Part shown: positions 1 to 64,000 of the stretch, in pieces | Layout: each line of letters begins with the position of its first letter | How positions within the stretch are numbered: position 1 is the first letter of the stretch | Assembly (NCBI GenBank): GCA_963745235.1 | Contig: CAVUXE010000053.1 | Span: 64,001-128,000, forward strand | DNA: 64,000 nt | Direction: 5' to 3' | From: an uncultured Spirochaetota bacterium | GTDB lineage: Bacteria > Spirochaetota > Spirochaetia > SZUA-6 > Fen-1364 | The notes under the pieces: generated by a model | The model's database searches: none | Seen by the model: the letters and a program-made list of their open reading frames with translations, nothing else | Told to the model about the DNA's origin: nothing | Made by a program: the position numbers and the translations under genes

Positions 1-1
1 A

Positions 2-175
2 ACCTTCGGGCTGAACAGCTACTACCAGCAGGGGCCGAATGGCCCCGGCGTCTATGGGAGCAGCGTGGCAAGGACGGGGCTCAGCGGATTCGGAATCGAC
101 GGGCTGCAGCTCAGGCTGGCGCCGGTTGAAAACCTGCTTTTCGGGATCGTGATGCCCTACAACATCAGCGGGTTG
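2..175 (+). other. Partial coding fragment of a probable outer-membrane beta-barrel protein (enters from the window edge)
   Basis: Open frame TFGLNSYYQQ...GIDGLQLRLAPVENLLFGIVMPYNISG has amphipathic beta-strand character. After about 175 it runs into the antisense of another gene start. Confidence 0.35.
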
Positions 176-273
176 AGGTGGACCGTTTCCCCGACCTTGT
201 CCTGGGCGAGCGCCGGGGAAGATGCCGCGAGGATGATTGCAGCGAAGATGAGAAGCGAGCGCTTGGCCGCCAT
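157..273 (-). pseudogene. Truncated 5' end of a secreted protein (signal peptide plus a few residues)
   Basis: AAGGGG RBS-like motif, then MAAKRSLLIFAAIILAASSPALA-QDKVGETVHL (classic Sec signal), stop after 38 aa. Confidence 0.4.
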
Positions 274-336
274 TCCGCACCCCCTTTTCGGTCGAGCTAG
301 AAAATAGCGACCCGGGGCGGGCGGGGAAGCCTTTCC

Positions 337-615
337 CTACTCCTTGCGGCCGGTCAGCCGGATGATGTGATACCCGAAGGAGGACGAGACGACGTCGCTC
401 GTCGAGCCCGGGGACAGTCTCTTGCAGGCGTTCTCGAAGGCCGGTACCATTTTGCCCGGCCCGAACCATCCCAGGTCTCCGCCGCGCGACTTGGAGGGGC
501 ACACCGAGTGCTCGCGGGCAATCGTCTCGAAGCTTGCCCCCTGCTTGACCCGCCTGAGAAGCTCGTCCGCCAGCTTCTTTTCCTTGACCAGTATGTGGCT
601 TGCGCGCCATTCCAT
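337..615 (-). CDS. ppiC: Parvulin-type peptidyl-prolyl cis-trans isomerase
   Basis: RASHILV, CPSKSRGGDLGWF, MVPAFE and FGYHII rotamase motifs; about 92 aa. Confidence 0.95.
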   Translation of the reverse strand: MEWRASHILVKEKKLADELLRRVKQGASFETIAREHSVCPSKSRGGDLGWFGPGKMVPAFENACKRLSPGSTSDVVSSSFGYHIIRLTGRKE

Positions 616-688
616 GGCGTCCACTATAGAACATTTGCGCCCGGAGTTCCACTTGTGCTCACGTCGCTGGGTGATTTACAATTATGTC

Positions 689-1496
689 ATGGTGACTGAG
701 ATCCTGCGGCCGCAGAGCGTTCAGGAAGCCCTGAAGGCGAGATCCTTGCCTCACTGCGCGTACCTCGGCGGCGGCACGTGGCTGAATGCCTCACGGTCGG
801 AGACACCGGTAACGCTCATCTCCCTGGAAAAACTGGGGCTCCAGGGGATTGCAGCGGATCAGGGGCGCTGCGTGATCGGCGCAAGCGCCACGTTGCAACA
901 GGTGGTGGATCACGGCGGCGTGCCGGAAGCCGTCCGAAGCGCTTCAGCCCTGACTGCCTCCCGGACCCTTCGCAACATGATCACAATTGGCGGCGAGCTT
1001 GCGCTCCATCCCGCGGATTCTGCTCTTGTCCCCGTCCTCCTGGCCCTGGGGGCGCAGCTGTCCGTTGCGGGACGAAAGAAACCCGTCTCCCTGCATGCGT
1101 TCCTTTCTGACCGTTCGTTCGCCGGGACCAGCCTGGTTCTCTCCGTTTCGATCCCCGAGCCGCGTCGCAAAGCGGCCGTCCGCGCCGTCTCGCGGACATC
1201 CCACAGCAGCAGGAGCCTCGTGGTTGCCGCGAGCGCGGAAGCGCTTCTGCCCGTTGTCGTGGATTTGCGGCTCATTGCTCTCCGATTGCCGGGGGTCCAT
1301 CGTGCGCCTGACGAAGCTGGAAGCGGCCCTTGCGGGCCGGCCGCTTCCGCCCCGCTCGGACGTAGAAGCGGCTGCGGAGGCGGAGCTTCCTCAGCAGGCG
1401 GATATCCATGCCTCCTCCCAGTACAAGGCGTACATGACGCGTGTTCTTGCGGCGGATGTGCTGCGCGAGATGGCAGGCGGGAAAGGCGTTGTATGA
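689..1496 (+). CDS. ygfM: FAD-binding subunit of molybdopterin oxidoreductase (YgfM-like); frameshift near 1290
   Basis: YLGGGTWLN and LRNMITIGG motifs; the C-terminus ADIHASSQYKAY is in another frame ending at 1496; overlaps the xdhD start. Confidence 0.8.
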
Positions 1497-4309
1497 AGCT
1501 CACCTTTACGCTCAACGGTTCATGCCGCGTGGTTTCAGCGGAGCCGGGTGAGAGCCTCCAGGTCCTCCTGCAGCGCACCGGCATTCCCTCGGTGCGCTCC
1601 AGCGATGACGGAGAAGGCTTTTCGGGCAGCGACACGATACTCTTCGACGGCAAGGCGGTCCTTGCGGGTCTCATGGTCGCCGGTCAGGCAGAAGGCCATT
1701 CCATCGAAACAGTGGAGAGCTTGAGCAAGGACTCACGACTTTCCGTTCTCCAGCAGTCGATGATCGACGCGGGGGTGGTTCAATCCGCCTACAACGCTCC
1801 TGCCGCCGCCTTGCTCCTGGAGGACCTTCTCCGGCGCAACCAGGCTCCGACTGAGGAAGATATTCGCGACGCTCTCTCCGGGCTGTTCAGCCGTGCAACC
1901 GGCTACAAGCAGTTCTTCCTGGCGGTGGAGCTGGCCCGAAAACGCCGGCAGGACCAGGGCTGGAACCAGCCGGTTGCCCCCGCGTTCCGCGACGACCTGC
2001 GCGTCATCGGCAAATCGCACAGGAAGATCGACGGGGTGAAGCTTGCGGCGGGCATGAAGGCCTACGTCGAGGATCGGGTGGAGACGGGCAGCTGCGTCCT
2101 CGTCATGCTTCGAAGCCCGCACGCGCACGCGTTCATCAGGCACATCGACACCGCGGAGGCGCAGCGGCTTCCCGGGGTGGCGCTGGTGATCGACTACCGC
2201 AATTGTCCCGACGTTGCGTACGGCCAGGCAGGCCAGGGTTTTCCGGAGCCTTCGCCCTACGACTACCGCATGTTCAGCCGCACCGTGCGGCACATGGGGG
2301 ACAGGGTTGCAGCCGTGGTGGCGGATGATGCAGAGACTGCCCGTCGGGCCCTTGAGCTGATCCGCGTAGAGTACGACGTCATCCCCCCCGTGCTCTCCCT
2401 TGAAGATGCCATGGGCGGCACGCTTACGCCCGTCCACGCGGACCATCTCCAGGAGATCGTGTACCAGTTCTCCATCGGCGCGGAGGCGGCAAGGAATCTC
2501 GCGGCAAGCGCATCCGGAGGCACAGGGGATGTGGAGGCGGGTTTTCAGCAGGCGGATGCGGTCATCGAGCGCAGCTACTCGACCAGCCGGGTCCAGTGCA
2601 CGCCCCTGGAGCCGCACGTCGTCTACACGAAAATGGATGGTGATCGCCTGATCGTCCACGCCTCCACGCAGGTGCCGTGGCACCTGCGTCGGATCGTTGC
2701 GCGCGTGCTCGCGATGCCGGAGAACAGGATCAGAGTCATCAAGGAGCGCGTGGGCGGAGGCTACGGGAGCAAGCAGGACATCCTCCTGGAAGAGGTGTGC
2801 GCCTTGGCCACCGTGCGCACCGGAAGGCCTGTCCTGTACAAGTACACGCGGGAGGAAGAGTTCATTGCGGCCACGACGCGGCATCCTTTCCGGATCACGG
2901 TGAAGATGGGCGCGAAGAAGGACGGCACCCTCACGGCGATCCGGATGTCCGCGGACGCGGACACGGGAGCCTACGGAGAGCACTGCCTGACCGTCCCCAT
3001 GAACGCATGCTCCAAGTCTCTGCCCCTCTTCCGCTGCCCCAACATGGCCTTCGAGGTGCGAAGCTGGTACACGAACCACGTGCCCTCCGGCGCCTACCAG
3101 GGCTACGGCGCGCCGCAGGGCTCCTTCGCCCTGCAGATGGCGGCCGCGGAGCTGGCTGATGCGCTCGGGATGGACCTTGTGAGCTTCCTCGACAGGAACC
3201 ACGTCCGGGAGGGAGACGTCCTGGAGATCCTGAAGAGCCTCGGTGAGGGCAGGGAGGGCGCGGCGGCGCACGTGCGCAGCTGCGGCCTGGAACGCGCGCT
3301 CGCCGAGGGCGCCGGAGCATCGGGTGGGGTTGCCCGACGGAAGACGCCGGCGCGGATCCCGACGTGCGCATCGGCAAGGGCGTGGCCATCATCCAGCAGG
3401 GCTCGGGACTGCCCGGGGCTTGACCAGGCGTGCGCCGATGTGAGGCTCCTTTCGGACGGAACGTTCATGGTGCATTCCGGGGGCGCTGACATAGGCATGG
3501 GCCTGGATACGGTGCTTGCCAAGGTGGTTGCAGAGACCCTGTGCTGCGGCATGGACACGGTGTCCGTCATCTCCGGAGACACGGACACGACTCCGTTCGA
3601 CAAGGGGGCATATGCCTCCAGCGGCACCTATTTCAGCGGCAACGCTTCTCTGAAGGCGGCGCAGGCTTTGCGGGACAGGATCCTCCAGGTTGCCGCGACA
3701 ATGCTCAAGGAGCCTGTCAGCGGGCTTGCCCTCTCATTCCCCGGCATCGTCGAGGGAAAGAACGGGGCCGTTGACTTTGCCCGGATAGCCCACCACTGCC
3801 AGGGCGGCGAGGGGCCGGGCGAGCTCGTCGGGCACGCATCATTCACCACGGATGATGCCGCGTTCCCGTACGCCGCGCATTTCTGCGAGGTGGCGGTCAA
3901 CGTCCGCACGGGAGCGGTGGAAGTGCGCCGCTACCATGCCATCACGGATTGCGGCACGCCCATCAATCCCGAGCTGGCCCAGGGACAGGTATACGGGGCG
4001 ATTCTCAAGTCCATCGGGCACGCGCTGTACGAGGACATGGTCTTCGACGAGCAGGGACGGTGCCTCACAACCACGCTTGCCGATTACGGTGCGCCCATGA
4101 TCCAGGAGCTGCCGCGGGAGCTTGACGTGAGGTTCGTGGAAACGGATGATCCCTTCGGGCCGTTCGGGGGCAAGAGCGTCTCCGAGATCAGCATGAACGG
4201 GGCCGCGCCCGCCCTCGCCACCGCCATCCACGCCGCAACGGGCGTCTGGATGCGGGACTGGCCAATGACGCCGGAGAAGATACTGAGAGCACTGGGGAGG
4301 ATCAGGTGA
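1493..4309 (+). CDS. xdhD: XdhD-type molybdenum hydroxylase (degenerate Fe-S domain fused to Mo-binding domains)
   Basis: MKLTFTLNG...VRSSDDGEGFSGSD resembles E. coli XdhD; STQVP, VGGGYGSKQ, YQGYGAPQ, AYASSGT and GGKSVSE Moco motifs; short off-frame stretch at about 3320-3410. Confidence 0.9.
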   Translation: MKLTFTLNGSCRVVSAEPGESLQVLLQRTGIPSVRSSDDGEGFSGSDTILFDGKAVLAGLMVAGQAEGHSIETVESLSKDSRLSVLQQSMIDAGVVQSAYNAPAAALLLEDLLRRNQAPTEEDIRDALSGLFSRATGYKQFFLAVELARKRRQDQGWNQPVAPAFRDDLRVIGKSHRKIDGVKLAAGMKAYVEDRVETGSCVLVMLRSPHAHAFIRHIDTAEAQRLPGVALVIDYRNCPDVAYGQAGQGFPEPSPYDYRMFSRTVRHMGDRVAAVVADDAETARRALELIRVEYDVIPPVLSLEDAMGGTLTPVHADHLQEIVYQFSIGAEAARNLAASASGGTGDVEAGFQQADAVIERSYSTSRVQCTPLEPHVVYTKMDGDRLIVHASTQVPWHLRRIVARVLAMPENRIRVIKERVGGGYGSKQDILLEEVCALATVRTGRPVLYKYTREEEFIAATTRHPFRITVKMGAKKDGTLTAIRMSADADTGAYGEHCLTVPMNACSKSLPLFRCPNMAFEVRSWYTNHVPSGAYQGYGAPQGSFALQMAAAELADALGMDLVSFLDRNHVREGDVLEILKSLGEGREGAAAHVRSCGLERALAEGAGASGGVARRKTPARIPTCASARAWPSSSRARDCPGLDQACADVRLLSDGTFMVHSGGADIGMGLDTVLAKVVAETLCCGMDTVSVISGDTDTTPFDKGAYASSGTYFSGNASLKAAQALRDRILQVAATMLKEPVSGLALSFPGIVEGKNGAVDFARIAHHCQGGEGPGELVGHASFTTDDAAFPYAAHFCEVAVNVRTGAVEVRRYHAITDCGTPINPELAQGQVYGAILKSIGHALYEDMVFDEQGRCLTTTLADYGAPMIQELPRELDVRFVETDDPFGPFGGKSVSEISMNGAAPALATAIHAATGVWMRDWPMTPEKILRALGRIR

Positions 4310-5506
4310 TCACCATAACGCCGCATGACATCCAGAGACGGATCGACGCGCTGGGCAGGAAGACTGCTGCCGGGCTGCACGGGAAGGACTTCTTTCTCAC
4401 CTGGGACAAGACCCGGGAGGAGCTGGAGGCCATCCTGGAGATCGCGTCCATCCTCAAGGAGCTCCGCTCCAACAACATCTCCCCAAGGATCTGGGATTCC
4501 GGGCTGGCGGTCTCCCAGTTCCGTGACAACTCCACCCGCACCCGCTTCAGCTTCGCTTCCGCAAGCAACCTCCTGGGGCTCACGGTTTCCGACCTGGACG
4601 AAGGCAAGTCGCAGATAGCGCACGGGGAGACGGTGCGCGAGACGGCCACCATGATCTCCTTCATGGCGGAGGTCATTGGCATCCGTGACGACATGTACAT
4701 CGGGAAGGGCCACACGTACATGTTGAACGTTGCCGAGGCGGTGGAACAGAGCTACCGTGACGGCGTCCTGGAGCAGCGTCCCACGGTGGTCAACCTCCAG
4801 TGCGACATCGATCACCCCACGCAGACAATGGCGGACTTCCTCCATCTCGTGACAGAGCTGGGCGGCATCGAAAAGCTCAAGGGAAAGAAGGTGGCAATGA
4901 GCTGGGCCTACTCTCCCTCCTATGGAAAGCCGCTCTCCGTGCCCCAGGGCGTCATAGGCCTTTTCACCCGGTTCGGCATGGACGTTTCCCTCGCCTACCC
5001 GGAGGGCTATTCCCTCATGCCGGACGTGGTCGCCCAGGCGAGGAAGTCCGCAGCCTCCTCGGGAGGGAGCTTCCACATCAGCTCGTCCATGGAAGAGGCG
5101 TTCGAGGGGGCCGACATCGTATACCCGAAGAGCTGGGCGCCGTTTGCGGTGATGGAGGAGCGGACGAAGATCGTGGAGACGCGGGACACCAAGGCGCTTG
5201 CAGAGCTGGAGAAGCGGTGTCTTGCCAACAACGCCAGGTTCAAGAGTTGGGAGTGCACGGAGCAGCTCATGGCGCGGACCAACAGCGCCCTCTACCTCCA
5301 TTGCTCTCCCCGCCGACATCACGGGGGTGAGCTGTCCGGAAGGGGAGGTTTCCGCCTCGGTCTTCGAGCGCTTCCGGACCCCGCTGTACCGCCAGGCCGG
5401 CTACAAGCCGTACGTCATCGCAGCAATGATGCTGGGGTCACGCATTGCTGATCCCGCTGAGCGCCTCTCTTCGATTCTCGACCGGGCGGAGAGCCGGGTG
5501 CGCTGA
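4306..5506 (+). CDS. ygeW: Knotted carbamoyltransferase YgeW; frameshift near 5305
   Basis: FRDNSTRTRFSF, LQCDIDHPTQ, WAYSPSYGKPLSVPQG and YPKSW; C-terminus LPADITGVSC...AGYKPYVIAAM in a second frame. Confidence 0.92.
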
Positions 5507-5519
5507 GACTCCGGGGAAG

Positions 5520-8022
5520 ATGCGTCACCCACGTCCCCGCGGGGCCGCTTTCGCGCTTCTGGCCCTCGGGGTGCTCCTCTCGTCACCGCGGACCCTGCCG
5601 GCGCAGGAGCCAGGCCGCTCCCCCTCCCAAACCCCCGTTTCGCGAATCACGGTCGTCCTGGATGACGCCTACCCGCCGTACGTGTTCCGCGACGAGGGCG
5701 GAAACCTGCGCGGGGTCCTGGTGGACGACTGGCGATTGTGGGAGGAGAAAACAGGGGTCGCCGTCACCCTTGTGGGAACCGACTGGGACAAGGCGCTGTG
5801 GTTCATGGACCACGGGGACGCGGACGTCATTGACGGCATCTTCCTGACGCCGCGAAGGGCTGCGCTGTACGACTTCTCCCCGCCCTACGCGCGGATCGAG
5901 GTGCCGGTGTTTTTTCCCCGGGAGATCGGAGGCATCACGAATGATCCCCGCTCTCTTCTGGGCTTCACTGTCGGGGTGAAAAGCGGAGACGCGGCAGTGG
6001 CCTTCCTGCGGCAGGCGGGAGTCACATCCCTGGACGAGTTCCCCACCTACCGGGGCCTCGTCAAGGCTGCCGCGGAGAAGCGCATCAAGGTCTTCTGCGC
6101 TGACCTTCCTCCGGCTCTGTACTACCTCTACAAGATGGATCTGGAGGGTGACTTCCGCAGAAGCGCTCCCCTTTACATCGGGGAGTTGCACCGGGCTGTT
6201 CACAAGGGCAACCACGCCCTGCTTTCCCTTGTGGAGGAAGGCTTCTCCCGGATCACGCCCTCGGAGAATCGCGAGATCGAGAGACGGTGGCTGGGGACGC
6301 CCATTCAGCGCATGATCTATTACCAGTATGGCGCCTACGCGCTGGCCGCCGCGCTTGGCGCAGGGGCCCTCCTGCTCGGGCTCGTCCTGCTTGCCGTGGC
6401 CTTGCGCCGGCGGATCAGGGCGCGCACCGTTGAGCTGCGGGCCACCATGGAGGAGCTTCGACGGAGCGAAGCGCAGTTCCGCCTGCTCGCGGAGAATGCT
6501 GATGACGTCATTTGGACCATGGATCTGCAGGGGCGTTTCACGTACATCAGCCCCTCGGTCCAGAAGCTGCGAGGCTACACTCCCCAGGAAGTGATGGACC
6601 AATCCCTGGAGAAAGCTCTCACTCCCGACTCACTCCTGCTCGTGCAGGGCCTCATCGATGAGCTTTCCCGACGGATCGGGGAAGGGCAGCGTGACTTCGA
6701 CCTCCCGCCGCAGGAGGTGGAACAGCCCTGCAAAGACGGCAGCACGGTGTGGACGGAAGTGATCGTCACCCCGCTCTTCGACGAAGGGGGGAGCTTCCTC
6801 CGCCTCCTGGGCATTACGCGCGATATCAGCGAACGGCGCCGGAGGGAAGACGCCCAACGCGCTCTGGAGGCCCAGATGCTGCAGGCGCAGAAGCTGGAGA
6901 GCCTCGGCGTCCTGGCCGGCGGGATTGCGCATGACTTCAACAACATCCTGACCTCCATCCTGGGAAACGCGGAGCTCGCCCAAGGTGACCTGCCTGCCGC
7001 CTCCCCCGCCCGCGAAAGGATCAGAAGCATCGACGAAGCGTCACGGAGGGCCGCTGACCTGTGCCGCCAGATGCTCGCATACTCCGGGAGAGCGCGGGTC
7101 GTCGTGGAATCAGTCGACATCTCCGCGCTGGTGCGCGGGATGACGCACATGGTGCAGGTCTCCGTGTCCAAAAAAGCGACCCTGCGCTCGGCACTTCCGG
7201 ACGGCCTCCCCCTGGTGACGGCGGATGCGACGCAGATCCGCCAGATCGTAATGAACCTGATCATCAACGCCTCGGAGGCCCTTGGCGCGGAGGTGGGAGA
7301 CGTCTCCGTGGCCACGGGGGTCAGGGACTGCACGGCGGAGTACCTTGCCGGATGTTTCCCGGGAGGCCCGCTGCCCGGAGGGGCCCTACGTGTACATCCA
7401 GGTGGATGACACCGGGATCGGGATGGATGAGGCCACGATCCCGAAAATTTTCGACCCCTTTTTCTCGACCAAGTTCACCGGCCGCGGGCTCGGACTGGCT
7501 GCCGTGCTGGGGATCGTCCGGGCCCACAAGGGGGCAATCCGGGTGACAAGCGTTCCCGGCAAGGGGACGACTTTCCGCGCGTACCTTCCCGTGGCTTCGA
7601 AAGGCCCTCACGATCAAGCACTGCGCCCCAGGCGCTCCCCGGAATGGAAAGGCAGCGGCACTGTCCTTCTGGTCGACGACGAGGAGACGGTCCTTGCCGT
7701 CGGGAAGGTGATGCTGGAAAGGATCGGCTTCACCGTGATAACGGCCACCGACGGGATCCAGGCGCTCACGATGTTTCGCGACCACAGGGCTGAGGTGGCC
7801 TGCGTCATCCTGGACCTGACGATGCCTCGCATGGACGGGGCGGAGACCTTCCGGGAGCTGCGCGCCATTGATTCCCGTGTTCGTGTCGCGGTCTCCACGG
7901 GCTATGGCGAGCAGGAAGTGGCCGCCCGTTTCGCGGGAGACGGCCCCGCGGTCATCATCCAGAAGCCGTATCGAAAGGCTGAGCTGGCGCGGGCCCTGGA
8001 GACTCTCCTGGGACGCAGCTGA
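5520..8022 (+). CDS. Hybrid sensor kinase (periplasmic amino-acid-binding domain, TM, PAS, HisKA, HATPase, REC); frameshift near 7380
   Basis: [12 protein letters not shown] domain, PAS (FTYISPSV), [14 protein letters not shown]-box, DTGIGM and GRGLGL G-boxes, LLVDDE and LDLTMP receiver. Confidence 0.9.
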
Positions 8023-8049
8023 GCGTCGCGGCGCCGGAAAGATGACCCA

Positions 8050-8079
8050 TGGCAACCGCACCCATCGGCCGGCTATAAT
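8050..8079 (+). promoter_or_regulatory. Sigma70-like promoter of pfkA-GAPOR (probably leaderless)
   Basis: TGGCAA-18 nt-TATAAT (8074-8079), 5 nt before ATG 8085, no SD. Confidence 0.55.
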
Positions 8080-8084
8080 GGCTT

Positions 8085-9215
8085 ATGGCAAAAAAGACGC
8101 GCATCGGGATCCTCACGGCAGGCGGTGACAGCCCCGGGTTGAACGCGGCCATCCGTGGGGTCGGGAAGGCGGCGCTGGGGCACTACGGGATGGAGTTCAT
8201 CGGCTTCCGCGACGGGTTCCGCGGGCTGGCGGAGAACCGTACCATGCAGCTGGACAAGACCACCTTGTCAGGCATCCTCACTGTCGGCGGCACCATCCTG
8301 GGAACGAGCAGGGACAAGCCGCACCGAATGGAAATCAACGGCCAGGCCCGCGACATGACGGCGGAGATCGTCGATGTCTGCAGAAAGAACAGCCTGAACG
8401 TCCTGGTATGCCTGGGCGGCGGAGGGACCCAGCGCAACGCCTTGCGGCTGGTGAAGGCCGGGCTCCCCGTGATAACGCTGCCCAAGACAATCGACAACGA
8501 TGTCGCCCTGACGGATGCGACCTTCGGATTCGACACGGCCATGGGGATCGCCACAGACGCCATTGACCGGCTGCACAGCACGGCGCACAGCCACCACCGC
8601 ATCGTCGTGGTGGAGGTCATGGGCAACCGGGCCGGGTGGCTCGCGCTCGGGGCCGGGATCGCCGGCGGCGCTGACGTGATTCTGATCCCGGAGATTCCCT
8701 ACGAGGTGGGCAGCATAGCGCAGGCAATCCGGGAGCGCAGCAGGCATGGCACGAACTTCAGCATCGTGGCGGTGGCCGAAGGCGCCATGAGCGGCGCGGA
8801 CTGGCACACGCGGCGGGCCGCGGAGCAGAAAAGGGCGGCGGCGCAGACCGAGACTGACCGGCAGGCCGCGCGCCTGGAGCTGGGAACGCTGGATACCCAC
8901 CATGAGGGCAACACAATGAGGCTCGCCCGGCAGCTGGAGGAGCTGACGGGCCTGGAATCACGCGTCACCATCCTGGGCTACGTCCAACGGGGAGGCACCC
9001 CCTCTCCCGCGGATCGCCTGCTGGCTACCCGCCTCGGGACCGCCTGCGCGGATTTCATCGCCCAGGGAGCTTTCGGCGTCATGGTGGCCGCCCGCGGGGA
9101 AGGAGTGGCCCCCGTGCCGATAGAGGAAGTTGCCGGAAAAGTGAAGACGGTTCCCCCGGACCATCCCTGGATCCAGACCGCGAGGCGGGTAGGGACCTGC
9201 CTCGGAGACCAATAG
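8085..9215 (+). CDS. pfkA: 6-phosphofructokinase (group III type, probably ATP-dependent)
   Basis: [36 protein letters not shown] and LGYVQRGG motifs. Confidence 0.95.
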
Positions 9216-11084
9216 ATGGACCAGAAGGTGCTCCTGATCGATGCGCACACGGGCTTCTACAGGGTCCGCCGCTACGAGGTCGGGAGATTCTTTGGACCCG
9301 TTGACCTCGGTCTCCACCTTTCCTCCCACACGCAGTCCCTGAACATCGGCGTGGGCCTCCTCGCCGGCTCGATTTTCCCGGCTCGAACCGCCTCTTCGTG
9401 ACCGGGTTCTCCCCGTGCTGGCGCGGTTTCTTTGTCTCGTCCATGGGAGGTGCCGGCCTCGTGTTCGACAACCTCGGGCTGAACATGGTGTCCCTCATCG
9501 GCAAGGCGCCCCTCCCTTCCATCCTGTACCTGAACCGAAACCGCGGGGAGGAAGTGGAAGTGGAGCTCCTGCCCGTGCAGGCAACCGAGGTCTGGGCGCA
9601 CGGCCGGGGAGGCGCTTACGCGCTCATGGACCACGTGCACACGCTTCTCGGAGGCCGCTATGCAACCGACCCTCGGGTCCTCGCAACAGGACCGGCCGCG
9701 CTCTCCACGGACATGGGCGGCATTCTCTCGGTGCCTGTGGTCCAGGGAAAGCTCACCGCCGTGGATACCTGGGCCGGTCGGGGCGGCATGGGCAGCAAGA
9801 TGCTCCAGGAGCACGGGATTGCCGCCGTCATATTCGGCGGGACCTACGTGGATGAGGACTTCCGTGACAGGAAGGTGGCAGACGAGTGGTTCGAGGCCAA
9901 GTACAAGCAGCGGCTGCTTGCCAAGGACATGGAGGCAACCACCAAGTACCGCTACGACCCGAAGTTCGATACGGGAGGGACCTTCGGGGTGAACTACGCC
10001 GGGGTGAAGGGCCGCCTCATTGCCTTCAATTACAAGTCCCTCCTGCAGACGGAGGACAGCCGTCTGGAGCTGCACGAGAGGCTTATCCGGAATCACTACC
10101 TCGCGCAGTTCAACGAAGAGACAATCGTGCCCCGCCGGCAGCACACCTGCGGCGAGCCATGCTCCGCGGTGTGCAAGAAGATGAAGGATGACTACAAGAA
10201 GGACTACGAGCCCTATCAGGCCATGGGTCCCCTGTGCGGGGTCTTCGATCAGCGCGCCGCGGAAAAGCTCTGCCATCACGCGGACGTCCTGGGGTTTGAC
10301 GCAATCTCTGCCCGGCGGCGTCCTGGCCTGGATGATGGAGATGCTGGAGGAGGGGCAGCTCACCCAGGAGGATCTCGGCGTTTCGCGGCTGCCGCGGTGG
10401 CGGGTGGAAGGGTTCGACCCCGCGGCAGATTCCCTGCACAACGCGGAGCTGGGTGTGGAGCTCCTCGATTCCATCGTCATGTGCCGGGGAGTGGTGGACC
10501 TGTCGCAGGGAGCACGCAAGTGGGGGCGGCAGCTTTCACGGGCGCGCGGCAAGCGGCTCCTGGACAGCTTCGTGTACGTCGCCTTCGGGCGCCAGGGATG
10601 GATGGTCCCCAACCAGTACTGGGCTCCGGGGGTCCTTGCGCCCATGCCCATCATGGGGAAGTACTACATGTACTACGGCTTTGCCTTCGCGCCGCCGCGC
10701 ACGCTCGGCCGCCTGTGCGCGGAGAGGTTCCAGAAGGAGCTTCTCCTTGATACGGCTGGTTTCTGCCGGTTCCATCGCGGCTGGGCGGAGGAGACCGCTG
10801 CTGAGATATTCGGAAGCATTTTCGGCAAGAAAGATGAGCTCATAGAATCAACGGCGGTCACGGCGAGCAGGATAAACTCCCGCAACGCATCCGTATACTG
10901 GGAATCGGAGCGGAACGTCGACTTCGTGCTGTCCTTCCTGCGCCGGGCGCGCGACGTGGAAGGGGAGACGGATCCCGAGCTCGTGTCGTGGATCCAGCGC
11001 TTCGAGAAAGACCGGAAAGAGGCGGCGCTGGACTGGTGGTTCGAAGTGCGCAAGGGCGTGGATGAGAGCCTGAGGGAGTTCTGA
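9216..11084 (+). CDS. Glyceraldehyde-3-phosphate:ferredoxin oxidoreductase (GAPOR)-like W/Mo-pterin enzyme, AOR family; frameshifts near 9380 and 10310
   Basis: Joined frames give about 620 aa with SSMGGAG, WAGRGG, TTKYRYDPKFDTGGTFG, CGEPCSAVCKK, YEPY, GFDAIS and GFCRFHRGW, matching motifs I recall for archaeal GAPOR. Confidence 0.8.
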
Positions 11085-11125
11085 GGCGACAGCGATCCGA
11101 CGACGGGCCGTCGACGCTTCCTTCG

Positions 11126-11154
11126 TTGCATAGACCTCCGATCCGGCTTACACT
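11126..11154 (+). promoter_or_regulatory. Promoter of the MNT-HEPN operon (probably leaderless)
   Basis: TTGCAT-17 nt-TACACT, 6 nt before ATG 11161. Confidence 0.6.
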
Positions 11155-11160
11155 TCCCTT

Positions 11161-11580
11161 ATGCGCATCCTGCGCTCGCGGCTTGCGGATTTTTGCAGGG
11201 CTCATTCCATAGAAATCCTCTACGCATTTGGAAGCAGGGCGCGTGCCGCCCTGGACTCCCTTGACGACGTTCGAAGCGGTTTTGAGAGCGCTGGGTCGGA
11301 CCTGGACATTGGCGCGAAAGTCTCGGTTGACTCGCGTGTCGACGTGCGTGAAAAGGCAGTGATTGCAGTGGGGCTCGAGGATTTGTTCGGCGTCTCCCGG
11401 GTGGACCTCGTTCTCCTGCACGAAGCGGATCCTTTCCTTGCCGCCAACGTTATCCGCGGTGAACGCCTCTATTCCGTGGATGCCCATGCTGCGGATGAGT
11501 ATGAGCTGTACGTTCTCCGCAGGGCAGGAGACTGCGCTCCTCTTGAGCGTGAGAGGCTCGCGCTGCTCGAGGAATCATGA
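11161..11580 (+). CDS. Minimal nucleotidyltransferase (MNT/MntA-like antitoxin)
   Basis: YAFGSRAR...SDLDIG and VDLVLL Pol-beta motifs; ATGA overlap with the HEPN gene. Confidence 0.88.
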   Translation: MRILRSRLADFCRAHSIEILYAFGSRARAALDSLDDVRSGFESAGSDLDIGAKVSVDSRVDVREKAVIAVGLEDLFGVSRVDLVLLHEADPFLAANVIRGERLYSVDAHAADEYELYVLRRAGDCAPLERERLALLEES

Positions 11581-12158
11581 GCCCGGGGAAAGTGTCGCGG
11601 AGAATCCTCCTGGACCGCCTCTCGTGGGTGGATCGGATGATTTCGGGGATCCGCTCCCTTCCCTTGCAAAGCATGAGCGCGTTTGCTTCCGACTCACGAA
11701 ATGTCTGGAATGCGGAGTCCTGCCTCAGGAGGGCGCTTGAAGCCCTCTTTGATATCGGGCGGCACGTCCTGGCCAAGGGTTTTGGGAAAGGGGTTTCCGA
11801 GTACCGGGAGATCGCGGACAAGCTTGCTGAAAGCGGCGTTCTCTCAGGGCCGCAATCCCAGCTTCTCAAGATTCTTGCGGGCTACCGAAACAGGCTTGTT
11901 CATTTCTACCACGAGGTCTCTCTGGATGAGCTTTCCCAGACCTGCACCACCCAGCTCGGAGATGTCGTCGCGATGAGAGACGCCTTCCGTGCGTGGCTCG
12001 ACTCGCACCCCCCGCTCATCGACGACAGTCTCTCGGCGGCTTCCCCGTATGCATCACGAGGAACTTCACGATCTCAAAGCAGATGTGGTTCCCGCGCGCC
12101 GCTCATAAGCGGTCCACGGCGTCGTCGTACTGCTCCCGTGTGTCGATGTCCCGGGTGA
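11577..12158 (+). CDS. HEPN/DUF86 (HepT-like) RNase toxin; homology ends near 12030
   Basis: RNRLVHFY matches RX4HXY; EALFDIGRH helix. The expected stop after LIDDSL is missing. Confidence 0.85.
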   Translation: MSPGKVSRRILLDRLSWVDRMISGIRSLPLQSMSAFASDSRNVWNAESCLRRALEALFDIGRHVLAKGFGKGVSEYREIADKLAESGVLSGPQSQLLKILAGYRNRLVHFYHEVSLDELSQTCTTQLGDVVAMRDAFRAWLDSHPPLIDDSLSAASPYASRGTSRSQSRCGSRAPLISGPRRRRTAPVCRCPG

Positions 12159-12675
12159 CGGAGTCCTCAGGCCACGGGACTTCCTCCACCGTGAAGCGTG
12201 AAAGAAGACTCGGCATGGAACCCGTCACCGGGTCAGCAGCCAGGACCGCATCACGGACGGCTTTCCCCAGGAGGACAGGGTGCCCTCTCTCCCCATCGAA
12301 AACAGGGAATATCGCGTCGGCGTATTCGGCGCGGAGCAGGGATGAGTAGACATCCCGCGTAATGAAAGGCTTGTCTGCAAGAACGATGAAGAACCGCTCC
12401 GTGTCCACGCAGGAGGCGCCGCGTTGGATGGAGGAGAACATCCCCCTCTCCCAGCCCGGGTTTGCAGCAAGAGTCACCCTGTCGTCTCCTCGCAGGACGG
12501 CCGCAAGCTCGGACCCCCGGTAGCCGGTGACGACGATCACCCGCTGGCACGCGGAAAGGGCGGTTCGCACGACGGTCTGGATGATGGTTGATCCACGGAA
12601 CGGAAGGAGGGGTTTCCACTGACCCATGCGGGCGGAACGCCCCGCCGCCGGGACGATGCAGGTCACCGGGTCCAC
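12103..12675 (-). CDS. mocA: Molybdenum cofactor cytidylyltransferase (MocA/YgfJ-like)
   Basis: PAAGRSARMGQWKPLL, GMFSSI, LADKP, GHPVLL and DIDT motifs; near an MCD-requiring XdhD. Confidence 0.8.
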   Translation of the reverse strand: MDPVTCIVPAAGRSARMGQWKPLLPFRGSTIIQTVVRTALSACQRVIVVTGYRGSELAAVLRGDDRVTLAANPGWERGMFSSIQRGASCVDTERFFIVLADKPFITRDVYSSLLRAEYADAIFPVFDGERGHPVLLGKAVRDAVLAADPVTGSMPSLLSRFTVEEVPWPEDSVTRDIDTREQYDDAVDRL

Positions 12676-12680
12676 GCGAC

Positions 12681-12750
12681 ATGCTACACGCGGCCGCCGC
12701 CCGGCGCAAGGCGCTCCGACCTTGACCGTCCCATGGCGGAACTGTATCGT
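12681..12750. promoter_or_regulatory. Divergent promoters for mocA and adenosine deaminase
   Basis: Minus strand: TTGCGC-17-TAGCAT, 5 nt before GTG. Plus strand: TTGACC-17-TATCGT, 7 nt before ATG. Confidence 0.55.
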
Positions 12751-12757
12751 GAACCGG

Positions 12758-13973
12758 ATGACGTACAGGTATGATCCGGCTTTCATCCGCGCCATCCCCA
12801 AGACGGACCTGCACGTTCACCTCGACGGGTCCCTTCGAATCGGCACCCTGATCGAGCTTGCGCGGGAACGGAAGGTCGAGCTCCCGTCCTTCACGGAGGA
12901 AGGGTTGAATGAAAAGGTCTTCAAGCCCTCCTATGCGAATCTCCTCGAGTACCTGAGCGGCTTCACCTGGACTCTCAAGGTCCTTCAGGACAAGGAGTCG
13001 CTGGAAAGAGCGGCATACGAGCTCGCAATGGACAACTGGGCGGAGGGGGTCAGGTACCTCGAGGTCCGCTTCGCTCCGCAGCTTCACATGTCCCCCTCAT
13101 TTGGCCTGGACGGGGTGGTGCAGGCAGTGGACGGGGGGCTCCGCAGGGCGCGGGAGGAGATAAACCGCGGCCTGGCGGACACCGAGCCTCCCTTCGACTA
13201 CGGTGTGATCCTCTGCGCTATGCGTTTCTTCACCCCCGAGTTCTCCGAGTACTACCGGAACCTCACCCGGGTCCTTTCCGCTTCCAGCAGCCATGACATC
13301 ATCCGGACGGCGGGGCTGGAGCTTGCCCGGGCCGCCGTGCGGCTTCGCCGGGAAACGGCTCTGCAGGTGGTCGGCTTCGACCTTGCCGGGCAGTGAAGAA
13401 GGCTATCCGGCAAGCGAGCACGAGGAGGCCTACGAGTATGTCCACCGGCATTTCCTGAAGAAGACCGTCCACGCGGGAGAGGCGTACGGGCCCGAATCGG
13501 TCTTCCAGGCCATCGCCAAGCTGCACGCGGACAGGATAGGACACGGGCTGCACATGTTCGACGAGGACATGATCTCCACGGGCAGCGAGCCGGAGAAGAA
13601 GGCGTACGTGGAAAACCTGGTGAACTATATTGCGGAAAACCGCACCACCATCGAGGTCTGTCTCACGAGCAACCTCCAGACCTCTCCGGGCCTTGTGGAT
13701 GTGCGGGACCATTCCCTGCAGAAGATGCTGGACCACCGCCTGTCCCTGACGTTCTGCACGGACAACAGGCTCGTATCCCACACCACCGTCACGAGGGAGC
13801 TCACTCTTGCCCTGGACAATTTCTCCATCCCGCCGGACCAGCTCAAAGACATCATCGTCTACGGATTCAAGCGCTCGTTCTACTACCACCCCTACTCGGA
13901 AAAGAGGAAGTGGGTGCGGAACGTCATCGACTATTACGAGGCGGTAGAGGAAAAGTTCGGGATCGATTCGTAG
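12758..13973 (+). CDS. add: Adenosine/adenine deaminase; frameshift near 13390
   Basis: PKTDLHVHLDGS, YLEVRFAP, GFDLAG, TVHAGE, RIGHG, EVCLTSN and TDN motifs. Confidence 0.88.
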
Positions 13974-14049
13974 AGGCCTGACAAGTCTTTTTACAATTCT
14001 TTTTCCTCGACGTGACAACACAGTCGCCTCTGGGCGCCACACTGGAATC

Positions 14050-16347
14050 ATGAACCGAACACAGGAGGCGCATGTGAGAAGCAATCCCATCGGAATCTGG
14101 ATGATGGCCCTGTTCCTGGTTTGCATGGCGCCGGCCGTCGGCCGGCCGGACGGGCTCATCGTGGTGAGCGATCCGCCGCCCGCCGCCCCGGGGCATTTCG
14201 GTTTTGCCCCTCTTCAGGTCCTCTACCATCGCGTCAATGTGGCCGTGAACGGCCTGGTGGCGGTCACGGAAGTGGACCAGGAGTTCTTCAACGCGGGCAG
14301 CCAGCGGCTGGAAGGCACGTATGTCTTTCCCATACCGACGGGCGCCAACATCGATCGATTTTCCCTGGAGGTGGGCGGGAGAATGATGGACGCGGAATTG
14401 CTCCCCGCGGACAAGGCCAGGTCACTGTACGAGGAGATCGTGCGCAAGGAGCGGGACCCTGCCCTCCTGGAATACGCCGGCCGGGGCGCGTTCACCCTGC
14501 GGATCTTTCCCATCGAGCCGCATTCCGGCAAGAGGATCAGGATCAGGTACACGCAGCTCCTGACAAGCGACTCGGGCATGACACAGTACGTCTACACGCT
14601 GGGCACGGAGAAGTTCAGCTCGATCCCGGTTTCCGAGGTCTCCGTGCACATGACCATCGACGGCGAGCAGCCCTTGAAGACCATCTACAGCCCGAGCCAC
14701 GACGTCGAGGTAAAACGGCAGGGTGACAGGCGCGCCGTGATCGGATGGGAGACCAGGAACGCGTGGCCGGACACTGATTTCAAGGTCATATTCTCACGGA
14801 CCCCGAATTCCCTGGGCATCGATTTCATGGCAAGCAGGCAGCCGGGGAAGGACGGGTACTTCGTCCTCCTGGCCTCTCCCGGCATGACCGTTGAGAAGGG
14901 AAGCATTTCAGCCAAGGACGTCTGTTTCGTGCTGGACACCTCGGGGTCAATGGCGGGCGCCAAGCTTGCGCAGGCAAAGAAGGCTCTCCGGTTCTGCCTT
15001 GCCAGCCTTGCGCCGCGTGACAGGTTCGACGTCGTGCGCTTCTCCACCGAGGCAGAGCCGCTCTTTCAGTCCCTGGTCCCCGCGGACGGGCACCACGTTG
15101 CGCAGGCGGAGGATTTCGTGGACGGCCTCTCCGCAATGGGCGGAACGGCGATCGCGGATGCGCTGGACACGGCGCTCTCCCTCCGGGAGGCCGGTGAACG
15201 GCCGTACATGGTCATCTTTCTGACTGACGGCATCCCCACGGTCGGAGAAACCTCCGAAGACGCGCTGGTGGACCGGGTCACCCATGCCGGCCGCGCCACG
15301 CGGATCTTCTCCTTCGGCATAGGGAACGACGTGAACACTCACCTCCTGGACAGGATAGCGTCCGAGACTCGAGCGGTGAGCCAGTACGTGCTTCCCGAGG
15401 AGGACATCGAGCTCAAGGTGAGCTCCTTCTACGCCAGGATCAACGAGCCGGTCTTTTCCGACCTGACACTTTCCTTCACGAACCCTGCCGTCCATGTCAC
15501 GCAGCTGCTTCCGTCTGCACTCCCTGACCTTTTCAACGGCGACATGCTCGTGGTTTTCGGGAGGTACTCGGGCTCGGGCGCTCGGGGCTGTGCGGGATCA
15601 GCGGTCAATTCAATGGCGGGAAAGCGGGAGTTCGCCGCGGACCTCACCTTTCCCGCCGAACAGGCCGGCAACGACTACATCCCCCGGCTCTGGGCCGCGC
15701 GCCGGGTCGGCTGGCTCCTGGACGAGATCAGGCTGCACGGAGAGTCCGCGGAGCTGGTGGATGAGGTCATCCGCCTTGCGCGGGAGTTCGCCATCGTGAC
15801 CCCGTACACCGCTTCCCTCATCCTGGAGGATGAGGAAAAGCGAAACGTGCCGTCTTCACTGCGCTCGTTCCAGGAGCTGGGGGACGACGTCAGCGCCCGC
15901 GACAACGCTCGGAGCAGGCTGGACTCGGTTCGGCGGGAAGCCGCTTCGGAATCGAGCAGGGCAGGCGCCCCCGCTGTCCAGAACTCCATTGCCATGAACG
16001 ACCTGAAGGCCAGCCAGAACCTCGGCCAGGCAGCCCAGTCCTCGGGGCTTGAAAAGGCGGCGTCGGCGCCGCCTGCCGCCGGCTACAAGGCCGCGCAGAG
16101 GAACAACTACGCTCAGCAGGTGCGGGTGGTGAACGGACGCGCCTTCTATCAGAACGGGAACGTCTGGACTGACTCTACTGCTCAGTCGAAAAAGTCGTTG
16201 AAGGAGAGGCGCGTTTCATTCGGCAGCCGTGACTACTTCGACCTGCTTGCCAGGACCCCGGCGCTCTCCTCGTGGCTTGCGCTGGGAAACAATGTGGATG
16301 TCGTCGTTGACGACACTCTATACAGCATTCGCGACTCAGGGAGATGA
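14050..16347 (+). CDS. Secreted VIT + vWA domain protein (inter-alpha-trypsin inhibitor-like)
   Basis: Signal peptide, VIT (EGTYVFP, DPALLEY), MIDAS DTSGS, FLTDGIPTVG, IVTPYTAS. Confidence 0.88.
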   Translation: MNRTQEAHVRSNPIGIWMMALFLVCMAPAVGRPDGLIVVSDPPPAAPGHFGFAPLQVLYHRVNVAVNGLVAVTEVDQEFFNAGSQRLEGTYVFPIPTGANIDRFSLEVGGRMMDAELLPADKARSLYEEIVRKERDPALLEYAGRGAFTLRIFPIEPHSGKRIRIRYTQLLTSDSGMTQYVYTLGTEKFSSIPVSEVSVHMTIDGEQPLKTIYSPSHDVEVKRQGDRRAVIGWETRNAWPDTDFKVIFSRTPNSLGIDFMASRQPGKDGYFVLLASPGMTVEKGSISAKDVCFVLDTSGSMAGAKLAQAKKALRFCLASLAPRDRFDVVRFSTEAEPLFQSLVPADGHHVAQAEDFVDGLSAMGGTAIADALDTALSLREAGERPYMVIFLTDGIPTVGETSEDALVDRVTHAGRATRIFSFGIGNDVNTHLLDRIASETRAVSQYVLPEEDIELKVSSFYARINEPVFSDLTLSFTNPAVHVTQLLPSALPDLFNGDMLVVFGRYSGSGARGCAGSAVNSMAGKREFAADLTFPAEQAGNDYIPRLWAARRVGWLLDEIRLHGESAELVDEVIRLAREFAIVTPYTASLILEDEEKRNVPSSLRSFQELGDDVSARDNARSRLDSVRREAASESSRAGAPAVQNSIAMNDLKASQNLGQAAQSSGLEKAASAPPAAGYKAAQRNNYAQQVRVVNGRAFYQNGNVWTDSTAQSKKSLKERRVSFGSRDYFDLLARTPALSSWLALGNNVDVVVDDTLYSIRDSGR

Positions 16348-16351
16348 GAAG

Positions 16352-17493
16352 ATGAAAAGGATCGTGTCAGCGGTTCTGCTCGCGGCTGCATCGCTTGTTT
16401 TCGCAGCGTCCGGTTTTGCGGCGCCGGATCCCAAGGGTTCTGCCTCTCCCGGGCCTGGCTTCACCGCCGGGAAACCGCGCGTGGAGGTGACTTTCGTCCT
16501 GGACTCCACGGGCTCCATGGGAGGGCTGATCGAAGGGGCCAAGCAGAAGATCTGGTCCATCGCGAATGCCATTATTTCGCGCACGCCGACCCCCGAGGTG
16601 CGGATCGGGCTCGTCACCTACCGTGACAGGGGGGACGAGTACGTCACGCGGCGATTCGACCTCACGGAGGATATCGATTCGGTATACAGGAACCTCCAGT
16701 CCATCACCGCGGACGGCGGAGGGGATGACCCGGAGAGCGTGAACCAGGCTCTCCATGAGGCGGTCACGGACCTCGCCTGGACTCGCGGCGCGAAAGTGCT
16801 GAAGATCATTTTCCTGGTCGGTGACTATCCGCCGCACATGGACTACCCTGACGACGTGAAGTATCCGGTCACTGCCCGGGAGGCCGTGCAGACGGGGCAT
16901 CATCATCGACACGGTGCAGTGCGGAGACGTTGCGGAAACCACGCCCGTGTGGAAGGAAATAGCCCGCATGGCCGACGGCTCCTTCGTGGCGCTGGCGCAG
17001 TCAGGCAACATGACGGCCATGACCACCCCGTACGACGAGGAGATTGCACGGACGAGCGCGGAGATAGGCTCCACCGTCATCACCTACGGGGACGCGAAGA
17101 AGCAGGAAGAGTCACGGAGCAAGGTCGCAAAGGCGGCCGGGGCGCCGTCCACCGTGGCCGCGGACAGGGCCGCTTACAACCTTGCCAGCGGCGGCAAGGC
17201 CATCCAGGGGACGGGGGACCTGGTGGAGGACCTCAGGGAAGGGAGAGTTGACCTGGGCCGGCTCCCGCTGAAACAGCTCCCTCTCGAGCTGCAAGGCATG
17301 AGCCCAGCCCAGAGGAAAGAATACGTGGCGTCCCAGCAGGCAAGGCGGGACGCGCTGAATGCGCGCCTGGCGGAGCTCTCAGAGAAGCGCGCGGACTACG
17401 CTCTGAAAGAACGGCGAGCGGCCGCCGGGCAGCGACGCCTTCGACACGAAGGTCTCCGAGATCATATCCACTCAGGTCGCGCGGGTGCGATAG
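16352..17493 (+). CDS. Secreted vWA domain protein; frameshifts near 16895 and 17420
   Basis: Signal peptide MKRIVSAVLLAAA, VLDSTGSM MIDAS, LVTYRD, GGGDDPESV, FLVGDYPPH. Confidence 0.85.
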
Positions 17494-17540
17494 GGCAGGG
17501 AGGTGTGGGGGGCGCGCCCGAGCTGGCCGCCCCGCCGCCT

Positions 17541-18008
17541 CTATCTACCGAGAAAACCCCGAAACTCGTTCTCCCTCATGATCTCCAGGAACACGGATGA
17601 GGAGTCCTGCAGGCCCACCTGGAGGGCGTGGGCAGAGAAAAGCCTGCTGAACGCGGACATGGGGTGCAGTGCCCCGGGGGCCATTCCTCCGCTGATGCAC
17701 TTGTAGGCCCCGGTGCGCGAGACCACGCGGCTGAATGTGACCTCCGCCCTGTCGAAGCTGAGCTCGGTCTTCTCGTACTTCTGGCGTGAGCCCAGGATCT
17801 TCGAAAGCCAGTTGTCTCTTTCGAAGTCTTCGAACCAGATCCGTTCTCCGACGGTGTACAGGAGCCCGGGAAGCCCGAGCGGTCCGTCACCCGAACGCCC
17901 CAGGAGCGTGGCGAAGGTGAAGAGCCCGATCTCGCCTCCTCTCTTTTCTCCCGTCTTGCGCCAGAACTCGGCCGGGTTCTCGTCCTGCCGCCTGCTCCAC
18001 AACTGCAT
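17541..18008 (-). CDS. Hypothetical protein
   Basis: 155-aa ORF with an SD-like GGGGG; fills the gap with coherent composition. Confidence 0.65.
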   Translation of the reverse strand: MQLWSRRQDENPAEFWRKTGEKRGGEIGLFTFATLLGRSGDGPLGLPGLLYTVGERIWFEDFERDNWLSKILGSRQKYEKTELSFDRAEVTFSRVVSRTGAYKCISGGMAPGALHPMSAFSRLFSAHALQVGLQDSSSVFLEIMRENEFRGFLGR

Positions 18009-18127
18009 CAAAGCCCCCTTGCAGGGGACACAATAGTCCCGCGGCACGGGGGCGTCAATCTATTGATTCTCTCCGCCGATTGATTGCATTCTTCGATCGA
18101 CACCATTCGTTGCGTCAGGAGGGGGAA

Positions 18128-19369
18128 ATGGCCCGACGGGCAGGATTGATCGCCTGCGTGGCGCTGCTGGCCGCAGCAGTCACCCAGGCCCAGGAAAAGC
18201 TGGAAATCTTCTCATGGTGGACAGGGGACAACGGCGTCGCCCTCCAGGCCCTCGTCCAGAAGTACAACTCCCTCTATCCCGATGTTGCCGTCATCAACGC
18301 GTCCGTAACGACAGGCGCGGGGGTCAATGCCCATGACGTCCTCTGGAGACGCATGCTCGTCGGAGATCCCCCGGACAGCTTCCAGGTGCGCGGCGGCCAG
18401 GACCTCATTTCCACCTGGGTCATTGCCAACCGTGTTGAGGACCTCGGCGGCTTCTACAAGACGCAGGGATGGAGCGCGGCCATCCCCCGGGACCTGACGG
18501 CGCTGCTGTCCACGAAGACCGGCACCTGGAGCGTCCCGCTGGCGGTCAACCGCAGCAACGTCCTGTGGTATGTCCCCGCGCGGCTCTCCGGCTGGGGCCT
18601 GAACCCGCCGCGGACCATGGGTGAGCTCCTGAACGCGTGTCGGAAGCTGAAGGACGCCGGCGTGGACGCGCCTCTTGCCGTGGGAGACGCATCCACGCTG
18701 GTCCACCTGTGGGAGTCAGTCGCTGTTGCCACCCTTGGGCCCGACGACTGGTCCGCCCTGTGGTCAGGGAGGTTGAAGTTCACCGACCCGAGAGTGGTCC
18801 GAGTCTGGGACACTTTCGGCAGGCTCATGGATTTCACAAACGATGGCGCGGGCGGTCTCTCCTGGCAGCAGGTCTTGGACAGGGTGGTCAAGGGAGACTC
18901 CGCGTTTGCCTTCATGGGCGACTGGACCGAAGGCTACCTGGCAGACACGCTCAAGCTCACTCCGGGAGAGGGCTTTGCCTGGATCCCGTCACCGGGCACC
19001 AACGGAATATTCGTCGCGCGGGTTGATTCATTCTGCCTCCCGAAGGGGATCAAGGACACCGCATCGGTCTTCAAATGGCTGATGATGCTGGGGACCCGGG
19101 ACGCCCAGGACGTCTTCAATTCCGTGAACGGCTCCATCTCACCGCGTCGGGATTCGGAGGTGGAGAAATACGATCCGTACTTCCGGTCAGCTGCCAAGGA
19201 TTGGAGGGAGAGCAGGATCGTCGGAAGCATGGCCCACGGCATGGTGGCCCCCAAGGAGTTCGTGACCCAGTTCGCGGACGTCGTGGACATCTATCTTGCC
19301 GCACGGGACCCTCGCGCTGCTGCCGGCGCCGTCCAGGCCATTGCGGACATGGCGCGCCTGGGCAGGTAG
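18128..19369 (+). CDS. Sugar ABC transporter substrate-binding protein (glucose/mannose type)
   Basis: Signal peptide, LEIFSWWT, GDPPDSFQ, FMGDW, DSFCLPKG. Confidence 0.88.
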   Translation: MARRAGLIACVALLAAAVTQAQEKLEIFSWWTGDNGVALQALVQKYNSLYPDVAVINASVTTGAGVNAHDVLWRRMLVGDPPDSFQVRGGQDLISTWVIANRVEDLGGFYKTQGWSAAIPRDLTALLSTKTGTWSVPLAVNRSNVLWYVPARLSGWGLNPPRTMGELLNACRKLKDAGVDAPLAVGDASTLVHLWESVAVATLGPDDWSALWSGRLKFTDPRVVRVWDTFGRLMDFTNDGAGGLSWQQVLDRVVKGDSAFAFMGDWTEGYLADTLKLTPGEGFAWIPSPGTNGIFVARVDSFCLPKGIKDTASVFKWLMMLGTRDAQDVFNSVNGSISPRRDSEVEKYDPYFRSAAKDWRESRIVGSMAHGMVAPKEFVTQFADVVDIYLAARDPRAAAGAVQAIADMARLGR

Positions 19370-19374
19370 GGCTC

Positions 19375-20034
19375 TCAGAGCCTCGCGCCGACAAGGAGCT
19401 GGACACTCACGGACAGGTAGGTCAGGGATACGGAGGAAAGCCCGAGGCTCTGCAGGGCTGAGAGGGAGCTGCTGTCCGCCGCGCTCAGCGGCTTGAACCC
19501 GACAAGGACCTCCGGGCGCAGGAAGAACCGGCCCAGGATGACGTCCGCGCCCACTCCGCCCATGAGCCAGAGCTCATTCAGGTCCGCCTGCTGAGCGGGC
19601 GTGAATCCAGCCTTCAAGTCGTTCCCGCTCGCATCCGTGAGCGTCAGATTGAGGTTGAGCTGCGCCCCGAGAAGGGGAAATATCAGGACACCGCCCAGAT
19701 CGATTGGATATTTGGCGAACCCCGCAATCGTAAAATACGTTGCCTCACCGTTGAAGCTGGGCGCCGTTATGGTGGCCGCGACCCCGGGCGTCGAGCCATG
19801 GTCTATCATGTAGCCGATGTCGATCTCCGCGTATGTGATGTCGAAAAAAAGCTTGCTGGCCAGGGAAACGGAGCTGCTCACTCTGTCCGTCGCGCCTCCT
19901 GAAGCCGATGCCGTGAGCTCGCTCGAAGAATACGTGGGAGCTATGCCTGCCCCCATGCTGAAGGTGAGCGCGAAGCTCTTGCCAGCGACGGCGAGGAGGA
20001 CCAGGGCGATGGACGCGCACGACAGCTTTCTCAT
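19375..20034 (-). CDS. Outer-membrane beta-barrel protein
   Basis: Signal peptide; FFDITYAE, AKYPIDLG, LWLMGGVGAD and FLRPEVL beta-strands typical of spirochaete 8-stranded OMPs. Confidence 0.7.
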   Translation of the reverse strand: MRKLSCASIALVLLAVAGKSFALTFSMGAGIAPTYSSSELTASASGGATDRVSSSVSLASKLFFDITYAEIDIGYMIDHGSTPGVAATITAPSFNGEATYFTIAGFAKYPIDLGGVLIFPLLGAQLNLNLTLTDASGNDLKAGFTPAQQADLNELWLMGGVGADVILGRFFLRPEVLVGFKPLSAADSSSLSALQSLGLSSVSLTYLSVSVQLLVGARL

Positions 20035-20041
20035 TACAATC

Positions 20042-20569
20042 TCAGGGCGTAAAGTTTGCCTGGATAGTCGCGCTGCCGCTTGTCAGCGTGACTGTCGTTG
20101 TTGCACTTGTTGGCGCGGCGATGGTGGCAGTCCCTGACGTCACTGTCCAGTTGACAAAGGTGCCCGTGGTGGTAGCTGTGATGGAGGTCTGGGCGCCGTA
20201 GTCGACAGACACAGGTCCGAACGGCGTCGTTGTGCCGGTCCCGACGAAGTTGACGGTGAGCGTATATTGGAGGACGGAAAAATTCGCCTGGATGGCCGCA
20301 TCCCCGACGGTGAGCGTGACCGTTGTTGACGCTCCGTTGGGATTCGCGATGATTGCCGGGCCGGAAATGGTGGTCCAGTTGACGAAGCTGTACCCCGCGT
20401 AGGGAGTCGCGGAGATGTTTATGGCCTTGCCAGGGGCGACCGCGAGGCTGGGTGTGGCTGCACCCGGCGTACTGGGGCTGGGCCCGCCCTGACCCGAGAC
20501 CTGGATGGTCAGCATGAGGTAGTACAACGAGCACCCCGCGGCACCTGCCCCGAGGGCCGCGAGGATCAA
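20042..20569 (-). CDS. Lipoprotein with two InlB B-repeat-like (beta-grasp/Ig-like) domains
   Basis: Lipobox AAGC; two repeats ISAT...FVNWT...AxI...TTVTL...A.IQANF; start codon uncertain. Confidence 0.65.
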   Translation of the reverse strand: MILAALGAGAAGCSLYYLMLTIQVSGQGGPSPSTPGAATPSLAVAPGKAINISATPYAGYSFVNWTTISGPAIIANPNGASTTVTLTVGDAAIQANFSVLQYTLTVNFVGTGTTTPFGPVSVDYGAQTSITATTTGTFVNWTVTSGTATIAAPTSATTTVTLTSGSATIQANFTP

Positions 20570-20588
20570 GAGGCAGATGATTGTCCGA

Positions 20589-21329
20589 CTACTTCTTCTG
20601 GCCGTAATACGCGTTTTTCCCGTGCTTTCTCCGAAAGTGCTTGTCCAGGAGGGTCTGCTTGACTCCCCTGATCCGCGGATTCACCGAGACGGAAATGGCG
20701 TTCATGCGCGCCACGAGCTCCAGGATGAAAGCGTGGTAGACGGCGGCCGCCGGGCTTGTGCCCCACGTGAAGGGTCCGTGCGATGCCACGAGGACCGCCG
20801 GCATCTCGCGATAGTCGACCCGCTTGAACGCGTTGATGATCTGGACGGCAGTCTGCTCCTCGTAGTCGAGGGCGATCTGGGCGTCCGTAATGACCTCCGT
20901 GCACGGGACGGGTCCATGGAAATAATCCGCGTGCGTCGTCCCGAGGCAGGGCAGGGGCAGCCGGGCCTGCGCCCACGCGGTGGCGTGGAGCGAGTGCGTG
21001 TGGACGACGCCTCCGATCTCGGGAAACTCCTTGTACAGCATGACATGAGTCCGGGTATCCGAGGAGGGGTTCAGGTCCCCTTCCACCCGCCTGCCTTCAA
21101 GGTCCAGGAGGACCATGTTTGACGGCGTCAGCTCTTCGTATTCAACGCCGCTGGGCTTGATGGCAATGAGCCCCAGCGCCCGATCAATCCCTGACACGTT
21201 GCCGAAAGTTGAAACCACAAGGCCTCTTTCCACCAGCTCGAGGTTGGCCTTGTAGACCGCTTCCCGCAGGATCCTTATTCCCTGCTGGTTCTTTTTCTTC
21301 GGCCTCTTCATTGTCACCGTTGCCTTCAT
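20589..21329 (-). CDS. araD: L-ribulose-5-phosphate 4-epimerase
   Basis: FGNVSG, IKPSGV, PSSDTRTH, HTHS, GTTHADYF, HGPFTWG, HGKNAYYGQ. Confidence 0.95.
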   Translation of the reverse strand: MKATVTMKRPKKKNQQGIRILREAVYKANLELVERGLVVSTFGNVSGIDRALGLIAIKPSGVEYEELTPSNMVLLDLEGRRVEGDLNPSSDTRTHVMLYKEFPEIGGVVHTHSLHATAWAQARLPLPCLGTTHADYFHGPVPCTEVITDAQIALDYEEQTAVQIINAFKRVDYREMPAVLVASHGPFTWGTSPAAAVYHAFILELVARMNAISVSVNPRIRGVKQTLLDKHFRRKHGKNAYYGQKK

Positions 21330-23018
21330 GCTTTTCCCAGGGTCTGGAGAAGCCCCTGCAGGCTTTCCCCCAGGCTCACGTATTTCTTGTACAGCGTGTT
21401 GTACACCTCGACCTTTTTGCGGTCCGGGACAAACGTCTTGTCGAACCCGCTTCCCATTTTCTTCTGCGCATCAGACACGTTCTTGTAGACGCCCGCGGCA
21501 ACGGCAGCGAACATTCCCGCTCCCAGGGCCACCGCCTGGTCCGATGCGGCAACCTTGATGGGCATGCCCAGGACGTCAGCCGTGACCTGCATGACGAAAG
21601 GGCTCTTGCGGGAGATCCCGCCGATGCCAATGACCGCGTCGATGGGCACTCCCTGCCTGCGGAACTGCTCCACGATGGCCCGGGAGCCGAACGCCGTGGC
21701 TTCCACGAGCGCGCGGAAGATCTTCGGCGCCGTGGTTCCCAGCGTGAGCCCGACGATGGCGCCCTTCAGGGTCTGGTCCGCAAACGGCGTCCTCCTCCCG
21801 TTGAGCCAGTCCAGGGCCACCACGGTGGACTCCGCGGGGTCCACTTTCTCCGCTTCCTCGGCAAGCCGGTCCAGGATTGCGTCCTCGATCTCCTGCTTCA
21901 GCTTCGCGGCGGCAGCTCCGCGCGCGCCCTTGGCGGACGCCGGCGCCACGGCAGTGAGGGGCCAGGCCAGGATGTCCTTGAACCATGCGTACACGTCGCC
22001 GAAGGCGGACTGCCCGGCTTCCAGGCCGATCATGCCGGGAATGATGGAGCCGTCCACCTGCCCGCAGATGCCCGGCACGGTTTTCGCGCCGAAGGCTTTT
22101 GGCGGGACAACCATCATGTCGCAGGTCGAGGTCCCCATGATCTTCACCAGGGTGCGGCCGGTGATCTGACCTCCCACGCCGCCCATGTGAGCGTCGAATG
22201 CCCCCACGGCCACGGCCGTGCCCGGAGTCAGCCCGAGGCGCTTCGCCCACTCGTCCGTGAGCCCTCCCGCCTTGACGTCGGAGGTCTAGGTTTCCGTGAA
22301 CAACCGGGCGCGCAGTCCCTTGAGAACCGGGTCGAGCTTGACGAGGAACTGCTCGGGGGGAAGACCTCCCCACTCCGGGTGCCACATGGCCTTGTGCCCG
22401 GCCGCGCACCTGCTGCGCTTCATGGTCAACGGATCCGTGGTCCCCGTCAGGAGAGCGGCCATCCAGTCGCAGTGCTCCACCCAGGAGAAGGCCGCTGCGC
22501 GGACCTTCTTGTCCTCTCGGAGCACATGGAGGATCTTCGACCAGAACCATTCCGAGGAGTAGACGCCGCCCTCGTACCTGGTGAAGTCCGTTCCGCCCCA
22601 GCGTGCGTGATACCGTGTTGATGAGCTCGGCTTCCTTGACCGCCGTGTGATCCTTCCAGAGGACGAACATCGCGTTGGGGTTCTCCTCGAAGCCTTTCGT
22701 GAGGGCGAGCGGAGATCCGTCGCGGTCCACGGCGCAGGGCGTGGATCCGGTGGTGTCGATCCCGATGCCGACCACCCGGGCGCCCGCCTTCTTCCCGACC
22801 TTCGCAAGGGCTCCCCTGACGGATTGCTCCATCCCCTCGATGTAGTCCCGGGGATGCTGGCGGAACATGTTCTTCGCCGGGTCGCAGTACTTTCCAGCCG
22901 CCCAGCGCTTGTACCATGCCACCTCGTTCGCGAGCTCGGTGCCCTTCTCCGCATCGATGACCATGGCGCGGACCGAGTCGGTCCCGAAGTCCATACCGAT
23001 GATAAGCTTCCCCGACAT
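21326..23018 (-). CDS. araB: Ribulokinase; frameshift near 22610 and in-frame TAG at 22286
   Basis: [62 protein letters not shown]. Confidence 0.93.
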
Positions 23019-23045
23019 CATCCTTTTCCCCCTCTGGTTGTGGCT

Positions 23046-24580
23046 TCAGTTTTCTTTCCTGCTCTGGGCCGGGCACGGCCCGCGGGCCGTGCCTCCCGCG
23101 CTTCCTCCCGCGGCCGGCTGCGCCCTGCCCGGCGGAAACCTGCCCTCCCGCTCGGCGCCCGTGGATGCCGCCTCCCGATCATGGTTGTACACATCCCACA
23201 CAAGGTACCGGGAAAATGCCTCTTCGATGACAGGGGCGATACGGGAAGGATTGATGGCAACGTGATGCTCGAACCCCCGTGAGCAGATGTGGCGCAGCAG
23301 CGCCTGCAGTCGAGGGATCCGCGCCACCGCGTAGCCGCCGAACGTGTTGATGGGGTCCGTGGTGATCTCCCCCTCCCCGACGTACGCGCGGATTCTGCCC
23401 GGCGAAGTCGTCCGTGGAAACCCGGCAGTAGGTGAAGTCAGTGGGCGCGAGCCGGCCCACGACGGTCCCGTAGGTTTTCTCCCTGCCCACGGTCCCCGCG
23501 AGGATCTCCTGGTAGTCCATGACTCCCTTGTTCGCGAAGAACTCCTGGGGAAAGTTGCTGCAGTGGAAGAGCACGCACTTGTCCGGGTCATCGGAGTAGT
23601 TGTTGTTCCAGTCCGCCATGCCGCTGGGCCTTCCCGACGCCTGGATCATTGCATACATCCCCAGGAGCCCGCTGATGTCCGTTTCGCACGCCGACGGGGA
23701 AAGGGCATTGCTCAGCATGCTCATCACGGTGCAGGGAACCACCCCGAAGTTCTCCTCCATCGACGTCCAGCACTGAATCGCGGTGCCGGAAAGCTCCCGC
23801 TCCGCGATGTACTGGTCCAGCACCACGGCGAACTTGGCCATGCGCACCAGGGATTCCCGGGGGATTCTGGTCGTCTTCACGTAGTCCCGGATCTCGTCCA
23901 GCTTGGAGAGCACGGAGGACTCCTTGTCGTTCAGGCCCCACGCGCGGCCGAAAATCTCCGAGAGGTCTATGCTCTCCACGGAGATTCCCGTCCGTTCCAG
24001 GAGCTTCTCGCTGTAGCGCACGGTGGCGAAAGCCGCCGGTCGGGCGCCGATCTGCGCGAAGCGGGCCTTTCGCATTCCCTTCACCACCCGGCATGTCCCC
24101 GCGAACTCTCGCAGGTCGGACGCGGAACGCTTCTGACTCCGGGTCCATGGTGTGCTCCGAGGTGAGGGAGTAGCGAATGCCGTACTGGGTGAGGTTGTTG
24201 CATGCGGACATCTTGCCGCAGAAGCTGTCCCGCCGGTGCTCGATTGCCATCCGTCCCGGCTCATCGGGGAACGCGTGGACCAGCACCGGGACATCCAGCC
24301 CCGACAGCTTGATGGTATCCGCGATCCCGCGCTCATCACCGAAGTTCGGGAGGGTGACAAGGATTCCGTCGATCTTCTCCCGGTTGGCCTTGAAGAGCTC
24401 CGCGCACTTTTTCGCATCCGCATGGGATTCCACGGATCCGAACTTCGTGTCCTTCGGGCCCAGCGCCACCGCTTCCAGCCCTTCCTCCTTGAGGACCGAA
24501 AGGATGATCTTTCTTCCCTGCTCGCAAAGCTCGGCCGGGAAAAAGCCCCGGTTGCCGACAAGCACACCGAGCGTGGTCAT
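23046..24580 (-). CDS. L-fucose/L-arabinose isomerase-family protein; frameshifts near 24130 and 23400
   Basis: [43 protein letters not shown]. Confidence 0.85.
23072..23093. other. Perfect GC-rich inverted repeat between the isomerase and araB
   Basis: GGCACGGCCC-GC-GGGCCGTGCC; no U-tract, so a possible mRNA-stability hairpin. Confidence 0.4.
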
Positions 24581-24648
24581 GACGCACTCCTTTTTCGTTT
24601 TCAGCAGAGACGGGTTTCAAAGACGATAATTCGGGTGGCCAGGGAAAG

Positions 24649-26279
24649 TCAAGGAGAGGCAGAGATCCGGGAAGAAGGTACGCCATGATCATGGTGATGG
24701 CGCTGACGATCAGGGCCATCGCCACGCTGTGTCCGATGGTGGACCTGAGGATCACGCCCTCCTGGCGCGGCAGCCTGGCGGAGACGGTTGCCACCGAGAT
24801 GCTCTGGGGAGAGATCATCTTGCCGGCGACCCCGCCGGTGGCATTCGCGGCCACGGCCAGTCCCGGGCTCATCCCCAGGTTTTCCGCCGTTGTGCGCTGG
24901 AGGGAGCCGAAGAGGGCGTTCGACGAGGTATCAGAGCCCGAGAGAAGGACGCCGAGCCAGCCCAGGAGCGGCGAAAACAGGGGGAAGAGGGCCCCTGTCG
25001 CGGCCAGGGCAAGGCCGAGGGATGAGTTCATCCCGGAGAAGTTCATGACGTACGCGGTTGCCAGGACGCAGCAGACGGTGGCTATGGTCCCTTTCAGGCT
25101 TGCGATGGTCCGGCCCAGGCATGCCAGCCCCTTCCGCGGCCCCATACCCGGGAGGATGAACATGGAAAGCGCACCGGCGAGGAAGATGGCCGTGCCCGGA
25201 GCTGAGAAAACGGCAAACGAGTACAGCGCCCGGTAGGGCGTCACGGAGGCGACAGCGGGCGGGGCCCGCAGAATCCGTCCGTCCAGGAACGGCCATGCAA
25301 AGGTGATGTCAAGGCGCTGCAGGGCGTGGCGAACCGGGCCGGCCGCCCAGAGGAGGACCAGGAGCGACATGAGCAGGTACGGCGCCCACGCCCGCAGGAC
25401 TGAGATGCCGGGCGCTGAGGCAGCTCCCGTCAGCCTGGCTTTTGCGCCGGGGAAATCCCACGCATTTCGCGGCTTCCAGATCTTGAAGAAAAGCCACAGC
25501 CCTGCAAGCGTGACGATTGCCGAGAGGAGCCCGGCGGTCCACGGCCCGTTGTATGTCGAGATCAGGAGCTGCGTGCCGGCGAAGAGACAGCCGGCGACGA
25601 GGATGGCAGGCAGGACCTCGAGGCTTCTTCTCCAGCCGCAGAGAACGACGCACAGCCACAGCGGCACAAGGAGCGTCAGCGGGGTGACCATGCGCGCGAT
25701 GACCCGTCCCAGCATGATCACGTCCAGGCCGCTGACGGCGGCTGCGGCGGCTACGGGAACGCCCGCGGCGGCGAACGCCACGGGCGCGCTGTTGGCAAGC
25801 AGGCAGATCGTGGCCGCGGGTCGGGACTCGAAGCCCAGCCCTACCAGCATTGCCGCCGTGATGGCCACCGGCGTGCCGAATCCCCCTGCGCCTTCCAGGA
25901 ACGCTCCGAAGGCGAAGGCAATGAAGATCGCCTGCAGCCGTCTGTCAGAGGTGATCGAGGCGAGGGTGGAGCGGATCAGGTCGAACTGGCCGGAGGCCAC
26001 GCACAGCTCGTGGACCCACAGGGCAGAAACCACGATCCACAGGATGGGGAGCACGGCGAAGGCCACGCCAAAGAGCGCCGAAGCCGCGGCGGGAACAGGC
26101 GGCATGCCCCAGAGGCCGACGCCAAGGGCAAGCGCCGCGACCAGCGAGGAGAGCGCGGATGCCCACCCGGGGAGCCTGCCCCAGGCAAGGAGGACGAAGA
26201 TGACGACAAGAGGGACCGCGGCAGCGAGGGCTGAGAAGGCAAGGCTTCCAAGGGGAGCGTACGCCTGGGTCCACGCCAT
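24649..26279 (-). CDS. lctP: L-lactate permease (3' end approximate; stop lost by frameshift)
   Basis: MAWTQAYAP, DRRLQAIFIAFAFGAFLEG, GFGTP, SGSDTSSNALFG, GKMISPQSI. Confidence 0.92.
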
Positions 26280-26382
26280 GGGACGCCCAGTTGATCATGT
26301 CCACCGCCGTTTGTCTACCCGGATTCGACCTCCGAGTCTCCGGGCGGTCTTCCGACTGGGCCTCGCTGCTCGAGGTTCTTTC

Positions 26383-27513
26383 TCAGCCGCCGAACTCCGC
26401 GGCAATGCGCTTCATCCACTCGTGCACGGGGACTTCCTGCGGGCACTTGCCCTCGCATTCCAGGCATTCGGTGCACGCCCCGGCGCGCGCGGAGGGCGGG
26501 AAGAACCCGAACTCGCGCCTGGCCTCCCCGGGGTTCGAAAACGCCACGGCCTTGTTGTAGACGTCGAGCACCCGCGGGATGTTCACGCCGCTTGAGCACG
26601 GCATGCAGTAGTTGCACTGCGTGCAGGGGATGGGGCGAAGCTTCTCGTATGCGGCGGCCACCTCGCGCACGATGTCGAGCTCCCGGGCAGAGAGCGAGCC
26701 CACGGCCGCATTCTCCGCGCTTGCAAGGTTCTCCTGGACGTGCGCCATGTTGCTCATCCCGCTCAGGACGGTGCTGACCTCGGGCTTGTTCCATACCCAC
26801 TGCAGCGCCCAGTCCGCCGGCGTCCGGCTCTTCGGAGCCTTGTCCCAGAGGGTCTTCACCGGCGGCGGCGGGTTCACGAGATTGCCTCCCATGAGAGGCT
26901 CCATCACGGAAACCGCAAGCCCTTTCCCGGCGGCGTACCGAAGCCCGGCCGTTCCTGCCTGGACCTGCTCGCTCGCATAATTGTAGAAGATCATGCAGAA
27001 GGTCCACCTGTCCCAGGCGTCCACGATCTCCTTGAATGCCGAGAGCTCGTCATGGAAGGAGAAGCCCAGCCACCCGATCCGCCCGGCGGCCACCTGGCGT
27101 TCGACCCATTCCTGGACGCCGAGCTCCCGGCCTTTCTTCCACGTCCCCCTGCTCAATGAGTGCAGCAGGTACAGATCGACATGGTCCGTCTGCAGCCTGT
27201 CCAGCTGCTCGTTGAACAACCTGTCGAAGTCCCCCGGCTGCTTCACAAGCCACATCGGCATCTTGTCGGCGAGCTTCACCTTCTGGCGATACCCGTCCTT
27301 CAGGGCCTTGCCGAGTGCAACCTCGCTTCTCCCCCCGTGATAGGGGTACGCCGTGTCCACGTAGTTGACCCCGGCATCTACCGCGGAACGGATCATGCGG
27401 ATGGCGAGCTGCTCATCCACCTTCTCCGGGGCCCCGAGGGTGGGAAGCCTCATGCAGCCGAAAGCGAGAGCGGAAGCGTTCCACCCGGTGCGGCCAAAGC
27501 TCCTGTATTTCAT
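26383..27513 (-). CDS. Aldo/keto reductase with C-terminal 4Fe-4S dicluster
   Basis: FGCMRLP, NYVDTAYPY, GFSFHD, MEPL, CTQCNYCMPC and CTECLECEGKCPQ. Confidence 0.92.
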   Translation of the reverse strand: MKYRSFGRTGWNASALAFGCMRLPTLGAPEKVDEQLAIRMIRSAVDAGVNYVDTAYPYHGGRSEVALGKALKDGYRQKVKLADKMPMWLVKQPGDFDRLFNEQLDRLQTDHVDLYLLHSLSRGTWKKGRELGVQEWVERQVAAGRIGWLGFSFHDELSAFKEIVDAWDRWTFCMIFYNYASEQVQAGTAGLRYAAGKGLAVSVMEPLMGGNLVNPPPPVKTLWDKAPKSRTPADWALQWVWNKPEVSTVLSGMSNMAHVQENLASAENAAVGSLSARELDIVREVAAAYEKLRPIPCTQCNYCMPCSSGVNIPRVLDVYNKAVAFSNPGEARREFGFFPPSARAGACTECLECEGKCPQEVPVHEWMKRIAAEFGG

Positions 27514-27522
27514 GACGATCTC

Positions 27523-28815
27523 CTATGATTTCTTTTCAAACCGGCTGTTGGACAGAAGAAGCGCAAGAATGAACCCGATGACCAGGAAGCCGCCGCTCGC
27601 CAGAAAGGCGAGCGTGGATGCCCGGTCGGGAACCTTGTCTTTCAGGACAGCGACGATCTGCGGGCCCACGATGCCGCCCGCAGACCACGCGGTGAGGATT
27701 GCGCCGTACACGGCCGGCATGAGGCGCGGACCGAACACGTCGCCAATGAATCGCCGGCATGGTGCCGAAGCCGCCCCCGTAGCACAGGAGCACCCAGCAC
27801 GCGAGGACGGCGAAGAGCCAGGGATTCCCGGCGATGGCGAGAACCGCAAACACGATGATGCCCGAGCCGAGCATGATCCGGAAGGTCTGCGCCCTGCCGA
27901 TCCGGTCCGAGACGGCGCCCCAGAAAAACCTGCCAACTCCGTTGAACAGTGAGCTGACGGCAATGAGCGTGGCGCCGAAGCCCGCCAGGGCGAGCGCGGA
28001 GAGAGTCGGGTTCGTGCCCTTCAGAAGGCTCTGCAGCAGCGGGGACTGAAAGCTGATGATCGAGATGCCCGCTGTAATGTTGCAGAAGAACACGACCCAC
28101 AGGAGCGCGAACCGGCCGGAGAAGATCGCCTTCGAGGCGGAGACGTCGTCTTCGACCCTGGGGCCGCGCGTGTTTGAACCGGCGGGGAATACCCCCTGGG
28201 CAGCCACCCCGCCGGCGGGTCCTGCATGAACCAGGCAGAACCGACCGCCAGGACGACAAACACCGCCGCAAGAAGGAAGAAGACAGGGACCAGGCTGGCG
28301 CCGCCGGTGATCGAAAGGAAAAGAGGGGCAAGCAGCTTGCTCATGAAGAGCGCGCCGAGGCCGAACCCCATGATGACCATGCCGGTGGCGAGCCCCTTCT
28401 TGTCGGGGAACCATTTTGCAACCGTCGCAACGGGGGTCACGTAGCCCAGTCCGAGGCCGATCCCCCCTATCACGCCGTAGCCCAGATACAGGAGCGGCAG
28501 AGACTTGATGCTCAACGCCACGCCGCCCAGCGCGTAGCCCAGCGCAAAGAGCAGGCCTCCCCACATGGCCATTTTCCGCGGACCGATTCTCGAGAGCCAT
28601 GTCCCTCCCCAGGCCGCGGTAATCCCGAGGAAGAGGATGGCAAAGGAAAAGATCCACGCGACTTCGCTGTTCGACCAGCCGAAATCCGCCTTGAATTGGC
28701 GCACCAGGAGGTCCTGGAAAAAGCTCCAGGCGTAGACGGTGCCCAGGCAGAGCATGAGGACCACGCCCATTGCTGCGATCAACCAGCGATTCGCGGTCTG
28801 CGATTTGTCGGCCAT
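27523..28815 (-). CDS. OFA-family MFS transporter (oxalate/formate/L-lactate type); frameshifts
   Basis: GTVYAWSFF, KWFPDKKGLATG, FNGVGRFFWGAVSDRIGR, YGGGFGTMPA. Confidence 0.88.
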
Positions 28816-28869
28816 ACGGATGCCTCTCTTTTTCTGGCAGGGCTGCTTTGAATGTGCGGGCTTGATCAG

Positions 28870-28910
28870 TGATATATCAGATTCGCGGCGAATTGTCAAC
28901 AATTGTTAAC
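28870..28910 (-). promoter_or_regulatory. Promoter with palindromic operator-like sites upstream of MFS-AKR-lctP
   Basis: Perfect TTGACA -35 on the minus strand; palindrome TGATATATCA and near-palindrome AATTGTCAACAATT. Confidence 0.5.
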
Positions 28911-29593
28911 GGGAGAGTTAACGGAGACGGAGAAACGCCCAGGTACGCGCCGAAACCGATGGTGACTACGCCGCACGCCCCCATGATGCCAGAGGTGACC
29001 CCGGGGGGGATGCTTCGACGGCCCAGGCACAGGACGGTGGATACCGCCGTGTACCAGCCGAAATCCCCCAGCTCGTGCCCGAGGTAGAATGCCAGGAGGG
29101 CCTGCCATCTCTGCAGCGTCACGTCGAAGCGCACCAGGAAAGCGGAGCCGATGGTGATCCACCAGACCCAGAAATAGGGATTGGAAAGGGAAACAAGCGC
29201 CCCCGCAAACGCAGGCTGCGCGGGGCCGGCTGAGGGATTTGCTGGATCTGCCCGCCGCGGCCCGGTTTGCAGGTTGAGGGCGCGCCCCCGGATTGCCTCG
29301 CGGATCAGGCCAATTCCCATCCACGCCAGGAGCAGGGCTCCCGTCGCTCCGATGATCTTCGTGGCTAGTGGTGAGTGGAGAAACTCCACCACTCCGCGCA
29401 CGAGCCCGAGCAGGAGCAGGGCTTCCAGCGCGGCGTGCCCTATCACCACCCGCGGGCCGAGCAGCCAGCCGCCGCGGCCGGACTGGACTGTGCGGGCGAT
29501 GGTGTACGTGAGCATGGGACCGGGCATCAGGGCGCCGCTCAGGGACATGACAAAGGAGAGGGAGAAAACGACCCAGAGGCCGGCGAACGTCAT
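28877..29593 (-). CDS. LysE-family translocator (3' end uncertain)
   Basis: LSGALMPGPM, GHAALE, SLSNPYFWVWW, GHELGDFGWY. Confidence 0.85.
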   Translation of the reverse strand: MTFAGLWVVFSLSFVMSLSGALMPGPMLTYTIARTVQSGRGGWLLGPRVVIGHAALEALLLLGLVRGVVEFLHSPLATKIIGATGALLLAWMGIGLIREAIRGRALNLQTGPRRADPANPSAGPAQPAFAGALVSLSNPYFWVWWITIGSAFLVRFDVTLQRWQALLAFYLGHELGDFGWYTAVSTVLCLGRRSIPPGVTSGIMGACGVVTIGFGAYLGVSPSPLTLPLTIVDNSPRI

Positions 29594-30912
29594 GGAGCCT
29601 GCGCCTCCGTTGCCGCGGCCGCAATCTGCGGCGTCACTTTTGAAAGAGAATCCACGTTGAATCTGAAGGAGCCGAGATCCGCGGTCTCCCCGGGCATCAT
29701 GGAAATGACCGCATCGATGACCGACGCCGGCACGTCGATCTGCCGGGACAGGAGCGCGCGGTGGTCCGTCTTGAACTGCCGGATCCGGCCGAACGACTCT
29801 TCTATCCTGCGGGCAAGATCGTTTCCCATGGCCGTGCCCCTGCAGGCGGCGCTGAGAACCCCTGCAAATGCCCTGCTGGTCTGGGCCGCGGACCCTTCGA
29901 GGATCACGAAGTCGTGGCCAGCCAGGATTGCGCGCACAGCCCAGGCGGCGGTCGGCTCCAGGGCCGCCAGATCCACCGCTTCCGGGCTTCGCGGGGGTAT
30001 GCCGCCCAGCACGCTTCGGTCGGCGTAGTTTCTCAGCATGAGCAGGCCATCCGACATCAGGAGCCCCGCGAATCCCGTTTCCTTGCGGAGGAGCCCGACC
30101 CACGCGGGGCTGAACGTCACGATCCGGCTGTCGACCAGGGAATCGTTGAGGTGAGTCGTCATGAGGATGTTCGATTCGCGGGCAAGATCTCGAAAGACTG
30201 AAAAGCGCGCCTCCGCGGCGCTCGGGGGGACACGCGTATCCGGGGACGAATGGTGAAGATTTGCATCCGAGGGGAGAAACGGGAAATGCTTGAGCACCGG
30301 CTCGATGCCAAACCGCTGCAGCTCGTTCACGATCACGCGGGCTCGGGATTCAGTGGACGGGTCCCTCGTGCTGTCGTCTACGGTCGGCCCCAGCGCGACA
30401 TTCATCCCCAGGGCGGAGAAGACGAACGCATTCAGCTCCGCATTGGTCCGCAGCTCCCCGTCCGGCATCGCCCGGTACCTGCCAATGAAGCCCCCCACGT
30501 ACCCGTCCCCGAACGTTGCGCTCACCGAATGCCCCGCGGCGCGCGAGCGAAGCCGGACAATGTCGCAGCAGAGCAGAAGAGGGAGCGTCGTCATGGCGGA
30601 CAGCGCGCGGTTGGTCCTGCGGATCTTCTGGTAGTCCGACGAGCCGTAGTGTGGAATGACGCCCCCCACCTGGAGCTTCTCCACCAGGGGAGCGAAATCC
30701 GGCTCGAGGGCCAGAGGTTCCCCTGGATAGCCGAACCCGTCCACGTTGACGATGAAGAGCTGGCCCAGCTCCGACTCCAGGAGCCTTGCCCGCCCGATGG
30801 GAATGCCCAGCCTGCCGCGCGCGGCCAGGGAATCCACGACGGGCGAATCAGCCCTCGCGGAGGCGGGAGCGAGGAGGACGAGGATGATCATGGCCAGGGG
30901 CAAAAACCGCAT
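29590..30912 (-). CDS. Secreted glycoside hydrolase family 3 N-terminal-domain protein (divergent)
   Basis: Signal peptide, LGQLF, VGGVI, LGMNVALGP, KHFP, MTTH, GFAGLLMSD, AILAGHD. Confidence 0.75.
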   Translation of the reverse strand: MRFLPLAMIILVLLAPASARADSPVVDSLAARGRLGIPIGRARLLESELGQLFIVNVDGFGYPGEPLALEPDFAPLVEKLQVGGVIPHYGSSDYQKIRRTNRALSAMTTLPLLLCCDIVRLRSRAAGHSVSATFGDGYVGGFIGRYRAMPDGELRTNAELNAFVFSALGMNVALGPTVDDSTRDPSTESRARVIVNELQRFGIEPVLKHFPFLPSDANLHHSSPDTRVPPSAAEARFSVFRDLARESNILMTTHLNDSLVDSRIVTFSPAWVGLLRKETGFAGLLMSDGLLMLRNYADRSVLGGIPPRSPEAVDLAALEPTAAWAVRAILAGHDFVILEGSAAQTSRAFAGVLSAACRGTAMGNDLARRIEESFGRIRQFKTDHRALLSRQIDVPASVIDAVISMMPGETADLGSFRFNVDSLSKVTPQIAAAATEAQAP

Positions 30913-30965
30913 TTGTGTGCGGAGGCACTCTACACCTTTGCGCGGATTTGGGACACAATCCGGAC

Positions 30966-31397
30966 ATGAGACTTCCGTGGTCGCCCAGGGCCAGCGGGCC
31001 CGGCGGATCTGACGCCACCATCCGAACGAGCCAGCCGGGATGGTTTGAGCGTCTCGCGAGGGCGTACCGGGACAGGCAGCCGGTCATGCTCGTTGACGAT
31101 GCGCAGGTTGGTATTGACCCGCAAAGCCAGTCCCTCGTGGCCATGGGGATCAAGGCCGGCCTCTCCGCCGCGGACTGGGCCGCGGTTGGGGTAGCTGTCG
31201 GGATAAGCGCGGCCGGGATGGTCATGGTGGTGCTTGCGTTCCTGGATCCCGAGCCTACCAGCAAGCTCGGTCTCCTTGTGGGCGGCGGCGCGGTGTGCAT
31301 CCTCACCGGCGGAATGACTGCCGTGGCCGTGCTGACCCGTCGCAGGCCTCCGAACATCGAAATGAGCGCCGGCGGCTTCAAGATCAGCTGGGAATAA
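30966..31397 (+). CDS. Hypothetical membrane protein (two TM helices flanking DPEPTSK)
   Basis: 143 aa; Gly/Ala-rich hydrophobic hairpin. Confidence 0.7.
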   Translation: MRLPWSPRASGPGGSDATIRTSQPGWFERLARAYRDRQPVMLVDDAQVGIDPQSQSLVAMGIKAGLSAADWAAVGVAVGISAAGMVMVVLAFLDPEPTSKLGLLVGGGAVCILTGGMTAVAVLTRRRPPNIEMSAGGFKISWE

Positions 31398-31442
31398 GTT
31401 ATACTTCGACACCCTATGCCATCGGGAGTCGAAGCATGTCGA

Positions 31443-32429
31443 ATGAAAGTCACCCTGACCGGGGCGACGGGTCACGTCGGCACAGCTCTTGCCACGCTCC
31501 TGTGCGAGCGCGGTTATTCCGTCCGGGCCGTCCTGCACACGCGGACCACAGGGCTCGAAGGTCTGCCTGTCCAGAAAGCGGAGGCCTCACTCGCCGACAC
31601 GGAGTCCCTGCGGCGCGCGTTTGCCGGCTCGGAGGTCGTGTTCCACGCCGCCGCGCGGATTTCCATCACGCGACGCGACATGGCCGAGGTGGCGGCAACG
31701 AACGTGACGGGCACCCGCAACGTCCTGGATGCCTGCCGCGCGGCATCCGTGCGGAGGCTCGTGCACTTCAGCTCTATCGAGGCGTTCAGTCCGAGGCCCC
31801 TGGATTCGACCCTGGATGAAGACAGGTCGCTGGAAGATGGCAGAACAGGCTCACCGTACGCTCTTTCCAAGGCGCGGGCGGAAATCGAGGTGCGAAATGC
31901 CATTGCCGAGGGCATGGATGCCGTTATCCTGAATCCCACGGCCGTCGTCGGCCCTTACGACCTGCGGCCTTCCCTCATGGGCCGGGCCATCATGGCCTTC
32001 GGGACGGGGGCGATACCGATGTTGATAAACGGCGGCTACGACTGGGTGGACGTGCGCGACATTGCGGAGGCGGCTGTCTGCGCGGCGGAGAGCGCTCCCC
32101 GGGGCGCGAGATACCTGCTGGGGGGCACCTGGGCATCCATGGGAGAAGTGGCCCGGCTCGTATGCGGTGCCGCCGGCAGGCGCGCGCCCCGCCTTACCTG
32201 CCCGTATGTCGTGGCTCGCCTCAGCGCGCCCCTTTCCAGCATGATCTCCCGCCTGGCTGCCAGGGAGCCTCTGTTCACGGGGTATTCCCTTGCCGCGCTC
32301 CGCGGCAACCGCTCGATCAGCCACGCGCGCGCCGAGCGCGAGCTGGGCTATCGGCCTCGCGACCTGGGTGAAACCATCCGGGATACCTGGCGGTGGTTTG
32401 TGGAAAAGGGGCTGGTTCGGGAAGCTTGA
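31443..32429 (+). CDS. NAD-dependent epimerase/dehydratase (dihydroflavonol reductase/HpnA-like)
   Basis: TGATGHVG, VFHAAA, YALSK, VDVRDIA. Confidence 0.9.
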   Translation: MKVTLTGATGHVGTALATLLCERGYSVRAVLHTRTTGLEGLPVQKAEASLADTESLRRAFAGSEVVFHAAARISITRRDMAEVAATNVTGTRNVLDACRAASVRRLVHFSSIEAFSPRPLDSTLDEDRSLEDGRTGSPYALSKARAEIEVRNAIAEGMDAVILNPTAVVGPYDLRPSLMGRAIMAFGTGAIPMLINGGYDWVDVRDIAEAAVCAAESAPRGARYLLGGTWASMGEVARLVCGAAGRRAPRLTCPYVVARLSAPLSSMISRLAAREPLFTGYSLAALRGNRSISHARAERELGYRPRDLGETIRDTWRWFVEKGLVREA

Positions 32430-32460
32430 TTTTATCCCCTCCCGTACGCACCTTTTCCGT

Positions 32461-33705
32461 ATGAAGAGTGAACTTGACCAGAGAGTCTCGGACCTGGTGC
32501 ATGGCTTTGTGCTGGAAAAGTCAGCGGGGACGGAACCGGCCCGATCGTTTTCCGAGGACTCGTTCTGGAAGGGTCTTCGCGGAGTCGGCACCGAGCTGTG
32601 GCTCGACACGGGAGACATGGATGCGGCGTCCGTCATCTGGACCCGGGAGTTCAGCGCGCTCACCACGAACAACACCCTCCTGAACAAGGAGATACAGAAA
32701 GGGATCTATGACGATGTGATCAGGGACGCCGGGCTCCTCCTTGGCTCCCTGGATACATCGCAGCGGGTCATGGAAATTGCCTTCATCCTGAACGCGCTCC
32801 ACGGGCTGCGGCTGGTGAAGCATTTCAGCGCGCTGGTCAGCGTGGAGCTTCACACGGCCACCGCGGACGACGTCGAGGCAGCCGTCTCCTACGGCAGGCG
32901 TTTTTCCCGCATATCCCCGAAGAACTTCATCGTCAAGGTGCCGCTGACGGCGGCAGGGTTCCTGGCGACGCGCATCCTGCGAAGCGAAGGGATCCCCGTG
33001 AACTTCACCCTGGGGTTCAGCGCTCGGCAGAATTACCTCATTGCGCGCTTTGCGTCTCCCAGCTACGTGAACGTTTTCCTGGGACGGTTGAACGCCTACG
33101 TCTCGGACAACGCCCTCGGTGACGGCCTGCTGGTCGGGGAGAAAGCCACACTGGCGAGCCAGGCGGCGGTTACGCGGGTGTCGCGGCAGGCGAAGAAGCC
33201 AACGCGGCAGATTGCGGCGAGCATGCGCGGAGGCTCCCAGGTGCGCGACCTTGCCGGCGTGGACGTCATGACAATGCCCACCGCAACGGCCACGGAGGCC
33301 CGTGCGAAGCTCGACGGGAAGTGGTCCTCCCGGCTCCGTGAGAGCTACCGGGTGAGCTTCGCCCCCGGAATCGACGAGCGGAAGTCCGGCGTGTCGGTGC
33401 TGTGGGACGTGACGGAGAGAGAGGAGAACCTTGCCGTTTCCCTTGCGGAGCGCGCGCCTGGCTCTCCCGAAGAGCTGGTCGAGAGGGCGCGGGAGCTCGG
33501 GGTCAGAAGCCTCTTCCCGCGCTTGAGCCCGCAGGATACATCGTTTCTCGCCTCTGACGGAAAGATTCCAAAGCACTCCCGGTGGGCGCCGCGGATCGAG
33601 TCGGGGGAGCTTGCCATCGATTCCCTTCTCACGTCTGCCGGACTGCAGTCTTTCACGGCTGACCAGAAGGCGCTGGACGACAGGATACGGCGGCTGATCG
33701 GCTGA
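32461..33705 (+). CDS. Transaldolase-family protein (long form)
   Basis: WLDTGD, TTNNTL, IVKVP (Schiff-base Lys), VNFTLGFS, FLGRL, IAASMR. Confidence 0.82.
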   Translation: MKSELDQRVSDLVHGFVLEKSAGTEPARSFSEDSFWKGLRGVGTELWLDTGDMDAASVIWTREFSALTTNNTLLNKEIQKGIYDDVIRDAGLLLGSLDTSQRVMEIAFILNALHGLRLVKHFSALVSVELHTATADDVEAAVSYGRRFSRISPKNFIVKVPLTAAGFLATRILRSEGIPVNFTLGFSARQNYLIARFASPSYVNVFLGRLNAYVSDNALGDGLLVGEKATLASQAAVTRVSRQAKKPTRQIAASMRGGSQVRDLAGVDVMTMPTATATEARAKLDGKWSSRLRESYRVSFAPGIDERKSGVSVLWDVTEREENLAVSLAERAPGSPEELVERARELGVRSLFPRLSPQDTSFLASDGKIPKHSRWAPRIESGELAIDSLLTSAGLQSFTADQKALDDRIRRLIG

Positions 33706-33706
33706 G

Positions 33707-34852
33707 TCAGTCCGCAGCGGGGCTCATGGGGAGCGTCAGGGTGAAGACGGTGCCTTCCTCCGCCGTGGAGAGGAAGCCCACACTGCCTCCGAGGTAGTCT
33801 TCCGCCAGGAGCTTCATGCTCCAGGTGCCCAGGCCCCGGTCCTGCCCTTTTGTAGAAAAGTACCGCCGAAAGACCTGGCGTTTGACTGCCTCGTCCATGC
33901 ATCCCGCGTTATGAACCTCGAACCAGGCGCTTCCCGTTGACTTGCCGAACCGCAGCGTGACTGTTCCCCCCTCCGCGGAGGCCTCCAGGGCGTTCTTCAG
34001 CATGTTTTCCAGGACCCTCTTCACAAGGGAGTCGTCACTGACGAACGCGAAAGACTCGGAGAACGGGGCGATCAGCATCTTCTTTCCCTGGGCCACCTGC
34101 TGCCCCTCCAGCTGCGCGATGAGCTGCGCGCTCACCGCGTGTGATTCGATCAGGTCCCTGCGGACGGAGAGCGTCCCGTTCTCCGCGGACAGGAGGATTT
34201 TCTGTCCCTGGATCTCTTCTACCAGGGTGTCACAGATTGCCTCCAGCCGGCTCACGAGCCGTCCCGCCCCGCCCGCCGACGCCTCCTTTTTCAGGAGCTG
34301 GAGGTGGACCTTGAAGCTGGACGCCGTATTGAGGATGTCGTGGAAGAAGATCCTCTCCAGGGCAAGCCTTCTCTTCTGATGGCTCACGTCCTGCAGCCCA
34401 ATGAGAACGAAAGGCTTTTCGCCAAGCAGGAAGGGAGTGGTGCGAACGATGAAGTCCTGCGCCACGGTGTGCCCTCCGTCAGCGGTCGTGATGTGGCATT
34501 CCCGCTGCAGGGGCTTTGCAGTACGCAGGGTTTCCACGATGGCCTGGGCGGCGCCGCAGAAGCGGCATGCGGCGGAGTCTCCGCATCCCTGGTCGGCATT
34601 TGCGCACCCCAGGACCTCTCCCGGCCTTGCACCGCACATGTCCTCCATGGCGCTCGCCCCGACCAGCTCCCTGAACGCCTGGTTTGCGAAGACGATCTGG
34701 CGGTTCTCGTTGAGAACCGCTGTCGGCTCGGAGGAGACCTCCAGCGCTCCGACCACGCGTTCGGCGGTCCTGGCCAGGCGCAGCTCCGCCAGCACCTCCG
34801 GGCGGGACGATCTGGGGGACGGGGATGAAGGGGAATGCGGGTCCGTCTTCAT
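33707..34852 (-). CDS. PAS-domain sensor histidine kinase
   Basis: PAS with a Cys cluster (GC...CGDSAACRFC), FFHDILN, NMLKNALEA, FSTKG, GLGT. Confidence 0.88.
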   Translation of the reverse strand: MKTDPHSPSSPSPRSSRPEVLAELRLARTAERVVGALEVSSEPTAVLNENRQIVFANQAFRELVGASAMEDMCGARPGEVLGCANADQGCGDSAACRFCGAAQAIVETLRTAKPLQRECHITTADGGHTVAQDFIVRTTPFLLGEKPFVLIGLQDVSHQKRRLALERIFFHDILNTASSFKVHLQLLKKEASAGGAGRLVSRLEAICDTLVEEIQGQKILLSAENGTLSVRRDLIESHAVSAQLIAQLEGQQVAQGKKMLIAPFSESFAFVSDDSLVKRVLENMLKNALEASAEGGTVTLRFGKSTGSAWFEVHNAGCMDEAVKRQVFRRYFSTKGQDRGLGTWSMKLLAEDYLGGSVGFLSTAEEGTVFTLTLPMSPAAD

Positions 34853-34955
34853 ACGAGAACGCGAGGATACACCTTGCGCCGCGGTCCGGGAAGGCGAGTT
34901 TGCAGTTGTCCCGCGGGTGACCGGGGTCTATACTCGCGCTGGGAGGGGCCACGGA

Positions 34956-35222
34956 ATGAAGCCTGATCTTCTCACGCAGATCTTCGGTTTTCTCTCCACT
35001 TTTGCGCGATTCATCGGTCAGGCCGTCGTGGACCTCGTCCATTACATCCTCCCCTCCGTCAAGACCCTCGATACGCTGGCCGAGCCCATCGGCTACCTCG
35101 CGCTTCTGACCCTCTTCGTCATCCTGGTCTCCGCGGCGCGAAGGGTGGCCCTGGTGATCCTGGTGGCGGGCTGGGCGCTGATCTTCATACGGCTGCTCCT
35201 GATGGCGTTCAGGATCGCCTGA
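34956..35222 (+). CDS. Small integral membrane protein
   Basis: GGGAGG SD; 88 aa, mostly hydrophobic. Confidence 0.7.
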   Translation: MKPDLLTQIFGFLSTFARFIGQAVVDLVHYILPSVKTLDTLAEPIGYLALLTLFVILVSAARRVALVILVAGWALIFIRLLLMAFRIA

Positions 35223-35294
35223 GCGCGGAGAGCACGTTGCCACAGCCGGACGCCGTCGCTATACTCCCTTCCCTATACAAAGGAGGGTCCCTGC

Positions 35295-36110
35295 ATGAGC
35301 AGTGATCGAAGGATTTCCCGCCGCCTGCTGCTTGGCGCGGCTGCAAGTGCTGTTGTCGCGCTCACCCTTTCGGGCTGCCCGTCCCTGGGCTCCACAATTT
35401 CCGGAGCGATGGGAAACCAGGCTTCGGCGGGCCAGAGCTCCAACGCCACGCCTCCTGCAAGCCAGCCGGCGCAGCAGAATCAGCAGCCTCCCGCAGGCGC
35501 CACGATGGCCTACCAGTACCAGTTCAATTCCTTCTACGGGGTCATGTGGAACTTCGGCTGGTTCGGCTACAAGGACGCGAACTATCAGCCCGGGCAGGGA
35601 ACGGTGTGGCAGATCACCAGCTCCCGCAGCTCCAAGGGACCGACGATGTTCGAGCGGGCCTTCCTGAAGACCAACACGGATGCCTCCCAGTGGTGGAGGC
35701 TCAAGATCACCGGGGAAAAGAACGAGATCGTGTACGAGTTCCTGGTCGGCACCGACGGCAAGGTTCAGAAGGTCCGCTACCTGGACCCGGGGTCCAAGCA
35801 GATCGGTGAGTTCCTGCCGGACCAGTCCGGCTCCCAGCAGCAGAACGGGCCGTCCCAGCCCACGCGGGACCAGCTTGCAAGCTCCCTTGTCGGGACGGAG
35901 AGCGTCCAGGTGAAAGCCGGAACGTTCACCGCTGACCACTATTCGTACACCGATCCGAACAGCGGCTACAAGGGCGACAGCTGGATCAGCAAGAAAGTCC
36001 CCGGTTACATGGTCAAGTTCATCGGCACCAATCCGAAAAACAACGCCGCCTCGAGCGGCGAGCTCGTGCAGATCGAGACCGGTGTGACGACCTCACTCGG
36101 CTCCTACTGA
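35295..36110 (+). CDS. Lipoprotein of unknown function
   Basis: AAGGAGG SD; SRRLLL followed by lipobox LSGC; VQVKAGTF motif. Confidence 0.8.
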   Translation: MSSDRRISRRLLLGAAASAVVALTLSGCPSLGSTISGAMGNQASAGQSSNATPPASQPAQQNQQPPAGATMAYQYQFNSFYGVMWNFGWFGYKDANYQPGQGTVWQITSSRSSKGPTMFERAFLKTNTDASQWWRLKITGEKNEIVYEFLVGTDGKVQKVRYLDPGSKQIGEFLPDQSGSQQQNGPSQPTRDQLASSLVGTESVQVKAGTFTADHYSYTDPNSGYKGDSWISKKVPGYMVKFIGTNPKNNAASSGELVQIETGVTTSLGSY

Positions 36111-36123
36111 TCCCCTTCAGCCC

Positions 36124-37425
36124 ATGGCGAAGCAAGGCGGCCTCCACGCGGAGGCCGCCCTTTCCATCTATGAGGACCGCTGCCGGCTCGCACTGGAGAC
36201 CGCACTGCATCGGACGCCGCTGTACGAGGGATGGCGGGGCCTTGATCCGGGGGCGGGGGCATGCATCGACCGGCGCTACCGGGCCCTCCCCGCGCTGACC
36301 AAGGATGATCTTCGGGCGGCCTTCCCCCGCGGGCTTGTCCCGCGGGGCCTGGACCTGGACGCCGCGCTTGCCCGTGGCGAGGTAAGCTTTGTCCAGACCA
36401 GCGGGACATCTGATGAGGCCCTGCAGAACATCTGGAACCAGCGCTGGTGGGACGCTTCGGAGCGCTGCTCCTGGAAGCTGAACTCTGTGGCCTCCCGGGT
36501 CGCCACGGGCGCGCACCTGGAGGCCATCCTCGCGAGCGCTCTTTCGGTGGGACCGCGCAGCGAGGCGGGACCGATTGATCGGCTGACCCGGACCCTGGGG
36601 CGCTTCCTGTTCCTGAACGAGCTCGGGAGCACGGCGGAATGGCCCGAAGACCATGAGAAGCGCATCCTGGCTGAGCTTGCGGACTTCAGGCCCGCGGTGC
36701 TGGAGGCCAACCCATCACTCCTGGCGCGAGTGGCGCGGTATGCCGCCCGAACCGGGACTCCGGTCTGGCAGCCGCCGCTGATCGTCTTCACCTACGAGTT
36801 CATTTCGGCCCTGCACATGCGGGACATCCGCCGGGTCTATACTTCTCCGGTGGCAAGCTCGTACGGCTCAACCGAAGCGGGGTACGTGTTCATGGAATGC
36901 GAGCATGGCAGCCTCCACCAGAACACGGACTCCTGCCGGGTGGACCTCCTGCCCCTTGAAACCGGCTCGGATATCGCGAAGATACTGGCCACCACTTTCG
37001 GCAACGAATGGTTCCCGCTTGTCCGTTTCGAGGTAGGCGACATCGGGCGCGTCGCTTCGCGCCCATGCCCGTGCGGCAGGACCTTCGGCATCACCCTTTC
37101 GGCAATCGAGGGCAGGCTGAAGAGTCTTTTCCTTTCAGAGGGGCGACTGATCACCCATCGCGAAATGGACGTTTTGCTTTCCCGCGTTCCCGGCCTTGAA
37201 CAGTACAGGCTGGACCAGGACGCGCCGCGGGATTTTCGCTGCGCCGTGGTCCTGGAGCCCGGCGCGGGCCGACGCGTGGCGGGAGACGCCGCGGATGTGC
37301 TTCGTTCCTGCTTCGGCGCCGGTGCGCGCATCACGGTGAATGTCGTGAAAGAGCTCTTCCCGGAGAAGTCCGGCAAGTTTCTCCTTGCCTGCAGGTCTTT
37401 CGAGCTGGAGGCTTCCCATGGCTGA
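36124..37425 (+). CDS. Phenylacetate-CoA ligase (PaaK)-like adenylate-forming enzyme
   Basis: LTKDDLR, QTSGTS, SYGSTEAG, RFEVGDIG, CPCGR, EGR, SGKF. Confidence 0.8.
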   Translation: MAKQGGLHAEAALSIYEDRCRLALETALHRTPLYEGWRGLDPGAGACIDRRYRALPALTKDDLRAAFPRGLVPRGLDLDAALARGEVSFVQTSGTSDEALQNIWNQRWWDASERCSWKLNSVASRVATGAHLEAILASALSVGPRSEAGPIDRLTRTLGRFLFLNELGSTAEWPEDHEKRILAELADFRPAVLEANPSLLARVARYAARTGTPVWQPPLIVFTYEFISALHMRDIRRVYTSPVASSYGSTEAGYVFMECEHGSLHQNTDSCRVDLLPLETGSDIAKILATTFGNEWFPLVRFEVGDIGRVASRPCPCGRTFGITLSAIEGRLKSLFLSEGRLITHREMDVLLSRVPGLEQYRLDQDAPRDFRCAVVLEPGAGRRVAGDAADVLRSCFGAGARITVNVVKELFPEKSGKFLLACRSFELEASHG

Positions 37426-38107
37426 CGTGACGCCGCCTCTTTTTCTCATTGCCGGTGGCAGGGGCTCAATCGGACGCCGGGGGCCGGATCCCCTCCTTGC
37501 GCAGGCCCTGGCGGGAGCGGGGGTCCTGCGTCCTCGCGTTGCCTACCTCGGGGCCGCATCCGGCGACAACGCGGCCTTCCGCGCCCTGATCGCTGCCATG
37601 CTGAAGAAAGCCGGCGCGGGACACGTGCTCCTTGCTCCCCTGTGCGGCAGGCGGGCAGACCCGGAGAAAGCTCGGAAGGTGCTCAGCGACTCCGACGTCG
37701 TCTTTGTCTCCGGGGGCGATGTGGAAGAAGGGATGGAGGTGCTTCGCCGCGCGCGCATCGCCAGGTTCCTGCGGGCACTGCACAGGGCGGGGAAGCCGTT
37801 TCTCGGCGTCTCCGCCGGCAGCATCATGCTGTCCCGCCTGTGGGTTCGATGGCGGGACCCGAATGACGACCGGAGCGCGGAGCTCTTCCCGTGCCTCGGC
37901 TTGGCTCCCGTGCTGTGCGACACTCATGGCGAGGCCGACGGCTGGGAGGAGCTGAAAGCCCTTCTTGCGCTTTCCCCCACGGGCTCCCTTGGATACGGCA
38001 TTGCGTCCGGGACAGCCCTCGTGGTCGGCCCCGGGAGGAAAGTCTCCGCGCTCGGCGGCGAGGTGCACAGGTTTCGCCCGGCGAAAAGGCGGCGTAGTCC
38101 CGGTTGA
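37418..38107 (+). CDS. Peptidase S51 (peptidase E/cyanophycinase-like)
   Basis: VFVSGGD, GVSAGS nucleophile elbow, CDTH. Confidence 0.8.
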   Translation: MADVTPPLFLIAGGRGSIGRRGPDPLLAQALAGAGVLRPRVAYLGAASGDNAAFRALIAAMLKKAGAGHVLLAPLCGRRADPEKARKVLSDSDVVFVSGGDVEEGMEVLRRARIARFLRALHRAGKPFLGVSAGSIMLSRLWVRWRDPNDDRSAELFPCLGLAPVLCDTHGEADGWEELKALLALSPTGSLGYGIASGTALVVGPGRKVSALGGEVHRFRPAKRRRSPG

Positions 38108-38145
38108 GAGCCTGGCGCCATGAGCGGCGGCGCGGCCAACCCGCG

Positions 38146-38424
38146 CTACTTCGCATCCCCTTTCTCCGAATCCAGGAACGGAATGACCGCGGCTGCCAGG
38201 GCCGGAGAGCTGGATATCGTGTAGTGCGACGTCCCAGGAAGGATGGCGAGCTCGGCGGATGGACGGCCCGAGCCGTCCCAACCGGCGTCCCGCTTTCCAC
38301 CGCCGAACATTCCGAAGAGCTCCAGCGTGTGGCCGGTCCGCACCGCATCAGCATCCGCCCCGACGATCAGGATGGGCATCTTCAGCCCGGCAACTCCTTT
38401 CGACCAGTCGTCAACTTGCTTCAT
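38146..38424 (-). pseudogene. C-terminal fragment of an alpha/beta hydrolase
   Basis: PILIVGADAD and LAILPGTSHY retained; no nucleophile elbow; has an AGGAGG SD. Confidence 0.6.
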
Positions 38425-38482
38425 TGGTTCCTCCTGTGACCACCGGGTAGTCGACCGCGGAGGAGGAAATCGACACCCGGGA

Positions 38483-39457
38483 TCAGAGCCAGCCCTGGCT
38501 CTTGTACCAGGAAGCAGTCTCCGTGATTCCCTGTTCCGTGCTGAATGCGGGGCGGTAGTCGAGCTCCCGTCTGGCGCGCTCGTCGGAGACGACCCAGGAG
38601 CCGCACATTTCCTGTATCTTCTCCCTGCTCAGGATGCCGCTATTGCCGGTGAGGGAATTGAGAAGGCCCGCCGCGAGCGCGAAGGCGCGCACGGCAAACA
38701 ACGGCACGCGAAGCTTCAACGTCCGCCGGTGAAGCGCGCGGGCAATCATTTCTCCAAAGTCCAGCCAGGAGCTCGCGGGACCGTCTGTGAAGAAATAGCT
38801 GCGCGTGCCCTCCTGCGGCCGCTCGATGGCGCGGCAGATGCCGGCGACAAGGTTCTTCACGTAGACGACGCTGTACGCCGGCGGAGGGAAGACCAGGGGC
38901 AGCAGACCTTTCCCCACGAGCCGGAAAAGGATTGCGAGGTCCTTGTCCCGCGGGCCGTACACGGTAGGGGGCCGAATCACGGTGACAGGAACGCGACCGC
39001 TCAGGCTGACCAGGCGCTTCTCCGCAAGGACCTTGCTCCTGCCATACGCTGAAAAAGGCCGCGGATCGATGTCCTCCGTGAGGGGAAGCCCGCCCGGGCT
39101 GGGTCCCATTGCCTCCGAGCTGCTGAAGAACACGAACCGCTTCAGGTCCGCGCCATCCCCGCGGATCACCGACAGGAGGTTCTCCGTCCCTCCGACGTTC
39201 ACGCGGATGTATTCCTGGGCGGTCGGGGCTTTCGTGAGGCCGGCGGCATGGACCACCACGTCCTGGCTCTCGACAAGGCAGGCGAGCGCTGGGATCGAAT
39301 CAAGGCTGCCGAAAACAAACCTGACCGGGAGGGCTGAGAGCTCCCGAGCCTTCTCGGGGCTTCGAGCGAGGCATGTCACCTCGTGTCCCCCCCCGACAAG
39401 GGCTTCGACGAGATGACTTCCGATGAATCCTGTGGCCCCCGTCACTGCGATCTTCAT
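38483..39457 (-). CDS. NAD-dependent epimerase/dehydratase
   Basis: VTGATGFIG, HAAGLTKA, YGRSK, RPPTVYGP. Confidence 0.9.
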   Translation of the reverse strand: MKIAVTGATGFIGSHLVEALVGGGHEVTCLARSPEKARELSALPVRFVFGSLDSIPALACLVESQDVVVHAAGLTKAPTAQEYIRVNVGGTENLLSVIRGDGADLKRFVFFSSSEAMGPSPGGLPLTEDIDPRPFSAYGRSKVLAEKRLVSLSGRVPVTVIRPPTVYGPRDKDLAILFRLVGKGLLPLVFPPPAYSVVYVKNLVAGICRAIERPQEGTRSYFFTDGPASSWLDFGEMIARALHRRTLKLRVPLFAVRAFALAAGLLNSLTGNSGILSREKIQEMCGSWVVSDERARRELDYRPAFSTEQGITETASWYKSQGWL

Positions 39458-39488
39458 GATGCCACCGCTTCGCGGTTCTGTGCAGACG

Positions 39489-41381
39489 CTACGGTGCGGG
39501 AGGCAGGCTGTCAAGGTCTGCCACGCTCAGCCAGCCCTTGATCTCGTGTCTGACGTTCGGCGGGAGCTCGCTCCTGGCATGACTCTCGAGCGGGCCTATC
39601 ACCTGGTCGTCCCCGAGCCCTGAAGCCGCGGCCCGCTGGATGGACTGCTTGGTGATCCTGAACAGGACCCCCACCTCCCGGCCCACCCGCTCACAGAATC
39701 TCCCCAGCTGCGCTTCCGCGGCCGGGGACGGGACAAGGAATACGATCTCGAAGTTCGGCTGCACGATGATGGACGCCCCGGAGCCGTCATGGCCATCCCT
39801 GTCGTCCCCCGGGAGCCCGAGGATCCGCCTGCCGGCGTGCGTGAGGCGAAAGCAGGGGGCTCCATCCTCTGTGACACCGGCCTCCGCGCCGTCAAGGGAC
39901 AGAAGACAACGGCCCAGGAAAATCCCCAGGAACGACTTCCAGAGCTCCTCCAGCGCTTCTTCGGACGTTGCGGGACCGGGACCGACCACGCCGGCTGACG
40001 AGCCGTCCCCAGCCGGCCCCTCCGGCGCGGCGGGGGGTCGAACGGCTCCCAGGGGACTCCCGATTGCCGCCTGATACTCGGCGAAATCCGCGAAACGGAT
40101 GAAAGAGGCGGCAGGCACCGAAGAGAAAGCCTGCACGAGCCAGGGCAGGATCTCCTCCCGCGCGCCCTCTGATGAGGTCCAATCTTCTTCCAGCAAGTCG
40201 AAGAGCCCCGACGGTCCCCCGGCTCCGATGGCCAGCATTCCGACAACGCCCTCACGCCTCTCCGCGAGGGACTGGCCGATCCACGCCACGCTCCACGGCG
40301 CCGGCACGAGGGCCGGCTCACGCCACACAGCCGCGCCTGGACCGCGGGAATGCCGGGGCACCGCGGCAGCAGAGGGGCCGCGTCTGCCGCGGCGTCCCTG
40401 CCTCTGGGGGGAGCCGCTCCGCGGGGACCCGTCCGGAACCAGGAGGCCAGTGACGCGCAGCGCCTGGAGCGCCAGCGTTATCCTGCCTTCCAGGGGGAGG
40501 CCGGTGAAGCTCTCGAGCCACTCGGGGACGCTGAGAAGTGAGGGGGAGACATTCTCCACGAATCGGATAAAGGGCTTCTCGTCTCCGCGGCGCAGGGGAA
40601 TGGGCTCCACCCGGGCGGCAAGGAGAACGGTGGTCATGTCTTCCACGAGATAGGGATGCCGGAAGGTCCGCGCCGCCTTTACCGGCTCGGGGGCAAGAAC
40701 CACCGCCATCCTCCGCCTTCTCCGCGCTGCGGCGGGCCACACGCCCAGCAGGGGCTCCAGGTCCGTGCGCCGGAGGCCAAGGAAGAAGACCGCCCTCTGG
40801 ACGCCGAGGCGGATCCCCGCGCACAGATCGTCCCTTTCGATCCTGGGGAAATAGTCCTCCAGGTCCCTCACGGCCACGCGGTCTCTCTGCTCCAGGAAAA
40901 AACGAAGCAACGCGCGCGCGGCCTCCAGGCCCGACGCATCGCTGGGGGATTCCTGCCGGGGAAAAGCGGCCTCCAGCCATTCCACTGAGGATACGAGCCC
41001 CGCAACCCGCGGCAGGTCGTTGGGAAGGAGAGCCAGAGACTCGTTCAGGAGGGACCGCTCCCGAGAGCTGTAGTGGTCCCCCAGGTAGCCGCACAGGGCC
41101 GCCAGGCTGGAGCCGTCGAACATCGGATATCTCTCCAGGGCCTTCATCACGTGGTGGAAGCTTTCATGCTCCTCCGCCACGGCGAGGTACCCCGCGCTCT
41201 CCGACTCCAGGAGCATTCCGGCATCCTTCAACTCTTCCATCGCCGGGTCGCCCGGAGAGGCCGCGAGAGAGAGTCCCGGCCGAAGACCGTCCAGGAAGAT
41301 CCGACGCGCGGAAATGGACAGCTCCCCCCAGAGGACAAGCTCGTCCAGGAAGGTCTGCCAGTCCGGGGGAAAAAGCCTCAT
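39489..41381 (-). CDS. Helicase-associated (XPB N-terminal-like/Helicase_C_3) domain protein
   Basis: C-terminal IIVQPNFEI...FRITKQSIQRA...ELPPNVRHEIKGW; ATGA-coupled to XPB. Confidence 0.75.
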   Translation of the reverse strand: MRLFPPDWQTFLDELVLWGELSISARRIFLDGLRPGLSLAASPGDPAMEELKDAGMLLESESAGYLAVAEEHESFHHVMKALERYPMFDGSSLAALCGYLGDHYSSRERSLLNESLALLPNDLPRVAGLVSSVEWLEAAFPRQESPSDASGLEAARALLRFFLEQRDRVAVRDLEDYFPRIERDDLCAGIRLGVQRAVFFLGLRRTDLEPLLGVWPAAARRRRRMAVVLAPEPVKAARTFRHPYLVEDMTTVLLAARVEPIPLRRGDEKPFIRFVENVSPSLLSVPEWLESFTGLPLEGRITLALQALRVTGLLVPDGSPRSGSPQRQGRRGRRGPSAAAVPRHSRGPGAAVWREPALVPAPWSVAWIGQSLAERREGVVGMLAIGAGGPSGLFDLLEEDWTSSEGAREEILPWLVQAFSSVPAASFIRFADFAEYQAAIGSPLGAVRPPAAPEGPAGDGSSAGVVGPGPATSEEALEELWKSFLGIFLGRCLLSLDGAEAGVTEDGAPCFRLTHAGRRILGLPGDDRDGHDGSGASIIVQPNFEIVFLVPSPAAEAQLGRFCERVGREVGVLFRITKQSIQRAAASGLGDDQVIGPLESHARSELPPNVRHEIKGWLSVADLDSLPPAP

Positions 41382-43174
41382 GCCTGGCCGCCCCGTGTCG
41401 CCGCGGGCGCTTGCGCGGCCGGCGCTTCCGCCATGCGGATCTGGTATCCGTAGCCCTGCTCGCAGAGAAAGAGCTGCCTTTTCAGCGCGAAGTCCTGCTC
41501 CACGGTGTCGCGGGAGACCAGGGTGTAGAAGTAGGCCTGGTTGGAGAGCTCCTTCGGCCGGAGGATCCTCCCCAGCCTCTGCGCCTCCTCCTGCCGCGAG
41601 CCGAACGTGCCCGACACCTGGATGGCGAGGCTTGCCTCCGGCAGGTCCACGGCGAAGTTGGCCACCTTGGAAACAGCCAGCACGCGGATCTTTCCCGCTT
41701 TGAAGTCCGCGTACAGCGCGTCTCGTACGCGCTGCGGCGTGGAGCCGGTGATGACGGGGAGGCCCAGGGGCCCCGCCACGGCGGCCAGCTGGTCGAGGTA
41801 CATGCCGATCACCAGCGCGGGCTCGGCGGGGTGGCTTCCAGGATGGCCTGGACCTGCTCGATCTTGGCGGGGTTCTCGGATGCCATGCGGAACTTCGTCC
41901 GCGCGTCCGCCAGCGCGTAGCTCATTCGCATCTGCTCGGGAAGCGCGACGCGGATCTCCGTGCACGCCGCCTTGGCGATCCAGCCCTGCTTCTCCATCTC
42001 CTTCCAGGGAACGTCGTATTTCTTCGGTCCGATCAGGGCGAACACGTCGTCTTCCTTGCCGTCCTCCCGCACGAGCGTCGCCGTGAGCCCCAGCCTGCGC
42101 CGGGCCTGGAGGGAGGCGGTGATCTGGAACACGGGGGCGGGCAGGAGGTGCACCTCGTCGTACACGATCAGGCCCCAGTCCCTCTGCCCGAAGAGAGCGA
42201 GATGCGGGTAGGATTCCGCGGGGTCTGCTTCGACACCGTCGGATGCGGCCGCGGCCTCCGCCCGGGCGGCGCGGGAGCGGGCGCTTTCCCGGTGCGTGAG
42301 CATCTGGTAGGTTGCGACGGTGATGGGTCGCACTTCCTTCTTCAGCCCCGTGTATTCCCCGATGAGCTGCGGGTCTATGTCCGTCTTGTCGACGAGCTCC
42401 GCGATCCACTGGCGCACCGCCGTGACGCAGGTGGTCAGGACAAGCGTGGAGGTCTGCAGAAGACCCATGCACAACATCCCGACGATGGTTTTCCCGCGCC
42501 GCAGGGAAGGACAATGACTCCCGAGCCGCCCTGCTCTGAGCCTCCCGCGTGAAAGGCAAGCGCCGCCTCCCGCTGGTAGGGGCGCGCGGCAAAAGGAGCT
42601 CCCCGGCCGCGGGTGGCCGCGCGCAGGCCGAAGGGAAAATGCTCCCCCTCCGAGTATCCGGCCTGGTCATCCACCGGGTACCCGAGCCTGATGAGGGCCA
42701 GCTTGACCTGACCCCGCAGGTGCGGCGGCAGCACGAACGAGGTCGGGGAAAGCCGCTCCCCGAGGAGAGGCCCTGTGTGCCGGTCAGTCGATATCAGCGC
42801 CGCAAGGCCCTCGTCGCGGCAGTGCAGCTCCAGCCCGGTGGGGCCGCGCACGAGAGTGAGGCTCCCAAAGCGCCCCGCCAGGTCCGTGATCTCCGTAATC
42901 ACGTGCTCCGGGACGGGGTAGCGGGAGAGCGATCTCAGGGTATCGACGATCTGGCCCGCCGAATCCCCCGCGGCGCAGGCGTTCCAGATGGACAGCGGCG
43001 TGATGCGGTAGGTGTGAACGTGCTCAGGGGACTTCACGAGCTCCGCGAAGCCCACCAGGGCATCACGCGCCTGGCGTACTGGGGGCTTGCCACCTCGACG
43101 AGGATGGTGCGGTCTCCCTGGACGATGAGGGGTTTTTCGTTGACAGCTGTGATTGTTGTAATCGGTTCAGCCAT
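41378..43174 (-). CDS. XPB/Rad25 SF2 DNA repair helicase; several frameshifts
   Basis: PLIVQGD, ELVKSPEHVHTY, LPCGAGK, YDEVH, LGLTAT, SRQEEAQRLGR. Confidence 0.9.
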
Positions 43175-43262
43175 GACAAAAGCCCGACAAGGATAATGGG
43201 GCGTGCCCCGCGGGTCAATACGCCTCAGCGCCGGCACCTCGGGGCCGGCAGGGGGCGTGCGC

Positions 43263-43366
43263 TGCAGGGCCGGTGCTGCAGGCCCGTGTTGCAGGCCCGT
43301 GTTGCAGGCCCGTGTTGCAGGCCCGTGTTGCAGGCCCGTGTTGCAGGCCCGTGTTGCACGGGCCGG
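43263..43366. repeat. 13-bp tandem repeat (VNTR)
   Basis: Six perfect TGCAGGCCCGTGT copies at 43277-43354 plus degenerate flanking copies. Confidence 0.95.
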
Positions 43367-43417
43367 AACGATGCGCTAAATTGGCCTGACCAACCTGCTG
43401 AAACGGAGGGTCGCGCC

Positions 43418-44512
43418 ATGGCAAAGCTGAGTATTCCCGGCGCTCACGGCTGCCGCTATGATTTTCTCGCTCTTGGATCGATCGTGCAAAGGTTCGACCC
43501 CGGGGTAGTCCCGCTTCATGAGGCCGCGCATTTCGACCGGTACTGCTCGGGTGGGGAGTACAATCCAGCCGCGAACCTGGCCAAGTGCTTCGGCATGCGC
43601 GTTGCTGTGGCTTCAGCGAACGTCCACTATCCTCCTGGCTGGTGGATCGAGAACGAGGTCAAGAGGGCGGGGGTGGAGGCCCATTTCAAGTGGTTTCCCT
43701 ATGACGGGGTCCATGGCCCGCGCATCGCAAACACGTATTCGGACCGCGGGTGGGGCGTCCGCGCGCCGGAGGTCTGGTATGACAGGGCGAACGAAGCGGG
43801 CGCCATGCTCGCGCCGGGGGATTTCGATTGGAAAGACCTGTTCCAGGTCAAGAGAGCCCGCTGGTTCCACTCGGGGGGCATCTTCGCTTCCCTGTCGGCA
43901 AGCTCTTCAGCGCTCATCATAGAAGCGATGACTGAGGCCCGGTCAGCAGGGGCTGTCGTCTCCTATGACCTGAACTTCAGGAAAAAACTCTGGGACGCCA
44001 CCGAGGGGGGATCCGCTCGAGCGGTGGAGGTCAATCGGAAGATCGCCTCCCTGGTGGACGTCCTGATCGGGAACGAGGAGGACCTCCAGCTCGGGCTCGG
44101 TATCCCCGGCCCCGACGTGTCGACGAGAGGCAAATCGCATGACACCCGGGCCTTCCAGGAGGTGATCGGGAGAGTGACTGCGGAGCATCCCAACATCAAG
44201 CTCGTGGCCACATCCCTGCGGGAGGTGCACTCCGCTTCCCGGCACAGCTGGAAGGCGGTCATGTGGTACGACGGCGAGCTGCACGAGTCCGCCGCGGTGG
44301 ACCTGGATGTCTACGACCGGATCGGAGGCGGAGACGGGTTCGCGGCAGGCCTCGTGTACGGGTTGCTTATGGACAAACCTCCCGTGGACGCGCTCAGGCT
44401 CGGGTGGGCCCACGGGGCCCTGCTCACTACCTACCCGGGCGATGTCACCATGGCGAGGCTGGAACAGGTGGAAGCGCTCGCCGCCGGCGGCGGGGCGCGC
44501 GTTGTCAGGTGA
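43418..44512 (+). CDS. kdgK: PfkB-family sugar kinase (2-keto-3-deoxygluconate kinase-like)
   Basis: GGEYN, WFHSGGIF, SYDLNFR, GNEED, DRIGGGDGF. Confidence 0.8.
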   Translation: MAKLSIPGAHGCRYDFLALGSIVQRFDPGVVPLHEAAHFDRYCSGGEYNPAANLAKCFGMRVAVASANVHYPPGWWIENEVKRAGVEAHFKWFPYDGVHGPRIANTYSDRGWGVRAPEVWYDRANEAGAMLAPGDFDWKDLFQVKRARWFHSGGIFASLSASSSALIIEAMTEARSAGAVVSYDLNFRKKLWDATEGGSARAVEVNRKIASLVDVLIGNEEDLQLGLGIPGPDVSTRGKSHDTRAFQEVIGRVTAEHPNIKLVATSLREVHSASRHSWKAVMWYDGELHESAAVDLDVYDRIGGGDGFAAGLVYGLLMDKPPVDALRLGWAHGALLTTYPGDVTMARLEQVEALAAGGGARVVR

Positions 44513-46012
44513 CTGAGGGCTCCTGACCGCCGGTGGAGACTGATCCCCGAGGATGGACTCCCTGAGGCGCTCCTGTTCACGGGAAGCCGCGCGATGGGCT
44601 TCTGCCGCACGAGCACGGGGCTGAAAAATCCGCGCGATGCCCGGTCCGGCGCTCGAGACGCATCCCAGGGCTTCCAGGGCCAGGACAGCCGCACCTCGGC
44701 TGGACGCTTCCGGCTCGTCTGCGCAGGACAGGGGGAGCTCCAGGACGTCGGCAAGGATCTGGCCCCAGGCAGCCGAGCCCAGGAGCGCCCCTCCGGTGCA
44801 GACGACTTCCCGCACGGCGGGTGCCGCCGTCCGCAGAGCTCGCATGATTGCTGCAAATCGATACGCCACTCCCTCCACGCCGGCCTGGAGGATGTCCAGA
44901 GCTTTCGTCTCGAAGCTCAATCCGTTGATGGCACCGCGAGCGAGGGGGTCCCATCCCGTGCTGCGCTCTCCCGCAAGGAAGGGAAGGAAAGTGAGGCCGT
45001 GACCCGCCGGCGGGGCCGCCAGGAGAGCCTGGTCCACTTCTTCCGCGGTGAGCCCGATGTTCAGCGTGGCACGCATCCACTCGAAGAGGTTGCCGCCGTC
45101 GCCCAGGACGCCCCCGACAAGCTCACGTGATCGGTCCAACCTGTATGACCACAGTCCCGGGGGAACGGGGGAGTCTCCCGCCGGACGAACGGCGCGCAGC
45201 GCGCCTGTGGTCCCGATCATGAGAGCTGCGCGTTCCGAAGACGCGCAGCCGCAGCCCACGTTGCTGCACGCGCCATCCCCGAAAGCGGGAAACCAGGCGG
45301 CGTCCCGCAGCCGGGGCCATCGTTCCGCATACGGCGAGCGAAGCCCGCGAAAGGGAGAGTCCGTATCTCCAAGAGGAGAGAAACGGGACTCCTCCAGCCC
45401 CAGCTCTTCGAGGAGCGCCTGGTCCCAGCCGGAGGTTCTGCGGTTGAAAAGCCCGAACGCTGACGCCATGGAAAGGCTGCACGAACGGGAGCCCGTGAAG
45501 CGGCGAATGCAGTACTCCCCGATGGAGCACCACCAGCCGACCTCCCGGTAAATCCCGGGCCAGTTTTCCTGAATCCAGAGAATCTTGGAGGGAAAGTAGA
45601 TGGCGTGCAAAGGGCAGCCCGTCCGCTGGAGCACCTCCTGCGGATCCAGCCGGTCTCGAAGCCTGGCCGCCTGGGCCGCCGACCGGACGTCCGCCCACGT
45701 GAAGACGGGCGTGAGAGCGGCGCCTTCACCATCCGTGCCGATAAGTCCGTGGAGGAACGTGCAGAATGCGACCGCGATGATCCGGGAGTCCGGCTCCAGG
45801 CGCTGAAAGGATTCATCGATACACGCTTCGACCAATCCGGCCAACGTGTCCGTGTCCGACTCCGCGACGCCGCCGGCCGAAAAGGCGAACCTGTGCGGCC
45901 TCCTGCTTCCTGTCGAATCGACGCGCTCACCCCGCGTGTCGTAGAAGCAGGCGCGCACGGACGAGCTTCTTACATCGACGGAGAGAACCATGGATCGAGA
46001 TGTGTTCTGCAC
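44505..46012 (-). CDS. gntK: FGGY-family gluconokinase (3' end approximate)
   Basis: TWADVRS, RTGCPLH, GDGACSNVG, LWSYRLD, FLAGERS, EASSRGAA. Confidence 0.78.
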
Positions 46013-46082
46013 TGCGCCATGGTGGCCACGTCGGTGTAACTTGGTCAACCCGGGCAAATAATTCGATAAGAAAGCATATTAA

Positions 46083-46111
46083 TTGACAGAAAAAGAAAAA
46101 AAAGTTACTCT
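46083..46111 (+). promoter_or_regulatory. Sigma70 promoter of the dehydrogenase-DeoR-HAD operon
   Basis: TTGACA-17 nt (A-tract)-TACTCT within an AT-rich patch. Confidence 0.65.
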
Positions 46112-46145
46112 CGGCTCGCTAATATATGAAAAGAGGGGCCTGCAA

Positions 46146-47108
46146 GTGAGCGATCTCCATCTCGAATCTGCCAGGAAGCCTACCATGTATTTCATTGGCG
46201 TAACGACAACCAGGTCAATGATCATGCGCGTCTTCCCGGAATGGGCCAGGTTCCTGGAGCTAGGGGACTGCCAGATCAAGGGAATAGACTTGAAGCTGCA
46301 CGACGAGCCGGAGCGGTACCGCGAGGTCGTGCGGTTCATCAAGACAGACCCGCTCTCACTCGGGGCGCTCGTGACCACGCACAAGATCGACCTGCTGCAC
46401 GCAACCCGGGACATCTTCGACGGGCTGGACGATTTTGCCTCCCTGATGGGAGAGGTGAGCTCGATCTCCAAGAAAGACGGACGCCTGCTCGGCGGCGCCA
46501 AGGATCCGATCTCCAGCGGCTTCGCGCTGGAGGAGTTCCTGCCGGCCCAGCACTGGGAAGGCTCGGGAGCGCACGCGTTCATCATGGGGGCCGGCGGCTC
46601 GAGCGTGGCCTTGTGCTCCTACCTGATGCGTCCCCTTCACGGAAGGAATCGGCCGTCGAAGATCTTCGTGTCCAACCGCAGCCCTGCGCGTCTTGCGGAG
46701 CTGAAGGAGATTCATCGAAAACAGGGAGCCGACCTGCCGGTGAGCTACGTGCTTTCACCGCAGCCCCGGGACAACGATGCGGTGCTCGCGGGCCTGCCTC
46801 CCGGCTCCCTGGTGGTCAACGCCACGGGGCTCGGCAAGGATGCCCCCGGGTCTCCGATCACCGGGACGGTTCCTTTTCCCCAGGGGGGATACGCGTGGGA
46901 CTTCAACTACCGCGGCGACCTGGTGTTCCTGCACCAGGCCAAGGCGCAGGCGGAGGCACGCTCGCTCACCGTGGTCGGTGGATGGTTGTACTTCATCTAT
47001 GGATGGCTCCTGGTCATTTCGGAGGTCTTCCATCGTCCCATTTCCTTCCATGGAGGCGTCTTCGAGGAGCTCTGCCGTCTGGCGGCAAAGGAGAAGGGGA
47101 AGGAGTAA
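46146..47108 (+). CDS. Shikimate dehydrogenase-like protein
   Basis: YFIGVTT, LVTTHK, MGAGGS, NATGLG, DFNYRG. Confidence 0.8.
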   Translation: MSDLHLESARKPTMYFIGVTTTRSMIMRVFPEWARFLELGDCQIKGIDLKLHDEPERYREVVRFIKTDPLSLGALVTTHKIDLLHATRDIFDGLDDFASLMGEVSSISKKDGRLLGGAKDPISSGFALEEFLPAQHWEGSGAHAFIMGAGGSSVALCSYLMRPLHGRNRPSKIFVSNRSPARLAELKEIHRKQGADLPVSYVLSPQPRDNDAVLAGLPPGSLVVNATGLGKDAPGSPITGTVPFPQGGYAWDFNYRGDLVFLHQAKAQAEARSLTVVGGWLYFIYGWLLVISEVFHRPISFHGGVFEELCRLAAKEKGKE

Positions 47109-47165
47109 GCGCGCTTGCCATGGGCCCGCAACTCGTGATCCAATGAAGCCATGCCCGAAGGGACA

Positions 47166-47933
47166 ATGTTCGTCGAGGAAAGAAAGCTGAAAATCCTGGA
47201 ATACATCGAGGAGCACCGCAAGGCCACGGTGTCCGAGCTGTGTGATGCGTTCCGTGTCTCCAGCGCCACTATTCGCAACGACCTCCGGGACCTCGAGAGT
47301 GCCAGCCTCCTCATCAGGACGCACGGCGGGGCCATGGTCAAGACCAAGACCGGGCTCGAGCAGGACATGAACCAGCGCAAGGTCCAGCACCTTTCGGAGA
47401 AGCGGTTCATCGCTGAGGCCGCCCTGCGGCTCGTGGAGGACGGTGACACCATCATCCTGGATACGGGAACCACGACGCTGGAGATTGCCCGCCTGCTGGG
47501 CCAGAGGCAGGACATCACGGTTGTCACCAATGACCTTGCCATAGCGCTCGTGCTGGAGGACATCGACACGGTCAGGGTGGTGTTCATGGGCGGGATCGTG
47601 CGCAAGAAGTTCCACTGCACCGTGGTCGGCGGCCTCTCCAGCGGAGACCTGTTCGCGGGCCTCACGGTGGACAAGGCTTTCATGGCCCTGAACAGCTTCT
47701 CCCTGGAGAAGGGGGCGAGCACACCGGACATCAATCACGCGGAAACGAAGAGAGTCATGATGTCCATCGCCGCGAAGGTGATCCTGGTTTTCGATTCCAG
47801 CAAGATGGGCAGGAACTCTTTCGCCCTGTTCGCGCCCCTGGACCGCGTTGACGCCATCGTCACCGACTCCCTGCGGGACGAGGACCGGGCGCGCCTGGAA
47901 GAAAACGGCATCGAAGTCCTCATCGCCGGCTGA
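47166..47933 (+). CDS. DeoR/GlpR-family transcriptional regulator
   Basis: VSSATIRNDL HTH, RTHGGA, LDTGTTT, DSSK. Confidence 0.93.
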   Translation: MFVEERKLKILEYIEEHRKATVSELCDAFRVSSATIRNDLRDLESASLLIRTHGGAMVKTKTGLEQDMNQRKVQHLSEKRFIAEAALRLVEDGDTIILDTGTTTLEIARLLGQRQDITVVTNDLAIALVLEDIDTVRVVFMGGIVRKKFHCTVVGGLSSGDLFAGLTVDKAFMALNSFSLEKGASTPDINHAETKRVMMSIAAKVILVFDSSKMGRNSFALFAPLDRVDAIVTDSLRDEDRARLEENGIEVLIAG

Positions 47934-47940
47934 GCTTCGG

Positions 47941-48594
47941 ATGCTCCATCCCCCCCTGATCCTCGACCTGGACGGTACCCTTGCTGACACCGAGCCCCTC
48001 CACGACCGCGCGTGGGACGTGGTGCTGCGCGGCGTTCCATCGCAAGCCGTCTCGGAACAGAGACGGAAGTGGCTGGGGAAATCGAGCGGGGAGATCGCGC
48101 GGGAGCTGATTGCCGTCTTCCACCTGGCCCAATCGGAAGAGGACATGCTTCGGGAAAAGCGCAGGAAGTTCCGGGAGCTCGTCCGCCAGGGGCTGCAGCC
48201 GTTCCCCGGGCTTGCCCACGAGCTGGCCCGCTGGACGGACGCCGCCATCGCGGTGGCGACCTCGGGGAGCAAGCGGGAAGCCCTCCTGGTGCTCGAAACC
48301 CTGCAGCTTCCGGTCCATTTCCAGGCGGTCGTCACCTGTGACGATGTTCCCCGCGCAAAGCCGGCACCGGACATCTACCTGCGCGCCTGCGAGCTCCTGG
48401 GACGAAGCCCAGGGGACTGTTTTTCCGTTGAGGATTCGACCAACGGCATGCTCGCGGCAGTAGCGGCCGGGACCCATGTGCTCGCGGTGTCGACGGGAAC
48501 CCTGGAGTCCCTGCCCGCTGGCGTTGAGAGGATTTTTGGTTCAACCGTGGAAGCGCTCCAGTGGCTGCGAAGCGCCTCGCTGGGGTCCCGCTGA
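47941..48594 (+). CDS. HAD-family phosphatase
   Basis: DLDGTLADT, KPAPDIY, VEDS. Confidence 0.9.
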   Translation: MLHPPLILDLDGTLADTEPLHDRAWDVVLRGVPSQAVSEQRRKWLGKSSGEIARELIAVFHLAQSEEDMLREKRRKFRELVRQGLQPFPGLAHELARWTDAAIAVATSGSKREALLVLETLQLPVHFQAVVTCDDVPRAKPAPDIYLRACELLGRSPGDCFSVEDSTNGMLAAVAAGTHVLAVSTGTLESLPAGVERIFGSTVEALQWLRSASLGSR

Positions 48595-48637
48595 TTCGGG
48601 TCTCGCTGCCGGGTCCCGTTGAGCCGGGTCCCGTTGA
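48583..48637. repeat. Short imperfect tandem repeat between convergent genes
   Basis: Four copies of GGGTC(C/T)CG(C/T)TG at 13-15 bp spacing. Confidence 0.6.
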
Positions 48638-48651
48638 CAGGCGCCCCCAGG

Positions 48652-49725
48652 CTACGACGCCTTTCTGAGCACGACAAAAGGGTCGAACTCGTATTCCCCC
48701 GCCAGATCAGGGTCTCCCGTGCGCCGCCTGTTTTCGATTTTCATCCCGAACGCCCGGCAGACAGCGTCATGCGTGACATCATCTATGCGGCTCGCGGGGA
48801 CGCCTGCGCTTGCCAGCGCGGCGACGAAACGCGGGTAGTAGGGAAGCCCCGGCAGGCCGCACGCGAAGCCCTGCATCTTTTCCTCCCGCGTGTGCGGGGC
48901 ATGGTCCGTCTCGATCCAATCGATGCTGCCGTCACACAGGCGCTCCAGCATGAGGGAAGGCATTGGGGGCGGTCGAAGCGGCGGGTTGGTGAGGAGCAGG
49001 AGCCCGTCCGGCCCTTCCATCATCCCGGCATCCAGCAGGGCGTGGTGCGGGGTCAGGCCGCATGTGACGCGGAGCGCCTTTGCGGCCGGCGCCTCCGGAC
49101 CCGCCGGAGCATGGCTCCCTTTCAGGACATTCAGGGCCCAGGGAGTCGAGATATGGCACACGTGAAGGGTTCCAGCGAAGCCGGCCGCCAGCGCCAGCTC
49201 CCGCTGGTCGTCCACGGAGGCCACTTCAGCTGCGGGCGGCCGCGCCCGCGCATGGCTTGCGGGCCGGCCCGGGTCCCAGTCCGCGGGGCGCAGGAGCGAC
49301 TGCTTCTCGCAGTGGACCGCAAGCACGCCGCGATACCCCAGTCTCGCGAGCGTGGAGTACACCAGCGTCTGCGCCTCCCGATCAACAACGCCCATTTCTC
49401 CCGTCGAATGTCCCGCATACATCTTCAGACCCACCACCCGGGGGAAATGGCTGCTCCAGGCCGCCACGGCTTCCTCGATCTGGGCCGGCGAAGCCGTGAC
49501 CCCCGCGTACAGTCCGTGAAAGAGAGGAACGCGAAGGCCGGCAAGCGCCGCGTCGGCGTCCTCTATGCGGCGAAGGATTGCGTCCCGAGAGGTGAGCGGA
49601 GGATCGGTGTTGGGCATCTCGAAGACCGCGTCCAGTCCCGCCCGCCACGCCACGTCCAGGCCATGGCGGAGAGTCTCCTTGCTCTTCTGGCTCCAGTCCC
49701 GCAGGTGGACGTGGGGGTCTATCAT
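48652..49725 (-). CDS. pyrC: Dihydroorotase
   Basis: IDPHVHLRD, EMPNT, VHCE, HVCHIST, NPPLR, TDHAPH; downstream of pyrBI. Confidence 0.9.
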   Translation of the reverse strand: MIDPHVHLRDWSQKSKETLRHGLDVAWRAGLDAVFEMPNTDPPLTSRDAILRRIEDADAALAGLRVPLFHGLYAGVTASPAQIEEAVAAWSSHFPRVVGLKMYAGHSTGEMGVVDREAQTLVYSTLARLGYRGVLAVHCEKQSLLRPADWDPGRPASHARARPPAAEVASVDDQRELALAAGFAGTLHVCHISTPWALNVLKGSHAPAGPEAPAAKALRVTCGLTPHHALLDAGMMEGPDGLLLLTNPPLRPPPMPSLMLERLCDGSIDWIETDHAPHTREEKMQGFACGLPGLPYYPRFVAALASAGVPASRIDDVTHDAVCRAFGMKIENRRRTGDPDLAGEYEFDPFVVLRKAS

Positions 49726-49730
49726 CCGGA

Positions 49731-51247
49731 TCAGTCCGGGTAGGCAACCGGCACTATGCCCGCGGGCAGGCTCGCAATCCAGGACGACTTTTCCTCTTCA
49801 CTCGCCTTGCGGCTCGCCACGAAGTACTGCCTGCGGCAATAGCGGCACCTGACCGCGTCATGGTCGCGGTAGAAACGGGGCGGGACATCCTCGTTCACCA
49901 CCCGGGTGATGCAGTTCGTGTTGGCGCACAGCAGGTACACGAACTTCGCCGTAATCCTGCCCCCTGCAATGGTGTCGATGGTGGGCTCGGGAGAGAGCAG
50001 CGCAATGGTTTTCAGGTCCCGCTCGCTCGGCTCGGGCAGGTTCGTCTTGATGAAAGGGTTCCTTTTCTCGGGGATGGTTGCGGTGGTGCAGGAGTACCCG
50101 CGGTTCTCCAGGTCCAGCGCGTCAGATACCGCGCGCTGGGACCCCGGCGCCAGGTGGTCTATCACGGTGCCGTCATGGATCTTGTCTATGAACATGGCGC
50201 TCTGCTTCGAGCCCCTGATTGCGCGGGCCAGCCTGTTGTTGCCTGTCCCCAGCTCCCGGGGCAGCCGCCCGTCGTAGCGGCGATACCCGTCGTGTCCGAG
50301 CATCTCGTGCAGCAGCGCCTTGCGCAGGAAGACGCCGAACTCCGCCTGCGTGAAAAAGGCCTGGGCGGGGGTGAAGTACACACGGTAGTCGATCTCCGCG
50401 ATCTCGCTGTTGACCGGGCAGCGGATGAAGAACGCGTACGTCAAACCCTTCCACCTTGGATTCGTCGATGCGGTATTGCTTCATCATTGCCAGGATGTCT
50501 TTCTGCGTCACCCCTGGCATGCGTTCCAACTGGGGCCGCGTCATGTAGTAGAAATCCACCTGTCCCATCACGTCGCGGACGGTTTTCTCCCGCTCGACGC
50601 GCACGCCACGGGCGAGCAGAAGCTGCGAGAGATCATCCGGGCATTCCCAGGAAGTCCTCCGCCGCCCAGCGGATCGTCACCCGGTCGAAGTGGGACAGCG
50701 CGAGGCTGAGAGAGCGCACCGTGCGTCCATGGGAGAGATCACCGCCGAACCCCACGCGGATGCCGTCCAGCCTGGCTTCTTTCAGGGCGTAAATGGTGAG
50801 GACGTCCAGGAGCGCCTGTGTCGGGTGCTCGTTCTTGCCGTCTCCGCCGTTTATCACGGGGATGGTGGCGACGTCCGCTGCCCACTGGAGAGATCCATCC
50901 AGGGGATGGCGCATCACAATCACGTCGTTGTGGTTCGCGCACATCATGGTCACGGTGTCCCTCACGGTCTCGCTCTTCATGACAGAGGTGCCTTCGGTGC
51001 CGGAGAAGCCGTCGTAGCGGCCGCCCAGCTCCCGCATGCCGGTATTGAAGCTTGTCCGCGTCCGGGTGCTCGGCTCGTAGAACATGGAGGAGAGCGTGCG
51101 GTACTTCAAGGCGTCCCGCAGGCTGTTGCGCTTGCCGGTTTTCTCCAGAGACGCCATGCGGCGTCCAGCTTCGCAGAGGTGCAGGATCTCCTCCCGCGAG
51201 AAGTCCGTGATGGAGATGATGTCACGATCCCGGAAGTCGCTTTCCAT
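49731..51247 (-). CDS. pyrB: Fused aspartate carbamoyltransferase catalytic + regulatory chain (PyrBI); frameshifts
   Basis: EPSTRT, HPTQ, TRPQLER and LHPLP, followed by PyrI GTVIDH and Zn-binding CANTNC...CRYC. Confidence 0.88.
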
Positions 51248-51420
51248 GGGAGACCCCGGCAACAGTAGCCCGTTTCGCCGGGCAGGGGCAAGGTCGGCGG
51301 GTGTGCAAGGTCAGCGGGCGCACGCTGTCAGCAGGCACGCGATGACAGCGGGCGCGCGACAGCATCCCTGACTTGATTCACGCGGTCAGAATAACGACAT
51401 TAGGGATGCGTAGGTTGTCT

Positions 51421-52092
51421 ATGCATGGCACGCCGAGGTATGAAGCAAAGCCGATCCGGCTTTTCAAGTCCGATCTCCTGGAGCGCTTTTCCCACGTGCG
51501 GCCGACCACGGTGCTCGTCCTCTGGGCCCCGGTCGCCCTGTACTTCCTGGCCCAATCTCTCTGGCGCGCATCGGGGTACGTGACGGCGGCCCAGGCGGTG
51601 GGGCGAGTCCTTGTCGGCTGGTTCATCTGGACCCTTGTCGAGTATCTCCTGCACAGGTTCCTCTTCCACTATCACCCGAAGACGGAGAGATTCAAGCGCG
51701 TCTTCTTCCTGGCCCACGGCGTGCATCACGCGCAGCCCTTGTGCCGGACCCGGCTCGTCATGCCTCCCGTCATCAGCATCCCCCTCGGGCTGGCCTTTTT
51801 CGGCATCTTCCATCTCGTCTTCGGCGTGATCATTGCTCGCCCGCAATGGTTTTCACCGGTCTTCGCGGGGTTCATCATCGGCTACATCGTCTATGACGTG
51901 ATGCATTACACCCTGCACCATGCCAGGGGGAGGAACGCCTACCTCCTGATGTGCCGCCGGCAGCACATGCAGCACCACGGCGCCTGTCCCGGCATGCGAT
52001 TCGGCGTGAGCTCGCCCGTCTGGGACTACGTGTTTGGAACCATGCCGAAGGCGCCGGAAAAGAAAGGCGCGAGCCTTCCCGATATCTCGTAA
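51421..52092 (+). CDS. Fatty-acid hydroxylase/sterol desaturase-family di-iron enzyme (FA2H-like)
   Basis: His boxes HRFLFH, HGVHH, HYTLHH and HMQHH; RLVMPP; FGVSSPVWDYVFGT. Confidence 0.88.
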   Translation: MHGTPRYEAKPIRLFKSDLLERFSHVRPTTVLVLWAPVALYFLAQSLWRASGYVTAAQAVGRVLVGWFIWTLVEYLLHRFLFHYHPKTERFKRVFFLAHGVHHAQPLCRTRLVMPPVISIPLGLAFFGIFHLVFGVIIARPQWFSPVFAGFIIGYIVYDVMHYTLHHARGRNAYLLMCRRQHMQHHGACPGMRFGVSSPVWDYVFGTMPKAPEKKGASLPDIS

Positions 52093-52815
52093 TTACAGGA
52101 CGGCGCGGAATGCGTCCGGCAGCGGGGAGACGACGCGAAGCTGCTTTGCCCCGACGGGATGTAGCAGCGTGATCCCGCTCGCGTGCAGATACATCCTCTG
52201 CGGGGCCTCAGGCGGCGCAGGCACTCCGTAAAGGGTATCCCCAAGGATTGGCAGGCCCACGTGCGAGAGGTGAGCCCGGACCTGGTGGCGAAAGCCTCTT
52301 TGCAGCGTCACCTCCACGAGCGCCCGACCGTCGCGGACCCGCTGGAGCCGCGCTTCGGTCACGTACACTGGCCGAGCCGTCTTGCTGAGGAGCCGCCTGT
52401 TCTTCTCCGCCGGCTCCACCACGCGAACCCTGCGCCGGCCCGGCCCGAACGGAGCGAACAGACTGCTGATTGTGATTGTCTCCCCCGGCGCCCTGCCGGG
52501 GGGACAGGCGCACGCGGCGCGGTATTCCTTGCGCGCTTCCCCGGAGGCGAACTGCGACCTCAGGGCCGCGAAGGCCGCCTCCGTGCGCGCAAACACGACG
52601 ACCCCCGAGGTTTCGTGGTCCAGCCGGTGCAGGAGCCCCGGCTCCGAAGGCTTCATTCCCGGCACGCCTCGGACCTCAGGGAATGCCGCAATCACGGCGG
52701 CAAGCAGCGTGCCCGGTTCCCCGGGGCGAAGCGGGGCGGTGTGGATGCCCGCCGGCTTGTCCACGATGATCAGTGCCTCATCCTCGTGCAGGACAGTGAG
52801 CCGTTCACCGACCAT
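52093..52815 (-). CDS. RluA-family pseudouridine synthase
   Basis: DKPAG, HRLDHETSG, HQVRAH, GDTLYG, YLHA. Confidence 0.9.
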   Translation of the reverse strand: MVGERLTVLHEDEALIIVDKPAGIHTAPLRPGEPGTLLAAVIAAFPEVRGVPGMKPSEPGLLHRLDHETSGVVVFARTEAAFAALRSQFASGEARKEYRAACACPPGRAPGETITISSLFAPFGPGRRRVRVVEPAEKNRRLLSKTARPVYVTEARLQRVRDGRALVEVTLQRGFRHQVRAHLSHVGLPILGDTLYGVPAPPEAPQRMYLHASGITLLHPVGAKQLRVVSPLPDAFRAVL

Positions 52816-52819
52816 GGGT

Positions 52820-54037
52820 TCACTTGAACTGGCCGAGCAGCTTCTGCACGGCGGCAGCATCGTCCGCTATTGCCTGATTGGCCTGCTCCGCCGTGAGAGA
52901 GGGAGGCTTCCTTCCCGGGAACTCCTTCAAGGCGCGCGCCGCATCGGCCGCTCCGACGAAGTCCGCGATTGGTGTCACGGCCCGCAAGTCAGCCAGAGGT
53001 CCCTGGATCACGTAGCCGTCGAACAGGTCGGAAAGCGTGAGCGCGGTTCCCGCGCGCGCGTCGTGAGCGAAAGAGCCGGTGGTGACACGCAGCGCACCAA
53101 GCGGCGTGGAGGCCGTGTCGAATCCCGCGCTCTGGTCCGCGGGGGGAAGCGCCGCAATCAGGCTGTCGATGGCTCCGTCCGCCGCCCACGTGAGCCCCGT
53201 GGACGAGGTGGAATCCGGCCAGGGAGCGTGCAACGCAATGGAAAAAGCCCGGGCGCCGATCTGCGCAAAGACGATGTTTCCCGCGCGCCTGGTCTCCGGA
53301 AGGTGCAGGCTGGCGGCGCTTCTCTCATACTCCGCGTTTCGGAAGGCCGTGAACCCATGCGGCATCCCGCAGAAGATGAGACCTTTCTCCTGCTTTGCCA
53401 CCAGCTCCCTGTCAATGACCTCTGCCATGTGGGCGTCGGGAACCCCGTTGGCGAAAATGCGCGCAACCACCTTCGGGTCGCGCGCGTCCTTGTCCGTTAC
53501 CAGGTATTCCCAGTTCTGCCGCACGCTCAATCCCAGGACGCGGAACGGGGGGGACCCGCGGGGGAGCCCATGGTTGAGTTGCCAGGCCGCCTTGAAGATG
53601 TCCACGTATTCCTGGAACCCCCACGTAACGACCCAGTCGAAGATGATTGCGCGCGCCTTCGCCTCGTCCCAGGATTTCGCGTCGACAAGTGAATCTATCT
53701 CTTCCTGGTCGTCGGAGAGCGCATATTCGATTCCGAGAGTGCGGATCCCCGCTGCGTACAGTCCGGGTATGAGGGAGGAGACAAGCTGGACGTTCTGGCG
53801 GATCTTGTAGAACTCCCCCAGGAAAACGATGTCATGGGAGGCAAAGCGACCCACGATGTAGTCCTCGGGGGATACGTGGTGCGACTCAGCGAAGGCAACG
53901 AGCTCTGCCAGGGAAGATTGCGGGAGATCGGGTCTTTGCGTTCCCTTGGCGGCTCCCTTGAAGAGCTGCAAGGGATTGAAGAACAGGAACAGCGCTACGA
54001 CCGCGACCCCCGCAATGAGCATGGTGTCCCGTTTCAT
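52820..54037 (-). CDS. Exported protein, possibly EreA/ChaN/TIKI fold
   Basis: N-terminal TM; IVFLGE, LGIEY, FCGMPH. Confidence 0.6.
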   Translation of the reverse strand: MKRDTMLIAGVAVVALFLFFNPLQLFKGAAKGTQRPDLPQSSLAELVAFAESHHVSPEDYIVGRFASHDIVFLGEFYKIRQNVQLVSSLIPGLYAAGIRTLGIEYALSDDQEEIDSLVDAKSWDEAKARAIIFDWVVTWGFQEYVDIFKAAWQLNHGLPRGSPPFRVLGLSVRQNWEYLVTDKDARDPKVVARIFANGVPDAHMAEVIDRELVAKQEKGLIFCGMPHGFTAFRNAEYERSAASLHLPETRRAGNIVFAQIGARAFSIALHAPWPDSTSSTGLTWAADGAIDSLIAALPPADQSAGFDTASTPLGALRVTTGSFAHDARAGTALTLSDLFDGYVIQGPLADLRAVTPIADFVGAADAARALKEFPGRKPPSLTAEQANQAIADDAAAVQKLLGQFK

Positions 54038-54070
54038 GGGGGACACAATAGCCTCAGGGCCCGCGGGCGC

Positions 54071-55081
54071 CTATACCCCGACGGGCTCGGTGAACTCCTT
54101 CTGGTTGAGAAGCATCTTTGCGTACTGGGCCCGCGTGTATGCCCACGGGTCTTCCGAGTTTTGCGCGGACAGCTTCCCCCGGAAGCTGTCGAGGCCCGCG
54201 TACGACTTGCTTTCCATCCAGCGGTCCAGCTCCTCCCGCATCCCGGACAGTGACTTGACTCCGTTCCTGTACAGGCTCGTGACAACCTGCACCGCCACCG
54301 CGCCGGCAAGGATCATCTTCACGACGTCCCGGCCCGTCATGATACCGGTGCTCGCGCACACGTCCGCCTTCACTTTCCCGTGGAGCAGGCCGGCGAAGCG
54401 AAGGGGGAGGCGGTTGTCGGCCTGGGTGGAGAAGTTGAAGGGAAGCGCCATGGTCTCTGAGTCCGCGTTGATGTCCGGTTGGAACAGGCGGTTGAAGAGC
54501 ACGAGGCCGTTGACCTTCTCCGCGTCCAGCTGCGAGATGAAGTGCAGGGGGTTCGAGTAGAACATGCTGAGCTTGACGGCGAGGGGAATTGACACGGACT
54601 GCCTGATGGCGCGGACCGCATCCAGCTGTTCTTCCTCCACCTGTGACGAGGTGGTCTGGAAGTCCCGCGGCGTGGCGAAGAAGTTGAGCTCCAGCGCGTC
54701 AACGCCCTGGTCCGCGAGATGGCGCGCATACTCCACCCAGGTCTTCGGGTTGACGGCGTTCAGACTGGCAATGACGGGAACCCGTACGGCCTCCTTGGCT
54801 TTCTTGACCCACATGAGATGCTCTTTCGGCCCGGCGTGCTCGAGCTTCGGGAAGAGGCTCGTCATCTCGGCATAGAGGTTCTCCCCCGCGTGCGTGTCCT
54901 CTTCCAGCTTGTATCTCTCCAGCTGCACCTGCTCTTCGAAGAGGCTCTTCAGCACCAGGGCGCCGGCGCCCGCCTGCTCGATCCGCTTGATGCTGTCCAT
55001 GTTCGAGGTGAGGTCGCTCGCCCCCGCGATGATGGGATTCTCCAGTGTGAGCCCCATGAAACGGGTCGACAGATTGGCCAT
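54071..55081 (-). CDS. Dihydroorotate dehydrogenase-like flavoprotein
   Basis: VLKSLFEE, ASLN, ELN, AVKLS, LFNRLFQPD, STGI. Confidence 0.85.
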   Translation of the reverse strand: MANLSTRFMGLTLENPIIAGASDLTSNMDSIKRIEQAGAGALVLKSLFEEQVQLERYKLEEDTHAGENLYAEMTSLFPKLEHAGPKEHLMWVKKAKEAVRVPVIASLNAVNPKTWVEYARHLADQGVDALELNFFATPRDFQTTSSQVEEEQLDAVRAIRQSVSIPLAVKLSMFYSNPLHFISQLDAEKVNGLVLFNRLFQPDINADSETMALPFNFSTQADNRLPLRFAGLLHGKVKADVCASTGIMTGRDVVKMILAGAVAVQVVTSLYRNGVKSLSGMREELDRWMESKSYAGLDSFRGKLSAQNSEDPWAYTRAQYAKMLLNQKEFTEPVGV

Positions 55082-55137
55082 TGGGTTCTCCTTTTCCTCA
55101 ATGTAATCAATGTAATCAATTTTCCCCACCGCGCCAT

Positions 55138-56220
55138 TCAGCGCTTGCGGCGGAGGCTCCCATCGCAGATCTCGTTCAGGATTCGAGCATGTTCATCCGG
55201 GACAGGGAGTGACGTGATGATCCCGCGCGCCTCCGCGGCAAGCCCCTCCGTGAGCTCCTGCATGGTCCGCCGGGCGCCGAGGGCCTCGATGGCCTGCCGG
55301 ATCTCACTCGACTCCGCCAGGGAGAGGTCCGGTTTCCCGAAAAGGCCGGCAAGTCTGTGCCTCTGGGCCCCCCGGGCCCTCCGCAGCAGCTCGAGGAAAA
55401 GGAGGGTCTTCTTCCCCTCCCGGATGTCCGAGCCAACGGGCTTTCCCGTCTGGCTTTCGGATCCGAAAATGCCCATCTCGTCGTCCCGCACCTGGAAGAT
55501 CACGCCGAGTCTCTCACCGAGCTCACTGAGCCGCCGCTGCTCGGCCGGCGGAGCTCCCGCCATGAGCGCTCCGGCCATCAAGGGGAGGGAGAACGTGTAC
55601 CGGGCAGTCTTGTACAGGTAGAGGGCAAGCACGTCCTCCCGCGACGGGACCCTCTGCGACGCGGCGAATGCGAGGTCCTGCATCTGGGCAACCGCCACAT
55701 ACGTGAGCTCTCGGGAGATCAGGCCGATGAGAGATACGGTCCGCCGCGCCTCCATGGTGAGCCTGGCCAGCGCCTCGAGGGCCAGGAAGTAGCCGGCATC
55801 ACCGGCGCACGTCCCCATGGACCTCCCGAAGCCCGCCGGGTCAGAGGCGTGCGCGCGTTTGCCCGCCTGCTCGTACTGAGCAAAGATGGTCCTGTCCCCT
55901 CGCCGCAGGCGGTCGTTGTCCATGATGTCGTCGTGGATCAGGAGGGAGGAGTGCAGGATCTCGATTGCCGCGGCGGCCTGCAACACGTCGTGGGGCGTCG
56001 GGCGCGGTTTCCCCGCCCCGCGGCGTCGGGCGTGCATTTCCCATCCCAGGACCAGGAGCCCGCCGCGGATCATTTTCCCCTTGAGACAGAAGGCGAGGAA
56101 CCGTCCCACCATGTCCGGGCCCCACCCGTTGATGTGCGCGAGCTCCGCGCCGCGCAGCTCCAGCAGGCGGCGCAACTGGCGGGCGATCAAGGGCTTTTTC
56201 CGCGCGAAGTACGCGTGCAT
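55138..56220 (-). CDS. Polyprenyl diphosphate (GGPP) synthase
   Basis: GKMIRG, LIHDDIMD..RRG, KTARYT, FQVRDD, DIREGKKT. Confidence 0.92.
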   Translation of the reverse strand: MHAYFARKKPLIARQLRRLLELRGAELAHINGWGPDMVGRFLAFCLKGKMIRGGLLVLGWEMHARRRGAGKPRPTPHDVLQAAAAIEILHSSLLIHDDIMDNDRLRRGDRTIFAQYEQAGKRAHASDPAGFGRSMGTCAGDAGYFLALEALARLTMEARRTVSLIGLISRELTYVAVAQMQDLAFAASQRVPSREDVLALYLYKTARYTFSLPLMAGALMAGAPPAEQRRLSELGERLGVIFQVRDDEMGIFGSESQTGKPVGSDIREGKKTLLFLELLRRARGAQRHRLAGLFGKPDLSLAESSEIRQAIEALGARRTMQELTEGLAAEARGIITSLPVPDEHARILNEICDGSLRRKR

Positions 56221-56255
56221 TCAGGGCTCCCCCGGTGCAGGGCCGGGCAGCTCCC

Positions 56256-57596
56256 TCAACGGGGTCGTGCGATGACCTCCGCGAGGGCCTTCTTCTCAGC
56301 GAGCTCGGCTTTCAGCATTTCCTCCCTCGCCTTGTTCACGTAGTTCCTGGCCTGGAAAGAATAGGTAAAGTTCGTGTGGATGTCGTACGTTCCTTCCATG
56401 AGGGCGTGCGTGTCCTCGGTCATGACGAGCTCTTCATCCGTCGGAATGACGAAGACGCGCACCTTCGAGCCCGCCCCCGTTATTTCGGTCTCCGCGTTGC
56501 GCGTCATGGAGATTTCGTTCTTCTTCTTGTCCAGGACGATCCCCATCTCCTCCAGCCCTTCCAGGCACTTCTCTCGGGTGATGGGGCCTCTTTCCCCGAC
56601 TCCCGCCGTGAAAACCACGGCATCCACCCTGCCGAGCGCCGCGTAGTAGGCCCCGAGGTACTTCTTCAACCGGTAGCCCTCGAGGTCGATGGACAGCTGG
56701 CAGCGCTCGTCACCGGCGCAGGCGCCGGTCTCGATGTCCCGCCTGTCCGTGTACTTCCCCGTGATCCCAAGCACCCCGCTCTTGCGGTTCAGGATGCTTT
56801 CCATGGCCTCGGGACGGAGGCCTTCCTTGCGCATCACGTAGAAGCCGATGGTGGGGTCGTGGTCCCCCGCGCGCGTGCCCATGACGAGCCCCTCCAGCGG
56901 GGTGAAGCCCATGGATGTGTCCAGGGAGACTCCGTTTTTCACGGCGTTCGCGCTGGAGCCATTGCCGATGTGGAAGCACACGAGGTTCGTAGCGAACGGG
57001 TTTTTCCCCAGGAGGACCGCGGCCCTCTTGGAGACATAGAGAAAGGAGGTGCCGTGGAAACCGTAGCGGCGCACCCGGTAGTTTTCGTACCACGAATACG
57101 GCAGCGCGTACATGAACGACGTTGTCGGCATTGTCTGGTGCCATGCCGTGTCCATGACGGCGCAATGCGGCACGTTGGGGAGCACCTCGCGCGCTGCCTC
57201 GATGCCGGTGATGTTGGGCGGGTTGTGCAGGGGTGCCAGGTCGGACAGCTCACGGAAGGTCGCCAGCGCGTGCTCGTCAATGATCACCGACTTGGCGAAC
57301 TTGTCTCCCCCGTGCACCACGCGGTGGCCCACCGCCTTGATGTCGGAGAGGCTCGTGATGGCCCCCACGTCGGGGTCCAGCAGCGTCTTCACGATCAGCT
57401 CGATTGCCTCCTTGTGGTTGGGGCAGTCGTGCTCCCGCTTGATCTTCTTTCCGATCCTCCTTGCGTAGTGGCTGATGAACGACCCGCCGACGGTAACGCG
57501 TTCGACGATACCTTGCGCAAGGACGTCGCGCTCTTCCCAGCGATAGAGCTGATACTTGAGCGACGAGCTGCCGCAGTTGAGGGTCAAAATGTCCAT
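56256..57596 (-). CDS. ackA: Acetate kinase
   Basis: [41 protein letters not shown]. Confidence 0.96.
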
Positions 57597-57790
57597 TGGA
57601 TGTTCCCTTTCATTCGCGGCAAGCCGCCCGCGCCGGGCCGGGCCGCGCACTCAGCATCCTGAGTGATATCCGCAATGCGTTCTCAGGTCAAGCCGACGGG
57701 CAAACGAAGCAAACGACAGACCTGCAAACGCCTTCGAAGCGCAAGCGCCACCGGCACAAGCGTCGGGTCGCGCGTCCTGTATTCCTATCG

Positions 57791-59118
57791 ATGCTCGCTC
57801 TCCGCGTGTGCGCTGTCCTCTCGCTGTGCTGCTCCGCCGCGAGCGCCGCCCCTGTCTCCGTGAATGTCTCCTCCGCGTACAGCGTCGGAGAGGATTTGAC
57901 TCTGCGTTGTGATCTTCGCGTGCCGGACTACCGATTTGCCATGGCCGGGTCGTGGCAGGACGGGAGCTCCTTTCCGAGGCTCCTGGCGGGTGTATCGTCT
58001 TCCTGGCTCAGAATCGGGCCGCTGTCACCCGCGGGGGCTCTCCGGGAGGCCTCTCACCCCCTGGGATTCCAGGCGGGAAGCGACGTATTCGTCCAACGGA
58101 CAGGGTTTGTCCTGGACGCCTCGTTTCCCGCGCAACCTTCGGGCATCCTCCTCATGCCTCTGGCGGGGACACTCGGGGTCTTCGCTCGGGAGCTTTCGAC
58201 CGGCGGAGAATGGGTGGGCTGCATGGCCAGCGTGCTTCAGATCCCGGGGGTCGGTTTGGAGGGTTTTGTCTCCCTCTCCGGGCCTCCCCGGGAATCCATG
58301 GGAGAAGAGTGGATCACGGAGTGTGCACCGTTTGCCGGCGGGAGAATACTCTCCGGCGCCGCGCGGCTCCTTGCGGACTGCCCGCCTTTCAGCATGACGG
58401 CGACGTTCGGCGCCTCCCGGGGAGAAATGTCCTTGCCCGGGAGTTTCATCCATGTGCACCTTGCGGCGCGCACAGGGGCTCTCAGTTTTTTTCTTCTCCT
58501 GGCCAGGGCGGACGGCACCTACACGTCACCATCAGGGGACCGCCCGCCAGAGGAAAGCCTTGTTTCCACGGCTCTCCAGGTGGCTGACGCCGGGGGGAGG
58601 TGGACGTTCGCATTTCCCATGCCATCCGCCAGCCTTCGTTCACACCAGGTCTCTTCCTGGCGGGCAGAACTGAGGCAAGCCTGGCAGCGGAGAAAAGCAT
58701 GGCGGCTGGCAATCAGGCTCTCGTGTCCGTCCGGGTGGAGGGGAGCAGCATTATTCATGAGGAAACAGACGGAGGGCGGGGCTCTGCCTCCCGCTGCGCC
58801 GCGACAACTGCCGTTCGCGTCTCACCGGTACGCCTGGAATCCGGTATCGCGTGCAGCCAGGGTGAAGGGCTTTCAGCGCGCTTCATGGCGGAAGCAGTGC
58901 TGGACCGTCGCGGTTCCCTCGCCAGCTTCGAAGGGACAGCCGACCACCTGGACGGAGGGGAACAGGATTTCTCCGCGCTTTGCTCGCTGCGCCTCGGGAG
59001 GAAGAGCTTTCGGGTGACCGTGAGCGCGGGTCTCGCCGAAGTGAGGTTCCGTGCGGTGCGTGAGGATTTTCCGAAGGGATTGAAACTATCGATCCTGTGG
59101 GATTCCCGTTCACAGTGA
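57791..59118 (+). CDS. Exported hypothetical protein, probable beta-barrel; frameshift near 58598
   Basis: Signal-like N-terminus, beta-rich, ends LSILWDSRSQ in a second frame. Confidence 0.55.
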
Positions 59119-59144
59119 CCCGCCACTGTGTTCGCTGCCGGTTC

Positions 59145-60056
59145 TCACCATTCTCCTATGAGGAGCACCTCTCTCTCCAGATTCAATCCGAGCTTCTTCT
59201 GCACTTCCTCTTCTATCATAACAATCAGGGACCGGACCTCGTGAGCGGTGGCGCGGTCTGTATTGATGATGATGTTCCCGTGAAAAGGGGCAATCTGCGC
59301 GCCGCCAATTCTGCGTCCCTTCAGCCCCAGGGAGTCAATGATCTTGCCCGTGGGGGCCCCGAAATCCCGGTTGTTCTTGAACACGCTTCCGGCGCAGGGA
59401 TAGAGAAAGTGTCCTTTTCTCTCCCTGTCGGCGCGGTGCTCCGCCATGGCGGCGGAAACTGCTGATCTGTCTCCCGGCGCAAGGCGCATGCCGGCCCGGA
59501 GGATCACCCGGGAACCGGTCTGGAAGGGAGAGAGCTTGTAGGCCCACTGGGAAGGGTCAATCCTTTCGCGCCGGACCTCGCCCTGCTCGTCCAGGAACTC
59601 CACGTATTCGAGGATATCGCTTACCTGATGGTCGTAGCAGCGCGCGTTCATCCAGACAGCGCCGCCGAGGCTTCCCGGCAGGGAGTAGGCAAACTCCAGC
59701 CCTGAGAGGCCGCGCTCACGGGCAAACTCCGCCACCTCCGAGATCGGCGTGCCGCACAGAGCGGACACGAGCGTGCCCTCCGCCTCGCATCCCCTCATGC
59801 TGCCCAGGTCCATGACGACTCCCCTGATCCCCTTGTCGCCAACCAGGATGTTGGTTCCGCCGCCCAGGAGGAAGCAAGGCACGGAGTCACGGGCGCACGC
59901 CGTTGCAACACGAGCTGCCTCCGCGACGTCGCGCGGCACAAGATACAGGTCAGCCGGGCCGCCAATGGCAAAGCTGGTATGGCCGCTCATGGGCTCCCGG
60001 CTTCGCGAAATGCCTTCGATCTTGATTTTCCGTTCCAATTCCCGTACTGTTGCCAC
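59145..60056 (-). CDS. murB: UDP-N-acetylenolpyruvoylglucosamine reductase
   Basis: HTSFAIGG, GGGTN, GLEF, PGSLGGAVWMNA, AGSVFKN, LEREV. Confidence 0.95.
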   Translation of the reverse strand: MATVRELERKIKIEGISRSREPMSGHTSFAIGGPADLYLVPRDVAEAARVATACARDSVPCFLLGGGTNILVGDKGIRGVVMDLGSMRGCEAEGTLVSALCGTPISEVAEFARERGLSGLEFAYSLPGSLGGAVWMNARCYDHQVSDILEYVEFLDEQGEVRRERIDPSQWAYKLSPFQTGSRVILRAGMRLAPGDRSAVSAAMAEHRADRERKGHFLYPCAGSVFKNNRDFGAPTGKIIDSLGLKGRRIGGAQIAPFHGNIIINTDRATAHEVRSLIVMIEEEVQKKLGLNLEREVLLIGEW

Positions 60057-60130
60057 GCGGTAAAATAGTAGCGGGCGTAGTGGCGAAGGTCTACACACAA
60101 TCGCCGGGCGTAATCCTTTGGAGGGCTCTG

Positions 60131-61582
60131 GTGGAGCTGAAACTCTTCAATACAATGGGCAGGCAGCTATCGACTTTCAATCCCATCCACGAAGGGAAGG
60201 TCGGAATGTATGCGTGCGGCCCGACCGTCTACAATTTCGCTCACATCGGAAACCTCCGCACCTACGTCTTCGAGGACATATTCCGCAAGACCCTCGAGTA
60301 TTGGGGATACAGCGTCAGGCACGTCATGAACGTGACGGATGTCGGACACCTCACCGGGGACACCGACGAGGGTGAGGACAAGATCGTGAAGAGCTCCCGT
60401 GAGATGGGCAAGACTGTCTGGGAGGTCGCTGAGTTTTACACGAAGGCCTTCTTTCGGGATTTCGGCCTGCTGCGCTGCGCAATGCCATCGGTGGTGTGCA
60501 AGGCCACGGATCATATCCAGGAGATGATAGACCTGATCCGCAGGATCGAGGCCAGGGGCTTTACGTACTCCGCGGGCGGGAACCTCTATTTCGACATCAG
60601 CAAGTTCCCGGACTATGGGAAGCTTGCCCTCCTGGATCAGCAGGATCTACGGGCCGGGGCCCGGGTCGAAGTGGACCAGGGCAAGAGGAACCCGTTCGAC
60701 TTCGCGCTGTGGTTCACGAAATCAAAGTTCGAGCACCAGGCCATGCTGTGGGACTCCCCCTGGGGCCGGGGCTACCCGGGCTGGCACATCGAGTGCAGCG
60801 CCATGTCCATGAAGTATCTTGGCGAGCACTTCGATGTCCACTGCGGCGGCATAGATCACGTACCCGTCCACCATACCAACGAGATAGCCCAATCGGAGTC
60901 CGCCACTGGCCACACGTGGGTGAACTACTGGCTGCATGGGGAGTTTCTTCTCATGGGCCGGGACAAGATGGCAAAGTCCGCGGGGAACTTCCTGACCCTC
61001 TCCAGCCTGATCGAGAAGGGCTATCATCCCCTTGACTTTCGTTATTTCTGCCTGGGGGCGCACTATCGCACCCAGCTCATGTTCACATTCGACGGGCTGG
61101 ACGCTGCAAGAACGAGCCGTCTGGGGTTGATGGAAAGGATCGTGCAGCTCAGGGTTGAATCGCCCCAGGGACCGGTGCAGGCGGCCGGAAAAGCCCTGGA
61201 GTATCTGCGCGACTTCGAGACGCACGCGGCGGATGACTTGAACATGCCTCGCTGCCTCGCGGACATGTGGACCCTGCTCCGGGACCCAGAGGTTCCGGGT
61301 GGCATGAAGCTATCCCTGGTCCTCCGCATGGACCGTATCTTCGACCTTGGGCTCGACTCCGCGAAGGAAGAGGCACTGACGCTGGACGACGAGTCAAAGG
61401 CGCTCCTGGAAGAAAGGCGCCAGGCGCGCAGGGCGGGCAACTACAAGCGGGCAGATGAGATCCGTGCCGTGCTCAAGGCGCGCGGAATCGAGATCCAGGA
61501 CAGCCCGCAGGGCCAGAAGGTACGCTTTGCCGCTGGTCAAAGGGGAGAAAAAACTGTAACATCGGAAGACGACCGTTGTTAG
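60131..61582 (+). CDS. cysS: Cysteine--tRNA ligase
   Basis: CGPTVY, HIGN, PGWHIECSAM, KMAKS. Confidence 0.97.
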   Translation: MELKLFNTMGRQLSTFNPIHEGKVGMYACGPTVYNFAHIGNLRTYVFEDIFRKTLEYWGYSVRHVMNVTDVGHLTGDTDEGEDKIVKSSREMGKTVWEVAEFYTKAFFRDFGLLRCAMPSVVCKATDHIQEMIDLIRRIEARGFTYSAGGNLYFDISKFPDYGKLALLDQQDLRAGARVEVDQGKRNPFDFALWFTKSKFEHQAMLWDSPWGRGYPGWHIECSAMSMKYLGEHFDVHCGGIDHVPVHHTNEIAQSESATGHTWVNYWLHGEFLLMGRDKMAKSAGNFLTLSSLIEKGYHPLDFRYFCLGAHYRTQLMFTFDGLDAARTSRLGLMERIVQLRVESPQGPVQAAGKALEYLRDFETHAADDLNMPRCLADMWTLLRDPEVPGGMKLSLVLRMDRIFDLGLDSAKEEALTLDDESKALLEERRQARRAGNYKRADEIRAVLKARGIEIQDSPQGQKVRFAAGQRGEKTVTSEDDRC

Positions 61583-61584
61583 TA

Positions 61585-62115
61585 ATGAGTAGCACGGAGT
61601 ATGCGCGCCCACCGTCATTTGAAGCAGTCTATGAAACACTCTTCCCCATCATCTTTCGTGTATCGCTGCGAGTAACGGGCGACAGAGAGATCGCGGAGGA
61701 CCTCTGTCATGAAGCGTTCATAAAGCTTATGGAGCGTCCCAACCTTCTGCCTGACCTGAATCAGTGCAAGTTCTGGTTGATTCGCGTCGTAAAGAACCTT
61801 TCCCTCAACTATGAAAAGAGGAAGACCAGGGAGAAGGCGGCATATTCCAAGCTCAGCCGCCTGACCATGGGCGTCACGGAATCCAGCGAAAAGCAGCTCA
61901 TCCAGGAGGAGACCAGGTCTGCCGTCCAGAAGGCGCTCGACACTCTCCCCTACAACCTTCGCGCGCCCCTTGTCTTTCGTGAGTACGGAGACTTGAGCTA
62001 CAAGGAGATTGGTTCCATCCTCGGGATCAGTGAAAACAATGTAAAGGTGAGGATCTTTCGGGCCCGGGAGCATCTGGAAAAGGCGCTCATGGAAGGTGAC
62101 ATGTATGTGCCCTGA
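61585..62115 (+). CDS. ECF RNA polymerase sigma factor
   Basis: AEDLCHEAF, WLIRVVKN, LSYKEIG, VKVRIFRAR. Confidence 0.92.
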   Translation: MSSTEYARPPSFEAVYETLFPIIFRVSLRVTGDREIAEDLCHEAFIKLMERPNLLPDLNQCKFWLIRVVKNLSLNYEKRKTREKAAYSKLSRLTMGVTESSEKQLIQEETRSAVQKALDTLPYNLRAPLVFREYGDLSYKEIGSILGISENNVKVRIFRAREHLEKALMEGDMYVP

Positions 62116-62662
62116 TCGTCAAATCATTTCGGCATTTCTGGACGGCGAGATCGAGTCCCCCTGGGACAAGGCAATTGTGGAGCACTTGGCGTCCTGCCAG
62201 ACCTGCCGGTCCCTGCACGCGCGCCTGGCGGAGACCCGCAGGATCCTGAGAGAGGAATCCCTCGCTGACTGGCATGCTCCCATGGAGCGCGTACGGCGCG
62301 CCCTGCGCGCGCAAACGCCTCCGCAGCGCCGCGAGCCTGCTGTCTGGGAAAGACGGGTGAGCGTCCCGCTGCCCCTCGCGGCCCTCGCTGCAGCCCTGGT
62401 GCTCTTCTTCGGCATCACGCTTGTCGTCGTTCAGCTGCGGCCGCGGGTCGGGCTGGTGAGGATCACCAAGGCACCCGCCGGGGGGACGGAGATACAGATC
62501 TCTGCTCCCATCTCGGAGCTCGAAACACTGTTGAAGTCCGTCGGCGCAGAGGATACCGCCCGGGAGGATGTCATCCTCCTGCCCAAGAACATGCGTCTCC
62601 TTCCCGTCGGCGAGCCGCGGATGGGCAAAGCAGCGGAGTTCCCCAAGGTCAAAACATGGTGA
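62105..62662 (+). CDS. Zinc-finger (ZAS) membrane anti-sigma factor
   Basis: HLASCQTC (HxxxCxxC) plus one TM; directly follows the ECF sigma. Confidence 0.88.
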   Translation: MCPDRQIISAFLDGEIESPWDKAIVEHLASCQTCRSLHARLAETRRILREESLADWHAPMERVRRALRAQTPPQRREPAVWERRVSVPLPLAALAAALVLFFGITLVVVQLRPRVGLVRITKAPAGGTEIQISAPISELETLLKSVGAEDTAREDVILLPKNMRLLPVGEPRMGKAAEFPKVKTW

Positions 62663-63174
62663 GGAGGAGGGTCGCCCTCGCCCCGCTCCTCCTCACCCTG
62701 GCCGCGCTGCAGGCGCACCCTGAGGACAGGGAGCAGGATCCGAAGGAAGCGCTGCAGTCCCTGCTTTCAAACGCGCTGCAGGTTACCATTGCGGCGCGGG
62801 TGCTGCCGGCGGATGAAAAGCCCATCTGGAATGCTGAAAGCACGAAGCTCACGCTTCCCGGCCGGTCCATTCGGGTCCGCATGGATGGTGAGAACGTCCG
62901 CATTTACCTTGTCTGCACCCCGTACGTGCAGGACACCGGAAACGTCCTGCTCCTTGCGCAGGGCCAGGTCTGGTTCGCGGAGCCCACGGAGAACGAGGTC
63001 AAGTATTCGAGCACTTTCTCCAGCATTCCCGTTTCCTTCGGAGAAAAGGTCCTCTTCTTCCCGCTGGGAGTTTCCAGTGAGGAAGCGCAGCAGAAAGGGG
63101 TCGTGAACGTCGAGGTGGAGATCAACATCGTTCCCTATAAGCAGCCCCAGCCCCAACCGCAGCAGCAACCATAG
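62656..63174 (+). CDS. Exported hypothetical protein
   Basis: Signal peptide; overlaps the anti-sigma stop; QP-rich tail. Confidence 0.75.
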   Translation: MVRRRVALAPLLLTLAALQAHPEDREQDPKEALQSLLSNALQVTIAARVLPADEKPIWNAESTKLTLPGRSIRVRMDGENVRIYLVCTPYVQDTGNVLLLAQGQVWFAEPTENEVKYSSTFSSIPVSFGEKVLFFPLGVSSEEAQQKGVVNVEVEINIVPYKQPQPQPQQQP

Positions 63175-64000
63175 ATGAGCTATCCCCGCAACGATCAATT
63201 CTCTGAGTCTCACCCAATCGAGGACCAGGTCCCGGTTCTCGAGGGAGGGGAAGGAGATGGGGAAGGGACCCAGGACAGGCAGAAGCCGCACCAGCGGATC
63301 CTGAAGAGCAAGGGGTTCATTCCCACGGTCGTCGTGGTCGGGCTCGTCCTTTTCGTGCTCTTGAGCTCGCGCCTTGTCGGCCGTCCGCCGCAGATCGACT
63401 CCATCACCCCGACCAGCGGCAAACCGGGAGACGTGATGATCATCACGGGGCACTACTTCGGCTCCTCTCGCACGACGTCGGATGTGCGAATCTCCGGGGT
63501 GTCCCCGACTTCCTCCGACTACGTTGAGTGGACGGACACCCGAATCAGCGTGACCATCCCCGACGAGGCAACCTCCGGCATCGTCTATGTGATAACGAAG
63601 AACGGCCGCAGCGGAGGCCTTCTGTTCATCAATCGAGACCAGATCCCTGTCCTTGCCTCGGGGCCCGCGAAGCCCGGGGAGCCGTATGTGGGCTCCATCC
63701 AGCCCATGGCCGCGCAGGTGGGAGATACCATCACGATCTCCGGGATGAACTTCGGCCTGGAGAAAGGGGAATCGAAGGTCTACTTCACCTGGGGAGCCGG
63801 CTCGGTGGCCTCCTCCGGCGCGGGCATAGACCTCGTGGATATGCTGCCTGCCCGGGATTACAACATGGACTACATCTCGTGGTCGGACAGGGAGATCGTC
63901 CTTCAGGTGCCGGACGGGGCGGCATCAGGAAATGTCCTGGTGACCTCGGACAAGGGGCAGAGCAACTCGGTCTATTTCGAGGTGCTGGCGGGCGCGGGCG
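63175..64000 (+). CDS. IPT/TIG repeat membrane protein (partial, runs off the window)
   Basis: ATG right after the previous TAG; TM, then PQIDSITP..GKPGD..ITG..FG...WTDTRI and a second IPT repeat ending WSDREI...VPDGA. Confidence 0.85.
   Translation, partial: MSYPRNDQFSESHPIEDQVPVLEGGEGDGEGTQDRQKPHQRILKSKGFIPTVVVVGLVLFVLLSSRLVGRPPQIDSITPTSGKPGDVMIITGHYFGSSRTTSDVRISGVSPTSSDYVEWTDTRISVTIPDEATSGIVYVITKNGRSGGLLFINRDQIPVLASGPAKPGEPYVGSIQPMAAQVGDTITISGMNFGLEKGESKVYFTWGAGSVASSGAGIDLVDMLPARDYNMDYISWSDREIVLQVPDGAASGNVLVTSDKGQSNSVYFEVLAGAG

Follow-up and report, generated by a model that had tools for sequence, protein, structure and literature searches.

A gene for a probable GAPOR-lineage oxidoreductase directly behind a pfkA paralogue in an uncultured spirochaete

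What does it mean that, in the genome of an uncultured spirochaete, a phosphofructokinase-family gene runs without a gap into a gene resembling archaeal glyceraldehyde-3-phosphate (GAP):ferredoxin oxidoreductase (GAPOR)? The answer depends on whether the second gene is intact, whether it belongs to the GAPOR family, and whether its neighbour tells anything about its substrate. These points were addressed by analysis of the window, that is, the whole 64-kb stretch of DNA surrounding the two genes.

Layout of the locus and nature of the frame breaks

The pfkA paralogue (8085-9215, plus strand; 376 aa) ends with a TAG at positions 9213-9215, and the ATG of a gene of the AOR superfamily begins at the next base, 9216, leaving no spacer. 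An earlier sequence-only reading had described this junction and the splitting of the downstream gene by two indels, and the sequence bears out both. A Shine-Dalgarno-like GGAG lies within the 3' end of pfkA (9204-9207, plus strand), 8 nt 5' of the ATG; this element and the zero spacing suggest that translation of the second gene may be coupled to that of pfkA. The downstream gene (9216-11084, plus strand) comprises 622 codons after run-length correction (see below) and is assigned by profile NF040818, trees and signature residues to a GAPOR-lineage tungsto/molybdopterin oxidoreductase. A promoter/terminator scan of the 7800-11400 interval gave no usable transcript boundaries: it returned no promoter-like sites and six terminator-like sites (2.4 expected), of which five fall within pfkA or the GAPOR-like gene and the sixth (11176-11188) barely within the ORF that follows.

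Upstream of pfkA, a hybrid sensor histidine kinase is encoded in two frames (5445-8022, plus strand; SBP_bac_3, PAS, HisKA, HATPase_c and receiver domains, from Pfam searches on 5445-7406 and 7282-8019). It is preceded by the gene for a YgeW-type knotted carbamoyltransferase (4306-5451, plus strand; NF005538, 570 bits, cut-off 453) and by that for a fused xanthine-dehydrogenase (XDH)-family molybdoenzyme with FAD, 2Fe-2S and MoCo-binding domains by Pfam (422-4309, plus strand). On the other side, a nucleotidyltransferase and HepT-like pair (11161-12158, plus strand; PF18765, PF01934), a toxin-antitoxin-type insert missing from the congener locus L002, separates the GAPOR-like gene from a gene for a MocA/YgfJ-like molybdenum cofactor cytidylyltransferase (12103-12801, minus strand; PF12804, 116 bits; TIGR03310, 142 bits, below the cut-off of 186).

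As assembled, the GAPOR-like gene is distributed over three frames (9216-9398, 9401-10309 and 10308-11081). Both breaks fall in base runs, whose lengths were compared with those in public contigs at least 99% alike, drawn from metagenome runs of four studies (X1 to X4) and otherwise identical across hundreds of bases; one of the four runs is possibly the sample behind the window's own assembly. At the first break (9373-9376, plus strand) the window has a run of four T, whereas the public contigs have five (a T inserted behind 9372) in all three runs covering the site (X1, X2 and X3). At the second (10311-10313, plus strand) the run is of three C in the window and of two in the public contigs (one left out at 10311), again in 3/3 covering runs (X1, X2 and X4). 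With the corrected lengths, the two sites read ...GSIFPGSNRLFVTG... and ...GFDAISAGGVLAWMM..., in agreement with a congener whose 622-aa gene is intact. The three pieces lie in a single frame at 11/11 congener loci, the copy in genome G015 being an intact 622-aa ORF.

Splitting of genes is not peculiar to this one. At least four more genes in the window are affected, namely those for the histidine kinase, an adenosine deaminase, a fucose-isomerase-like protein and an MFS protein. The adenosine deaminase gene is intact in G015; protein comparison places its break in the window at about 13383-13390, where no clear base run can be tied to it, which means that homopolymer error is not demonstrated for all breaks of the window. 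A DNA alignment of the window with the congener (77% identity, 136 gaps) could not place the other frame breaks.

A recent pseudogene, with both frameshifts real in this strain, would agree with the presence of the breaks in the assembly as given and with the lack of a match in 7 of 20 congeners, which might mean that the gene is dispensable. Five of these seven genomes, however, are less than 85% complete, and the gene shows no defect beyond the two single-base run-length differences, the window sequence being 90% identical to the intact orthologue over 611 alignment columns. We consider a pseudogene very improbable and rejected this reading on the run lengths in the public contigs, the intact congener copies and the other split genes of the window. 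The same evidence makes it most likely that both breaks are assembly errors and not biology. The frameshifts thus most likely signal neither decay nor, as the sequence-only reading had supposed, a gene that automated annotation would likely miss: JGI records name the orthologues glyceraldehyde-3-phosphate dehydrogenase (ferredoxin).

A probable member of the GAPOR lineage in a separate bacterial subclade

The sole NCBIfam match of the protein is NF040818 (GAPOR_Arch), with 211 and 84 bits for pieces from the window and 336 bits for the intact congener protein; this model was the best NCBIfam match for 58/58 proteins scanned. All these scores lie below the equivalog cut-off of 1300 bits, as does that of the Methanococcus maripaludis homologue (618 bits), the Pyrococcus furiosus enzyme scoring 1392. 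In practice, the cut-off captures the enzymes of the Thermococcales. Membership in the AOR/WOR superfamily is supported by the intact congener protein, which scores 73.6 bits with AFOR_C (cut-off 27) and 63.9 with AFOR_N (cut-off 29.8); in the window, the middle piece scores 34.3 with AFOR_N and 27.2 with AFOR_C, and the last piece 21.3 with AFOR_C, below the cut-off of 27. Weak AFOR_C scores are a trait of GAPOR-type proteins (74 bits here, 64 in P. furiosus, 73 in M. maripaludis), as opposed to the 394 bits of the genome's ordinary AOR.

The five motifs singled out in the sequence-only reading (TTKYRYDPKFDTGGTFG, CGEPCSAVCKK, YEPY, GFDAIS and GFCRFHRGW) are all present in the translations. 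At 21/21 signature positions checked, the window protein has the same residue as both the GAPOR of P. furiosus and its homologue in M. maripaludis. Several of these positions, e.g. Arg154, His200 and Tyr487, differ in most AOR outgroups. Also present are C312, C316, C320, C517, E332 and D362 (congener numbering), which, from the structure of P. furiosus AOR, we take to be the four [4Fe-4S] ligands, the catalytic Glu and the pterin-binding Asp, respectively; the alignment to 1AOR spans the EYE, GLD and AGLC motifs. Of 85 GAPOR-like rows, 98-100% retain the four Cys, as do 22/22 AOR outgroup rows; for E332 and D362, conservation is 95-98% in either set. As in GAPOR and other Class I WORs, the enzyme would consist of a single large subunit: the gene is flanked by pfkA and the nucleotidyltransferase/HepT pair, with no gene for a polyferredoxin subunit adjacent to it. 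Overall identity is 33.6% to the P. furiosus enzyme and 32.8% to the M. maripaludis homologue.

Trees were built with FastTree (85 GAPOR-like rows against 22 outgroup rows) and with IQ-TREE under a quick C20 setting (43 against 8). The GAPOR-like group separates from the outgroups with a support of 100 and branch lengths of 2.2-3.3, the outgroups in both trees being AOR-family enzymes. In the tree of 43 + 8 rows, the window protein is placed in a sister subgroup, outside the group of the Pyrococcus and Methanococcus enzymes. Its subclade is bacteria-wide, extending over at least 11 named phyla and branching among DPANN-archaeal relatives; members from Bacteroidota share an 11-row clade with the window protein. 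Among 600 listed pattern matches in species-representative bacterial genomes, the branch was confirmed at no fewer than 562 places, and one of its members comes from a cultured isolate, Pelovirga terrestris M08fum. A literature search on GAPOR retrieved no assay of any enzyme of the bacterial subclade.

On these sequence comparisons, the protein most probably belongs to the GAPOR lineage, in a separate, bacteria-wide subclade. The idea that a spirochaete has a GAPOR homologue of archaeal type therefore stands as regards lineage, which profiles, trees and residues support, but not as regards the subclade of the assayed enzymes. The phylogeny that had been proposed as a check gives the same split answer: grouping with GAPORs against the 22 and 8 AOR outgroup rows (a set without FOR, GOR, WOR4 or WOR5), in a subgroup sister to the assayed enzymes.

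The pfkA junction and the wider neighbourhood

Four PFK-family loci were found in the genome, including the pfkA of the window. The latter is assigned to the PfkA family by PF00365 (321 bits) and NF002872 (387 bits, cut-off 253), both above cut-off, without reaching the equivalog models. At the position where E. coli PfkA has GGDGS, presumably the nucleotide/Mg site, the window protein reads GGGGT and so departs from the GGDG(S/T) pattern, a change that makes its activity uncertain. GGGGT is likewise found in both orthologous pfkA genes (four fetched loci: L141/L021 and L142/L016), whereas the other three PFKs of the genome read GGDGT or GGNDS.

The sequence-only reading had taken the operon context with pfkA as independent evidence for a GAP substrate and had called for a survey of pfk adjacency among homologues. 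Within the genus, pfk is adjacent in 3/12 loci (G000, G006 and G020), with spacers of 0, 192 and 13 nt. At the species level it is adjacent in 2/80 loci, both from the same genus; searched with tblastn, the window PfkA matched 3/80 loci, two adjacent and one at 4 kb on the opposite strand. A conserved pfk operon was rejected on these counts. Genomes G015 and G014 gave no hit to the paralogue at E<=1e-30, and G007 gave only a 40% relative. Since adjacency is confined to one lineage and the paralogue is present only where it is adjacent, the arrangement is the product of one lineage-specific insertion event. As a single event, not repeated elsewhere, it does not provide the independent evidence that had been sought in it.

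An accessory pfkA could have inserted a single time next to ygeW, in front of the GAPOR-like gene, the tight spacing in this genome being accidental and the junction devoid of functional meaning. The restriction to one genus, the scatter of spacer lengths and the absence of the paralogue from related genomes all suit this possibility, which we take seriously while judging it rather less probable than its opposite. It has to contend with the identity of the newcomer, a kinase of a glycolytic family whose gene lies immediately upstream in the same orientation and has been kept in three diverged genomes at 89-93% identity, and with the independent rise of glycolytic neighbours in other lineages. 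Thus, pyruvate kinase is encoded directly downstream in loci L067 and L092, KDPG aldolase upstream in L067, and, in L079 and L084, phosphoglucomutase upstream. Loci L083 and L092 have an upstream Fer4 ORF for a small two-cluster ferredoxin, the only two such cases among 138 immediate-neighbour ORFs (138 of the 145 ORFs from 80 loci were scanned, the seven longest being left out). The gene for iPGM occurs within 4 kb in five spirochaete loci; all five belong to one syntenic group, with unrelated genes in between, which makes this linkage weak evidence. When the 537 ORFs within 4 kb were clustered, no neighbour family was present in more than 8/80 loci, and the existence of any conserved partner gene was rejected on this basis.

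The stable neighbours in the genus are of purine-catabolism type and not glycolytic: ygeW upstream, preceded by the fused XDH-family gene, and mocA followed by the adenosine deaminase gene downstream. In congeners that lack pfkA (L015, L017, L019 and L020), ygeW lies directly upstream of the GAPOR-like gene; a mocA-like gene also follows the latter in L002/L015. This setting bears on the question of substrate. A protein of the GAPOR lineage might act on a different aldehyde, either another phosphorylated or carboxylated one or a product of the flanking purine-degradation genes, with pfk an incidental neighbour. Such a shift would fit the separate subclade, the identity of 33% with enzymes already assayed, the purine-type genes nearby and the wide substrate variation among single-subunit WORs described in PMC13328260. 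It fits less well with the identity at all checked signature positions, lineage-specific Arg154 and Tyr487 included, and with the genes of sugar catabolism that unrelated lineages place alongside. We regard another substrate as unlikely. To our knowledge, none of the flanking purine-type enzymes releases an aldehyde.

A candidate ferredoxin-linked step beside GAPDH and PGK

The genome was searched for functions relevant to such a pathway, as the sequence-only reading had advised. Matches were found for two GAPDHs, PGK, six Fe_hyd_lg_C ([FeFe]-hydrogenase) and four POR_N (PFOR-type) proteins, and a TupA/TupB-like pair, whose genes lie on contig C44 together with one for an ABC ATPase (TupA-like, 233 bits, cut-off 400; TupB-like, 180 bits, cut-off 320). 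The pair is indirect evidence for a possible dependence of the enzyme on tungsten or molybdenum. The ackA gene lies in the window itself (56259-57650, minus strand; Acetate_kinase, 445 bits), as had been noted. This gene content supports the view that the organism possesses the functions required for a bypass that yields reduced ferredoxin, with the GAPDH/PGK route retained next to it. Metagenome runs from peat and soil contain near-identical contigs, and this points to a mesophilic host.

We propose that the locus is, in nature, an intact two-gene unit in which the gene for an accessory PfkA-family kinase is followed by that for a single-subunit W/Mo-pterin, [4Fe-4S] oxidoreductase of the GAPOR lineage. 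The predicted enzyme would oxidise GAP directly to 3-phosphoglycerate and pass the electrons to ferredoxin, forming a bypass in which one ATP per triose is traded for low-potential electrons; these the [FeFe]-hydrogenases could release as H2. Together with a kinase acting at the other committed step of glycolysis, it might constitute one switchable, catabolism-only module. To this explanation as a whole (intact unit, artefactual breaks and ferredoxin-linked GAP oxidation beside GAPDH/PGK) we assign a probability of roughly 0.6.

Two known systems serve as comparison. Archaeal GAPOR (EC 1.2.7.6; P. furiosus, M. maripaludis; NF040818; WOR clade 23, Class I) stands, like the window protein, apart from ordinary AORs. 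The two have in common the architecture of one large subunit (about 620-650 aa) without partner gene, the four Cys, the Glu and the pterin Asp, the 21/21 signature positions, and the same pattern of Pfam and NCBIfam scores. They differ in that the window protein is only 33-34% identical and falls in a bacterial subgroup nested among DPANN-archaeal relatives, and in that its spirochaete host, probably a mesophile, has GAPDH/PGK as well, along with PfkA-type kinases of bacterial kind. The second system is the GOR of Caldicellulosiruptor bescii (formerly XOR; Class II), for which PMC13328260 describes ferredoxin-linked GAP oxidation beside GAPDH in a bacterium, the reaction and physiological logic that are proposed here too. 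That enzyme is a heterodimer whose small subunit, a four-cluster polyferredoxin, is encoded alongside, whereas no such gene is found next to the GAPOR-like gene of the window or to related genes. The published clades (GOR in WOR clade 20, GAPOR in clade 23; PMC13328260) agree with the sequence-only reading, which had called GOR a different clade. In recent reviews, GAPOR still figures mainly as an archaeal enzyme, and bacterial cases are ascribed to GOR, which is unrelated (PMC12525153, PMC12965863).

The locus invites a broader view, which we advance tentatively, at somewhat less than even odds. GAPOR may not be a speciality of archaea or hyperthermophiles; an archaeal-derived subclade may act as an ATP-sacrificing ferredoxin bypass in anaerobes from 11 or more named bacterial phyla, one spirochaete lineage having hard-wired the bypass to a newly acquired GGGGT-type PfkA as a catabolism-only module behind a sensor kinase. 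With the isolate P. terrestris M08fum in the branch, the question of substrate is directly testable. The practical lesson of the window is that its "frameshifts" most likely speak of assembly quality. If the proteins of this branch are true GAP oxidisers, many anaerobes of soil, peat and sediment could gain reduced ferredoxin from glycolysis at the expense of ATP, and the H2 and acetate yields and the W/Mo demand predicted by metabolic models would change.

A gene pair and two frame breaks

The window is the stretch 64001-128000 of contig C53, and the genome to which it belongs comprises 5.85 Mb in 104 contigs, with an estimated completeness of 85.7%; records of its relatives are Spirochaetia/Spirochaetota MAGs. 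pfkA occupies positions 8085-9215 of the plus strand (PF00365, 321 bits; NF002872, 387 bits, cut-off 253). As the sequence-only reading had described, its TAG stop (9213-9215) is immediately followed by the ATG (9216) of the GAPOR-like gene, an AOR-superfamily member (9216-11084, plus strand). A GGAG motif (9204-9207, plus strand) lies 8 nt before this ATG. The GAPOR-like gene is spread over three frames, with breaks at a T run (9373-9376) and at a C run (10311-10313); all five motifs quoted in that reading were recovered in translations of its pieces.

Real frameshifts would make the gene a pseudogene. Parts of the stretch occur in 20 public runs, which come from 12 studies and are described as peat, soil, wetland, freshwater sediment or plain metagenome. 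Contigs of four of these runs, each of a different study (X1 to X4, one of which may be the window's source sample), were aligned to it. All runs covering the first site (X1, X2, X3) have one extra T, and all those covering the second (X1, X2, X4) have one C less; the contigs are otherwise at least 99% alike, some being identical elsewhere across more than 500 bases. With the run lengths so corrected, the gene becomes a single 622-codon frame, 90% identical to the intact 622-aa gene of the congener G015, and the three pieces lie in one frame in all 11 congener loci fetched. Moreover, four other genes of the window are split, each into two overlapping frames matching consecutive parts of one Pfam model: a hybrid histidine kinase (5445-8022), an adenosine deaminase (12626-13973), a fucose-isomerase-like gene (23049-24567) and an MFS transporter (27539-28902). 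The deaminase is intact in G015, and no base run could be assigned as the cause of its break. The assembly seems to carry about one indel per 10 kb. Since the public contigs are in frame, the congener loci unbroken and other window genes split too, both breaks in the GAPOR-like gene are most likely indel errors of assembly. The pseudogene explanation is unlikely: the gene itself is real and, in the organism, most probably unbroken.

Relationship to archaeal GAPOR

The sole NCBIfam match of the protein is GAPOR_Arch (NF040818), with 336 bits for an intact congener and 211 plus 84 bits for the window pieces. The curated cut-off of this model (1300) is passed by the P. furiosus enzyme (1392) and failed by the M. 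maripaludis homologue (618), and failing it therefore says little on activity. Pfam AFOR_C gives 64-74 bits for all three GAPOR-type proteins versus 394 for the genome's single ordinary AOR (contig C97). The window protein shares 33.6% of its residues with the P. furiosus enzyme and 32.8% with the M. maripaludis homologue, as against 17-19% with AORs.

Twenty-one signature positions were picked from the columns in which at least 90% of 85 GAPOR-like rows agree. All 21 carry the same residue in the window protein, in P. furiosus GAPOR and in the M. maripaludis homologue; they include the four cysteines of the cluster, the catalytic Glu and the Asp that binds the pterin, roles assigned from the P. 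furiosus AOR structure. At 12 of them (R154, H200, Y245, G255, T256, R283, P333, Y468, Y487, E508, R518, W523) the commonest AOR residue differs. The GAPOR-conserved arginines R154, R283, R518 and R521 might conceivably bind the substrate phosphate. P0122, a protein placed within the bacterial clade at 46% identity to that of the window, keeps one cluster cysteine, with D, S and S in place of the other three, and has Lys for Tyr487; judged by these residues, it looks like a cofactor-less derivative.

Trees were built with FastTree (107 rows) and IQ-TREE (LG+C20, quick; 51 rows). Both place all GAPOR_Arch-matching proteins beyond one very long branch (support 100), with the AOR-family outgroups, including E. 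coli YdhV, on the opposite side (22 and 8 rows, respectively). One subgroup (13 rows, support 93) unites the assayed-type archaeal proteins of Pyrococcus, Thermococcus and Methanococcus with Aquificota Thermovibrio proteins. The window protein falls in another (23 rows, support 90), inside a tight clade (11 rows, support 100) whose named members are bacterial only; among its deeper relatives are proteins that bear Woesearchaeota and Nanoarchaeota names. Against these outgroups, the proposed homology holds as to the side of the long branch and the signature positions, but does not extend to the subgroup of the assayed-type proteins. Altogether, the gene probably belongs to the GAPOR lineage, and we infer GAP:ferredoxin activity as its best-supported function.

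A 2025 review describes GAPOR as largely archaea-specific and ascribes bacterial hits to the unrelated GOR, the Caldicellulosiruptor GAP:ferredoxin oxidoreductase (PMC12525153). A 2026 classification assigns P. furiosus GAPOR to Class I (WOR clade 23) and the C. bescii GOR to Class II (clade 20), in agreement with the earlier view of GOR as a different clade (PMC13328260). A Margulisbacteria paper includes GAPOR in the metabolic cartoon of a bacterium (PMC6349859). Our literature searches, made on text passages, yielded no assay of the bacterial GAPOR-like branch; supplements may list bacterial clade 23 members.

Distribution and genomic neighbours

The GAPOR-like gene is present in 13 of 20 genomes of the genus, 16 of 24 of the family and 1 of 16 from the order's other families searched. 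Among species-representative genomes it occurs in at least 562 places (562 of the 600 pattern matches listed were confirmed). The best 80 of these, 62-100% identical, are all bacterial: Spirochaetota (32), Thermodesulfobacteriota (13), Acidobacteriota (8), Bacteroidota (7), Myxococcota (6), Planctomycetota (3), smaller groups (6) and entries without recorded phylum (4). They include an isolate, Pelovirga terrestris M08fum. A Lysobacterales-labelled MAG carries a protein nearly identical to that of P. terrestris (loci L067 and L050; branches 0.06), suggesting that the sequence was misbinned or the gene transferred very recently. The expectation that annotation would miss such genes fails for the orthologues: JGI records already name many "glyceraldehyde-3-phosphate dehydrogenase (ferredoxin)", while NCBI uses generic AOR-domain names.

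The pfkA context had been put forward as independent evidence for activity on GAP. pfkA adjoins the GAPOR-like gene in only 3 of 12 genus loci (G000, the window's own genome, and congeners G006 and G020; spacers of 0, 192 and 13 nt) and in 2 of 80 species-level loci, both of the same genus; in one more of the 80, a pfk lies 4 kb off on the opposite strand. This pfkA paralogue was found nowhere except beside the GAPOR-like gene: at E<=1e-30 neither G015 (97% complete) nor G014 gave a match, and G007 gave only a relative at 40% identity. Congeners without pfkA have a YgeW-type carbamoyltransferase upstream of the GAPOR-like gene and a MocA-like transferase downstream. Because the paralogue occurs only where adjacent, and ygeW lies directly upstream in congeners without it, the accessory pfkA was inserted a single time, downstream of ygeW and upstream of the GAPOR-like gene; in addition, the window's genome has a sensor kinase upstream of pfkA. 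The coupling is confined to one spirochaete lineage and, being a single event and not repeated evidence, does not lend the support claimed for it. Near 8409-8423, the window PfkA reads GGGGT versus GGDGS in E. coli PfkA, and it has LPKTIDND versus LPGTIDND; both motifs are common to the two orthologous genes (four fetched loci: L141/L021, L142/L016), and the genome's other three PFKs have GGDGT or GGNDS. Its phosphoryl donor or substrate may, on these motifs, be unusual.

A purine-catabolism-style block (422-5451 and 12103-13973) encloses the GAPOR-like gene, with a fused XDH-family molybdoenzyme, the YgeW knotted carbamoyltransferase, a MocA-like cytidylyltransferase and adenosine deaminase. 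Synteny with G015 covers ygeW, the GAPOR-like gene, mocA and the deaminase, the XDH gene being outside the G015 region examined. A nucleotidyltransferase and HepT-like ribonuclease pair of toxin-antitoxin type (11161-12158) separates the GAPOR-like gene from mocA; G015 is without the pair there.

Across the 80 loci, 138 of 145 immediate-neighbour ORFs were scanned, leaving out the 7 longest. Pyruvate kinase lies directly downstream in two loci (L067, L092), KDPG aldolase upstream in one (L067), phosphoglucomutase upstream in two (L079, L084) and a small ferredoxin upstream in two (L083, L092); PFK is an immediate neighbour in two, and the remaining neighbours are unrelated genes. The tightest glycolytic contexts observed for the bacterial branch are L067 (5102-9333: KDPG aldolase, GAPOR-like, pyruvate kinase) and L092 (5500-9364: ferredoxin, GAPOR-like, pyruvate kinase). 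Together, the neighbours named here perhaps stand for three or four separate events, spread over genomes of Desulfuromonadales type and of spirochaetes, which for central-carbon genes seems more than chance would bring. Within 4 kb of the GAPOR-like gene, every neighbour family is confined to at most 8 of the 80 loci. In a spirochaete MAG (L045:7919-9655), the next gene downstream of the GAPOR-like one encodes an ordinary AOR (AFOR_C, 350 bits).

Place in host metabolism

A survey of the genome for gapA, pgk, hydrogenase and tup genes found two GAPDH genes, of which one exceeds the TIGR01534 cut-off, one PGK, six Fe_hyd_lg_C matches, and TupA-like and TupB-like genes grouped with an ABC ATPase gene. 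There are also four POR_N matches and, besides the pfkA of the window, three further members of the PFK family, one of ATP type and two of PPi type; ackA does lie within the window. Since GAPDH and PGK are both kept, the GAPOR step would operate alongside them, not in their place, much as GOR stands beside GAPDH in C. bescii according to the 2026 classification (PMC13328260).
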